Assembly: GCA_051530055.1 (NCBI GenBank)
Contig: CM121342.1
Span: forward strand, 2,762,797-2,826,796
DNA length: 64,000 nt
Source of the DNA: Neoechinorhynchus agilis
Taxonomy: Eukaryota > Animalia > Acanthocephala
Direction: 5' to 3'
How positions within the stretch are numbered: position 1 is the stretch's first letter; the number at the start of each line of letters is the position of its first letter. Of this stretch, positions 1 to 64,000 are shown in pieces. The notes under the pieces are model-generated. The model worked only from the letters and a program-made list of their open reading frames with translations, did not search any database and was not told the origin of the DNA. The position numbers and the translations under genes were made by a program.

Positions 1-1513
1 AGAGAAATCAATTGTTACTCTAGACGACATTTCACCAATTGACACAGTGGTCTATAGGAGAAGATCGGAGCCGCATAAATCCACATCGTGCCAACAACTG
101 GACTACACAGTTAAAAGAATCGCTCATAAAAATGCGGACATTTTTAAGACCATCAGTTGGAATTATTATTTGAAGGCAAAGTATGGATTTGTTGAAGGCT
201 CCTTTGGCAAGAAAAGTTCGAGCAAAAGAAAAGGAAGTACTGTGGAAGATAGAGAAATGCCGCCGGATATGAATGAGCCAATTGAAAATGTTAAAGATGA
301 ATCGATTTGTGAAGGATTTTGTACTCAAAAATCTAATGGAAATACAAAGAAACAACAAGAAATCACGGTAACATCATCGGAAAAAGTGGAACAAAAAGAC
401 TTGCTTAAAAACATTAGTGAGAAAGTTCTTGGTAAAGGTAATCGAACTAAAAGCTCTGCAAAAAATTGCAAGGTAGCGTCTTCGAATCAATATAATTCAA
501 TTGGAACAATCGATGAAAAATCTACAAATGAAAGTTCTGAGCCAGATGCAACCAATAGAAATTTTCGAATACCGTCCATGGAACAAAACGACTCAATTCA
601 AAACACCGATGAAATATCTCCAAGTAAAACTATTAAGCAACAAAAATCGCCTACAATAAAAAGAAGGAAAAATACGTTAAATACAGGAAAGTCCCCAGTG
701 TTAACAGAGCAAAAGGAATCAGTAAAATCGATTCGACAAGAATGTCGTATTGAAATTAACAAGCTTCAAACGTTAGAAAGAAAGCGATCGTTGCAGCTCG
801 ATAACTTAGAAACATCAATCGAAGAAAGGAAACGAATCCGATCAAATGAAAAGATAGACGAAAAAGTTTATGATGGAATTCGCCAGCTGAAAAAATCTAA
901 GAAAATGATGCAGTCTGGCGGAAACGAACTATTCCTTGAACATACAAAACAAAATAAGAAATTTCGGTCACTTATAAAAGACACTGAAGCTCAAGGGATT
1001 TCATGCAGGGCAAAAGCTGAACCAATGAGCATTGAAGTCTCCAATGAAGGAATGAAGAAAAGACGTTCAATGAAAGATAGCAAAAAACAAGTGTCCGATT
1101 CAACATTTGCAGTTGCAAATGAACAAGTGGAAGTGAACAATGAAATAAAGGAAACAAAAGACAAATCTTTGAGTGAGAGCTATCAACCTCGAACGTCTCC
1201 TGAAAAGCGAAAATTAAAGGTCGAATGCTTAGAGATATCGTCAAAAAAGAGGAACTTTAAACCTTCTATTCAAATGATTCGCCAAGGGTTTCATAATGGG
1301 CTTGAATCCTCAATGAAGATGCAAGCACTGAATGACAGTTTTGAATTGTCACGAGAACAAATGGAGAGAAGGATTCAAGACGATTCACAGTATGAAAGCT
1401 CATTATTAAGAAAACGACCAGCCCCGGTTTTTAAAAGTGGAGTATCAAATTCTAAAGTTATTAAGAAAGACGAACAGGAAACGAGATCCCAGTTCGCAGA
1501 GTTTTCAAAGTAA
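1..1513 (+). CDS. Lys/Ser/Glu-rich low-complexity protein, copy 1 (5'-truncated by window edge; large exon, probably spliced onward)
   Basis: Long open frame from the window edge, matching the 527-aa ORFs at 21364-22947 and 33380-34963. The ORF end overlaps a donor-like aaa|gtaagg at 1510, and small exon-like blocks follow to about 2260. No recognisable domain. Confidence 0.6.
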   Translation, partial: EKSIVTLDDISPIDTVVYRRRSEPHKSTSCQQLDYTVKRIAHKNADIFKTISWNYYLKAKYGFVEGSFGKKSSSKRKGSTVEDREMPPDMNEPIENVKDESICEGFCTQKSNGNTKKQQEITVTSSEKVEQKDLLKNISEKVLGKGNRTKSSAKNCKVASSNQYNSIGTIDEKSTNESSEPDATNRNFRIPSMEQNDSIQNTDEISPSKTIKQQKSPTIKRRKNTLNTGKSPVLTEQKESVKSIRQECRIEINKLQTLERKRSLQLDNLETSIEERKRIRSNEKIDEKVYDGIRQLKKSKKMMQSGGNELFLEHTKQNKKFRSLIKDTEAQGISCRAKAEPMSIEVSNEGMKKRRSMKDSKKQVSDSTFAVANEQVEVNNEIKETKDKSLSESYQPRTSPEKRKLKVECLEISSKKRNFKPSIQMIRQGFHNGLESSMKMQALNDSFELSREQMERRIQDDSQYESSLLRKRPAPVFKSGVSNSKVIKKDEQETRSQFAEFSK

Positions 1514-1659
1514 GGATTCTTTAAATTACAATGAAGATTCCAGCGCATTCAATTCGTCGGTCTCAGTGAAGCATCAGATCGCTGCAGAGAAAAAAATCTT
1601 AATGATCTCAGTGCGTATTCTTATTTAAAATGAGAATAAGAGAATTGTAGGACCGAATT

Positions 1660-1870
1660 TTTTTTAAGATTTTTAAGTATTGTTTTTGTAAACAATCTTT
1701 TTTTATTTTGGGATCTGTTTAGTGGGTGGGCGGTTGGGATATTCTACAACGACCACGTGAAACCAAAATAATTTCTTGAGCTTTTCTCAAATGCTTTGAA
1801 AAAATATTTCAACTAATCATGATTCTTATTGAAAATGGGAATAAGCGAGTTGTCGGATTTGAAAGCTTAG
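1660..1870. repeat. Dispersed ~200-bp AT-rich repeat (MITE-like), related to 8215-8410 and 8460-8575
   Basis: Shared blocks across copies, such as tattgtttttgt..caatc, gggat..tt..aacgacc...aaaccaa and cttttctcaaatgct. No TIR or TSD was identified. Confidence 0.55.
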
Positions 1871-2475
1871 ATGCTACTTTTCATCCAATAGACGTTGCTA
1901 GTTAAAATTCATATTTAGATAAGATAAATTATGTTCAACGGAGGTAAGTTCACTTTTTGGCTCATCATATAATGTAGAATGCTATTTAAAACCTACTTTT
2001 TCATGGTCAATAAGAGTTATACTACAGTCAGTTAACCCAAAATGGTGATCCTTTCAAGAAGGAAATCATCTGAATGGACATGAGGACCTTCAAGCCTTTT
2101 TAACATTTTCTATTCTTTACGAAATAATATGTGAAAGTTCAACGACTTCTTGGGAAGTAATATCAGTGATTTGTTGCCTATATCGTTAATAAGAAGTTTG
2201 AAGAACGTCGAAACAGAAAGCAAATGAAAATGATAAAGCACTGCTTTGGTCGATGAACTTGTACATTTACAATTTAATATTTATTTTGCAATTAAAAGCT
2301 TAGCAAAATAAAAGTAATAAATTTTTTCGTTTGTTTGCTTTCGGTTTGGGAACAAATTCGGAGGAAAAGAAAAATTGATACTTTTCGATCAATTCATACT
2401 AAAAATGTCTGTATGTTAAGTACCGGGAAATGTGATTGAAATTATTGTTTAGGTCTACACCCGGCAAATGATTAT

Positions 2476-2523
2476 TTATTAAAGACGTTTCGAACCTCGT
2501 CGGATTCATCATCAGCTCTAAAA
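2476..2523 (-). ncRNA. Minimal type-I hammerhead ribozyme-like motif, family A
   Basis: Minus strand reads gag-CUGAUGA-u-GAAUC-cgacga-GGUUC-GAAA-C-GUC-uuu. The catalytic core, a 5-bp helix II, palindromic ACGU helix III and a GUC triplet are present; helix I is weak (gag/uuu). Confidence 0.65.
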
Positions 2524-2590
2524 TATAAGTGATCCTTAAAAATATAAACTTTCCTTTATTTATTTGCGATACTTATTTTTTGTCTCACGA

Positions 2591-5449
2591 ATGGCGGCTC
2601 GAAAAACACTAAGATTGAATTTTTAGTTATTACAAAAAGCAATATTAAAAAGCACAAAAGCTCTCAAAAAAGTGTGGTCATGGAAACAAACTCTCAATTA
2701 TTCAATTAAAAAGCGATTTCATCAGGCTAAAAGAGTTTATGTCTGATGGCAAATTAAATTTGGGGTAAAATATTAGTGCCCAATGCCTGTTATGATCCAT
2801 AATTATCCAGACCGGTCAATGCTGGGAGTTCAAATTCACTTTATGATGATTTATGGCCGCCGAATATCGTTGATGCAATTAATAAGTTTGATCCAAAAAA
2901 GCCAAGAACTTTGTCACATTCATTATCAATGATTACACAACGCAAAAGCTCGATATTTGGTTGTAGTTCGGCCGATTTACGATTGTTGTTTCAATTCCAA
3001 ATTTTTTAGAACCTCGTTTTCCATCTCAATACAACAAAAATGCAACATTAGTCTATTTCAAGGCTGCCTTAGAGTTAAAGGTTGTTGCTTACGGACACAT
3101 TGCGGATCAATTAGAATCTGGAGGCAGTAAAATGGATGCGGATAATTGCATTTTAGGTGATAACGGATTCTTGGCAATGTGTATAGCGCTAATGGTTTTC
3201 TTTTGAAAAATCACAGCATTGTCGAATTCGTTAAATTTGTTTTTAGGTCGATTCTACTTGTGAGCACCTAACTGTTAGGAATAACTGCCTAGAGATCAAA
3301 TCAGTAGGATACATTGTCGATCTTATTAAATACGGATCGCAATTTTCGACCATTGTGAGTTTTCCGGAAAATATCATTTACAGGAACGCGAGAATAGGAC
3401 ATTTCTCACAATTGTGGAATTGGAGACGATGGAATACGACTTCTAGTAGATTCTTTGATCGCGGGATTTAAAAGCATTACGTCTCTTTGTATTGCAAGTA
3501 AAGTTCAAAATCCGAACTTAATATTTAAGCAATGACCTTCCTTAGATGTAGGAATGACAATAAAATCAGAGAAAGTCATTATAAATTTGTTAAAGGTAAC
3601 AGTGAAATAAAAATTTAATTTTTCAAGCAAAAGGCTGTAAACATTTTATATCTGAAACGATGAATAAAAAATACGTATTTGAACCGAGCAGGATTTTGGT
3701 TGTGTTATTTGTTCTAGAATCAAGAACCATATCTTTTTATTGTCCCAAGTACAATTCCAGTTTAAGCTCTTTAAAATGCACCAAAACTCGTTTACTGAAA
3801 TTAAACGATCTGGAATCATTGATGTTTTCCAAAAAAAAGCCCATGAATCCTGCTTAACGAAAAAAATTAAGCTTTTTTCAAAATAAGTTTATTTTTATTC
3901 CATTAATCTTTCTCTCAATTTACTGTTCATTCGATAGCAACTAGACAATCTTGCAGAGCTCAATATCAGTTACAACTCCGTTTCACCGGTCGCGATGAAT
4001 TCCATTGCTCGTCATATAGGTACTGAAATATTTTACTTCTTCGAAGAATTTCAGTGCAATTAGGATCAGAGAACTGCAATCTCCGATTGCTCGATGTATC
4101 TTCGTGTGGTTTGAACACTCGAGGACTTGGTAGTTTACTTCGCGAAATTCGGAACGCGAGAACCCTTGAGGTGCTAAACTTAAGTTACAATTGGATTGAA
4201 AGTAATGAGATGATGATTCTCGCAAAATCGATGTCTTTGAACAAATCCTTGATTGAATTGAATCTGACGGGATGCTCGATAATGTGGGGTGGAGCCACCA
4301 TATTCGCAGCCGATTTTTATCCAAATTCTACTTTGAAGAAATTAAAGGTATTGTAATTTACGTCCACTTCCCGCTCACCATATTCAGTTTGGACTTAATC
4401 CAATCGGAACCCTTGGTGTTACGTTGATTGCGATGGGTTTGGCGAATCAAAAATGCGAGGTTAATTATTTAGATATGACCGGACAAATAGCGGACGAGTG
4501 TTTCATCGGTCTCATTTCTTATATCAACAATCATCTTCGACCTATTAAAGTCTATTATGAATACGAAGCTGCACAGACTTCACAAGCATTCAAGTATCGT
4601 GAGTATTTGCAAATGTGCTTCATCCTTATTTTAAAAGCTCTTTACAAACTGAAACAAAACCTTTACAATAAAAGAATTTACGGTCGCTTAAAAGAGAAAA
4701 AATAAATTAGACGCGAAAATTTATGTATTAAACAAAAAGTAATTATCTATGTTTTAAGCAATGGTCAAAATAAACTTTGGTCGGGATCCTAGAATATTGT
4801 TTACTAACAAAAATTAGCATAACGTATTCCTTTTTGATAAGCGCGATATTTTTTTCAATTAGATTGCCATAAAAAGTTTTTAATGATTTTTAATCCCCAT
4901 GTTAAAACATTATTGTGTTCTTTTTAAGGTAAATTCACAGTAACTTCAATTCGCTCTCTTTAGTACCTCGTAATACCTTTTTGGACACCATTGACCTTCG
5001 ACTACTTACTCAACATGCGCTGGAAATACTGTTCATTCAGTGGCCAATGAAAACGTTGTTAAGATATTGCCATTTACTGAATTTCGACATTACCAAAGCA
5101 TTCTCAGTGCACGATAAAAACAATGATGCGACTGTTTATGTAGAAGACATTAAACTTATTCTTATGGTATTTAATATCTTTGTGCAAATTTAAGTAATTT
5201 TGTTTTTATTAAGTCGATGAAAATTCCCCTGACCGGAAGGATGAGAACTGCCATTAGAGATCACATGAAGGCTCATTGCAAAGATGGCGCTTTTGATTAT
5301 AGGTACGTAAGGTTTTATTAAAAATAATTATTGTATATTTATACCATCAAAGTCCTCTTATTGTGGAACCTGACCCGAACCGTAAAATCATGATGCCAAT
5401 TTCAGAACACACAGATAAAGAAAATGGCAAAAACAAAAAGAAAAGATAA
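2591..5449 (+). CDS. LRRC74-like RNI-type leucine-rich repeat protein with C-terminal EF-hand-like segment (multi-exon), copy 1
   Basis: Exons read YFKAALELKVVAYGHIADQL..DNCILGDNGFLAMCIAL, HLTVRNNCL, DISHNCGIGDDGIRLL, LDVSSCGL..LNLSYNWI..LNLTGCSI and FSVHDKNNDATVYVED, separated by short GT-AG introns. This resembles the LRRC74A/B layout as recalled. The start codon is uncertain. Confidence 0.7.
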
Positions 5450-5767
5450 TTGCGGTTGATTTTCTATATAAAATTGTTTGCTTTAAATTTGCAATGGCCA
5501 CGTTATTTATGAGAAATAAGGTTACCAAATTAAAAAGCTTCATTTTATTTATTCGCTTTGTCCCAACCTCTACAAACAAAAAGCGGAAATTGATTTTAGA
5601 GTAAAGGAATATAGAAAAAGCAACGCAGCGAAAATTCATCATTGTTTGGCTTTCAATCCAAACAAATAAATACCAATGATGATTTTTAATGCGATTTTAA
5701 TGAGACTTTTAGTTGCAAGAGGCGTTCTAAGTCACTCTTTTCCTTTCGGTAAGGTTTAGAATTAAAA

Positions 5768-6252
5768 ATGAAATCAATTCGTTATCCGGACACTATGCTC
5801 AAATGTAGAATACTTTTCAGGCAAAACTGTTTACAAATGGTCTAACTCGAAAAAAAGTTGTTGGTATTTTTTTACAAGATTTGAATGCTCATCCTATCAA
5901 AAAGTTTGAGGAGTTCTGTGAAACGAGTACTTAAAATCAAAGCCGTATTATCGTATGAAATGAATTCACGATTGACCGAAGTTGGTAGGTAAAATCCAGT
6001 TTGTAAACTGCGGAGAATTGACTCAAGAACTTGTTTGTGATAACTTCTTTTCGCAGAGTTGACCGTTTAGGAAGATACCCATTAGAAAGATCGGAAATAA
6101 GCATTATGACCTTACAAAGGCATCAATGCTCGTTAGAAGCCCAAAATAAGGTCCAATATCAACTAAAAAAATTTTTTGCAAGAGTGACAGTGATCAAACT
6201 TCACAAAATCGAAGCCCTTGAAAACAAATCATGGAAAATCAAAACGAAGTGA
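5768..6252 (+). CDS. Possible small multi-exon gene of unknown function
   Basis: Acceptor ttttcgcag followed by an open frame RVDRLGRYPLERSEIS... to a stop at 6252. No homology recognised. Confidence 0.25.
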
Positions 6253-6502
6253 AATTTTATTTGACGACATTCAAAACAACAACCTTAAGGTATAACGTTC
6301 AATCAAACAACAAGGCAATTGTTTTCGTATCGGAGAGTATAAATACAATTCACTCATTCACTCAAGATAGTTCGAACATAGACTCGTTCAATCATCTACT
6401 AGATTTCCGTCGATTGTACTGATCGATTCGATGAACATTTATGTTCTATTCCATTTTTATTAGTTTACATTAAATTAATCTTAAATCCGGCTTTTCATTT
6501 AG

Positions 6503-7602
6503 ATGCCGCATTCAAGGAAAAGTTCCACTCGTTCTCATGATGATGAATCGGACCTGGGAAACAGCAATCAATGGTTCGAAGGAAATTCATCGGAAACCAA
6601 TACAGAATCGATTGCTCCCGTTCAGAAAAAATGTCGACGAATTAACCCATGGGGACCATACACATACGCTGATCTAATTACGAACGCAATTATTAGCAGT
6701 CCAGACAAAAAGTTAACACTCAGAGAAATTTATTCCTGGTTGGAGGAGAATATTCCTTATTTTAGGGATCACACGGGCATTGTAGAAAGCAGGCGTTGGA
6801 AGGTAAGCTTCCTATTACTTGACAACTGAATAGTCACCGAAATCGTATTTAGAATGCAGTAAGGCATAATCTCACGCAACACAAAAAATTCTTTAAAATA
6901 GAGCAATATAACAATCCGAAAAAATCGTTGTGGACAATTATCCCGAATTGTGTGGAACCAGAAAGCCAAAGACCATATCGGAAACGGGAAAATTCGAGTT
7001 CAATGACCGAAAGCCAAAATGAGCGAACCCGATTCTCAAATTTAACGAGAGGTCAAGACAGTGCAACACACCAAGAATTTAACCGGACGGCGGAAAATAT
7101 AAACGCATCTTATTTGGGCCAAGGATTCTGGAATAACAGTACCAATATTGGAAATCCAAACCAACCGTTGGGGTTTGGGAATGTGGCATCCAATGGATAT
7201 TTCCAGAATGAAAATTTGAACTTGGCGAACAATCATCAGATGACCGGTTTTGACGCTTTTTCAACGCAGCAAAATAGCGCAACTGTTGAAAACATGAATT
7301 TTGGAGGAAATTTTAACAATGGCAATACCGCGATTCACCAAAACGGAATAAATATTCAAACTAATCAACGAGCCTACAATACAAACCCAGCTAGCCAAAT
7401 ATTCTGTCAAATCAATATTTGCATTGATCCGAACCACTCACACGAAATGTCACAGTTCCTCCTTTTGCCTTTTTGTCAGCGATGCGGCGAAATAAGAGCC
7501 TTAAACTCAGGAGTAGTGATTTCACAGCAGCAAGCGATGGCTGCTCTCCGCAACTACAACATTAACCAACAAAATTACAATCGATTTAATCCGACCGAAT
7601 AA
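6503..7602 (+). CDS. Divergent FOXO-like forkhead transcription factor, copy 1 (exons 6503-6802 and 6853-7602, ~349 aa)
   Basis: The spliced forkhead domain reads [42 protein letters not shown]|[17 protein letters not shown] 50-nt GT-AG intron sits at the WK|N position typical of FOXO genes, and RKRENS fits the Akt RxRxxS consensus after the domain. Confidence 0.85.
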
Positions 7603-8214
7603 GTGTCGGCGAACGGCAATCGTGATGCTCAACCGAAGAGAGCATCAAAACACCGAAGCTCAACTCTTAAAAATAATATCAATATTTCGTTAATCATAGC
7701 TACCTAATCTAGCAAAAAAATTTGTGATTAGAAATTTGAAGGGATTATGTTTCACAAGGAAATATTCGATGGTTTTAGAAGCCAGTGAATCCTTACCGAT
7801 GCCTTTAATTTAGTTGTTAGACACGAATAAGTACTGAAATTTTTCACCTTTTAAAAAAGTCATCGGCGAGGAGGACAAATTTAGTTTTTGTTATTATGAG
7901 ATTATGAAGCCTCATTTTGCCCGTTATTAAGTACTTCGGGGTTTTTCAGCTGACAAAATGTAATCTTGGATATCTGCATAACTCTGTTATATGGCAGGTT
8001 CAATCGAGTAACATTTGCCCACGAATCGAAGATTTTATGACGAATTATTTCCTTCTTGTTAGAATTGTAAAATTCAAGCGTTGAGCGATTCTACAGTGTA
8101 CAATAAATTTCTTCAAATTTTCGAATTGAAGTGGCTTTTTGGACAATTCGTTTAAATCTCATCGGAGCGATTCTTATTTTCTAAAGTTAAATTATTTTAT
8201 TTGAGACAATTTCT

Positions 8215-8575
8215 TCACTTGATTTTTCAGTATTGTTTTTGTAAGCAATCCCTTATTAAATATGAGGATTCGTTGAGGGGCGGGCGGGTGAAATATTTTA
8301 CAACGACCCCGCAAAACCAACATAATTTACTGATCTTTTCTCAAATGCTCAGAAAAATAGTTATATAGTGATTCTTGTTTAAAATGCGAATCAGAGAATT
8401 ATCAGATTTTATTGTTAAGGCGCTGTGTAAAAAATAGAATTTTGGCATTATCGAAATTGTGGAAAATTTTTAAATATTGTTTTTGTTAACAATCCTTATA
8501 AAATTCGGGGATTCGTTGATTGTCAGGCGGATGGGATATTTACCAACGACCCAATGAAACCAAAATTAATCTAAG
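8215..8575. repeat. Two tandem diverged copies of the dispersed ~200-bp repeat
   Basis: Aligns by eye with 1660-1870 and with its own second unit at 8460-8575. Confidence 0.55.
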
Positions 8576-8779
8576 AAACAGTGTTTTTGATGTAGAAATT
8601 TAACGGATTGTGAACTACAAAATTACATACATAATATTTCGTCAATGTTAAGCTTTCTTGAAGCAAATCTCGTGCGTAAATTTACGGCGAACATTGAATA
8701 CATCTAAACAATCTCAAGTGCACGTATCACTCATAAAAAAGTTATCTACTATTTGCTTTCCATTTTGACAAAGACGGCA

Positions 8780-8998
8780 ATGCGAATAACTCATTTACTG
8801 CTCATGATTTTAATCGCGATCGTCATTTGTGAAAAAATTGGTGTTCAGCAAATAGCTACTTTATCACAATCAAGTGGACTTTCACCTGAGGATGAAGATC
8901 TCAGACAGATTGGAGTTGTTGATATTCAAGAGGAACCGTCAGAAGATGATATCCCGTTACTACTATTTTTGAGATTGCCGATGAGGAATATCGTATGA
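8780..8998 (+). CDS. Small secreted protein or peptide precursor candidate, copy 1
   Basis: The ATG at 8780 gives MRITHLLLMILIAIVICEK (signal-peptide-like hydrophobic stretch) followed by an acidic region. A possible donor gtatga lies near the end. Confidence 0.45.
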   Translation: MRITHLLLMILIAIVICEKIGVQQIATLSQSSGLSPEDEDLRQIGVVDIQEEPSEDDIPLLLFLRLPMRNIV

Positions 8999-9796
8999 GT
9001 AATATTGCTGCATGGCGAAGAACAACTATGTTGCTATACATTATTCTGCCTTTCTTTTTTGCATTTTTCAGATAATAATACCACGTTTATTTCTTAATCC
9101 AAAAAGAATAGGACAAATGTACTTTTGGGTCATTATCAATACTCGATTTCTGATAGGTTAAATCAATGTTGATTATGGAGTGGATCACGGGTTCGGTTGA
9201 GTGAGAACTGGTGGTTATTCCTGTGAGGTTGTATCATTTCCATTGATGGTATGGAAAAATGAGGGAGGGAAGAGTTTGGGGGAGGATGATTGTTTTTCTC
9301 ATGTGAAAAGGGAACGACTTTAGGGTTCCTGTTTTGAGAGGTACTCATCCTACGCCGATGAAAAGTAACGAATTATTCGTGTTAATTGTTGAGTTTCGCG
9401 AATAAACACAAATTCCGATGTTTTCCCGTTGATTAACGGACAAGTTCTGCTTTCTACATTGAACTGAGATCGAAGAATATAAGCACAATAAAGTGAAAAG
9501 ATTCAGTTCTAAAAAAGGGGGTGTTGTTCTTAAACCGAATTTCTCCCGATTCTCAGTTCAGTGACGACTTTTTGATTATTAAATCAATCAGCATAATGCA
9601 AGGAAAGTTGTTTGACGCCATAATATGAATATTATTTCATTAAGGTGAAATCGATGATCCACAAGCGAATATGGGATCTTAAAAACGTATTTTCTTTTAA
9701 AATGAAATCTTGGCAAAATATTTGCTCGCATCTAATCGAAATCTTAGCACGCGGGTCTTAATTAAGCAATCGAATGAAAATCGTTTAAAAAAAGTA

Positions 9797-10360
9797 TCAA
9801 TCAACATCCATTGGTTCCGTAGTGTCAACTTGCATCTCATCCATTTCTTCGTCGCTCGAAATGTGAACTTCGTCTTCAAGACAATAAATAGTTCCTTGTT
9901 CTTGGCATGCTTTCCCTAAATTCTTATTTTACAGAGTGCAAGCCAATAAAATCCTCACAAACTGCAAGTCGCTTTGAGAAATATTTTCCTTTCACGTGTG
10001 CCAAAATTTGATCATTCCTATTGGCTACGTACCGACCAGTCAAAATGCAATAAACCTTCTTGCCGTTGTCTTCCTTGCATGGCATAAAGTTTTCTATAAG
10101 TTTCAAAGTTTCAGAATCAAAGTCTTGATTACGTTCCTTTAGTCGTTGGTATCGCCGTCCTTTAACGTAAGACTCAATCGGCACCGGTGAATCGATTGGA
10201 AGTTCATGATTTGTCCATTTGCATATAATCTTAATTGATTAGTTATTAATAGTAAAATCAAATTAACTTGGACTTCATTTACCCGATTCTTTTCTTTAGA
10301 ATACTCCAGTGATGGATATTGGCTAAGTAGCGTTCGCACTTCTGAAGATAAACACTCCAT
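9797..10360 (-). CDS. SURF2: Surfeit locus protein 2 homolog (3 exons)
   Basis: ICKWTNHELP..IESYVKGRRYQRL..VYCILTGRYVANRNDQILAHVKGKYFSKRL matches the SURF2 pattern RCxLTGHELP..YTRGKKYQRL..FCKLT. It has an acidic tail and short GT-AG introns. Confidence 0.8.
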
Positions 10361-10759
10361 TGTTTTTTAAATCGGTAGAAATCTGAATAGAACACCTGAA
10401 AAAATTCAACTTTCGCCGATATTTCGGAATTCAGAAAAATTAAATTCTTTGAAATAGTCCCAAAACATCTAAGGTTGAGGTGTAACTTCACGAGAGAATC
10501 TGTCTTTGTGATGACTGTACACAAACCTACATCCCACGGAATCCGCTATTTTCCTCTAGTTTCTAGCTCTTCCAAGAGCAAGTCAACAGTTTCATTTTTT
10601 TCTTAGTTTTGCCGAGCTCCGGATTCCTTGATTTATTTCTCCGACATTTCACTTGTCGGATCGGCATTTCCTCAAGGTTTGTTATTGTTTATAAGTTATT
10701 GGCAAAACTAAGAAGAGGAAAGTATCTCCTCCCGAAGAAAGACATGTTCATTTGTTTAG

Positions 10760-11446
10760 ATGTTCAACCTTGAAGAATCCGACACGAAGATGGAGACCCA
10801 CTCAAATCTTCCTGCGATCACCACTCTCGCGGTTCTTGGTTCAGGGGGCCACACAACCGAAATGCTTCGTCTCTTGGCGGCTCTCACTCGTCCGGAACAC
10901 CCGGTCATCAACAGCGTTCATTACATCGTTGCATCATCGGACAAACGAACTTTGCGAATGCTCGACGAATACCGGGACGAGGGATGTATTCCAAAGAATA
11001 TGAGACCGATCCATCAGATTCCACGAACACGGAACGTTCACCAATTCATTCTACATCCTCGCGTCCTCATTGCTTTTATCCATGCGTTTGTTCAATCCAT
11101 GTTTATTTTAACGTCCGAAGCTATAATCCTTTTCTTCTTCCCTTCATAGGATTATCGCTTCCTTGTACTTGCCACGAGACCTCGTCTTCTTCTTGTAAAT
11201 GGGCCAGGAACATGCGTCCCGGTTGTACTGGCCGCTGTGATTGTCAAATACTTTAGTTGGCTCACATTCCATCCAAAGCTCAGCCATTCTCAAGGACTAA
11301 ATATTGTCTACGTTGAAAGTGTTTGCAGAGTGAAGACGCTCTCATTAAGTGCTAAAATGGTTCGACCGTTTGTAGACCACTTGCTCGTACAATGGCCCGA
11401 ACTTTCGACCGAAAAAGGCATCAATTATATCGGACGATTGGTTTAG
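10760..11446 (+). CDS. ALG14: UDP-N-acetylglucosamine transferase subunit ALG14 (2 exons, intron ~11090-11149)
   Basis: Motifs LGSGGHTTEMLRLL, QIPRTRNVHQ, LLLVNGPGTCVPV, VYVESVCRVKTLSLSAK and VQWPEL. Confidence 0.93.
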
Positions 11447-11959
11447 GAATCGATACATTCCAAAATTAATGACTAGAAGATAACCTCGAACTTTAACGAG
11501 TTGGTTGGTATTTGCATAAATTCAGGATTTTCTTGAGTGGCTACGCGGCTGAATTATTTTGGCACATCGTCTACCGATCTAGGCCAGGGAAGCGCTGGTC
11601 TACGCTCATTGCTCATAACTAAACGGTTATGAGTTTGTACATTCCTCCGGATCTTCTGGCGGGACTCATCAGTGAATTTCCTACCCCCTTCATGGAGGTA
11701 TTTCGTACCCTTTGATGGTGAGTCAATGGCGATCGTGGATTTGAACATTTTGACACAGGGAGCTCTAGTCCAATAGACCACCTCATTGTTAATCTCGTTG
11801 TTGAAAAGAAAGCGTCGGGTTCAATCTTTCCTCGTGGGTTTTTGTAAATTTATGCACAACCTACACTAATCTCCTATTGAGAGTTTATTCAATATTTTCG
11901 AATAATTATTATTTTTTTGGGGGAAATAATTTTTATGAAAGTTATTTTAAAGTTACATG

Positions 11960-13913
11960 TTAAATCATTCAAGCCACTGCTCTGGATCACTCAGCTGCCG
12001 TCCTGGTGTAACGGTCGAAAGGACGGATGCAGCGTTTTTCCGTGTTGCACAGCCGGACTTATGTTTTGTAGGAGGAATGCTCCTGATCTCTGATCGCCAG
12101 TGATTCGTCTCAATCTCTTAGACAATTGCTTGACCAGGTCCCACACCGCGGTAACAAACGACCCGAGCGCCTCGAAGCCAAAGGGAACAAAATAATGATT
12201 TCGACTCAGGTCCCTGTATTTTGTCCTTTTGCGTTCCTCAGCGGCAGTTGCTGCCCCCTCCTGGTTTAATAGTGGCGAATTTTATGTTGCTGGCAGGGAA
12301 TGGCGTCCCAGGGAAGGCATTTACATTCTTGCCACGGGAATACTGTGACACCGTCCGGTCTACGGCCATCGAGTCGGCAAAGATTGCTCGGCTCTCAGAT
12401 GTTGGGCGCATTCACAGTATTCAGGGCAAGGCTATGAGCATTGCGTTCACTTCGGCGTGTCGTGAGTATCTTCCGCCTGATTGCCGACAAACGAGATCAT
12501 GGCTTTCCGGCGGTTCCACGGTCGCTCCGCAACGGCAGAGGGCCTCCAATCCTCATTGTCGCGTCGGAGAGAGGGGCACCCACAGAAGCGATTGGGAGAG
12601 CGTTGAGCCAAGCACCGGATTCTCTTTAGAGACTGCCGCCAATCGAGTTCTTTTCGCCAGTTCACGAGAATCTGAAATTAAAGAGTTATTAATTCTCCCA
12701 AACTGATTGTTTGCAACCATTGACGGGTTCCTGCTCGCTGCCTGAATCTTCAGATCAAAGATTAAGCGCCTCCACGAAATCTTCATCCAAAGTGTAATTT
12801 TCGCCAATAAATGAATGAACTATTCTGCGGCTTGCTTCATACGATCCCAAATAAGCTGGCAGAGAAATATCGGCTGCTTTTCGGATACGCAAACCGCCGG
12901 GCGACACAGGCAAAGACGCTTGACGCCAGGCCTCGTTCGACAACTGAGTATTTAAAATCTTCTGTCTAATTTTGCCAGCTTATTCTTTGTCTAAAAACGG
13001 TGCTCTGCGCAGCTTATACAGCAGTTTTGGAATGAAGAGGGTGTTTTAATCAGGAACAGAGCCTCGTGTGAAGATAATTCGTCAACTCGTTCACACAGCA
13101 CCGAAAGTTGCGGTTGAAGATTGGCAATCTCTGCTTCAACATTAGAACCAAAATTGCATCTTCCAAGAAGATTCAACTGGTCTAGAGTGAACAATTCTAT
13201 CCCGGGGGCCAGGTTCTGAAAATCTTTCACGATAGTTTGCCTCGTCTAACTACGTTCATCACAACAATCTCGCATTTCTCAGCATTCAATACAATGCCAA
13301 TTTCCGTCGTCTCCTTCACAAGTGTCTCCAAATCGTTCAGTACTTCGGAGGGGTAACCTCCGAGCGTGGCATCGTCCAGGTACCAGCCATTAAACCTGGA
13401 CTGGAGAGAATGTGCTACGGGATTGACTGCAAGTGAGTAGACTGTTGGGCCCAAGGAATCCTCCTTGTTGAACTCCCCTTTCTGACAACAAAACGTGTTT
13501 ATTGAACAACAAGGGAGTTGAAATCCCATTAATCACTAAAGAAATATCAAAATGCTTCTGGTGCGTGATCTCTAACTACTTCGAGTAAATCTGCACGGTA
13601 AACTGTGTTGAAAGCATTTTTGAAATCGCATTTCAAGATCACGCACATCTTTGAGTTTCCGGTGATGAACGTGCGGAGTGATTGAACGATCCCTCTGCGC
13701 CACAGGGTGTACAGCAGCCTAAATGGGTGGGGCGAAGCAGTATCCCTACTTTTTCCAAGATAATTTTATTTTAAATTTTTGCTGTTAAGCGGCGCAGAGT
13801 TGTTCTAATTGCAATGGGACGAATCCCACCTTCCTTTTTTGCGAGGGCACACAAAGATGCGCAGAAATATAACTCCATTGCTTTCGGAATCAACTCTTCC
13901 CTTGCAAATCAAT
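11960..13913 (-). mobile_element. CRE-like RLE non-LTR retrotransposon, 5'-truncated and degenerate (lineage 1)
   Basis: Frameshifted pieces ASLCALAKKEGGIRPIAI, DFKNAFN, WYLDDATLGG, GGLRIRKAADISLPAYLGS and PWQECKCLPWD, ending in FVPFGFEALGS..LQNISPAVQ. Confidence 0.88.
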
Positions 13914-14102
13914 AAATAGTAGTAACGGGATATCATCTTCTGACGGTTCCTCTTGAATATCAACAACTCCAATCTGTCTGAGATCTTCATCCTCAGGTGA
14001 AAGTCCACTTGATTGTGATAAAGTAGCTATTTGCTGAACACCAATTTTTTCACAAATGACGATCGCGATTAAAATCATGAGCAGTAAATGAGTTATTCGC
14101 AT
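13890..14102 (-). pseudogene. Copy 2 of the secreted-peptide gene, truncated and fused to CRE sequence
   Basis: Identical to copy 1 up to LLLF, then continues IDLQGKS* from retrotransposon DNA. Confidence 0.6.
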
Positions 14103-15279
14103 TGCCGTCTTTGTCAAAATGGAAAGCAAATAGTAGATAACTTTTTTATGAGTGATACGTGCACTTGAGATTGTTTAGATGTATTCAATGCTTGCCGTAA
14201 ATTTACGCACGAGATTTGCTTCAAGAAAGCTTAACATTGACGAAATATTATGTATGTAATTTTGTAGTTCACAATCCGTTAAATTTCTACATCAAAAACA
14301 CTGTTTCTTAGATTAATTTTGGTTTCATTGGGTCGTTGGTAAATATCCCATCCGCCTGACAATCAACGAATCCCCGAATTTTATAAGGATTGTTAACAAA
14401 AACAATATTTAAAAATTTTCCACAATTTCAATAATGCCAAAATTCTATTTTTTACACAGCGCCTTAACAATAAAATCTGATAATTCTCTGATTCGCATTT
14501 TAAACAAGAATCACTATATAACTATTTTTCTGAGCATTTGAGAAAAGATCAGTAAATTATGTTGGTTTTGCGGGGTCGTTGTAAAATATTTCACCCGCCC
14601 GCCCCTCAACGGATCCTCATATTTAATAGGGGATTGCTTACAAAAACAATACTGAAAAATCAAGTGAAGAAATTGTCTCAAATAAAATAATTTAACTTTA
14701 GAAAATAAGAATCGCTCCGATGAGATTTAAACGAATTGTCCAAAAAGCCACTTCAATTCGAAAATTTGAAGAAATTTATTGTACACTGTAGAATCGCTCA
14801 ACGCTTGAATTTTACAATTCTAACAAGAAGGAAATAATTCGTCATAAAATCTTCGATTCGTGGGCAAATGTTACTCGATTGAACCTGCCATATAACAGAG
14901 TTATGCAGATATCCAAGATTACATTTTGTCAGCTGAAAAACCCCGAAGTACTTAATAACGGGCAAAATGAGGCTTCATAATCTCATAATAACAAAAACTA
15001 AATTTGTCCTCCTCGCCGATGACTTTTTTAAAAGGTGAAAAATTTCAGTACTTATTCGTGTCTAACAACTAAATTAAAGGCATCGGTAAGGATTCACTGG
15101 CTTCTAAAACCATCGAATATTTCCTTGTGAAACATAATCCCTTCAAATTTCTAATCACAAATTGTTTTGCTAGATTAGGTAGCTATGATTAACGAAATAT
15201 TGATATTATTTTTAAGAGTTGAGTTTTGGTGTTTTGATGCTCTCTTCGGTTGAGCATCACGATTGCCGTTCGCCGACAC

Positions 15280-16379
15280 TTATTCGGTCGGATTAAATCG
15301 ATTGTAATTTTGTTGGTTAATGTTGTAGTTGCGGAGAGCAGCCATCGCTTGCTGCTGTGAAATCACTACTCCTGAGTTTAAGGCTCTTATTTCGCCGCAT
15401 CGCTGACAAAAAGGCAAAAGGAGGAACTGTGACATTTCGTGTGAGTGGTTCGGATCAATGCAAATATTGATTTGACAGAATATTTGGCTAGCTGGGTTTG
15501 TATTGTAGGCTCGTTGATTAGTTTGAATATTTATTCCGTTTTGGTGAATCGCGGTATTGCCATTGTTAAAATTTCCTCCAAAATTCATGTTTTCAACAGT
15601 TGCGCTATTTTGCTGCGTTGAAAAAGCGTCAAAACCGGTCATCTGATGATTGTTCGCCAAGTTCAAATTTTCATTCTGGAAATATCCATTGGATGCCACA
15701 TTCCCAAACCCCAACGGTTGGTTTGGATTTCCAATATTGGTACTGTTATTCCAGAATCCTTGGCCCAAATAAGATGCGTTTATATTTTCCGCCGTCCGGT
15801 TAAATTCTTGGTGTGTTGCACTGTCTTGACCTCTCGTTAAATTTGAGAATCGGGTTCGCTCATTTTGGCTTTCGGTCATTGAACTCGAATTTTCCCGTTT
15901 CCGATATGGTCTTTGGCTTTCTGGTTCCACACAATTCGGGATAATTGTCCACAACGATTTTTTCGGATTGTTATATTGCTCTATTTTAAAGAATTTTTTG
16001 TGTTGCGTGAGATTATGCCTTACTGCATTCTAAATACGATTTCGGTGACTATTCAGTTGTCAAGTAATAGGAAGCTTACCTTCCAACGCCTGCTTTCTAC
16101 AATGCCCGTGTGATCCCTAAAATAAGGAATATTCTCCTCCAACCAGGAATAAATTTCTCTGAGTGTTAACTTTTTGTCTGGACTGCTAATAATTGCGTTC
16201 GTAATTAGATCAGCGTATGTGTATGGTCCCCATGGGTTAATTCGTCGACATTTTTTCTGAACGGGAGCAATCGATTCTGTATTGGTTTCCGATGAATTTC
16301 CTTCGAACCATTGATTGCTGTTTCCCAGGTCCGATTCATCATCATGAGAACGAGTGGAACTTTTCCTTGAATGCGGCAT
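15280..16379 (-). CDS. Divergent FOXO-like factor, copy 2
   Basis: Translations are identical to copy 1 in the listed sense and antisense ORFs. Confidence 0.85.
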
Positions 16380-17432
16380 CTAAATGAAAAGCCGGATTTA
16401 AGATTAATTTAATGTAAACTAATAAAAATGGAATAGAACATAAATGTTCATCGAATCGATCAGTACAATCGACGGAAATCTAGTAGATGATTGAACGAGT
16501 CTATGTTCGAACTATCTTGAGTGAATGAGTGAATTGTATTTATACTCTCCGATACGAAAACAATTGCCTTGTTGTTTGATTGAACGTTATACCTTAAGGT
16601 TGTTGTTTTGAATGTCGTCAAATAAAATTTCACTTCGTTTTGATTTTCCATGATTTGTTTTCAAGGGCTTCGATTTTGTGAAGTTTGATCACTGTCACTC
16701 TTGCAAAAAATTTTTTTAGTTGATATTGGACCTTATTTTGGGCTTCTAACGAGCATTGATGCCTTTGTAAGGTCATAATGCTTATTTCCGATCTTTCTAA
16801 TGGGTATCTTCCTAAACGGTCAACTCTGCGAAAAGAAGTTATCACAAACAAGTTCTTGAGTCAATTCTCCGCAGTTTACAAACTGGATTTTACCTACCAA
16901 CTTCGGTCAATCGTGAATTCATTTCATACGATAATACGGCTTTGATTTTAAGTACTCGTTTCACAGAACTCCTCAAACTTTTTGATAGGATGAGCATTCA
17001 AATCTTGTAAAAAAATACCAACAACTTTTTTTCGAGTTAGACCATTTGTAAACAGTTTTGCCTGAAAAGTATTCTACATTTGAGCATAGTGTCCGGATAA
17101 CGAATTGATTTCATTTTTAATTCTAAACCTTACCGAAAGGAAAAGAGTGACTTAGAACGCCTCTTGCAACTAAAAGTCTCATTAAAATCGCATTAAAAAT
17201 CATCATTGGTATTTATTTGTTTGGATTGAAAGCCAAACAATGATGAATTTTCGCTGCGTTGCTTTTTCTATATTCCTTTACTCTAAAATCAATTTCCGCT
17301 TTTTGTTTGTAGAGGTTGGGACAAAGCGAATAAATAAAATGAAGCTTTTTAATTTGGTAACCTTATTTCTCATAAATAACGTGGCCATTGCAAATTTAAA
17401 GCAAACAATTTTATATAGAAAATCAACCGCAA

Positions 17433-20291
17433 TTATCTTTTCTTTTTGTTTTTGCCATTTTCTTTATCTGTGTGTTCTGAAATTGGCATCATGATTTTAC
17501 GGTTCGGGTCAGGTTCCACAATAAGAGGACTTTGATGGTATAAATATACAATAATTATTTTTAATAAAACCTTACGTACCTATAATCAAAAGCGCCATCT
17601 TTGCAATGAGCCTTCATGTGATCTCTAATGGCAGTTCTCATCCTTCCGGTCAGGGGAATTTTCATCGACTTAATAAAAACAAAATTACTTAAATTTGCAC
17701 AAAGATATTAAATACCATAAGAATAAGTTTAATGTCTTCTACATAAACTGTCGCATCATTGTTTTTATCGTGCACTGAGAATGCTTTGGTAATGTCGAAA
17801 TTCAGTAAATGGCAATATCTTAACAACGTTTTCATTGGCCACTGAATGAACAGTATTTCCAGCGCATGTTGAGTAAGTAGTCGAAGGTCAATGGTGTCCA
17901 AAAAGGTATTACGAGGTACTAAAGAGAGCGAATTGAAGTTACTGTGAATTTACCTTAAAAAGAACACAATAATGTTTTAACATGGGGATTAAAAATCATT
18001 AAAAACTTTTTATGGCAATCTAATTGAAAAAAATATCGCGCTTATCAAAAAGGAATACGTTATGCTAATTTTTGTTAGTAAACAATATTCTAGGATCCCG
18101 ACCAAAGTTTATTTTGACCATTGCTTAAAACATATATAATTACTTTTTGTTTAATACATAAATTTTCGCGTCTAATTTATTTTTTCTCTTTTAAGCGACC
18201 GTAAATTTTTTTATTGTAAAAGTTTTGTTTCAGTTTGTAAAGAGCTTTTAAAATAAGGATGAAGCACATTTGCAAATACTCACGATACTTGAATGCTTGT
18301 GAAGTCTGTGCAGCTTCGTATTCATAATAGACTTTAATAGGTCGAAGATGATTGTTGATATAAGAAATGAGACCGATGAAACACTCGTCCGCTATTTGTC
18401 CGGTCATATCTAAATAATTAACCTCGCATTTTTGATTCGCCAAACCCATCGCAATCAACGTAACACCAAGGGTTCCGATTGGATTAAGTCCAAACTGAAT
18501 ATGGTGAGCGGGAAGTGGACGTAAATTACAATACCTTTAATTTCTTCAAAGTAGAATTTGGATAAAAATCGGCTGCGAATATGGTGGCTCCACCCCACAT
18601 TATCGAGCATCCCGTCAGATTCAATTCAATCAAGGATTTGTTCAAAGACATCGATTTTGCGAGAATCATCATTTCATTACTTTCAATCCAATTGTAACTT
18701 AAGTTTAGCACCTCAAGGGTTCTCGCGTTCCGAATTTCGCGAAGTAAACTACCAAGTCCTCGAGTGTTCAAACCACACGAAGATACATCGAGCAACCGGA
18801 GATTGCAGTTCTCTGATCCTAATTGCACTGAAATTCTTCGAAGAAGTAAAATATTTCAGTACCTATATGACGAGCAATGGAATTCATCGCGACCGGTGAA
18901 ACGGAGTTGTAACTGATATTGAGCTCTGCAAGATTGTCTAGTTGCTATCGAATGAACAGTAAATTGAGAGAAAGATTAATGGAATAAAAATAAACTTATT
19001 TTGAAAAAAGCTTAATTTTTTTCGTTAAGCAGGATTCATGGGCTTTTTTTTGGAAAACATCAATGATTCCAGATCGTTTAATTTCAGTAAACGAGTTTTG
19101 GTGCATTTTAAAGAGCTTAAACTGGAATTGTACTTGGGACAATAAAAAGATATGGTTCTTGATTCTAGAACAAATAACACAACCAAAATCCTGCTCGGTT
19201 CAAATACGTATTTTTTATTCATCGTTTCAGATATAAAATGTTTACAGCCTTTTGCTTGAAAAATTAAATTTTTATTTCACTGTTACCTTTAACAAATTTA
19301 TAATGACTTTCTCTGATTTTATTGTCATTCCTACATCTAAGGAAGGTCATTGCTTAAATATTAAGTTCGGATTTTGAACTTTACTTGCAATACAAAGAGA
19401 CGTAATGCTTTTACATCCCGCGATCAAAGAATCTACTAGAAGTCGTATTCCATCGTCTCCAATTCCACAATTGTGAGAAATGTCCTATTCTCGCGTTCCT
19501 GTAAATGATATTTTCCGGGAAACTCACAATGGTCGAAAATTGCGATCCGTATTTAATAAGATCGACAATGTATCCTACTGATTTGATCTCTAGGCAGTTA
19601 TTCCTAACAGTTAGGTGCTCACAAGTAGAATCGACCTAAAAACAAATTTAACGAATTCGACAATGCTGTGATTTTTCAAAAGAAAACCATTAGCGCTATA
19701 CACATTGCCAAGAATCCGTTATCACCTAAAATGCAATTATCCGCATCCATTTTACTGCCTCCAGATTCTAATTGATCCGCAATGTGTCCGTAAGCAACAA
19801 CCTTTAACTCTAAGGCAGCCTTGAAATAGACTAATGTTGCATTTTTGTTGTATTGAGATGGAAAACGAGGTTCTAAAAAATTTGGAATTGAAACAACAAT
19901 CGTAAATCGGCCGAACTACAACCAAATATCGAGCTTTTGCGTTGTGTAATCAGTGATAATGAACGTGACAAAGTTCTTGGCTTTTTTGGATCAAACTTAT
20001 TAATTGCATCAACGATATTCGGCGGCCATAAATCATCATAAAGTGAATTTGAACTCCCAGCATTGACCGGTCTGGATAATTATGGATCATAAAAGGCATT
20101 GGGCACTAATATTTTACCCCAAATTTAATTTGCCATCAGACATAAACTCTTTTAGCCTGATGAAATCGCTTTTTAATTGAATAATTGAGAGTTTGTTTCC
20201 ATGACCACACTTTTTTGAGAGCTTTTGTGCTTTTTAATATTGCTTTTTGTAATAACTAAAAATTCAATCTTAGTGGTTTTCGAGCCGCCAT
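17433..20291 (-). CDS. LRRC74-like LRR/EF-hand protein, copy 2
   Basis: Mirror of 2591-5449; the 100-aa and 70-aa exon ORFs are identical. Confidence 0.7.
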
Positions 20292-20358
20292 TCGTGAGAC
20301 AAAAAATAAGTATCGCAAATAAATAAAGGAAAGTTTATATTTTTAAGGATCACTTGTA

Positions 20359-20406
20359 TTTTAGAGCTGATGATGAATCCGACGCGGTTGGAAACGTCTT
20401 TAATAA
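20359..20406 (+). ncRNA. Hammerhead-like motif, family A, likely inactivated
   Basis: CUGAUGA-u-GAAUC-cgacgc-GGUUG-GAAACGUC: the helix II closing pair is G-G here instead of G-C. Confidence 0.5.
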
Positions 20407-21363
20407 ATAATCATTTACCGGGTGTAGACCTAAACAATAATTTCAACCACATTTCCCGGTACTTCACATATCGACATTTTTAGTATGAATTGATCGAAAA
20501 GTATCGATTTTTCTTTTCCTCCGAATTTGTTCCCAAACCGAAAGCAAACGAAAAATTTTATTACTTTTATTTTGCTTAGCTTTTAATTGCAAAATAAATA
20601 TTAAATTGTAAATGTATAAGTTCATCGACCAATGCAGTGCTTTATCATTTTCATTTGCTTTCTGTTTCGACGTTCTTCAAACTTCTTATTAACGATATAG
20701 GCAACAAATCACTGATATTACTTCCCAAGAAGTCGTTGAATTTTCACATATTATCTCGTTAAGAATAGAAAATGTTAAAAAGGCTTGAAGGTCCTCATGT
20801 CCATTCAGGTGATTTCCTTCTTGAAAGGATCACCATTTTGGGTTAACTGACTGTAGTATAACTCTTATTGACCATGAAAAAGTAGGTTTTAAATAGCATT
20901 CTACATTATATGATGAGCCAAAAAGTGAACTTACCTCCGTTGAACATAATTTATCTTATCTAAATATGAATTTTAACTAGCAACGTTTATTGGATAAAAA
21001 GTAGCACCTAAGCTTTCAAATCCGACAACTCGCTTATTCCCATTTTCAATAAAAATCATGATAAGTTGAAATATTTTTTCAAAGCATTTGAGAAAAGCTC
21101 AAGAAATTATTTTGGTTTCACGTGGTCGTTGAAGAATATCCCAACCGCCCACCCACTAAACAGATCCCAAAATAAAAAAAGATTGTTTACAAAAACAATA
21201 CTTAAAAATCTTAAAAAAATTCGGTCCTACGATTCTCTTATTCTCATTTTTAATAAGAATATGCACCGAGATCGTTAAGATCTTTTTCTCTGCAGCGATT
21301 TGATGCTTCACTGAGACCGACGAATTGAATGCGCTGGAATCTTCATTGTAATTTAAAGAATCC

Positions 21364-22947
21364 TTACTTTGAAAACTCTGCGAACTGGGATCTCGTTTCC
21401 TGTTCGTCTTTCTTAATAACTTTAGAATTTGATACTCCACTTTTAAAAACCGGGGCTGGTCGTTTTCTTAATAATGAGCTTTCATATTGTGAATCGTCTT
21501 GAATCCTTCTCTCCATTTGTCCTCGTGACAATTCAAAACTGTCATTCAGTGCTTGCATCTTCATTGAGGATTCAAGCCCATTATGAAACCCTTGGCGAAT
21601 CATTTGAATAGAAGGTTTAAAGTTCCTCTTTTTTGACGATATCTCTAAGCATTCAACCTTTAATTTTCGCTTTTCAGGAGACGCTCGAGGTTGATAGCTC
21701 TCACTCAAAGATTTGTCTTTTGTTTCCTTTATTTCATTGTTCACTTCCACTTGTTCATTTGCAACTGCAAATGTTGAATCGGACACTTGTTTTTTGCTAT
21801 CTTTCATTGAACGTCTTTTCTTCATTCCTTCATTGGAGACTTCAATGCTCATTGGTTCAGCTTTTGCCCTGCATGAAATCCCTTGAGCTTCAGTGTCTTT
21901 TATAAGTGACCGAAATTTCTTATTTTGTTTTGTATGTTCAAGGAATAGTTCGTTTCCGCCAGACTGCATCATTTTCTTAGATTTTTTCAGCTGGCGAATT
22001 CCATCATAAACTTTTTCGTCTATCTTTTCATTTGATCGGATTCGTTTCCTTTCTTCGATTGATGTTTCTAAGTTATCGAGCTGCAACGATCGCTTTCTTT
22101 CTAACGTTTGAAGCTTGTTAATTTCAATACGACATTCTTGTCGAATCGATTTTACTGAGTCCTTTTGCTCTGTTAACACTGGGGACTTTCCTATATTTAA
22201 CGTATTTTTCCTTCTTTTTATTGTAGGCGATTTTTGTTGCTTAATAGTTTTACTTAGAGATATTTCATCGGTGTTTTGAATTGAGTCGTTTTGTTCCATG
22301 GACGGTATTCGAAAATTTCTATTGGTTGCATCTGGCTCAGAACTTTCATTTGTAGATTTTTCATCGATTGTTCCAATTGAATTATATTGATTCGAAGACG
22401 CTACCTTGCAATTTTTTGCAGAGCTTTTAGTTCGATTACCTTTACCAAGAACTTTCTCATTAATGTTTTTAAGCAAGTCTTTTTGTTCCACTTTTTCCGA
22501 TGATGTTACCGTGATTTCTTGTTGTTTCTTTGCATTTCCATTAGATTGTTGAATACAAAATCCTTCACAAATCGATTCATCTTTAACATTTTCAATTGGC
22601 TCATTCATATCCGGCGGCATTTCTTTATCTTCCACAGCACTTCCTTTTCTTTTGCTCGAACTTTTCTTGCCAAAGGAGCCTTCAACAGATCCATACTTTG
22701 CCTTCAAATAATAATTCCAACTGATGGTCTTAAAAATGTCCGCATTTTTATGAGCGATTCTTTTGACTGTGTAGTCCAGTTGTTGGCACGATGTGGATTT
22801 ATGCGGCTCCGATCTTCTCCTATAGACCACTGTGTCAATTGGTGAAATGTCGTCTAGAGTAACAATTGATTTCTCTACATTCGACTCATTCGTTTCCGAC
22901 TTCTTGTTATCTTTTGCTTTCATTTCCATTTTTGTTGTGTTGGCCAT
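21364..22947 (-). CDS. Lys/Ser/Glu-rich protein, copy 2 (527-aa exon)
   Basis: Uninterrupted 527-aa ORF from an ATG, with about 12 aa differences from copy 1 in the shared region. Confidence 0.65.
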   Translation of the reverse strand: MANTTKMEMKAKDNKKSETNESNVEKSIVTLDDISPIDTVVYRRRSEPHKSTSCQQLDYTVKRIAHKNADIFKTISWNYYLKAKYGSVEGSFGKKSSSKRKGSAVEDKEMPPDMNEPIENVKDESICEGFCIQQSNGNAKKQQEITVTSSEKVEQKDLLKNINEKVLGKGNRTKSSAKNCKVASSNQYNSIGTIDEKSTNESSEPDATNRNFRIPSMEQNDSIQNTDEISLSKTIKQQKSPTIKRRKNTLNIGKSPVLTEQKDSVKSIRQECRIEINKLQTLERKRSLQLDNLETSIEERKRIRSNEKIDEKVYDGIRQLKKSKKMMQSGGNELFLEHTKQNKKFRSLIKDTEAQGISCRAKAEPMSIEVSNEGMKKRRSMKDSKKQVSDSTFAVANEQVEVNNEIKETKDKSLSESYQPRASPEKRKLKVECLEISSKKRNFKPSIQMIRQGFHNGLESSMKMQALNDSFELSRGQMERRIQDDSQYESSLLRKRPAPVFKSGVSNSKVIKKDEQETRSQFAEFSK

Positions 22948-23699
22948 TTTCGAGAATAAGTTATAAACGTTTATAAAGGTAAAAAAAGAAGAAAATAGAG
23001 CCTATCACAGCCTTTGTCGGCGATGCGAGTTTTGTGCTAATTTGTTTGGTACAAATGAAGGTGGAACACGTGAGGTTGCTATGGTAAAATAAGCAAAGCA
23101 AATTTTCTAAGAAAACAAATATTTTTTTCAATAAAAAAAATTAATTTTATTTTTACTGGAAAATTTCTTTTGTTGGCTTTTGGTCCATCAGATTAAGTTC
23201 TGTGTTTTAAGAAATGAATGATTTTAAAAACCTGACGGGCGAAGGTTTTATCCTATGTATTGCAATTTTCTAGCATTTGGATTAACATTAAGTTGAATGT
23301 TTTTTTGTGCTTTTTGCAATTACTGCCGTCTTTTATCATAAGAACTTTGATGGGATTCTCGCGAAAAATTTTCAATTTATGTTGTTAGTTGTTTAATTTT
23401 GTCATATTAAATTTTTGTTGACGATAATGTTAGCCCAATATTAAAGGTACATTTATTTCTAGATTGTATTTGGTATTCTATTTTAATAGTTGCTGGAACC
23501 TTTATGGAAAAATTAAGTCAAGATTGCAAACATATTTTTATGTTTTATTTTTTTTAATTTATTTGATTCTTTGAAGCAATGCTTACATATAACAAATGTA
23601 CATGACAATTTCGATTTACGAATCCCTTCTCGTACTTATGGTTCCAACTTCTCCTTTTTAAGCATTTTTTGTAGTGAAAGTTTAGTTAGACAAAAGCAC

Positions 23700-23772
23700 T
23701 TTTCGAGGGTTTATTTGATTTATAAGGAAAATACATGCAAGCGTAAGTGTAAAAGCTGTCGAAGCTGACAAA
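23700..23772 (-). pseudogene. Short duplicate of the N-terminal coding segment of the PKA-like kinase
   Basis: FVSFDSFYTYACMYFPYKSNKPS versus FVSFDSFYTYASMYFRHKFNKPS at ~25075-25145. Confidence 0.75.
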
Positions 23773-24135
23773 GGTGGAGATCCTCACTTTAACGCTTACA
23801 GCTCTAACGTTTCCTCTTATCATCAACGATACCGAGTGCAAGTAAAATAAATAAAAAACAATTCGCCTCAACTTATCGCAATTTGCATGTCGCGTTTTTT
23901 CTAAGTCGAAAATGGCGATAATAGAATTGTAGCGATTTTCAAAGCACAGGAAGGTTACAAGCGGTTCTCCTCTGTTCGAGCTCCTTGATATTATTTAAAG
24001 AAATCGCAAATTCAGCGAGTTTATGCAAAAAATTAATATTATTAGTCAAAAATTGCGTGGAAGGAGTACAGCGTCTTTTTGAATAAGGAACGTTAGCCCA
24101 TCGCACAATCGGAAAATAATATAAAGTTTTATTGG

Positions 24136-25182
24136 CTAAAATTCGTCAAATAAGCTACCGTACCGTTCACTAGGAGGATTTGTCAAGGAGGCGAGCGGTG
24201 ACTTCGGTTTGTTTGCGGCCGGATTAATAGCAGGTTTATAGATCATGTCAACCTTTCGTTGGAACAGATTCCACCAGTCAATCACTTTAAAGAATTTATG
24301 AGCTTTCATATGATCGATTCCACCTTTTCCGCATCCATATCGCCTATCTGGATTTACTTTCAAAAGTCCGACGACGAGATCCTTGAGCTCCGATGAGAAA
24401 TGTTCAGGAACTTTAAACCTCCCCGATTGAGCTTTAGCCATGATCCTCATTCCATCTGATGCCACAAACGGTGTGTAACCTGCATTGAGCTCGTAGGACA
24501 AAACGCCAAGAGACCACCAATCGCAACTTGTTGTATATCCAAGTCGTCCGGAAACTTCTGGGGCCATGTATTCTGGAGTTCCACAAATAGTTATTGCTCT
24601 CTCGTTCAGGAATTTAGCGAATCCGAAGTCCGTTACTTTGACATAGCCGCTGTCTTCTACCAAAATATTCTCAGCTTTGATATCCTTATGAGTAACATTA
24701 ATTCGATGCAAGTAATCGAAGACGAGAATAATCTGTGCTATAATCAATCTACTTTCGTCTTCATTAAATCTTCGTTTTGAACGCAAATGTTCGTACAAAT
24801 CACCGGTCGGAATTAACTTCATTACAATGTACAAATGGCCACTGTCCTTATAGGATCCCAAGAATTCGACAATATTTGAATGAAATATACTGCTTAGCAT
24901 TGCTTTTTCGTAGATGGTTCGCTTCGTTTGCCTGGTATGGACAAGATATTTCTTCTCAAAAATTTTGACGGCAAAGTGGTCGTGATCTTTGGTACCAACA
25001 GCGACTAAACCAAAAGCACCCCGACCAATGGTCGTTTGAAGGACAATATCACTGGTGTCGAAATTTGGAGACGGCGAAGGTTTATTGAATTTATGGCGAA
25101 AATACATGCTAGCGTAAGTGTAAAAGCTGTCGAAGCTCACAAAAAATGTCCAATCACGAACTTCATTTGGAATCATTGACAT
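24136..25182 (-). CDS. cAMP-dependent protein kinase catalytic subunit-like AGC kinase, intronless CDS (~348 aa from ATG 25182)
   Basis: GRGAFGLV, FAVK, HKDIKAEN, VKVTDFGFAK, ICGTPEYMAPE, DWWSLGVL and a C-terminal FDEF (PKA FxxF tail). An acceptor-like tract lies just upstream of the ATG. Confidence 0.9.
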   Translation of the reverse strand: MSMIPNEVRDWTFFVSFDSFYTYASMYFRHKFNKPSPSPNFDTSDIVLQTTIGRGAFGLVAVGTKDHDHFAVKIFEKKYLVHTRQTKRTIYEKAMLSSIFHSNIVEFLGSYKDSGHLYIVMKLIPTGDLYEHLRSKRRFNEDESRLIIAQIILVFDYLHRINVTHKDIKAENILVEDSGYVKVTDFGFAKFLNERAITICGTPEYMAPEVSGRLGYTTSCDWWSLGVLSYELNAGYTPFVASDGMRIMAKAQSGRFKVPEHFSSELKDLVVGLLKVNPDRRYGCGKGGIDHMKAHKFFKVIDWWNLFQRKVDMIYKPAINPAANKPKSPLASLTNPPSERYGSLFDEF

Positions 25183-25230
25183 CAGATGATCTCTGTGAGG
25201 TGAAGCTAACAAACAAGTAGAAAGTCAGCT

Positions 25231-25968
25231 TTAATTGATTCGTTGCCACGACTTCATCGCAAAGTTAATTTCAAAGCAATTGAACGAGCAAAATTGTTGT
25301 GTGCATAAGTCGTCGCGAACTTGTCTTTGTCCCTCCACCATGGCAATCGAGATGGGTTGACCTGTCCTCCTTGAATTAAGAAAAAACTTGATCTTGCAAT
25401 TGAACGATTGCTCGAAATTTTCCCGCTCTTCATTGGTGATTGAAGGATCAATTCCTTTCACCAGAAATTGTACTTTTTGAGAGCTATATGAAACATCATA
25501 CACTCCCTTGGGAAGATTAGAAATAGAGAAGTTGACCAATTTTTCCAACCAAGTATGTGACACCATATCAATTCTAAGCGTGCCGGCGAAATATGTTAAG
25601 TGATCGATTCTTTTAATGCCATCGTTTTTAAAAGAACGAGTCCAAGGGCTTACTATTTGATCGTACATGATTTGTTTGGGAAGGGTTGGTTTTGATTTGA
25701 AGATAGCTATGTATGGCCATTTTTTTGTCGGTGAAGACAAGTAATTTGATATTGGAATTTGTTTTGATGATGTCGACTGGAAGTTGTTTCCCAGGACTTG
25801 TGATTGTTGTAGCTCGAGATTAGAGAGTAGCTGCTCTCGCTTCTTCAGAACAAAGCCTCCATGATCATCAGAAGGATCAGGAGGTTTCGAAGGGTGTTCA
25901 CTACTAAATACGCTTTTTCCGTCAGAACGAAAACTGCGCATGATGACTGAGTCCGTGAAGCAGTACAT
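25231..25968 (-). mobile_element. Truncated ORF1 (gag-like) of an I/Jockey/L1-type non-LTR element
   Basis: 245-aa ORF with an N-terminal KPPDP, a disordered linker and an RRM-like VKGIDPSITNEE block, ending before any CCHC knuckle. The family assignment is from recalled motif style only. Confidence 0.5.
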
Positions 25969-25980
25969 AAAGGATCCAGC

Positions 25981-28185
25981 CTGTTATAGAGTGATCGATC
26001 GTGACGCGCAGGGCGCGTTATAATCAGTGATTGGGTAGAAATAGTAGATGCTATCGTTGCGGGAAAGTTGGTCATTTTGCAAGGAAATTTAAGACAGCGG
26101 TCACGAAACAATTCGACAAAGAAGACGATGAAGTAATTCGTGGTATCAACGCGATTGGAAGCAATCAAAAGATCACCGTGATTGTAAGAGTCGAGGGGAA
26201 GTTAGTTGAATTCGAATATGATACCGCGGCCGGCGTATCGGTAATTCCACTGCGAATATGGAAAAAGTTATGTTCCAAAACGCTAAGGAAGGGTCTGAGG
26301 CTCAGAACTTACAATGGTAATCACATCGATACTCTTGGTACAAGATTTGTTTCGGTAGGCTGGGCGGCAGAAAATAGTCGAAGTCGCGCGCAATTAGGGA
26401 CTATCGGACATCGAGGGAACGAAGAAATTGCGATCGATACAAAAACTATATCTATAGAAGATGACCAAAAATTGATGACAAGCGAAGAACCTCGTCAAGA
26501 AGAGTTGATGACGGACATGAAGACGATTTAAGCGTTAAAAGAAGATCTCAACAAGGTTAGAAGGAATGGGAGTGTTAAGAAAGATCGACCTAGTGTAGGA
26601 GTCCGGAAAGGCGAGAACAAAATAAGATTATGCGGAGATTTTCGTATAACGCTAAAGGAGGCGCTGAGTAAGGACGGTTGGATAATTCCCAAGCTAGAGG
26701 ACGTGCTGTACAAAGTGGCAAAAGAGAAAAATGCAGCAAGCTGGATATCAAGGAAGCATATCTGCAGCTTGCAGTGGGGCAGAAGTCCCAGAAATTGTTG
26801 ACGATCTTAACACTAATGGGGTTCTATCAGTCCACCAGGCTTCCTTTTGGAATCAATACCGCTCAATTCATCTTTTAAATATTTATGAACCACCTACTCG
26901 ACAGAATACCGAATATGGCGGTCTACCTTGATGATAAAGTGATCAGTGGAGAAAACGATAAAAATCACTTATCAAACTTGAGAAGAGTATTAAGTCGTCT
27001 AGAAGCCGCCGGGCTGACGCTAAAAATAGAAAAATGCAGATTTATGGAGGAAAGCATGAAGATATTGGGAATGAATTGGCGAGCCGAGACTATAAGTGCG
27101 CAAAAGACGAAATTGTAATCAATGATAAATTGTCCATCACCGACATCGAAGAAACAGCTAAGGGCTTTTCTTGGGGCCGTAGGTTACCATGAACGATTCT
27201 TGCCTCAGCTACATGCAATATGCAGTCCACTCCACGCGTTGGCTAGCCCGAATGCGAACAGGAAATAGTCTACTCGAGCACAAACTGCCTTCGACAGAGT
27301 TAGGGAGCTTATGCGAAGTCCAAAAGAGCTCATTCCGTATGCACTTGAAAATGAGGTGATGGTGGCGTACGATGCCAGTGAATCAGGGTTCGGTGCTGTG
27401 CTCCTGCAGCAGTACGAAAACGAGTAGAAACCAGTGGCATACGCATCAGGAACCTTATCACCAGTTGAAAAGAATTTTATGCTACAATTGACAAGGAAGC
27501 CGCTACGATTCTATTTGGTATAAAGAAATTTCACCATTTCATATTTGGAAAGAGATTCCGTTTAAGAACCGATCATAAACCTCTGATTCACATTTTTGGC
27601 GCTTGAAGAGAACTGAGTAGAATACGAAGCAATCGGCTACGAAGATGGACCGTTGCCATGATGAAATACAACTATGAGATCGAATTCGTCAGGGGAAACG
27701 AAAATGTGTACGCCGATGCATTGTCGAGAATACCGGAACCGAGAGATGGAACCGTCGAAAGTCGTGTCGAAGCGATAGACCTGGTAGATTGTGATGATTC
27801 AAGAATCATAAACGCAGAGGTACTAAAACGAAGCTTGAAGAAGGATACGGTGCTCGCAGTGGCCTACCATCATTCCCCCGATTTACGAACATATTTCGAG
27901 ATGCTTATCGGGCTAAGACTTCGCCCAGCGGTGTTTCAAGCGGAAACTTCTCATCAACGTGGAGAGGACAATGGAAGAGAACAAGAGCAACTCCGCTCCT
28001 GTCCTTCCAACTAATAAGCTCCGTGGAGCAGTAGCGCACAGGGTGAAGCGTCACCTCGGAAATTGATGGTCCCGCTCACACGAGTCCAGGGATCAAATGA
28101 GCTCTCCTACTACATGGGATTTTGGATGCTTGATAAGGAGGTCGAGGCCTCGAAAATTTGTATGTAAATCTCGAGGAGGGAAAAA
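25981..28185 (+). mobile_element. Degenerate Mag-type Ty3/Gypsy element with internal deletions
   Basis: CYRCGKVGHFARK knuckle, EYDTAAG protease, IRLCGDF/LDIKEAYLQ/YLDD RT, DASESG and TDHKPL RNase H, and a polypurine tract gaggagggaaaaa at ~28173. A possible LTR stub starts tgttata at 25982. Confidence 0.85.
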
Positions 28186-28859
28186 CTCGCCGTATAGAGA
28201 AAATTTAGGAACAATATTTCAGCGTTTACTCCTTCGTTCCTTTCAAAACAATCTACAAAAATAGTTGGAACAAGGTCGTAGAGATGATTAACTCGTCCCT
28301 TTGGTTAAGCACAACGAAACGTCTCACGTTGACCGTCTCCTCCTTACCACCAATCTCATTTTTCGCCTCTTGCGAGATGAGCAATGCTTCCCCGAGCGAA
28401 TGTTCCATTTTATTTCCCGCTTGGTACCCCACAAAACTCGACAGGTTGACCCCTTGACCTGGGTTGAACTTTGAGTAATGTTTAGCCGGCCACGTTTCCG
28501 CTCCGTCTTCTCAATGTTCCTGTGCGCATTGAACACAGGTGGCTTCGTCGATGACATTACTCATCCCGCAAAGTTACCTTGTCGGAGTCTCCGGAGCTTG
28601 GGCCTTGCTACCCGAATGCTTAAACACAAAAGACACGATATGAGACATTGGGTGCTTTTCTTCGTGATTCGTTGTCCTTGTTAGGTTGCGGCGTAATGTT
28701 GGAACGTTCCTGTGAATCAATCTCTTTATGCCGCTCGTTAATTTTTTCACCAACGAATGAGATTCAAAGGATCGTTAAAGGATCGATATTCTTTTCCTCG
28801 TTTTGAGCGAACGGTCTGCTTATTCCCTGAACAGCGGTTCTTTTAGCCAATTACAGTCG

Positions 28860-31800
28860 TATCTCATCGTAATGTAAATTGCTTGCTTCATTGCCCAGGG
28901 AGATGGTGAGAAGCTCGATGCATAACTATGATTTTCTAACAACATTGTAACTTCAAAGGGCACACCAAAATTTTGTTTGCGGATTTTTCATATAGGAAAC
29001 ACAGAATTTGGAACAACTCTTCATTGAAGAGCACTTTTAACAAAATTAAATCTTTGGTTAAAAGTTCAAGCCACCTTTTGGTTGTCCCAACAGTTTCACA
29101 CTGGTCATTGAAATCTATCGTAAACGGATCGTTGTGCTTCTTCGCTTGTGACCGACGTCCAATTTTTACAAGCTTTGTCAAAACGATTAGACAGTTATTT
29201 GAGACAAATTTGACACTCAGTCTTGTTCCTTTAGCCTGGATCAACTTCCTACAAAACTCGTTGTATCCTTTCAAGGACAACTGATTGTTATTATTAATTA
29301 ATTGTTAACTGTGTGTATGTGGCTTTTGCAATAATAATAATAAGAGTAGAGTAATACATTATTTTCACATACAGGAGCAACTAAACAATTTTAAATTATT
29401 CGACAACAAAAGGGATTTAGATAATTTTAAGCGCTATCAAACGTTTAGAAGGCGATTTATACTTGATAATTCCTTAGATCTATTTTATCATATTGTCCAA
29501 AAAAAGATAAACTTTATTAAGTTTTTAGCAGTGCAAATCTCAGCTAATAAAATGATTAGCCAGCAAACCTCATAAACCACACAGCCTTCGACGAGTTATC
29601 TGCAAATGGGTCATCCAGTGATTCTTCAATAACACAATTATCACTCAATAATTTGCTATAATGTCGATTGTGATTAATTATCCAATCTGCAAATTTCGCA
29701 ATCTCAGACATCTGTATAGCCAATAAATCACTTGGCTCTTTCCATCGCTTAGGCATTTGATTTTGCACGGATATTTGAAAGCGCCGTGATTGTTTTAATA
29801 TCCTCCAAATAATAAAGTATTTCTATGTTGATTTTCAGGCATTGGAAACAAAGGGCGAAAATCAATATACGAAGTAAAAAATTTCTTCATACTTTTCTGC
29901 TAGTTTCAATGCGTCTTTACTTTCAGGTTTTTTCCACATAAAACTGTTAAGCCATTTCCAGCGTTTCGCCATCAGGTTCACCTGATATCCTACCGCCTGT
30001 GCCCAGAAATGAAGTCTTTTACGGTAAGTTTTATGATTCTGCAACTGCATTTCTATAAAATGCAAATGGGCATCCTAAATAGTCAAGGAAAATAAATAAA
30101 GGCTGAAGAATATTTTACCCCGTTTTTTAGTTGAAATGAAAAAATACGAATATAATGAACGTCGGACGACGATCGTAACTTTTCCCATGCAAAGCTACTA
30201 AAATCTCGATTCCAAAAGATCTATTATATCTACGTGTTTATAAGAATACGACCTACTAGGTTTTCATTCTAAAGACACGAAATGTGAAAGTTTAAATTCG
30301 ATCAAAATTTGACAGTCGTAATTTAACCATAGCTATTTCTAACCTTCAGATTATTGTTAATCCCAGTCACCGTGTTTTGAACAGTAGAGAACACAAAATT
30401 ACTAAAATCTTCGTGTTTGTTATCATAAGAGAAGTCGATTCCGCGACTTTTGTCAATTTCATTAATATTGCCAATTCCTGAGCCTTCATTCTAATATATT
30501 TCAAGAAAAGTTCACCTATTTCGAGACCGTTTATAACAATCTCATTGCCTACCATGAACTTATTTATCGATTCAAAATCGTTAACCTTGTCAGTTTGATC
30601 GACTTCATAATCCTCGCTGATTGCATCAATCTCAAATATCCCAGGATATTGGCCCTATTATCAATAGAAAAAATTAAACTTTCATCGATAGAACCTACTC
30701 ACGGATATAGCACTAAACATGATGAACTCCGCAGCCTTTTCAAGTGCTGATATATATGAGTCTTGAAGTGATTTCAGAGTACGTTCATGACTTTCGCTCA
30801 CATCGACACAATGTTGTTCATACTGTAAGTGAAAGTATTTGTTAAAACTACACTGTAATTTTAGAACTTAGTTATGCTCATGTTGGTCATCGAAAGCAAA
30901 TGGTTTCAATATTTTATAAACCAATTAAATTTAATGATTCACAGGATCGTATAAACAAAAAACAAAACAGGGTCCCTTAGGCCATATTATACTTCTCACC
31001 ATTTTTGTCCACAATAAAATCCTTGGAGTGACGTCCAATGCAGTAGTTATGAAATGATCGAAAATTCTTATCATTTCAGAGTCATTTAATTCACTTCGAA
31101 TTTCTTGAATCTCCGCTTCCATGTAATCCCGGCTATTGATGAATTTTAACAGCCTTTCTAGCGACCATTTCTAAAATCACTTATTAATTTATTTTGGGGC
31201 AAATCGTAACCACTCAAACCTTCACGAATTCGTCTGAAGGTGTAACAATATCATTGTCGATTTCCTTTATTCTTGGTTCAAATAAATTCGATCCGTGTCG
31301 CTCAACATCTACTTTATTAACTTGCCAATTATGTTTTGAACGATTGACAACGATAAGGGGTTCCTTTTTCATTAAATTTCAATAAATTTAAAATTCGATA
31401 ATTAAATATTTTCTTGCTCACAATTTTTTCACAGATATCGCAAAATATAATATCCTTAAGATTTTCGTATATAGCATTTTTATCAGCTACTTCCTCGAGC
31501 CACACATTACCCGTAATAAGTAAAACATTGAGACTTTTTACCATTCGAATATTATAAAGCTATAAAAAAATTTGATTTGCGAGACAGCAACCAATGAGAA
31601 ATTACGCTGGTGATGTTAGAAATATTGTTGAAAGATACATTCAAAGAGCGTAGGTGTTGGCATGGCGCAATGTTATCCACAGTCTTAATAACATTATGAG
31701 CAAGATTTAAATTAATTAGATTCTTCATTGATTCTAGTCCTCTTATCTCTGAAATTTTATTGTAGCTTAAGTCTTGATTTTCTTTAATTTGAGGGCACCA

Positions 31801-32160
31801 AAAACTTTTAATACCTAATAGACTCAGATTATGCAATTCGGTTAAGCCACAGATAGTCTCTATATTATTACTGGTTAATATAAGATACCTCAAATTGGGC
31901 ATGACTTTTATGCCTGTCATCGAATTCAGACCTTAATCCGTTTTTCATTGAAAGCGAGATCACATTTGGCAGAAACCTGTTCCAATGAGCGTTATATCCT
32001 CCATCATATCATAATCATCAGCATCAACGTTCTCAATAAATTGGCAATTCAACTCGTCTTGGCCAATAGTATGTGCTCTTAAAGGATTTCTATCTCTATT
32101 GTGATACATAAAAAATTCTTCATTCTACGAAAGCGACCATGGGTTTTAAACGAAATAGAA
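28860..32160 (-). CDS. Multi-exon SDS22-type leucine-rich repeat protein (LRRC9/DRC3-like, unresolved)
   Basis: PNLRYLILTSNNIETICGL, DLSYNKISEIRGLESMKNLINLNLAHNVIKTVDNI and LRSLNVSFNNIS, followed by several same-strand exon-sized ORFs down to ~28860. Exon boundaries were not resolved. Confidence 0.6.
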
Positions 32161-33379
32161 GGCTTACTTGATTTTGATCTTTTGGTCCATAAGCAACTCT
32201 ATAAACATCATCAGTCGGAATATGCATTCTACATATCGATGGTTAGCGCCATTAATTATTCGAGTTACCATGGAAGCCAAGTTTGATTAATACTTCGCCT
32301 TTTGCCTTAATCCCTAACGGGCCCAAAGATGCCAGGTTGTGAATTTAATGATAATCAATTTAATTTTCTATATAAAAGCAGATTCCTAAAATTTTTAAGA
32401 AGCTTTCACGCATTTAAATAATTGCTTGTTTATGGCGGAAAATTAAATTAATTTTGTCAAATCATTGGACACCGTCTCTCGCTTTTAATCTTTGTAATTA
32501 TTCTGTTTATTCGATCTTTTCATTTATAATTAATTTCGACTTTTAAATTAAACATTAGTAGTTTTGATAAATTAAATGTGTTTTACATGAGGAACTTCAC
32601 AAGTAAATGAATTTTATACTCCTATAGAATGTTACAGTTTTGTTCGTTTCGCAGCATAAATCTCTGAGTAAGGATCTAAATGTTTCCATACGAGAAATTT
32701 CCGATGGATTCTGTGTAAGATTTTGATTTACAACAGAAATAAGTACTTATTTATCTCTTTCGACAAATTGACTGTTGTAGATTCTTTATTCCGCAATTGG
32801 GCAATTTTTAAGTAGCGCCTAAGCTTTCAATTCTTGAAAGGATCACCATTTTGGGTTAACTGACTGTAGTATAACTCTCATTGACCATGAAAAAGTAGGT
32901 TTTAAATAGCATTCTACATTATATGATGAGCCAAAAAGTTAACTTACCTCCGTTGAACATAATTTATCTTATCTAAATATGAATTTTAACTAGCAACGTC
33001 TATTGGATGAAAAGTAGCATCTAAGCTTTCAAATCCGACAACTCGCTTATTCCCATTTTCAATAAGAATCATGATAAGTTGAAATATTTTTTCAAAGCAT
33101 TTGAGAAAAGCTCAAGAAATTATTTTGGTTTCACGTGGTCGTTGAAGAATATCGCAACCGCCCACCCACTAAACAGATCCCAAACTTAAAAAAAAGATTG
33201 TTTACAAAAAGAATACTTAAAAATCTTAAAAAAAATTCGGTCCTACAATTCTCTTATTCTCATTTTTAATAAGAATATGCACTGAGATCATTAAGATCTT
33301 TTTCTCTGCAGCGATTTGATGCTTCACTGAGACCGACGAATTGAATGCGCTCGAATCTTCATTGTAATTTAAAGAATCC

Positions 33380-34963
33380 TTACTTTGAAAACTCTGCGAA
33401 CTGGGATCTCGTTTCCTGTTCGTCTTTCTTAATAACTTTAGAATTTGATACTCCGATTTTAAAAACCGGGGCTGGTCGTTTTCTTAATAATGAGCTTTCA
33501 TATTGTGAATCGTCTTGAATCCTTCTCTCCATTTGTTCTCGTGACAACTCAAAACTGTCATTCAGTGCTTGCATCTTCATTGAGGATTCAAGCCCATTAT
33601 GAAACCCTTTACGAATCATTTGAATAGAAGGTTTAAAGTTCCTCTTTTTTGACGATATCTCTAAGCATTCAACCTTTAATTTTCGCTTTTCAGGAGACGC
33701 TCGAGGTTGATAGCTCTCACTCAAAGATTTGTGTTTTGTTTCCTTTATTTCATTGTTCACTTCCACTTGTTCATTTGCAACTGCAAATGTTGAATCGGAC
33801 ACTTGTTTTTTGCTATCTTTCATTGAACGTCTTTTCTTCATTCCTTCATTGGAGACTTCAATGCTCATTGGTTCAGCTTTTGCCCTGCATGAAATCCCTT
33901 GAGTTTCAGTGTCTTTTATAAGTGACCGAAATTTCTTGTTTTGTTTTGTATGTTCAAGGAATAGTTCGTTTCCGCCAGACTGCATCATTTTCTTAGATTT
34001 TTTAAGCTGGCGAATTCCATCATAAACTTTTTCGTCTATCTTTTCATTTGATCGGATTCGTTTCCTTTCTTCGATTGATGTTTCTAAGTTATCGAGCTGC
34101 AACGATCGCTTTCTTTCTAACGTTTGAAGCTTGTTAATTTCAATACGACATTCTTGTCGAATCGATTTTACTGAGTCCTTTTGCTCTGTTAACACTGGGG
34201 ACTTTCCTATATTTAACGTATTTTTCCTTCTTTTTATTGTAGGCGATTTTTGTTGCTTAATAGTTTTACTTAGAGATATTTCATCGGTGTTTTGAATTGT
34301 GTCGTTTTGTTCCATGGACGGTATTCGAAAATTTCTATTGGTTGCATCTGGCTCAGAACTTTCATTTGTAGATTTTTCATCGATTGTTCCAATTGAATTA
34401 TATTGATTCGAAGACGCTACCTTGCAATTTTTTGCAGAGCTTTTAGTTCGATTACCTTTACCAAGAACTTTCTCACTAATGTTTTTAAGCAAGTCTTTTT
34501 GTTCCACTTTTTCCGATGATGTTACCGTGATTTCTTGTTGTTTCTTTGCATTTCCATTAGATTGTTGAATACAAAATCCTTCACAAATCGATTCATCTTT
34601 AACATTTTCAATTGGCTCATTCATATCCGGCGGCATTTCTTTATCTTCCACAGCACTTCCTTTTCTTTTGCTCGAACTTTTCTTGCCAAAGGAGCCTTCA
34701 ACAGATCCATACTTTGCCTTCAAATAATAATTCCAACTGATGGTCTTAAAAATGTCCGCATTTTTATGAGCGATTCTTTTAACTGTGTAGTCCAGTTGTT
34801 GGCACGATGTGGATTTATGCGGCTCCGATCTTCTCCTATAGACCACTGTGTCAATTGGTGAAATGTCGTCTAGAGTAACAATTGATTTCTCTACATTCGA
34901 CTCATTCGTTTCCGACTTCTTGTTATCTTTTGCTTTCATTTCCATTTTTGTTGTGTTGGCCAT
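33380..34963 (-). CDS. Lys/Ser/Glu-rich protein, copy 3 (527-aa exon intact; downstream exons displaced)
   Basis: 7 aa differences from copy 2. The gene 3' part is relocated upstream by the permutation. Confidence 0.55.
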   Translation of the reverse strand: MANTTKMEMKAKDNKKSETNESNVEKSIVTLDDISPIDTVVYRRRSEPHKSTSCQQLDYTVKRIAHKNADIFKTISWNYYLKAKYGSVEGSFGKKSSSKRKGSAVEDKEMPPDMNEPIENVKDESICEGFCIQQSNGNAKKQQEITVTSSEKVEQKDLLKNISEKVLGKGNRTKSSAKNCKVASSNQYNSIGTIDEKSTNESSEPDATNRNFRIPSMEQNDTIQNTDEISLSKTIKQQKSPTIKRRKNTLNIGKSPVLTEQKDSVKSIRQECRIEINKLQTLERKRSLQLDNLETSIEERKRIRSNEKIDEKVYDGIRQLKKSKKMMQSGGNELFLEHTKQNKKFRSLIKDTETQGISCRAKAEPMSIEVSNEGMKKRRSMKDSKKQVSDSTFAVANEQVEVNNEIKETKHKSLSESYQPRASPEKRKLKVECLEISSKKRNFKPSIQMIRKGFHNGLESSMKMQALNDSFELSREQMERRIQDDSQYESSLLRKRPAPVFKIGVSNSKVIKKDEQETRSQFAEFSK

Positions 34964-35604
34964 TTTCGAGAATAAGTTATAAACGTTTATAAAGGTAAAA
35001 AAAGAAGAAAATAGAGCCTATCACAACCTTTGTCGGCGAAGCGAGTTTTGTGCTAATTTGTTTGGTACAAATGAAGGTGGAACACGTGAGGTTGCTATGG
35101 TAAAATAAGCAAAGCAAATTTTCTAAGAAAACAAATATTTTTTTCAAAAAAAAATTAATTTTATTTTTACTGGAAAATTTCTTTTGTTGGCTTTTCGTCC
35201 ATCAGATTAAGTTCTGTGTTTTAAGAAATGAATGATTTTAAAAACCTGATGGGCGAAAAGATTAGGAATTCGTCAATTTATAGCTGTCTTTTATTGTAAA
35301 AACTTGGATCGCATTTTAGCACACCGACGCGTTGTCTTCTTTATTTGTTTTTAATATTGTGAACCGATCATTCATTTCTCCAGATTGTACCTTTATTTAT
35401 TAAAGCGTTTTAGCACTTATTTTATCTCGGTTTTGCAATTCTTAATACTTTTTTTCCTGTATGGAGATACGTACGAAAATAGTGGAAAGGTGTGAATTGT
35501 CTTAAGTAAGATATCGATTGTATAATTTTCGTCCTTATTGCATTTGGTTTTTGCTCTGCTTTAAAACTTTCGCATAAATTCCAACACGTCGAAATTAATA
35601 TGAA

Positions 35605-35804
35605 TTGAAATTATTGTTTAGGTCTACACGCGCTAAATGATTATTTATTAAAGACATTTCGAACCTCGTCGGGTTCATCATCAGCTCTAAAATACAAGTT
35701 ACTCATCCACTTATATTTTAGAGCTGATGATGAATCCGACGAGGTTCGAAACGTCTTTAATAAATAATCATTTGCCGGGTGTAGACCTAAACAATAATTT
35801 CAAT
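35605..35804. repeat. ~95-bp-arm inverted repeat holding two head-to-head family-A hammerhead motifs (35645-35692 minus; 35716-35763 plus)
   Basis: ttgaaattattgtttaggtctacac...cagctctaaaatacaag, a ~12-nt loop, then cttatattttagagctg...gtgtagacctaaacaataatttcaa. Confidence 0.9.
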
Positions 35805-36379
35805 CACATTTCCCGGTACTTCACATATCGACATTTTTAGTATGAATTGATCGAAAAGTATCGATTTTTCATTTCCTCCGAATTTGTTCCCAAACCGAAA
35901 GCAAACAAACGAAAAATTTTATTACTTTTATTTTGCTAAGCTTTTAATTGCAAAATAAATATTAAATTGTAAATGTATAAGTTCATCGACCAATGCAGTG
36001 CTTTATCATTTTCATTTGCTTTCTGTTTCGAAGTTCTTTAAACTTCTTATTAACGATATAGGCAACAAATCACTGATATTACTTCCCAAGAAGTCGTTGA
36101 ATTTTCACATAATATTTCGTTAAGGATAGAAAATGTTAAAAAGGCTTGAAGGTCCTCATGTCCATTCAGATGATTTCCTTCCTGGATGCGAAGAACATAT
36201 AAAAGATGAGCGACTTTGGAAAGCGATAATGAAACTCACAAGTGAATGCTACTTTCAACCTTCCCAACACGTGGACAATGTTTTAAAGATTCTAAAGAAG
36301 TCCCACGTAAAGGGCAAAATATCAAAAATTAAATCCTTTTTTATTTACTGTGCCTTCATCAAAACAAATTTTTTAAAAA

Positions 36380-38876
36380 TTGCTTTCCCCCGCCTTGTTC
36401 TCAGCTCTAGCAACTCAATATCGGGGAATTTGACATCCAACATTAAAAACAGGCTAGTTGAGTTCGACGCGAATATGAAGAGAATGACCGAATCCTCAGC
36501 GACTCCCGAAAATTCGTCTAGCAAAAGCCGTAAACAAGGCACAGTTCGGCCACTGGGTCAACGCGTATCGGCGAAGCTCGCAGACGGGAATGTTCGAGGT
36601 GCGGTTCGGCTTCTAGCCTCAACTGAAGATTTTGCGCCAAATCATGGCACAACTTTTGAGGCTCCATTAAAGTTGCATCCGTCATCGGAGTCCAACTCCA
36701 CCAATTTTACACCAACTGCTCAGGCATTCCGAGCAAATAGTTTAGAAATAAGGAAAGCTGTGTCCTCCTTCGCCAATGGCTCAGGACACGGGCCGGATGG
36801 CTTGCGTCCATAGCACCTCAAAGACATGATGTCTTTTTCTACAGGTGCTTCGGGAATAGCCCTCGGAACTGCTTTGCTTAAAATAGTTGATATTTTCATC
36901 GAGGGCTCCATTGGCAATTTGGCTACACATCTTTTCTTCGGCGCCTCTTTGTGTGCTTTGTCCAAGAAAGATGGTGGGATTCGTCCCATCGCCATTGGCT
37001 GCACTTTGCGTAGGTTAGCCGCGAAAGTTTTATGTAGGAGAATCTCCGATAAAACGGGAGAATTTCTAAGATCCTGTCAGTTAGGTTGCTGCACTCCTTG
37101 TGGAGTTGAAGCGGTCGTGCATGCTCTGCGAAAATTTATCCCCCAAAGAACAAAGCCAACAGCAATTCTGAAAATAGATTTTAAAAATGCTTTCAATACC
37201 TTAAAAAGGGAAATAATGTTAAAAGCGATTGAGGATGTCGCCCCAGAGGCTTACCCTTACTTCTGGAGAGCATATGCTAACCATACGCCACTGCTGTACA
37301 ACGACAAAATAATTTGGTCGCAGAGTGGTGTACTACAGGGAGATCCACTCGGCCAGATAGGCTTCTTCGTCACAGTAAATGATCTTGCCCATTCAATGTT
37401 TCCTCATTTCAACGCTTGGTACTTGGACGATGCCACACTCGGTGGCGATCCAAGTGTTGTTTTGAGCGACCTTCAAAGGATCGTGAATGTAGGTGACCGC
37501 TTGGGAATAGAAACAAATCTCAAAAAATGCGAACTTCTCGTCCTGAACGCAACTGAAAAAGAGCGCTCTCCAATCTCTAGCGATTTTGAATCAGTTGCTC
37601 CTGGTCCGGGTTTGATCACCCTTGACCAGCTCACACTCCTCGGGAGCTGCGTTCTTGCTCAGAATGTTGCGAAGGACCTGCACGCACAAATCCCGAAAAT
37701 GGAGTTGCTCTGCGGCCGAACTTCTGAGTTTTCGGTACATGAGGGTCTCTTCTTGATCAAGAATTGCCTCTATCTGCCGAAATTGCTTCACAAGCTAAGA
37801 GCAGCTCCATGTTTCGGAGAAGACAAATTGTTAGGAGAGCTCGGCGGGGTAATTCGTAAGTAGCTGGGACATATATTGAATGTCAAATTTTCTGACACAG
37901 GTTGGCGACAGGCTACTTTTCCCACGACTTATGGTGGTTTGGGAGTTCGCACCACTTCAGACGTCGCTTTACCTGCCTTCCTCTCCTCTTGCCGGGCAAG
38001 TAAAGTCTATGTCGATGCCATTTTAGGCACATCACTGAAGGATGCGATCTTTGAAACAGGATTATCTCAATGGCATCAATTGACAGGCATCAACCAGCTC
38101 CCCGCAAATGAATGCAAACAGTCGTCTTGGGACATTCCTCTTGTTCAGAAGATTCACAACTCTTTCAAAGATCTTCTGGATGAGGTGTCTCAGGTCCAGC
38201 TGGTAGCCTGTTCCACGAGGGAGTCGGGAGCGTGGTTGAATGTTCTCCATGTAGGGAAACTTGGAAATCTCCTTGCTGACTCAGTCGTCAGGATCGCAAT
38301 ATCCTTGAGATTAGGCCTACCGATTTGTATCCCGCATCGCTGCCGCTGCGGCACTATAGTGGACTCTTCGGGGAGACACGGTCTAATATGCAAGACGTCA
38401 GCGGGACGATTTCCAAGGCATGCTGAAATCAATGCCACGAACGCTTTCCCTTCCAAACATTCTAGAACCCACTAATCTTTGTAGATTAGATGGAAGACGC
38501 CCTGATGGCGTGACCGTATTTCCTTGGCGGGAGGGAAAATGTTTGTTGTGGGATGCAACGCGTGTGGACACGTTGGCAAACTCCAACATCGGCCACTCGA
38601 AAAAAGGTCCAGGAAGAGCGGCGACGGCTGCAGAGGATCGGGAATGCTCAAAATACAGGGAGCTAACCCGAAATTACCATTTTGTCCCCTTTGGTGTGGA
38701 AACGTACCTTGGGAGGGTCGGCACTGGCCCTCCTCGTGAAGGACTTGGGGAAACGAATTTACGCGGCGACTGGAGAGCCAAGATCGACGTCGTTCTTGGC
38801 GCAAAAAATAAGCATTGCGGTGCAGCGGGGCAATGCGGCCAGCATTTTGGCCAGCGCCGATGAATGGGAGCGTTGA
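36380..38876 (+). mobile_element. CRE-like RLE non-LTR retrotransposon, 5'-truncated (lineage 2)
   Basis: AFPRLVL, KLADGNVRGAVR, GPDGLRP, GGIRPIAIG, DFKNAFN, QGDPLG, WYLDD, CRCG..GRHGLIC, RPDG..WDATRVDT and QKISIAVQRGNAASIL, interrupted by stops (36811, 37861) and frameshifts. Confidence 0.92.
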
Positions 38877-39076
38877 TCATCTGAATTGGAAGTATAAAAG
38901 TTCAAGATCAGAAAAATAAGAATTTTAGTTAGGTAATGAAATGGTTAATTGGTTTTTTAGCTCTAAATATATGGAAACTTTTGGAATCCTTTCAAATATA
39001 TGAAGGAGTTTTACACATTGCTCAATCAGAAAAATATTTATTTGTCGCACTCTTTTAAGTAATAAAGGAATAAGGT

Positions 39077-39613
39077 TTAATTGAACAAACTGAGTTTCGA
39101 TTTTGCGTCATCAACTATAGCTGAACCTACACATGAACAAAATTCCTTAAAGCTGATTTTTCCGTCCATGTCCTTGTCCCAGTAGAGAATTGTCATCTCA
39201 ACAACATCAGAAAGTTGCCGATCGTTCATTTGCGTTCCCACAACTTTTCTTAAAACCTGATAAAGCTCATCTCGTGAAATATAACCGTCTCTATTTATGT
39301 CGTAAACGTTGAATAAAAACCTGAGCTTCATCTCACATTCTCCTTTGACTGTAAACGTTCCTACACCATTGATAAATTCGTCGAAATCGACTTCACCGTT
39401 TCTGTCTTCATCAAAAAGACTGATAACTCTATCGAGAAGACGATTTGAACGAAGTTCTGGAATTGTCATGAACTCTTCTCGACTTATTTGACCAGATCGA
39501 TCGCGATCGATCCGTCTAAACTTACGGCGTAAAATGCGCAGCTCTTCAGGAGCGAATGCTGCTTTCATTGCTTTATTTCTTTGTGCTTCTTTTGATGAAA
39601 ATCCACAACCCAT
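39077..39613 (-). CDS. Calcineurin B-like EF-hand protein, intronless
   Basis: Four EF-hand loops (DRDRSGQISREE, DEDRNGEVDFDE, DINRDGYISRDE, DKDMDGKISFKE), KLRFLFNVYD and an N-terminal MGCGFS. Confidence 0.9.
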   Translation of the reverse strand: MGCGFSSKEAQRNKAMKAAFAPEELRILRRKFRRIDRDRSGQISREEFMTIPELRSNRLLDRVISLFDEDRNGEVDFDEFINGVGTFTVKGECEMKLRFLFNVYDINRDGYISRDELYQVLRKVVGTQMNDRQLSDVVEMTILYWDKDMDGKISFKEFCSCVGSAIVDDAKSKLSLFN

Positions 39614-40280
39614 TCTTAAATGTTAAAGGTGGTGATAAGATTTCCATTTTAAACTTCAAGCAGGTTGCCAGGTTACTTTCTGCATTTTTTGTTCGCGTTA
39701 ATCCATTTCATTAATAAATCACCAGTAATTATCATGTCTAACATTGTTACAAATTTGTTCTCCAGCTTGAGCAAAGTATTGGTGATCATTAAAAAAATCA
39801 GCCATTTTTCGGTCCATTAAGAGAAAAATCCAGCTTTTTAACAATTTTATGTTGATTTTAGGTTCTCAGTCCGTCGCTTCAACTGAAAGCACGCATCCAT
39901 TTTCCGAGTCTACACTTGGTTTCCTGACTTTTGCGGCACAACTTAAGGTCCGAACATACACGAATTCATCAAAATTATGTAGTAAGATTTTGGCAACAAT
40001 GGAGCCAAATGTTGAGTCCAGCCTTGAAAACGAGCTTTCCACGACCAAAAAAGACATATCACGAAATGCGTTCATATCGCCTACAATCGACGCTACTGAC
40101 GCAGACACCTTGAACGATCCGCTTATCGTTCACTCTCAACCTGAGAAGACCAACGCTACCGAGCTCCAACGCGTCTCTACTCTTGTGTGTTCGGTTTGCG
40201 ATAAGTCTTTTAAATTAACCAATCTGGGGGTTTTGTTTGCCAACGGTCCCTGAGATCGCCGCTGTAGCGGGTCTGGTTCT

Positions 40281-40400
40281 TGTGGTAAGTACGCTATTGA
40301 TTGGGCTAGCGTAAATGGGCATAAAATAGTGTGTGTTGTACAAAAACAGTTTTTGTTGAAATAAACGGGTCCACTGTTTGGTTCATCCACCATGTCAACA
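40281..40400 (+). repeat. 5' LTR (120 bp)
   Basis: tgtggtaagt...tgtcaaca, followed after 2 nt by the PBS. Confidence 0.95.
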
Positions 40401-43400
40401 TCTGGCGACGAGGACAAATGGAAGACATGGATGGAGGGTATCATGGGACAGCAAAAGGTGTTGATGGAAGAGATGTTCAAAATGGTGTCCAAGGCCCAGA
40501 TTGAACAGAAAAATGTGATACGGGGAGCACAGATAACCCCATTCCGCACTTTCGATGGAGTCGAGAACTGGGCCGAGTACGTAGAACAAGCCGAAGCCCC
40601 CATGGAAATCAATGGAATCAAGGAAAGCGGCGAAGAAAAGCGTAGATCCTGTCTATTGGCCTGGATGGGTCCAAAGATTTACACAGAGCTAAAGAAGATG
40701 GTAGCCGGCCGACCGTTCGACGAAGTCAGCTATGTAGATGTCAAGTCGCTGATTGACGCTCACGTAGCACAGCCAATGCACCAGATAACGGCGCGCTACC
40801 TCTTTAGTACATGCCGTAAAGCAGAAGGACAAACTCACGCCGAGTGGATTACAGCACTACGAGGAGCTGCACGAGGATGCGGTTTCTACAGCAAGGAAGT
40901 TAAGGATGAACGATCAGCGGTCGACGAAAGGATTAAGGATCATATAATCGTGGCGACACTTTCGAAAGCTTTAAGAAAAGCTGCGATGCAAGGCAAGGAT
41001 TCAGCATCATTGGAGGAAGTCTTAAAGATTGCCGAAGCGATCGAGGTAGCAGAAAAGGCGAGCGAGCTGTTGTGTGATTCAAAAAGTAACGAGCGTTCGG
41101 ATCAAAGAGGAGAGGTCGAGGTTGATCGAATAATAAGAAGTCAAAGGTTCACAAGAAAATCAGAGGATAAGCGAGTACAAGAACCGAAAGAGAAGTTCGG
41201 TAATCGATGCGGAAAGTGCGGATTCGTTCATCGAGATAAATTTCAATGTCCGGCAAGTAGAGGAAAATGTTACAAGTGTGGTATTAGCGGACATTTTGCC
41301 CGAATGTGTAGAAAAGCGTGGGTGAGACAAGTAGAAGCTGTAAAAGGAGTGGAGCCTAGAGAGGATGAGTGGGAATTTAAGAAAGATTATGGTTGTTATG
41401 GGCTAATCTGCACTGCAAATGACGAGGGTAATCGAGCAGAAATAGAGGCGAGGGTCGATGGATGTCAAGTGACAATGAATTTTGATACTGGCGCGGAAGT
41501 TAGTATCATCGACGAGGATATGTGGAATAAGATCGGAAAGCCGAGTTTGAAAGCGACGAAGCGATTGAAGGCGTTTGGAGGATCCGAAATCGACTGTCTG
41601 GGCAAGTGCAAAGTTGGTAAAAGGAACGAAGGGATGTTTATGGGGGATTGACTGGATAAAGCTGTTTGATATGGAGTAACCCCCTTCAGTGATCGTCAGG
41701 GGAATAAAGACCGTACAGGAGTCAGTGGATGATATGCTAAAACAGTTTAAAGTACTTTTCGAGGAGAAGTGTACCCCCATCAGGAATTTCAGAGTAACAC
41801 TGCCGATTGCAGACGGTGCTCAGCCCACGTGGATACCAGCGAGGAGAGTGCCGTGGGCATTACAGGATGCGGTAGTTAAAGAAATGGAACGATTGACGAA
41901 CAAGGGGGTATTGGAACGAGTGGAGACAGGCGACACAAATTTAGAATGGGGAACCCCTATGGTCATCACGAAGAAAAGTAATGGACAAATACGAATCTGT
42001 GCGGATTTCAGAATCACCGTCAATAAAGCATTAAGGCAGGACAGCTATCATATGCCAACTTTCGACGACATGCTACAGAGATTGGGGAATGGCAAGAAGT
42101 ACTCTACTATTGATTTATCGGATGCTTACTTGCAGTTAGAGGTGGCAGACGACCATAGGAAACTCCTAAATATATCGACTCCATGGGGATTGTTCCGGTA
42201 CCGGAGGATGCCGTTCGGACCAGATATTCCAGAAATTTATAGACAATTTGTTGATAGATATCCCAAGTACCGGAGCTTATCTCGACGATATAATCATCTC
42301 CGGAAAGAATGACGCAGAACATCTCCAAAATTTAAAGGCGGTGCTCGAGCGACTGGAGGAGGCAGGGATTGGCATCAAGAGAGATAAATGTAGATTTATG
42401 GAAGCACAGGTGAGATATTTGGGGCACAGCTTAGAAGACGGGAAAATAAAACCGCAAGGAGAAAAGGTGACTGCGATAACGTCGGCGCGATACCCACGAA
42501 ATAAAAAAGAGCTTAAGTCGTTCATCGGTATGGTCAACTATCTAGAACGCTTCATTCCCGAATTGCAATCTCACTGCAGGGGATTGTATGCGTTACTGAA
42601 ACAAGGAGTTCCGTGGAAATGGGGAAAGTATGAGAAGGACATCTTCGATGGAGTAAAGCGAGCGGTCCAAAATCACAAGGTCTTAGTACCTTTCGATATC
42701 AAAAGAATGACTGTGCTGACATGCGACGCAAGCGAAGAAGGAATTGGTGCGGGATTGTTCCATAAGAAGGAAGATGGGAGCAAAGAACCGATCATGTTTG
42801 TATCCCGGGCACTTACCTCAGCGGAAAATAAATACGCGACTATAGAAAAGGAAGCTTTAGCAATCGTCAGCTCGATTAAGAGGTTCCACCAATTCTTATA
42901 TGGACATCGATTCATCTTAGAGACCGATCACAAACCCCTGAAGCATATTTTTGGAATGCGGAGAGATTTGTCCAAGATGACGAATAATCGACTGGTACGC
43001 TGGGGCCTGTTCTTGAATCAATACGACTTTGAGATCGAATATGTTCAAGGGGCCGATAACAAATGTGCTGATTTTTTGTCGAGATTTCCGGTAGACCCTC
43101 CAAAGCAGAAATACTCAGAAGAGGAGACAATAACGCTACGAATGGTGCAAGAGGAGAAGGTGGAGGCTTGCGGTTTAACGAAGTCAAGATTGAAAGCGGA
43201 ATCGATTAAAGATCGTCAACTGGCAAGGATTGGATGATATTTTTGCAGCTCGGATGGCCGAAAACGATGCTTGATACGGACAGGCAGTTCGCGGCCCGAG
43301 CAGATGAGTTATCCTGCGAAAACGGCATTGTCATGCACTTACAAAGAATTGTCATCCCATTTTCTCTGAGAAAGGAAGTGTTAGATATGTTACATCGTGG

Positions 43401-44525
43401 TCATCCAGGAATTGAAGGCACAAAAGCTTTATGCCGATATTACGCATGGTGGCCCGGTATAGAGGATGACATACGGCGGAAGGTAGAAGGTTGCGAAAGG
43501 TGCCAAATAGCCCGACCAAATATTCAACAACTGCCGCTTATACCTTGGGACTATCCGGCGGAAGTGTGGGAGCGCGTGTACATCGATTTGGCGGGACCGA
43601 CAAACTCCAAGATGTATTTGGCGATCGTAGATGCAAGGAGTAAGTGGCCCGAGGTTTGGTTCTTCAATACATGCAAAATAACATCCGAAATGGTGATCGA
43701 TCGGATGAGGGAAACATATGCTCGATTCGGGACTCCAAAGAAAATTGTGAACGATAACGGGCCTCAATTTATGTCGCAAAGGTTCAAGGCGTTTTGTGAA
43801 GAAAATGGGATCGAGATCATAAAGGCGAGTCCTTACCACCCACAAACGAATGGGTTGGTAGAACGATTTATAGGAACCCTTAAACTACGCGGAATGGCAG
43901 GGGAAGGAATGGATACTCGAAGGGCACTTACGGAATTTCTACAAACATACAGAAACACGCCTCATGCAATCACAGGGAAAGCTCCAGCAGAAATGATGTT
44001 AGGGAGGAGGATGAATACAGTGTTCGACAATATCAGACCAAATACAGAGGAAACAGTGCGAGACAGGACCGCGCGAAGACAGAGACCGGATGGGCGTTAT
44101 CGCGAGTTTGGGGAAGGCAATGAAGTGTGGTAGAAAGAAGGAAGAGCTGGGAAATGGCAAAAGGGAGTCGTGGAGCAACGATCAGGACCGGTGTCCTACT
44201 GAATCGTGGATAAAAACGGAACGCGAAATAGGGCGCACGGGGATTTCGTGAGGAAAAGAAGGCTACGAAGAATGTGAACAAGAAAAGGATAATGTAAGCA
44301 TAAAGGTTGAAGAGGAAGAACTTCAAAGGAAGGTAGAGTTTGATGCGGAAGATGGAGGTGAAGTCACGAAATCGGGGCAGGCCGAGATGCAACCGAAGTT
44401 AAAGAAAAACGAAGACCGAGAGCACGCAACACCTTTCTTAAGGAGAAGTCAACGTCATCGGAGGCCTCCTATACGGCCGTACGACGAATACCGCAAAATA
44501 GGTTAGGAATTCGCGGGGGAGGAAA

Positions 44526-44646
44526 TGTGGTAAGTACGCTATTGATTGGGCTAGCGTAAATGGGCATAAAATAGTGTGTGTTGTACACATAAACAGTTTT
44601 GTTGAAATAAAGAGGTCCGCTGTTTGGTTCATCCACCGTGTCAACA
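44526..44646 (+). repeat. 3' LTR (121 bp)
   Basis: tgtggtaagt...tgtcaaca, preceded by the PPT and followed by GTTCT. Confidence 0.95.
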
Positions 44647-47600
44647 GTTCTCTATAACAATTAACCGAACCTTTTGTGCCTGAGACCCCTCAGCTCACCA
44701 CTAACTTTATTTCGATACCTGATATCGTGCGGTTTCTGCCCAGGAACGTCCTGAAACGGATCCCTAAATGCGCGCGATATCTGATCGCCAAAGCATTTAC
44801 GGGATTGTTCAACGATTGCCTTCAAACGAACTGTGCGCCTTCATGGACACGGCTCTTCGCTTTCCCGCGCTTAGTCCTCTGCACCAGCGGTGATTCTGGG
44901 GTGTCTTTGACATCAAGAGGTTCGTAAGGGACGCACGAAGAGTTCGCTGCTGTTTTTCAAAGCGATCACTGACTGAACGTGTCTCTTCGAAGCTTGCGGA
45001 CGGAGATGTTCGGGTGGCTGTACGGTTATTGCCATCCTCTGGCAGTTTTGCAGAAGGAGACGACGAGACACTACAAATACTCCGGTCCAAACGCCCATGC
45101 AGTAGTGGCAGTTTTGAGATTCCACCTCCTCCCGTACAAAAAAAGCCATCTCATCTTTTGCAAATGGTTCGGGTCACGGGCTTGACGGGCTAAGATCTCA
45201 ACACCTAAAGGACATGATGTCCTTTTCAACTGGTGAAGCAGCTCTCTCTAGGAAGTGCGCTTTCTCGAATAGTCGACCGCCTGACTGGAGTGGACCTGAA
45301 CCCCGTTGCAAAGGACCTATTTTTCGGAGCCTCATTGTGTGCGCTCACAAAAAAAGAAGGTGGGATCCGTCCCATCGCCGTACCTTCGACGATACGCCGA
45401 CTCGCAGGAAAAATTCTCTGCAAACGTATTACAGAGAAAACCGGACAGCAACTTCGTCCAGTCAAACTGGGCTGCTGCACATCCTGCGGGGCGGAAGCTA
45501 TGGTCCACTCGCTCCGAAACTTTGCTACGAGAAGCTCAGAGCCGTGCGCGATTCTTAAGTGTTATTTTCGGAACGCCTTTAACTCTCTCAATAGAGAAAC
45601 GATGTTCCGTGCAATTAGGGATTATGCCCCAGAAGCCTTCAAGTATTTTCTCAATGCCAAAGGGACGGCGACTCCTTTGCTTTTCAAAGGCCACCTCATT
45701 TGGTCCGAAATAGGAGTGCAGCAAGGAGATCCCCTCGGTCCAATCGTATTCTCACTAACAGTAAATCCAATAGCGCATTCTCTCCATTCCAGTTTCAACG
45801 CTTGGTACCTGGATGACGCTACGCTCGGAGGTGATCCCTCCGTTCTACTGCGCGATTTGGAGACGCTGATTACTGAGACCTCGAGAATGGGCATTGAGCT
45901 CAATGTTGGAAAGTGTGAGGTCCTAGTATTAAATATCGAAGACGCCGCCAAAGTCAAATAACTAATGGCTGGTTTCGAGACCGTAGCTCCAGGTCTGAAA
46001 CTCGTGACTCGGGAGCAACTCAGCCTCCTGGGTATTTGCGTATTTGATTCAAATGTGGAAGATGGGATCGGCCGTATCATACCGAAACTTTCATTGCTGT
46101 ATGATAGGGTGAGCGCTCTTTCGGCTCATGAAGCCTTGTTTCTCATAAAGAACGCGCTCTTTATGCCGAAATTGTTATACAAGGTTCGCACAGCAACATT
46201 TTTCAAACATAAGGAAGGATTGGCTAAGCTCGACGACAAGGTGAGGGCTTGTCTCGAGCGTATTTTAAATGTCCAGCTCTCAGATGAGGCGTGGCGACAA
46301 GCTTCATTGCTTGTGTCATCTGGGGGATTGGGCATTCGGGCGCTAGTAGAATTTGGCTTGCCAGCCTTTCTTGGATCGTATGAAGGGAGTCAACCGATAG
46401 CGAAGATAATTCCGGGGGAAAAGTTTTGTCTTGACCAAGACTTTGTGGTGGCGGTTGAGGAATGGCGCCAGCAGATAGGCGCTAACCATGTTCCCGTGAA
46501 TGGCATCAGACAGTCGATCTGGGGCAGGCCTCTCGTCGCGAGAGCTCACAGCTCTCTACTTTCAGGTTCTCGCGATGGGGTCGTCCGAGCTAGATTGTTG
46601 GCAGTTTCGACACGAGAATCTGGGGCGTGGTTGGAGGCTGTTCCTCTGGCATCTGTGAGAACTCTTCTCACGGACGAGGTAACGAGGATCGCAGTGTCCT
46701 TAAGACTTGGTCTCTCGATATGCACACGACATCGCTGTCGATGTGGGTCTTTGGTTGGTGCTTTCGGGCGACACGGCCCCGTTTGCCGAAAGTCAGGAGA
46801 AAGGTTCTAATGCCATTCTGAGATCAAAAGCGTAATTTCTCGGGCGTTGAGAACGGCGAACTTCCCCAACATCTTTGAACCCGCCCATCTTTGTTGACTA
46901 GACGGTCGTCGACCAGACGGAATTTCGGTCTTTCCGTGGCGGGAGGGCAAATGCCTTCTCTGGGAGGCAACGATTGTGGACACTTTCGCAGTAAGCAACA
47001 TTCCCTACTCTCGAAAAAGCTGGAGATACAGCCTAACCAGGAGCCCACTATTTTGTCCCCTTCGGAGTAGAGACGTATGGATCGCTTGGCAGCTCGGCAC
47101 TCACTCTGCTCCAAGATCTCTCGAAGAAATTGAGAGAAACGACCGGCGACGCACGAGCAGGTGTATTCCTTCGACAAAATATCTCGCTGGCAGCACAACG
47201 AGGCAATGCTGCAAGCGCGATAGCGACGGTCGAGGAAGGAGAGAAGCTAAGATTTTGCGGACGGTGGTGATTGCGCGTTTTGTACTTTATTAAGTTCTAC
47301 AAATAAAAGTTTAATATATGAAAATGTTCTTAATCTTTTTAAAGGTAAAATCCCACCTTCAATGAAATCCCAATTGAATTCTAAGTTTCATTATTGAAAA
47401 AAGAAGAGGAACCATGAACCTTCCAATCAATGGGTGCCTCGTGTAAAACCTTCCCCACCGATTATTTTTCATTTTTCAATGTGCCCTCTGAGATGCAATC
47501 GCATCTTCGGTCGTCATTGGGCTTTGGTTGCGCGCCAATACTTACTGCTTGTAAGTTTTTAAATATGTGAGTTCGTCTACCTTTTTACAAAAAATCGTGT

Positions 47601-47860
47601 TGTGACCTCGTTCTTTTACGAGAAAACGAAACTTCCTAGGTAAATACGTCACCGAATTAATGTCATTTTTTCCAAGATTTTGGTGAAGTAGCTTAAAGTT
47701 TTATTTCTAATTTCGACCGACCGAATTCGTCCTAAGTTTTGAAGTGTTTACTATCGCCTAAATGCTGCTCGCCGTAAAAAAACGATGAATGTGGACTTAA
47801 GCTTCAACATTCTTTTATTAACTCTTGTTGAGCGGTTCAAACCCCGAGAAGTGTTCATGT

Positions 47861-47901
47861 TATTTAATATTTCGTAGACAAAATCCTCCTCTTCAGATAT
47901 A
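47861..47901 (-). ncRNA. Degenerate minimal hammerhead-like motif, family B
   Basis: Minus strand: uauau-CUGAAGA-GGAGG-auuuug-UCUAC-GAAA-U-AUU-aaaua. There is one mismatch in helix II and helix I pairs 4 of 5. Confidence 0.4.
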
Positions 47902-48145
47902 TACAAAAACTGCTTATTTTAGTGGTTACCTTAGGCTTAGGAACGTGGGTTTGCGTACATCCTTAGTAGTTCATCGAACATTTTTATACCTTTTCTGAGC
48001 ACTTTGCGTTTTCTGAACAAAACATTATTGAGTATAACAAATTCATCATTTAAATTTTTTTAATGTAAATGTGTTTAGAAAGCGTCAAGTGGGTGTACTT
48101 TTTGTCGTGATTATAATTTTTTATATTTTTCAATTAGAATTTATT

Positions 48146-48295
48146 ACGACGCACGAGCAGGTGTATTCCTGCGGCAAAATATCTCGTTAGCAGTACAACG
48201 AGGCAATGCTGCAAGCGCGATAGCGACAGCTGAGGAAGGAGAAAAGCTCCAATTTCGCGGACGGTGGTGATTGCGCGTTTTGTACTTTATTAAGT
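48146..48295 (+). mobile_element. CRE lineage-3 3'-end fragment
   Basis: Aligns to 47147-47295 and to 56346-56495. Confidence 0.85.
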
Positions 48296-48854
48296 TTATG
48301 ATCAAAAAGTTTTTTGATTAAACAGAAATTCGGAATGGTTTCTAGAATCTAATAACCAAGAAATAAGCGTTTATTTTTTGGCTTTAAATATTTTTTTGTC
48401 AGTTTAAGAGACAATTGTTTTAAAGTCCGCTTGTTTTTATCCGCATCCAATAGATTTGCACGATTGGAATCCGATCAACTTTAAACAACTGGCCTAGAAC
48501 TGATATGGACAAGAGAATCCAAACGTTTAATCAAAACAAAGCATTGCGATAGCTGTAATCGGTGTTGACGCAAAGTGTAAACTGAATCTCAGAACATTGT
48601 GAACTTAGCAATCTCCAAAGTGTGAATTTTAGACCTTGATAAATGCGATCAAAGTTGCGCCTCTGAAATCAATCGGATTTAATAAATTTCCTTTCAATTT
48701 CCCCACCATAAACAAGTCCGTAATCATCGATTATTTCCCAAACAACCGTGATCAAGAACGTGTGGCTTTCTTCCAAGTGTTTTAACCAACTTTCCGGGTC
48801 TGGGCTGTGCGGGCAGTTCCCACCTGACCGAACCGCATTTAATAATAACACGTT

Positions 48855-50258
48855 TTAATGCTATCGTCGAGGCGGCAAAGCACTGGAAATACTACCTAGC
48901 TATTCGCTCATCTACAATTAACACCGACCAGAGGTCTGTCTCTTTCATGATGGATCAATATCATGCAAAAAAATCAGGAATGAGAGGATTCTGCGATTGA
49001 AACTAGAGTTATCCAATTACTCATATATTCTCAGGTATAGTCGGACGGGAGAACTTGGCCGCTGACGTTCTGTCCCGTGACTCTTGTGTTCGGTCGAGAA
49101 CAAATCTGAACTTACTCATCTACTTAAGTTGCATCGAAGACTTGGCCACCCTGGAATCACACGAATGCAACATTATGTCAAACAGAACAATATTCCTTAC
49201 TCCATAGAAGACATTCGGAAGCTCAGTGCTGCTTGCGTTGTCTGCTGTCAGATCAAGCCTCGGTTTTTTAAACCACAAGGGATGTATCTGATAAAGGCGA
49301 CCCGACCTCTTGAAAGAATATCAATGGATTTCAAGGGAGCAGTGGATGAGTACTCCAGATTTCCAATGGCGTTTGCCTATCGCGGCTGTTCAGCTAATAC
49401 GGTAAAAGTTTGTCTTTCCAGGATATTCTCGATTTTCGGATGCCCTGAATATATCCATTCTGATCTAGGGTCGTCCTTAACATGTCTGCGCGAATGGCTG
49501 AATGCTCGGCAAATTGGTTTGAGTCATACAACCGCCTACCACCCTCAAGGTTACGGACAATGTGAGCGTCTAAATTGAGTCATTTGGAAAGCGATAGAAT
49601 TGGTGCTTTCCGATAGAAATATTCCTTTGTCCGAGGTGCTTCACGAAGCGCTGGGAAAAATACGGATGTTACTCTGTACTATCACAGGAGCGACACCGCA
49701 TAAACGGATGTTCAGCTTCCCAAGAAGAAGTGAGCTAATCTCCCCCATTCCTTACTGGATATCTTCAAATAAAACGGTGCTCTTACGGAACATGATTTCA
49801 AGGACCAAATTCGACGATAGAGTAAGTGAAGTCGTGTTGGTCAGTGGCAACGAGAAAACTGCACTGATCGAACACCCTGATGGCTGGCGAGATTTGGTTT
49901 CGACGCAAAGACTAGCTACTCCAAGTGAAGATCTGACCGTCATAAAAAGCAGCGAAGACGATTTGCCGTCCGCAGTAAATTCGGGAGATGTTCCGGTGAA
50001 TGAAAACATTAATGTCCAACACCCAGAGATGGCTCAAAATATGCCACAGAACATGGACTGGAAGTTAGGAGGTCCTGTCGGATCCCCAGCAAACTAAGAG
50101 CGAAGGGGGAAGATTGTGATATTGATTAATTGATACTGTTGGTGCCGTCGTCCCCGCGTCATCACCGCGCTTTTGCTACCGTATAGCACGCGCCCCGGTG
50201 GTGTTTGGTGTGTGTTTTTGTGCAATAAAGCCCCTGTTTTGGTCATACATTACGTACA
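48855..50258 (+). mobile_element. 3' half of a Ty3/Gypsy element (RNase H end, integrase, PPT, LTR)
   Basis: AIVEAAKHWKYYL..TDQRS, NLAADVLSR, HRRLGHPG..CVVC, ISMDFKG, IHSDLG and TTAYHPQGYGQCER. PPT gaagggggaagat is followed by an LTR starting tgtg at 50115; the LTR end is approximate. Confidence 0.9.
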
Positions 50259-50927
50259 TCCTTAGTAGTTCAGTTGTATGAGGCGTGAGTTTTAATAATA
50301 ATAGTAGTTCATTGGGCATTTTTCTGAGCACTTTGCGTTTTCTGAACAAAACATTATTGAATGTGACGGATTCATATCTTCGACTTTATGATGGTAATAA
50401 TCAACATTCAGCCTTAGTCATCAATTTATGATCGTAGTTTTATTTTACATTGCCAGATCAATAACAAAAACTACCGACCCTGCAATTCCGTTTCCGACGC
50501 AAATTTTCGACAACGAATGCCTTTTCATTTTTTTCGGCGCGCTCTTCTGCCCCAACTGGAACCCCAAAGACTCCAAGCCTGTTGCTGTTTCAGTTTAAAC
50601 CGGTGCCAGATCCACTGGCTTCTACTCGCGCTTCATTGAGTTTCTTCACTTTAACATTCAGAGCACTGGGCAGAAATCGCTTTGCGTCAACACCGATTAC
50701 AGCTATCGCAATGCTTTGTTTTGATTAAACATTTGGATTCTCTTGTCCATATTGGTTCTAGGCCAGCTGTTTAAAGTTGATCGGATTCCAATCGTGCAAA
50801 TCTATTGGATGCGGATAAAAACAAGCGGACTTTAAAACAATTGTCTCTTAAACTTACAAAAAAATTTTAAGCCAAAAAATAAACGCTTATTTTTTGGTTA
50901 TTAGATTCTAAAAACCATTCCGAATTA
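49314..50927. repeat. Left arm of second inverted duplication (1.6 kb)
   Basis: Mirror of 56526-58139; coordinate pairs sum to 107453 (e.g. 50097/57356). Confidence 0.92.
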
Positions 50928-52280
50928 CGACCAACAATAGGTTTAGAAAATAAAAAAAGGATAATACGTCCAAAATTCATATTTTCGAGAAGAAAGCAAG
51001 CGTTGAAAGTTTGAAAAGTTTACTAACAGTTAATTTTCGACAACGGTGGAAAGTCCGATAACGGCAAAAACCCATTGTATTTAAGAGGACCTTGATTAAA
51101 ATTGAATGATATTAAACAAGTACGATTCATCACTGGGGAAATTTATACATTTAAATATAACACCGCTTTTAGTCGACCCATATTATTTCTTTAAAAAATA
51201 CGGTCGATTGATTTGTGAAGAATTTTCTATAAAGTAAAAAAATGACCAAAGTCCTTTTCTTAGCAAGCGACGATAATGTGATCCTCCACTGATCGATCTT
51301 ACTTTGAATCAAAATTCATTCGCGACTATGAAACTTTCAATAAAAAATAGATTTATTAGTCTTTTTTTGCCGTAACATCAGCCAAATAATAAAATAAACG
51401 TAATGATTGCTTTAAACTGTACTGCTGAACATCTCCATTGACGATAAAATAATTAGCAGCACGCAAGTTTCTTGATTATACAAATAGAAATGTAGATAAA
51501 AGCGAAGCAAACCGCTCGTGCGCTCATTGGTTGATTTTATCAGCTTTTCAATAACGAAATGCAAAAAACGCCCATTTAGCATTTGACCTGCATCGCTCTT
51601 TTCACAGCAGATAAAAACTCAACGCAGCTTCTATCGAGAGAGTTTTCAATAAGTTACTGCTATCACTCAAAAACGAACTTCTGAAATCTCTTGATAAAAA
51701 TTATTATATCTACTACATCAAATTACTGCAACTACTCAGGAAACTATTTAAATTTTATACAATATCAAGAGAACAATCAACTATTTGAAATTACGTGAAA
51801 TACTGAAAACGTAAGTAATGTTATCGACATACAGGAAAACAATTTTGATAAAACGAGCACGACAAAAATTATTTCAAGTGCTAAAATTTCCGCATTTTAT
51901 CTTTTTACTTTAATCGCGTTTTTGGTAGTGCCCTGAAGGCTGCAACTTCATGTATAGAAATTCGTTCTCTATAGAAAAAATTGACATAAGTGATGCCAAA
52001 AAGTTTGTTTTAATTATTTAGAAATAAATCAATGACCGAAAATTGGTCTTAGAAACAATAGAATTTAACTTGAACGAAACTCCTGCTTTTTAAAATTTAC
52101 TTTATTTAGCTTGATTAAGGTTTTAATTACGTTTCCGTAAATAGCGCATTTTCCCACAAAAGCACTATAGAAAAAATTAATTAAGGGATACAATCACTTA
52201 ATTTCACAAATTTTTCTCATCGCTGCTGAAAGAGTTTACTTATACAATGACCGGTTATTTAATAACATTCCATTTTTAGA

Positions 52281-54005
52281 ATGTCAAATAGATTACCTGA
52301 AGTAGTGTTCGATCCAGAAACCGGCACATTTCACATCCCAAGTTACCAATTACCAGATGGTACGTGGACGCAGGAGCTCGTTGGTCAACCAGAAATCATT
52401 AATGAGAGCTCCGAGAAATCAACAAAAGGAAACGATTCGGATGGTGTAAGAATAAGTTCAGCTAACACAATAATTCCTTCCGACACGGAGAGAGAGCTGG
52501 GACTTTATTCTGACCGAAATCGCGATATTGAGCGAAATATAAATTGTCTAATTGATGGAAGTAATGATGTACAAGATACCAAGGAACACGAAAACGATAG
52601 TCCTGTAACTACGGCAGTTGATGTTTGTGTTGAGTGCAACGATGGGTCCGATGAGTCCGAATATTGCAGTGACTGCGAACGCAACAAAAAATGCAACTCT
52701 CAAATCGATAATGCCCCGGATACACAGACTTCAAATGATAACAATAATATGGTTCATCGATCAAAATGTAACCAAATTGAAGACGAAATTTCGGCCAAAC
52801 AAAAAACTAATATTTCTCATGAATTTGTTGGACACAGGCCGCCGCCGGCGCATTGTCGAGATTTTCAAACCCAACAAAGGAGGGATGCCAAAAATGAGAC
52901 GGAGCGATCAGATACTCCAAGAAGCAGTACAGTTCATCGACCGAACTCGAATCGCAATCAATTCTTGGCCGATCAATTGGGCGAGCGAAGTGAATCATCC
53001 GGACCGAGATTTCAGACCCAGAGACCGCATGATCAAGTTGATTCTAGAAATCAATACTCAAATTATCGACAAAACCACAATAACAGACATCAGCAAGATA
53101 GTAGATTAAATTATAACTCAAGGGACAATGGTGAACGGAGGTCCCGTTGGCAGGACTCTGTAACGAGACAACAACATTATAACCAGAGGCAGTTTCCGAT
53201 GAACCGGCAGCATTCAAATTACGACGATCGAATGCTCGAGCGAGATTATCGAGCACGGAATTACCAGGAGGGCCGACAAGAAGTTTACTACAATCGCAAC
53301 ACTGAACCGAGCCGAAGCGAATGCAACAAAAAATCCAATCCTCAAATTGATAATGCCGTTGATACACAGACTGTAAATGATGACAAAAATACGGCTCATC
53401 GATCAAAATCGAACCAAAATGAACGGCGAATTCCGGCTAACCAGCAAACCGATGTTTCTCATGAATCTGCTGAACACAGGCCACCGTCGGCGCATTGTCG
53501 AGATTCACAAAGCCAACAAAGGAGGGATGTCCAAAATGAGACGGAACGATTAGATACTCCAAGAAGCAGAACACTTCAGCCACCGAACGCTAGTCGCAAT
53601 CAATTCATTGCCGATCGATTTGGCGAGCGAGGTGAATCCTCACGACCGAGATTTCAAACCCAAAGACCGCTGGATCAAGTTCGTTCTAGAAATCAATACT
53701 CGAATTATCGACAAAACGATAATAATAATAGACATCGGCAAGATGGTAGAGTAAATTATAACTCAAGGGACAATGACGAACGAAGGTCACGTTGGCAGGA
53801 CTCTACAACGAGACAACAACATTATAACATGAGGCAGTTCCCGATGAACCGGCAGCATTCAAATCGCGACGATCGAATGTACGAGCGAGAATATCGAGCA
53901 TGGAATTACCAGGAAGGCCGACAAGACGTTTACTACAATCGCGACACGGAACAGAGCCGAAATAGAAACTTCAGTAAATCACGGAGCTTTTACGATAGAA
54001 GATAA
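52281..54005 (+). CDS. 574-aa hydrophilic low-complexity protein with a 214-aa internal tandem duplication
   Basis: Uninterrupted ORF with repeat units starting at 52681 and 53323 (642-bp offset, in frame). It is rich in R/Q/N/D/S/Y and has a Cys cluster before the repeats. Confidence 0.7.
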   Translation: MSNRLPEVVFDPETGTFHIPSYQLPDGTWTQELVGQPEIINESSEKSTKGNDSDGVRISSANTIIPSDTERELGLYSDRNRDIERNINCLIDGSNDVQDTKEHENDSPVTTAVDVCVECNDGSDESEYCSDCERNKKCNSQIDNAPDTQTSNDNNNMVHRSKCNQIEDEISAKQKTNISHEFVGHRPPPAHCRDFQTQQRRDAKNETERSDTPRSSTVHRPNSNRNQFLADQLGERSESSGPRFQTQRPHDQVDSRNQYSNYRQNHNNRHQQDSRLNYNSRDNGERRSRWQDSVTRQQHYNQRQFPMNRQHSNYDDRMLERDYRARNYQEGRQEVYYNRNTEPSRSECNKKSNPQIDNAVDTQTVNDDKNTAHRSKSNQNERRIPANQQTDVSHESAEHRPPSAHCRDSQSQQRRDVQNETERLDTPRSRTLQPPNASRNQFIADRFGERGESSRPRFQTQRPLDQVRSRNQYSNYRQNDNNNRHRQDGRVNYNSRDNDERRSRWQDSTTRQQHYNMRQFPMNRQHSNRDDRMYEREYRAWNYQEGRQDVYYNRDTEQSRNRNFSKSRSFYDRR

Positions 54006-54599
54006 TGTTGAAAAGCCGACGATTATGGTCTTATTACAAAAAACGTTATAAATGCTTTATTTGTGCTTTTGTTTTAAAAAAATTATAAAGTTTTACTTAT
54101 AATTCTATTGAAAGTGAAGTGGGCATTGGAACCGTGCCTCGATTTTTATTAAAATTCGGTAAGTAAAAGCAGACATCTTGGCATGTATTTACTTTGAACC
54201 AAGCTTATTTATGCAGCAAATATTAATCTTTACGCTTAACATAATGAAAGTCTAGAGTAAATCGACTTCATTTGTACGAAATTCATTACTTAAAGCTTAT
54301 TTAGAGAATTTTCAGTGGCCATTTATACTTCTAAATAATCGTTTAATACATCTCTCATAATCTCAATCTTCTGAAGTTCCATTATCCACGGCAATAAAAA
54401 ATTCTAATCCATGCAGTTGACCAGTGTTATTTACTTGCGGACTGATTTAAAATTGCCGCAGAGCTAACGGATTTTTAAGTTTTTCAAATCTTTTTTAGTT
54501 CTATTTTTCGCAAAATTCTTGATTTTTCGTAATCCTATGAATATGATCTTTTTTTTGTATTTGTTTGATCTTTAGGTCTAGCTGGTTAATGCGCTCTCA

Positions 54600-55080
54600 G
54601 AAAACAAAATTCAGAGTTTTAATCAACCAACTGAGCAAAAAAATGTGAGAGCTCGAATGGTGGCGGGCTCAAATATTCAGCTATTTCATCGGGCCGTAGC
54701 ATTACCTTTTGATATTGTATCGCGGAACATAATTGAGCAGTTGCTTTTCGATTAAAGGAATTCATCGACACAGAAAAACTCGTAATTTGGTTTGGAATTT
54801 ACTTGAAACATAAATTTAAAAAACAATTGCTGGCCGGCAACGATATATATAAAAGACACCGAAGGAATTTTTATTAAGCAATGATAACTATATGAGAAAG
54901 TTCTTATCGGTCAATAATGGTTGGACGGAGAAAAGGCCAGATTGTGTTGCTGGTAGCCAATTACGATTTTCCGAGCTTATCATTGTATTATTCACCAGCA
55001 AGCTTTGTATTAAAAACTTAAAGACGATAACCTGCAAAATGTTATGTCTATTGTTGTTAAAATTGTAAACTTTATTCAGA
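54600..55080 (+). mobile_element. hAT (Charlie/SPIN/GTF2IRD2-like) transposase relic
   Basis: 54978-55079 reads YHCIIHQQALY*KLKDDNLQNVMSIVVKIVNFIQ, the HCxxHQ motif plus VMxxVVKIVNFI. The upstream boundary is approximate. Confidence 0.7.
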
Positions 55081-56080
55081 ACCTGAAAATTATCCGATCG
55101 TGTCGTCCGGTGAATCAGTACCTGGAATGGAATCGCGAATGAAAGTAGGATCTTCACTAGGAACCGAAGCAATCGAGATGAAAAGCTCAACTGGCGATTC
55201 AATATCTTTGGGAAAAAATTAAAGAGTTCGGCGTCTCCAAGTGCAGCATTGATAAACTAAAAGATTTCACTATTAATTTTGGATCGTTAAACGGACGAAG
55301 AATATTGCACTGTTGTGCTATTTTATTTGCTGGTGGAAATGGGAAGAAAAGGTCCATAAAACCCAAAATGTCGAATTTGGCATAGCGGTAAGTATTTACG
55401 CTTTAAACTTATTCGGCATTCAACGAATAAAACATCGATTCTCGCTTTGAAATTAGCCAAATGCAATCCGCCTGAATGTTACGTAAAGAACTTAATTGTT
55501 TTAAGGTTTAAACTGGCAAAAAAATTAGGAGCCAAAAAGTAAACGCCTAATTCTTGGTTATTAGATTCTAAAAACGATTCCAAAGTTTTTCAAAAGTGCA
55601 TACGACGACTAATAATAGGTTTCGAAAAAAAGAAGGTTAATACGTCGAAAATTCATATTTTTGAGAAGAAAGCAACCGTTGAAAGTTTGAAAAGTTTACT
55701 AACAGTTCTGAACATCTCCATTGACGATAAAATAATTAGCAGCACGCAAGTTTCTTGATTATACAAATAGAAATGTAGATAAAAGCGAAGCAAACCGCTC
55801 GTGCGCTCATTGGTTGATTTTATCAGCTTTTCAATGACGAAATTAAAAAAAACGCTTCTGAAATCAACCGATAAAACAAACAATACTGTTACAATATTCC
55901 ATTTTTTTAAGGTCTAAGTGCGGCCATTTTCACGACTGATACTTTTTTCTTGGGAACACAGCCCAATGATGTGGGCTAGGGAAGCGCATAAAAATCACTT
56001 AAAAACCCTGAACTCGAATATATATTTAACATTGTTGATAAAATATAGTGAAGAAAATAAGAACTGAGAAATTGAATTTT

Positions 56081-56120
56081 ATTGTGAATTTTCGGCCTTA
56101 GCGTAGGCCTTCCTCAGATT
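56081..56120 (-). ncRNA. Minimal hammerhead-like motif, family C
   Basis: Minus strand: CUGAGGA-a-GGCCU-acgcua-AGGCC-GAAA-A-UUC-acaau. Helix II is perfect and helix III is palindromic AAUU, but helix I does not pair; its 5' side lies within a few nt of a CRE fragment. Confidence 0.6.
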
Positions 56121-56122
56121 GG

Positions 56123-56500
56123 TGTGGATCTTTGGTTGGTGCTTTCGGGCGACACGGCCCCGTTTGCCGAAAGTCAGGAGAAAGGTTCTAATGCCATTCT
56201 GAGATCAAAAGCGTAATTTCTCGGGCGTTGAGAACGGCGAACTTCCCCAACATCTTTGAACCCGCCCATCTTTGTTGACTAGACGGTCGTCGACCAGACG
56301 GAATTTCGGTCTTTCCGTGGCGGGAGGGCAAATGCCTTCTCACCGGCGACGCACGAGCAGGTGTATTCCTGCGGCAAAATATCTCGTTAGCAGTACAACG
56401 AGGCAATGCTGCAAGCGTGATAGCGACAGCTGCGGAAGGAGAAAAGCTCCAATTTCGCGGACGGTGGTGATTGCGCGTTTTGTACTTTATTAAGTTTATG
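56123..56500 (+). mobile_element. Composite CRE lineage-3 fragment
   Basis: 56126-56340 matches 46745-46958 and is joined across a ~180-bp deletion to a 3' end that matches 48146-48295. Confidence 0.88.
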
Positions 56501-56525
56501 ATCAAAAAGTTTTTTGATTAAACAG

Positions 56526-58139
56526 AAATTCGGAATGGTTTTTAGAATCTAATAACCAAAAAATAAGCGTTTATTTTTTGGCTTAAAATTTTTTTGTCAG
56601 TTTAAGAGACAATTGTTTTAAAGTCCGCTTGTTTTTATCCGCATCCAATAGATTTCCACGATTGGAATCCGATCAACTTTAAACAGCTGGCCTAGAACCA
56701 ATATGGACAAGAGAATCCAAATGTTTAATCAAAACAAAGCATTGCGATAGCTGTAATCGGTGTTGACGCAAAGCGATTTCTGCCCAGTGCTCTGAATGTT
56801 AAAGTGAAGAAACTCAATGAAGCGCGAGTAGAAGCCAGTGGATCTGGCACCGGTTTAAACTGAAACAGCAACAGGCTTGGAGTCTTTGGGGTTCCAGTTG
56901 GGGCAGAAGAGCGCGCCGAAAAAAATGAAAAGGCATTCGTTGTCGAAAATTTGCGTCGGAAACGGAATTGCAGGGTCGGTAGTTTTTGTTATTGATCTGG
57001 CAATGTAAAATAAAACTACGATCATAAATTGATGACTAAGGCTGAATGTTGATTATTACCATCATAAAGTCGAAGATATGAATCCGTCACATTCAATAAT
57101 GTTTTGTTCAGAAAACGCAAAGTGCTCAGAAAAATGCCCAATGAACTACTATTATTATTAAAACTCACGCCTCATACAACTGAACTACTAAGGATGTACG
57201 TAATGTATGACCAAAACAGGGGCTTTATTGCACAAAAACACACACCAAACACCACCGGGGCGCGTGCTATACGGTAGCAAAAGCGCGGTGATGACGCGGG
57301 GACGACGGCACCAACAGTATCAATTAATCAATATCACAATCTTCCCCCTTCGCTCTTAGTTTGCTGGGGATCCGACAGGACCTCCTAACTTCCAGTCCAT
57401 GTTCTGTGGCATATTTTGAGCCATCTCTGGGGGTTGGACATTAATGTTTTCATTCACCGGAACATCTCCCGAATTTACTGCGGACGGCAAATCGTCTTCG
57501 CTGCTTTTTATGACGGTCAGATCTTCACTTAGAGTAGCTAGTCTTTGCGTCGAAACCAAATCTCGCCAGCCATCATGGTGTTCGATCAGTGCAGTTTTCT
57601 CGTTGCCACTGACCAACACGACTTCACTTACTCTATCGTCGATTTTGGTCCTTGAAATCATGTTCCGTAAGAGCACCGTTTTATTTGAAGATATCCAGTA
57701 AGGAATGGGGGAGATTAGCTCACTTCTTCTTGGGAAGCTGAACATCCGTTTATGCGGTGTCGCTCCTGTGATAGTACAGAGTAACATCCGTATTTTTCCC
57801 AGCGCTTCGTGAAGCACCTCGGTCAAAGGAATATTTCTATCGGAAAGCACCAATTCTATCGCTTTCCAAATGACTCAATTTAGACGCTCACATTGTCCGT
57901 AACCTTGAGGGTGGTAGGCGGTTGTATGACTCAAACCAATTCGCCGAGCATTCAGCCATTCGCGCAGACATGTTAAGGACGACCCTAGATCAGAATGGAT
58001 ATATTCAGGGCATCCGAAAATCGAGAATATCCTGGAAAGACAAACTTTTACCGTATTAGCTGAACAGCCGCGATAGGCAAACGCCATTGGAAATCTGGAG
58101 TACTCATCCACTGCTCCCTTGAAATCTATTGATATTCTT
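56526..58139. repeat. Right arm of second inverted duplication, including an inverted Gypsy integrase/LTR copy (57195-58139, minus)
   Basis: The 165-aa integrase ORFs at 49600-50097 and 57356-57853 differ at 5 residues. Confidence 0.92.
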
Positions 58140-58235
58140 GAACAAACACAAGGGAGTTGAAATCCCATTAATCACTAAAGAAATATCAAAATGATTCAAG
58201 TGCGTGATCTCTAACTACATCGAGCAAATCTGCTC
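58140..58235 (-). mobile_element. CRE lineage-1 RT fragment
   Basis: caagggagttgaaatcccattaatcactaaagaaatatcaaaatg.. matches ~13508-13598. Confidence 0.85.
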
Positions 58236-58695
58236 GGTGAACTTCCTTCAAAGTCTTTACATCGTTGTCGAAAACTAACTGTTAGTGAACTTTTCAAACT
58301 TTCAGCGCTTGCTTTCTTCTCAAAAATTTGAATTTTTGGCCGTGTTGTGCTTAAATCATTACTATATATAGTTCAGGGTTTTAAGTGATTTTTATGCGCT
58401 TCCCTAGCCCACATCATTGGGCTGTGTTCCCAAGAAAAAATTATCAGCCGTGAAAATGGCCGCACTTAGACCTTAAAAAAATAGAATATTGTAACAGTAT
58501 TGTTTATTTTATCGGTTGATTTCAGAAGCGTTTTTTTTAATTTCGTCATTGAAAAGCTGATAAAATCAACCAATGAGCGTACGAGCGGTTTGCTCCGCTT
58601 TTATCTACATTTCTAGTTGTATAATCAGAGATGTTCAGCAGTACAGTTTAAAGCAATCATTACGTTTATTTTATTCTTTGGCTGATGTTACGGCA

Positions 58696-58770
58696 GCTTC
58701 TCTCCTTCCTCGGCTGTCGCTATGACGCTAGAAGCATTGCCTCGTTGTACTGCGAGCGAGATATTTTGTC
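58696..58770 (-). mobile_element. CRE lineage-3-like 3'-end fragment, inverted
   Basis: Reverse complement resembles aaaatatctcg..agtacaacgaggcaatgct..atagcgacagc.gaggaaggagagaagct at 48175-48248. Confidence 0.75.
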
Positions 58771-59045
58771 GCAATATTTTAAATCATATTTCCATGTTCC
58801 ATCAGTCGGTAATATGCTTGAATTCTCATCGCGTACCTCAACTCCAAGGAAAATCAAAACAACTTTATGGCCAAAATCCAACGTTGAGACACTAAGAAAA
58901 AACAGCCGAAAGAATTCAATGTTCTTTTATCTTTGCAACATCCTGAAAAAGTGTTCAATGCTGAAAAGCATATTGAAAAATCAGTCGACTGTGGTAGTTG
59001 GAGTTTTCACTTTTCAAACTCGGTACTCTGATTTTATTGTAGACG

Positions 59046-59513
59046 ATGCTTCCTAGTCGACTTTTGAGTGGGTGTCGTTTTCTCGCAATTGAACGACTGC
59101 CCACCATAACAGCGATCCGCACTCATACGAATCGTGATTGGAAACCTGGTTTATATCCTAAAGCTGAAGCGGAAAGATTAGATGCTGCTGTTAAATATAA
59201 TCTCCATCCAGCCGATTACAAACCAATGTCGCCTGATTTCGAGATCGATATGGGAGACTACCCCGATCTGGTTCCTGTTACAGTGGACCAACGGGATCCT
59301 TATCACGATTGGGATGATATGACTGAACGTCGTGATTATAATGAACCTTTCACATACGAATACTATGAGTTCTATCAACCTCGTCGTCTTAGCTCACGAT
59401 ATAAAATGTCGCCTATTTCATTCGCCAAGAAAGTAGTGTACGTCTTTGGTGCTGGCATTATGCTCATGGCCACAAATTACAATGGACTGTTCTCGTTAAT
59501 TGGTCTTATTTGA
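59046..59513 (+). CDS. NDUFB8: NADH dehydrogenase 1 beta subcomplex subunit 8 (main exon; C-terminus probably spliced)
   Basis: A transit-peptide-like N-terminus, then DWKPGLYPKAEAERLDAAVKYNL, MGDYPDL, RDPYHDWDD..RRDYNEP, then a hydrophobic segment. Confidence 0.85.
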   Translation: MLPSRLLSGCRFLAIERLPTITAIRTHTNRDWKPGLYPKAEAERLDAAVKYNLHPADYKPMSPDFEIDMGDYPDLVPVTVDQRDPYHDWDDMTERRDYNEPFTYEYYEFYQPRRLSSRYKMSPISFAKKVVYVFGAGIMLMATNYNGLFSLIGLI

Positions 59514-61131
59514 GTCATTTTAACGTGTCTCTTTACGAAAATTTGCCTCTTTTTGTATTAACACTTTTTGTTTTGGTCAACGCGAATTTGTTATTTCGTC
59601 CTTTACGTGAAACTTCTTCAAAAATGTCAATCGACTCCGATATATATTGTTTTTTAGACTTTTTGTTTGAATACACACTAAGCCCAGAAAAAACAACCTA
59701 TTTAAAAACTTTATCCCTTCGAGTTTTCCCGCAGATCTTAAAGTGCACACTAAGTATGTATGAATATTTTACGGTGAAAAAAAAGAATTGCATTTAATTT
59801 GCTTTATGCTCTTAAACTATTGAGAAAATGCCAATTTATTTCTTGGTTGTTTCATGGCGACACTTTAATAATCTTGATGAAGGCGTACAAAATTGTGTCG
59901 AAATCAGTCAGATTTTAAAATAAAATCATTTTAATTACCAGAACCGCTTTATGAACAGCCTTCCATGTACTACACAAATTGCTTTTATATATTCTTAATC
60001 GTTCAATCTCTTCGCTCGAATAAATTTGAATTTATTGCAAGCTTTAGTCTCGTCGTCGTCGCCGTCGTTGGCCCCCCTTGGATTCGAGGATTCATCAGGG
60101 TCTTCATCCATGTCGTCTTAATGCATTTTGTGTTCGGAACTTTCTCAGACATTGGGACACTGGATTGCTCTTAATCTTTTTTCCTTCTTTCTTCAGTTTT
60201 ACTTTCCAACAATGTTCTTTAACCGACTTTGTTGGTTCGGCGGTACCCATGTATATTTCTCGACTTATCCTGGGGATGATCTTCTTTGCCATGCTCTCCA
60301 TTCACAAAAGAATACGGGATGAAAACCTTAAGCTCCTTCGAGTGTTACTGAGATTTTTTGGCGCGATTCCAGACCCGATTGTTTGATCTTGGAAATCCAC
60401 AGGGTGCATGGCAAAACTACAATTTAAGACGACGGCGAGCAACTGACGGTTGTGGTGGTCAGCGGAATCTCAGTCTCGGCTGATTGTGGAACACCGTTGA
60501 GGACAGTTTTCGACTAGTGGAGTCGGGGTTCTATTTCTTACCCTTTTTGTCTGAATAACGTGGCGATTGATTCGGCGAATAATTACTAAAGAACTCTGAA
60601 TCTTACTTTTTTTTAACGACTCAAAGTGCAAGATGTTTTGAAAATGTTTGTAGATAGAACAAAATTTTAGAAAAAAATAGTATAAACGCATTTAAGTGAT
60701 ATTTTTAAATTCTGCGTTTTCATTAAAGCGCAATTCGATTTGTAATGTTGATCATCAAAGTGTTGATACTCACATTCAGGTATCACTTGTGGATTTCCGG
60801 CTTAATTGAAGAACCGTCCTGGTAATCTATTCGTCTATTTCTCTTGATGAATAGATTTCCTTTACATGCTCCCCGACCTTTTCTACACTAACATAAGTTA
60901 TCCGGTTCAATACCCACTCGATGCAGTCTTTTCCAACGAGCGTCACTACACATTCGAATCGCTTTCGCTGCCACCACCATCAACACAGCAGCCATCAAAT
61001 GATTGCAAGTAGAGATGCATGTAGACGAATAAAGTATTTTAATGTTTCTCAATCGATCTGTTGCTGGCGGGAACCATCTCTTCTTGTCTGTCATAAACTG
61101 CAACAGCTTTAGTGCACTGAGCGAAGACTGT

Positions 61132-62950
61132 ATGCCGTTTTCAAAATCTTTGATTGAACATGTTATCATTACACGGCTAAGAGACAATGACAATAAACCC
61201 CAATTCGTCTATTGTCAACCGAATGAACATTCGATTCCACTACCCAATGATCTCGTCTATTTTTGCCATCCAACTATGAAAGCAACCACTAATACGAGCT
61301 TTGCGTTTACAACAACCGATAAAGACAGTGGAATCGTTTGCTATGCTGTCTGCCAAATATTCGATTTTTATCGGAATCAGTACACGGTGTGCACTTTATC
61401 ACTCTTTCCTTTCATTAGTCAAATCAGAAAGTGCCTCATGGGCTTTAAAGCAATCGTAAACAATTTAGGACAGGGCGAGGAATTGCTCGAAAAACTTTGC
61501 GAAAACGGTGATGGCTTCAAAGACGATGCCGTCGTGCTCATCTCATGGATTCTTGATCAGGCCGTGGACGTAAAAATATTTTGGTGCCCCAAAACTGAAA
61601 TTTTTATGAATTTTAGAGCTATTTGCATTAAAAAAATGGAAGGTACGAAGGCATTTGAGATTTATTCGAAAATTTTATTATCTGAACCATTCTTTAAGAA
61701 AAAGCCCCTTGTTTTACTCTCATTATTAATCCCCAGGCATCCTGGACTAGAAAAATGCTTCCATGGATGGAGGACTTTCAATGCAGTAATTGAGAATTAA
61801 GGTCGGATGCCTTTCTTTACACGGCCAAATGGTCTTTGGGGATCTAAAACGTTAATTCATACGATTTTACTATTATTTCGAATTTACCTTACCATAAAAA
61901 AGATAATAAAGCAGTAGAGAGTTTTGGAACACTATTTTAGCATGCACTAATTTCAAACCTGTAGAACACTCGCGCAGACACTTAAAGAACTCATGACACT
62001 TGCACGAATGGCTCGTCGATTTGACAAAATTACCAGCTCCCGTTCCAGGAAAGATCGGCATAAACGTTATTTTGCAATCGAAATGTGTAAAATCATCGGA
62101 AATACTTCTCGCCTTACCCGATGCTACAAGACTGCCACTTGTGGACATTCCTCTTACACTACTCGTCGAACTTTTGGGGCCTGACCTTTTAATCCGAGTA
62201 TTTACATTAATTCTACTTGAACAAAAAGTCGTGGTTCAATCAAAGGACTACAACGCTCTCACAATGTCTGTTATTGGTCTCGTCCATCTTCTATATCCGC
62301 TTCAATACATGTTTCCAGTGATCCCATTACTTCCGAAATCTTTACCGTCCTCAGAACAACTTCTATTGGCGCCTACCCCTTATCTCATTGGAGTTGGAGA
62401 GGGATTCTTTAACTTGGGGCAAAGTATTAAACAACTGCCTCGAGATATATGGTTTGTGGAACTTGACAATGGAAAGGTTAGTATATATTGGAGAAATTTT
62501 GTGCAAGCTAAAGATTTAGTTGACTTGTCTAAGTGACCAACCAGTACCTAATCTACCGGCAGAGCAAATGGGATTCCTCAAAACGAAATTCGATTCTGTT
62601 CGTTAATTTTTTCTTATTGTTATCTTGACACAAAAATTTACAGGTTTATGGACAACTGAGAGACGCAAAGGATACCGATTCGCAGACATTGGACTCTCTG
62701 GATGTAGAATTGAGATCGGCTATTGTTAAACTTTATGATTCCGATAATCTTTTACTGAACATCGGCGAACACGCCCGCACACTTCGTCTTTATCCTCGTC
62801 CAGTTGTCGTCTTGCAGAAAGACAATTTTCTTAAATCGCGAATATTCAAGACGGAGTTCGTGAATTGGTTGGTCCAAACTCAAGCTATTGAGTATTATGC
62901 CGAGTGGCTACTTTGTCCTAATGATATGGCATTTTCAAGAATCCAAACAG
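61132..62950 (+). CDS. MADD: MAP kinase-activating death domain protein / Rab3 GEF (DENN module), 5' exons; gene continues beyond
   Basis: uDENN PLPNDLVYFCHP..SFAFTTTDKDSG; cDENN LVDIPLTLLVELLG..VQSKDYNALTMSV..YMFPVIPLLP..EQLLLAPTPYLIGV; dDENN RTLRLYPRPVV..TQAIEYYAEW. A donor cag|gtatgt lies at 62951. Confidence 0.92.
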
Positions 62951-63721
62951 GTATGTGCCACTTTCCCAAATTAGGAATCTCCTTTTTTTAATCACTTTCT
63001 GATTTTTTACATTTTCGCTTTTATAAATGTTCCGTTTTTAATAAAATTTTAGAAATTCAGAATCTTGTATTGGCAGAATTATTTCTCACGTTAGAATCAA
63101 GACTTAATTTTGGTTTTATGTATAATTTAGGATCTCAATGTACTTAAATATTTAAATCGTTGCAGTGGTACTAACGAATAGTTTTGTTGGTTTTTCAAAT
63201 GACATTTACGATCCACAATGATTCGTCTTTGAATTTATGAAAGATACTTTATAAAAATTGTTTAATATATAAGTGGTTCCGTGTAAATTTCATTTTTTGT
63301 CTCTAGGCAGTAATCTTTTACCTCGAAAATAATCCCTCGTGTCGAGTTAGCTTAAATACAAATGGATTTAGTTCATCTTCCGACAAATTAAAAAATTCGT
63401 GAATGTATTTTTTCTCTCCAAAAACACAAAATCTAAGTCATAAATTTATTTTGGTACTCTCTTCAATGTTTTCCCTGACGTTTTACTGTATGATTTCTTA
63501 TCGTCTTCGTGTCAATTAAAAAGGGAAACATTCGCGCCTCTTTACATGTGCATTGAACTGATGAAAGGGAATTATACTTCATCGGATCAATCTACTTAAT
63601 AGTTAAATTAGAAATGCGGTGTTTCCTCGCGAAATATCTCGATTCAATAAAATATTCTCTAGTTAAAGATAAAATCCATGAGTATGTGGCGGTAGGGAAC
63701 GTCGTAAATACTTGCAAACAA

Positions 63722-63768
63722 TAATTGACTGAAGAAGTCCATTTTGATTGGACGAAATATTTCAATTA
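63722..63768 (+). ncRNA. Well-formed minimal type-I hammerhead-like motif, family D, in presumed MADD intron
   Basis: UAAUUGA-CUGAAGA-a-GUCCA-uuuugau-UGGAC-GAAA-U-AUU-UCAAUUA. Helix I is a perfect 7 bp, helix II a perfect 5 bp, and helix III is palindromic AUAU. Confidence 0.75.
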
Positions 63769-64000
63769 AAGTCAGTCTTTGATATATAATTTTTTCCCAC
63801 CGCCACAAATATTTTATATCTGGGAGTCACTAAGGAATTTTTTTCTAAGTAACAAACAAGGTTTATAATTGGAAATTCATCGGTATTCGCACAAGAATTT
63901 TTCGTTTTATCAATATGAGTTCGATCGAATATCTACTGCGACTGAATTTGTCTTAAATGGATGAATTCTTTTTGTCAAAAATTCAATTTGACGATATTCA

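Follow-up and report, generated by a model that had tools for sequence, protein, structure and literature searches.

The closest described relatives of the locus studied here are rearrangements of the FoSTeS/MMBIR type, with the duplication-inverted triplication-duplication structures described at human MECP2 and PLP1, and the colour-sidedness rearrangement of the cattle KIT locus, where serial translocation through circular intermediates has reportedly taken place. The third point of comparison is given by Penelope-like elements, whose insertions comprise an inverted 5′-truncated copy beside a direct copy, with a hammerhead motif in the terminal repeat and a target-site duplication (PMC8557442, PMC3846280, PMC4209133). 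When such elements capture host DNA, the cargo is bounded by two terminal repeats in direct orientation, a further one is inverted, and a single target-site duplication encloses the whole (PMC3846280).

We analysed a window of 64,000 nucleotides from the acanthocephalan Neoechinorhynchus agilis (contig CM121342.1, positions 2,762,797 to 2,826,796). Positions below are counted from the first letter of the window, negative coordinates lie to the left of it, and loci I, II and III are the three copies of two blocks, A and B. The original prediction described a pair of duplicates; in our alignments, blocks B (32831-35257) and A (35708-36181) correspond to contiguous A-B sequence at 20351-23243. 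This pair is real and is 96-99% identical: the B copies (20818-23243 and 32831-35257) share 98.6% identity over 2429 nt, and the A copies (20351-20820 and 35708-36181) share 96.4% over 474 nt. Direct reading also gave the predicted junction sequences, gatttccTTCttgaaagg in the donor, caaTTCttgaaagg at the left and tttccTTCctgg at the right. A third A-B copy (locus I) had been missed; it is inverted and occupies positions 1-2531 of the window on the minus strand, with A at 2058-2531 and B at 1-2060, running past the window edge to −364. Further recent duplications are present in the same window, and none of its sequence had a human appearance.

Loci I and II belong to an inverted duplication of 19-21 kb (−12148 to 8972 versus 13909 to 32830) that is visible directly in the assembly, its arms being 99.1-99.9% identical and separated by a 4.9-kb spacer. 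The outer flank of arm I (minus strand, 1-8972 within the window) is a FAD-oxidoreductase host gene of the DAO family. The spacer, S (8973-13908, plus strand), holds an Alg14-like host gene fragment and a reverse-transcriptase repeat (11942-13908), the terminus of which coincides exactly with the inner edge of arm II; no arm homology was found further inward, behind this repeat. Arm II (13909-32830, plus strand) consists of region Y with a forkhead gene, blocks A and B, and region X with a kinase gene, an LTR-retroelement remnant and an LRR gene. The outer edge of the inverted duplication, 32830/32831, is, to the base, the left junction of the permuted copy. The 3.35-kb permuted duplicate is one part of a far bigger three-copy rearrangement that includes an inverted arm.

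We counted 106 substitutions between the two arms, which are further distinguished by indels of 1.9 kb and 279 bp. Divergence between them is uneven, with no substitutions in 28909-32830 versus ca. 1.5% in A and B, and the three copies of A and B are roughly equidistant from one another. Where the three copies differ, the variants are clustered (36 runs versus ca. 50 expected, p 0.0005) and form a mosaic pattern, observed directly, that is consistent with exchange between the copies. Mosaic variants, and stretches of 0% divergence adjoining stretches of 1.5%, would also be expected if the three-copy inverted layout came partly or wholly from mis-joined haplotypes or collapsed repeats, the true locus being simpler. 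Paralogous fragments on small contigs speak for such an artefact too, and assemblies are known to be upset by tandem or inverted Penelope structures (PMC8557442). We nevertheless consider it quite improbable, since there are zero gaps (N) across 91.7 kb, the substitutions and indels listed above make the arms distinct sequences, their outer and inner flanks are mutually non-allelic, and every junction is clean and unique genome-wide. The non-allelic flanks led us to reject a simple misjoin of haplotigs.

Block B of locus II (20818-23243, plus strand) contains a 527-aa open reading frame on the minus strand (21364-22947) and runs uninterrupted into the upstream region X. Its counterpart at locus III (32831-35257, plus strand) is a truncated copy of the gene block with the 527-aa frame intact (33380-34963, minus strand). 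The 527-aa protein matched no Pfam family, and only weak look-alikes were found in the Atlas. Paralogues on contigs C90, C5 and C33 align past 23243 at locus II, up to 23702, while at locus III homology ends at 35233. In addition, the kinase gene adjoining B-X is syntenic on C5 and C65. Since the paralogues cross position 23243 and the kinase gene keeps its place, B-X is native at locus II, and B is truncated at locus III, where its joint with the following sequence is derived. As outgroups, C33, C90, C5 and C65 settle the B-X order and are uninformative on A, Y and the filler described below.

The end of X that meets the left junction was followed in the other arm. In arm I it continues into the DAO-family host oxidoreductase gene and not into ctggatgcg. 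The exon encoding the GxGxxG motif of this gene starts less than 50 nt from the junction, without an in-frame ATG. A candidate first exon, with the splice assigned by eye, is located inside the X-end (copy at 32680-32714, GTAAG donor) and is in frame over the junction. The oxidoreductase gene probably spans the X-end junction in arm I, as far as its predicted exons indicate.

At locus III, block B is followed by filler f (35258-35598, plus strand), a single-copy sequence: the genome-wide DNA search matched only f itself, and a local search for short-word templates returned nothing. It had been taken for a filler of unknown source. The element to its right shows instead that f is the native left (upstream) flank of A. 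This element (35609-35840) is a head-to-head pair, hereafter the twin, of a Penelope-type mini-element of ca. 130 nt, with a left arm PL (ca. 35609-35699), a loop and a right arm PR (35709-35840); the inverted arms can be aligned over 96 nt (35604-35699 versus 35709-35804). Direct reading and alignment show a perfect direct repeat of 10 nt, TATGAATTGA, on either side of the twin; its null probability is ca. 0.01 for the given window placement. The left copy (35599-35608, plus strand) adjoins the end of f. The right copy (35841-35850, plus strand) lies inside block A and was copied along to loci I and II.

Other members of the twin family carry duplications of 8-14 nt at the same place. The first genome-wide look gave 913 candidates, and ca. 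86 matches were scored; typical arms end at positions equivalent to 35799-35804 and 35834-35839. The 232-nt twin is thus a Penelope-type twin, as it is head-to-head, truncated at its 5′ side at the centre with variable inner and fixed outer 3′ ends, present in many copies and bounded by a 10-nt target-site duplication. The TATGAATTGA duplication makes the twin an ordinary older insertion into contiguous f and A, one that predates the duplication, so that locus III holds f-twin-A in its native arrangement, and loci I and II carry copies of A cut off at the centre of the palindrome. Indeed, f-twin-A is intact only at locus III, where A (35708-36181, plus strand) comprises the long arm PR and 340 nt that occur only three times genome-wide, with an ATG at 36133. 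Block A of locus II (20351-20820, plus strand), where PL and f are missing, begins exactly at the inner end of PR, that is, at the palindrome centre, as does A of locus I. One native flank is thus retained at each locus, B-X at II and f-twin-A at III, and the donor-to-recipient polarity of the original prediction fails.

PR keeps the minimal hammerhead core CUGAUGA...GAAAC-GUC, while the core of PL is broken (GAAAT); the core is intact in 12 of the 37 distinct family copies. Both PR of locus III and the family consensus have the core with a 5-bp helix II and a weak helix I, which would correspond to a putative type I ribozyme with a minimal helix III, in PR a 4-nt palindrome. Searched against Rfam with the gathering cut-offs and again with E≤10, positions 35500-35900 matched no hammerhead model, only spurious microRNA models of the long-hairpin kind. 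The likeness of the twin to Penelope-like insertions extends to this motif. In contrast to them, the twin is only a non-coding mini-copy of ca. 130 nt, and it is a passenger, not the vehicle, of the 3.35-kb duplication, since a further direct repeat is lacking and the cargo is not enclosed by a target-site duplication. The Penelope capture signature is absent: the window contains only three repeat loci, all in the A copies, and the TATGAATTGA duplication encloses the twin alone. No target-site duplication was found around 32831-36181.

These results bear on the role assigned to the ribozyme. A circle was supposed to have closed at the hammerhead repeat; however, the twin is an insertion with its own target-site duplication, and closure would have to be placed at 35257/35258, which is 346 nt off. 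The proposal that ribozyme-bearing elements mobilise host DNA is likewise not borne out, as the junctions are unrelated to the ribozyme cleavage site and the capture signature is missing.

An RNA intermediate can be imagined in which a read-through transcript of f-twin-A-B (unspliced or antisense), or a circular RNA covering it, was reverse-transcribed in trans by a Penelope-like or LINE enzyme and inserted. An AATAAA hexamer on the minus strand ca. 32 nt before the f-start end, and the abundance of reverse-transcriptase elements in this region, would fit such a route. We judge it highly improbable, given that there is a single twin with a duplication around it alone in place of the capture signature, that the 3.35-kb block has neither a poly(A) tract nor a target-site duplication, that the points of closure and opening are both off the hammerhead cleavage site (GUC at ca. 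35753-35755) and that the PL core is broken. Retroposition of mRNA had already been disfavoured in the original prediction, correctly, since the copy keeps its non-coding flanks; with these flanks retained and no poly(A), an mRNA retrocopy was rejected. A Helitron or DIRS-like element was rejected too, because neither the ends nor the order of the repeats fit and a recombinase is absent.

To the right of A at locus III lies unique sequence, u198 (36182-36379, plus strand), which is separate from the repeat downstream. The reading frame that starts at ATG 36133 in A is open through u198 for 82 codons; protein searches with its 82-aa product found no homologue. A 97-nt stretch of u198 (36188-36284) matches contig C33 at 80%, where it adjoins another mini-element and stops short of the junction between A and u198. 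The downstream repeat (36380-38876, plus strand) is a 5′-truncated, LINE-like reverse-transcriptase element with an RVT_1 domain, present in many copies and located outside the duplication. Its open reading frame was rejected as a part of A, since other copies in the genome start at 36380 and extend differently (further 5′).

At locus II, the 9-mer AAGGATCAC (20345-20353, plus strand) spans the left junction of A and recurs at 20825-20833, 5 nt to the right of TTC. Its presence on both sides of this A copy, 480 nt apart, has a null probability of 0.003-0.006 and is typical of repair with microhomology or templated insertion.

The claim of circular permutation stands in so far as the duplicate is a true one-unit permutation with both outer ends on one TTC (20818-20820); the simple donor-to-copy circle that was to explain it does not. 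A corrected version of the circle would start from ancestral f-twin-A-B-X, of which a 3.35-kb copy from f to B was circularised by joining the B-end to the f-start. This circle would have opened at TTC, or recombined through it, and so inserted between X-end and u198. The donor would later have lost f and the left arm of the twin by a deletion to the palindrome centre, and the inverted Y-A-B-X duplication would have followed. The copy is exactly one unit long with both ends on the same TTC, as a circle predicts; no filler from outside is required, and the target-site duplication of the twin and native B-X are both accommodated. A precedent is offered by the circular-intermediate translocations reported at cattle KIT, where, as at this locus, the duplicate is circularly permuted and both of its outer ends fall on a single point of the source. 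Here, however, the duplicate measures 3.35 kb versus hundreds of kb, lies on the same chromosome 12 kb away and abuts the edge of an inverted duplication, with polarity evidence split between two loci.

Several observations weigh against the corrected circle, which we regard as doubtful. The later deletion at the donor has to be assumed, as neither f nor the left arm of the twin is present at the source today, and the 19-kb inverted duplication must end at the insertion point of the circle by coincidence. For the same reason one crossover no longer explains both junctions: the left one is also the edge of the inverted duplication, and the X-end in the other arm enters a host gene that probably spans the junction, so that X-end joined to u198 was probably never ancestral. 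The 9-mer repeat around A of locus II and the open frame from A into u198 would be matters of chance. Extended homology was not found at the supposed crossover, where the donor and the hypothetical target resemble each other outside the 3-nt TTC no more than expected by chance (p 0.2-0.37), and the contiguous empty site ...aagctttcaaTTCctggatgcg, proposed as a check, was not found in the assembly with up to three mismatches allowed. It is unlikely that the locus is a small-scale invertebrate counterpart of KIT, a 3.35-kb germline circle with a whole host gene and a Penelope-type hairpin that re-entered 12 kb away through a 3-nt match, with its entry site turning into, or having been beforehand, a breakpoint of the 19-kb palindrome.

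Our preferred reading, to which we assign a probability of somewhat less than one half (ca. 0.45), traces the permuted block to the repair of a DNA break. Template switching during this repair, in a hot-spot of segmental duplication, would have left the block as a by-product, and an inversion between repeats would have come afterwards; a transposition by way of a circle or a ribozyme would not be required. The ancestral order, in the orientation of arm I, would have been the oxidoreductase gene, X′ (from the LRR to the kinase gene), B′ (the 527-aa gene), Y′ (the forkhead gene), S with its Alg14-like fragment and reverse-transcriptase element, f, the twin, A and u198. In the first step, a break at the start of B, in the 3′ flank of the 527-aa gene, may have set off error-prone copying with template switches. 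X′-B′ would have been recopied, creating the junction of B-start with X-end at 32830/32831. An inverted copy of A would have been joined by the 3-nt TTC/GAA microhomology and would have ended at the centre of the twin palindrome, a fragile point; addition of six templated bases, seen as the AAGGATCAC repeat, would have preceded synthesis back to Y′. The second step would be a fold-back inverted duplication of B′-A′-Y′ across S, with the inner joint at the terminus of the reverse-transcriptase element (13908) and the outer joint between B-end and f (35257/35258). A single homologous exchange between inverted B copies may then have flipped the interval and produced the present order.

The coincidence of the arm edge with the left junction follows directly if that junction is the joint of an X′-B′ tandem duplication. 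Break repair is further supported by the open 82-codon frame from A into u198, by AAGGATCAC at both sides of A in locus II and by the reverse-transcriptase terminus at the inner arm edge; TTC at two junctions and the repeated 9-mer would fit an MMBIR-like origin. The native state of f-twin-A and of B-X, the probable oxidoreductase exon inside X-end, the clustered differences among the copies and the other recent duplications in the window also speak for it. The likeness to FoSTeS/MMBIR products includes a copy-number profile of 2-3-2 along the proposed ancestral order (X twice, A and B three times, Y twice) with one copy inverted, junctions where 0-3 nt of microhomology go together with a short insertion copied from a template, a breakpoint in the centre of a palindrome, and the presence of inverted repeats able to mediate flips. 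In contrast to MECP2/PLP1-type structures, this one is non-canonical: the inversion takes in the entire 19-kb block, the third copy is permuted and in direct orientation, and two or more events as well as a flip would be required. It also resides in an invertebrate germline genome.

Other points count against break repair. Three events are required, and all of them, as well as their order and mechanism, are inferred. The polarity of A-B versus A-u198 is indicated by indirect clues, the uncharacterised 82-codon frame and the 9-mer repeat. A circle predicts exactly what is seen, a permutation of one unit with its two ends on the same TTC, and the uneven divergence of the arms together with the equidistant A and B copies calls for gene conversion or mutagenic repair synthesis. 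The model also leaves without explanation a 7-nt inverted repeat at the left junction, CTTTCAA-TTC-TTGAAAG (p ca. 8e-4).

The idea that ribozyme-bearing elements mobilise neighbouring host DNA by circles loses its main support. A permuted duplicate need not mean a circle, since the same picture arises from a tandem joint combined with an inverted duplication and a single flip. If the break-repair reading is true, it would help the annotation of this genome, even though the mechanism itself is already familiar. The locus would then be a clear case of a compact invertebrate genome multiplying a gene and building a large palindrome by means of joints with microhomology, with one breakpoint in the middle of a hairpin made by a transposon and one junction where a retroelement ends.

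The original prediction described locus III (32831-36181) as a circularly permuted copy of locus II (there given as 20353-23243), where block A precedes block B and the two are joined at TTC. The B repeat (20818-23243 versus 32831-35257, 98.6% identical), the A repeat (20351-20820 versus 35708-36181, 96.4%) and a 96-nt inverted arm (35604-35699) were all recovered, and the donor, left and right junction strings agreed exactly when re-read. Thus, locus III is the A-B order rotated by one unit, with both outer ends at TTC. Similarity between donor and hypothetical target beyond these 3 nt was not above that of random TTC sites (p 0.2-0.37). The 9-mer AAGGATCAC occurs at 20345-20353, across the left edge of A(II), and again at 20825-20833, 5 nt right of TTC (null probability of such recurrence at the edges of A(II), 0.003-0.006); the pair resembles either the product of microhomology plus a short templated insertion or a target duplication enclosing A. 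At the left junction (32824-32840), a 3-nt loop separates the halves of a perfect 7-nt inverted repeat, CTTTCAA-TTC-TTGAAAG (null about 8e-4), for which no mechanism was found.

Self-comparison of the window plus 17.8 kb of left and 9.9 kb of right flank of the same contig revealed a third, inverted copy, locus I, with A at 2058-2531 and B at -364 to 2060 (negative positions lie left of the window). Arm I (-12148 to 8972) is inverted relative to arm II (13909-32830); the arms, 19-21 kb long and 99.1-99.9% identical, flank a 4.9-kb spacer S (8973-13908) with an Alg14-like fragment. With primes for inversion and L for the flank beyond arm I, the layout reads L · x' b' a' Y' · S · Y a b x · b c a · u. 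Here, Y (13909-20350) carries a forkhead gene; a is A with PR, the long arm of a twin mini-element; b is B; x (23244-32830) contains kinase and LRR genes and the remnant of an LTR retroelement; c is filler f (35258-35598) with the short twin arm PL; and u spans 36182-36379. Arm homology stops to the base at ...AAGCTTTCAA (32830), which is the left junction of locus III, and which in arm I continues into L with ATCGTGATGAGCC.... At its inner edge (13908|13909), arm II begins exactly where a reverse-transcriptase repeat family, the second in the window (11942-13908, and 11230-12487), terminates, and spacer pieces recur 93-145 kb upstream on the same contig at 96-99% identity. The forkhead, kinase, LRR and 527-aa genes are doubled by the inverted duplication; relative to arm II, arm I is longer by 1914 bp at the site matching 27946 and by 279 bp at that matching 23286. 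Across the 46-Mb genome, B and the unique portion of A each have just three copies, none of them outside this locus; B has additional paralogues (about 75%) on small contigs. No gaps were found in the contig across this region; an assembly error is a quite improbable source of the layout.

Paralogues of the 527-aa gene of B (contigs C90, C5 and C33) align with locus II across the B|x boundary at 23243, up to 23702, and with locus III only to 35233, and C5 and C65 show synteny for the adjoining kinase gene. This makes B-x the native arrangement and B(III) a truncated copy. The Lys/Ser/Glu-rich 527-aa ORF, a member of a small gene family linked to the kinase gene, is intact in copies II (21364-22947, minus strand) and III (33380-34963, minus strand), both wholly within the window; the arm I copy begins left of it. 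No Pfam family was found for the protein. The 13 nucleotide differences between copies II and III amount to ~7 amino-acid changes, and so give no sign of constraint yet.

The other native flank is revealed by the twin, a head-to-head Penelope-type mini-element at 35609-35840. In the query 35604-36400, its family covers the initial 235 nt (35604-35838); 40 of 913 first-look candidates were scored, giving 86 matches, among which the majority are head-to-head twins and some are solo. One arm terminates at the equivalent of 35799-35804 and the other at 35834-35839, while inner ends vary. Target-site duplications of other twins are 8-14-nt direct repeats exactly at the outer ends (L008, 11 nt; L010, 14; L013, 13; L025 and L028, 10 each), and the locus III twin is bounded by TATGAATTGA at 35599-35608 and 35841-35850 (null about 0.01 for windows placed likewise). 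This anatomy agrees with published Penelope-like insertions, in which an inverted 5'-truncated copy lies beside a direct copy, the terminal repeat carries a hammerhead motif and the target site is duplicated (PMC8557442; PMC3846280). It follows that the twin inserted into a continuous stretch of f and the unique part of A, and hence that the filler, for which no source had been located, is the native flank of A. The inverted arm, earlier taken as the place where a circle closed at the hammerhead repeat, belongs instead to the twin insertion and is no scar of closure. At I and II, A starts at CACTTGT (20351) and is a copy cut at the palindrome centre. B|x and c|a are thus shown to be native junctions. 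Since each locus preserves one native flank, a simple transfer from donor II to recipient III is not the whole story.

The family consensus retains CUGAUGA, a 5-bp helix II and GAAAC-GUC, with a 4-nt palindrome as helix III; the core is intact in just 12 of 37 distinct copies. In PL, GAAAT replaces GAAAC, and PR(II) has a mismatch in helix II; Rfam hammerhead models gave no score, even at E<=10. Many mini-elements (L008, L010, L014-L019, L021, L025, L026, L030) carry the box TTACTAACAAACAAA directly before CTGATGA; copies at this locus have ACTTGTATTTTAGAG instead, so that one hammerhead unit exists in two 5' variants.

Flank L contains a DAO-family FAD-oxidoreductase gene, whose GxGxxG exon starts <50 nt from the x|L junction and has no in-frame ATG. 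In a by-eye model, a candidate first exon (ATGTTTCC...TCTGT|GTAAG; arm-II copy 32680-32714) lies inside x and shares its frame with an AG acceptor located 26 nt inside L, which suggests that x|L is probably native too.

To the right of A(III), the 198-nt stretch u is unique and ends at a 5'-truncated reverse-transcriptase element of a multi-copy LINE-like family starting at 36380, other copies of which reach further 5', with unrelated sequence there. The element (36380-38876; many genomic copies, L035-L043, of about 2.5 kb and upward) has a Cys-rich region 3' of the RT domain and, in the window copy, frameshifts. The frame from ATG 36133 is open across u for 82 codons, and at I and II stops after 25; no homologues of the 82-codon frame were found. 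The sole recurring piece of u, 97 nt (36188-36284), is on C33 beside another mini-element: an 80% relative in L049 (393-649, minus strand), 50 nt upstream of the hammerhead unit. C33 also carries a 527-aa gene paralogue. Directly right of the rearranged region, 39077-39613 (minus strand) encodes an intronless, calcineurin-B-like 178-aa protein with four EF-hands.

The adjacencies to be explained are A-end to B-start or u, B-start to A-end or x-end, and x-end to B-start or L. We favour, at a probability of about 0.45, break repair at B-start followed by a fold-back duplication and one flip. Ancestrally, A|u and Y|B would be native. Repair of a break at B-start would re-copy x'-B', creating the tandem joint B-start|x-end, for which reason the arm edge coincides with the left junction. 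The same repair would then add A in inverted orientation, starting at TTC and ending at the palindrome centre, followed by six templated bases and finally Y'. Fold-back duplication of B'-A'-Y' over S would make the joints 13908|13909 and 35257|35258, and a single exchange between inverted B copies would give the present order; on paper, one flip is enough to derive the observed layout from L x' b' x' b' a' Y' S Y a b c a u. A circle in corrected form, drawn from f-twin-A-B-x, closed at B-end|f-start and opened at TTC, would also yield the permuted order, but it is doubtful, as it requires a later donor deletion and a 19-kb duplication coincidentally ending at the insertion point, and makes chance occurrences of the 9-mer and the open frame. 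An RNA-mediated copy, lacking the published signature of Penelope capture, is very unlikely.

The A+B copies are roughly equidistant (28, 27 and 25 private changes). Their site patterns are clustered (36 runs versus 50 expected, p 0.0005), which points to sequence exchange among copies. Arms I and II differ by 0 substitutions in 28909-32830 and by ~1.5% in 19909-23908; with such uneven divergence and exchange, simple dating is unsafe.

Recent duplications (97-99.5%), inverted and direct, are also seen in the right half (49314-50926 versus 58139-56527; 48147-48575 versus 56347-56773; 46742-46960 versus 56123-56341), and 52675-53961 comprises two tandem units, about 645 bp each and 86% identical. 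The region as a whole looks like a duplication hot-spot. The permutation seen originally stands as an observation, and its interpretation stands only in part: the locus gives no evidence for mobilisation of host DNA by ribozyme elements. It is a complex and instructive segmental duplication whose general kind is already known, and in which a transposon-made hairpin probably acted as a breakpoint.
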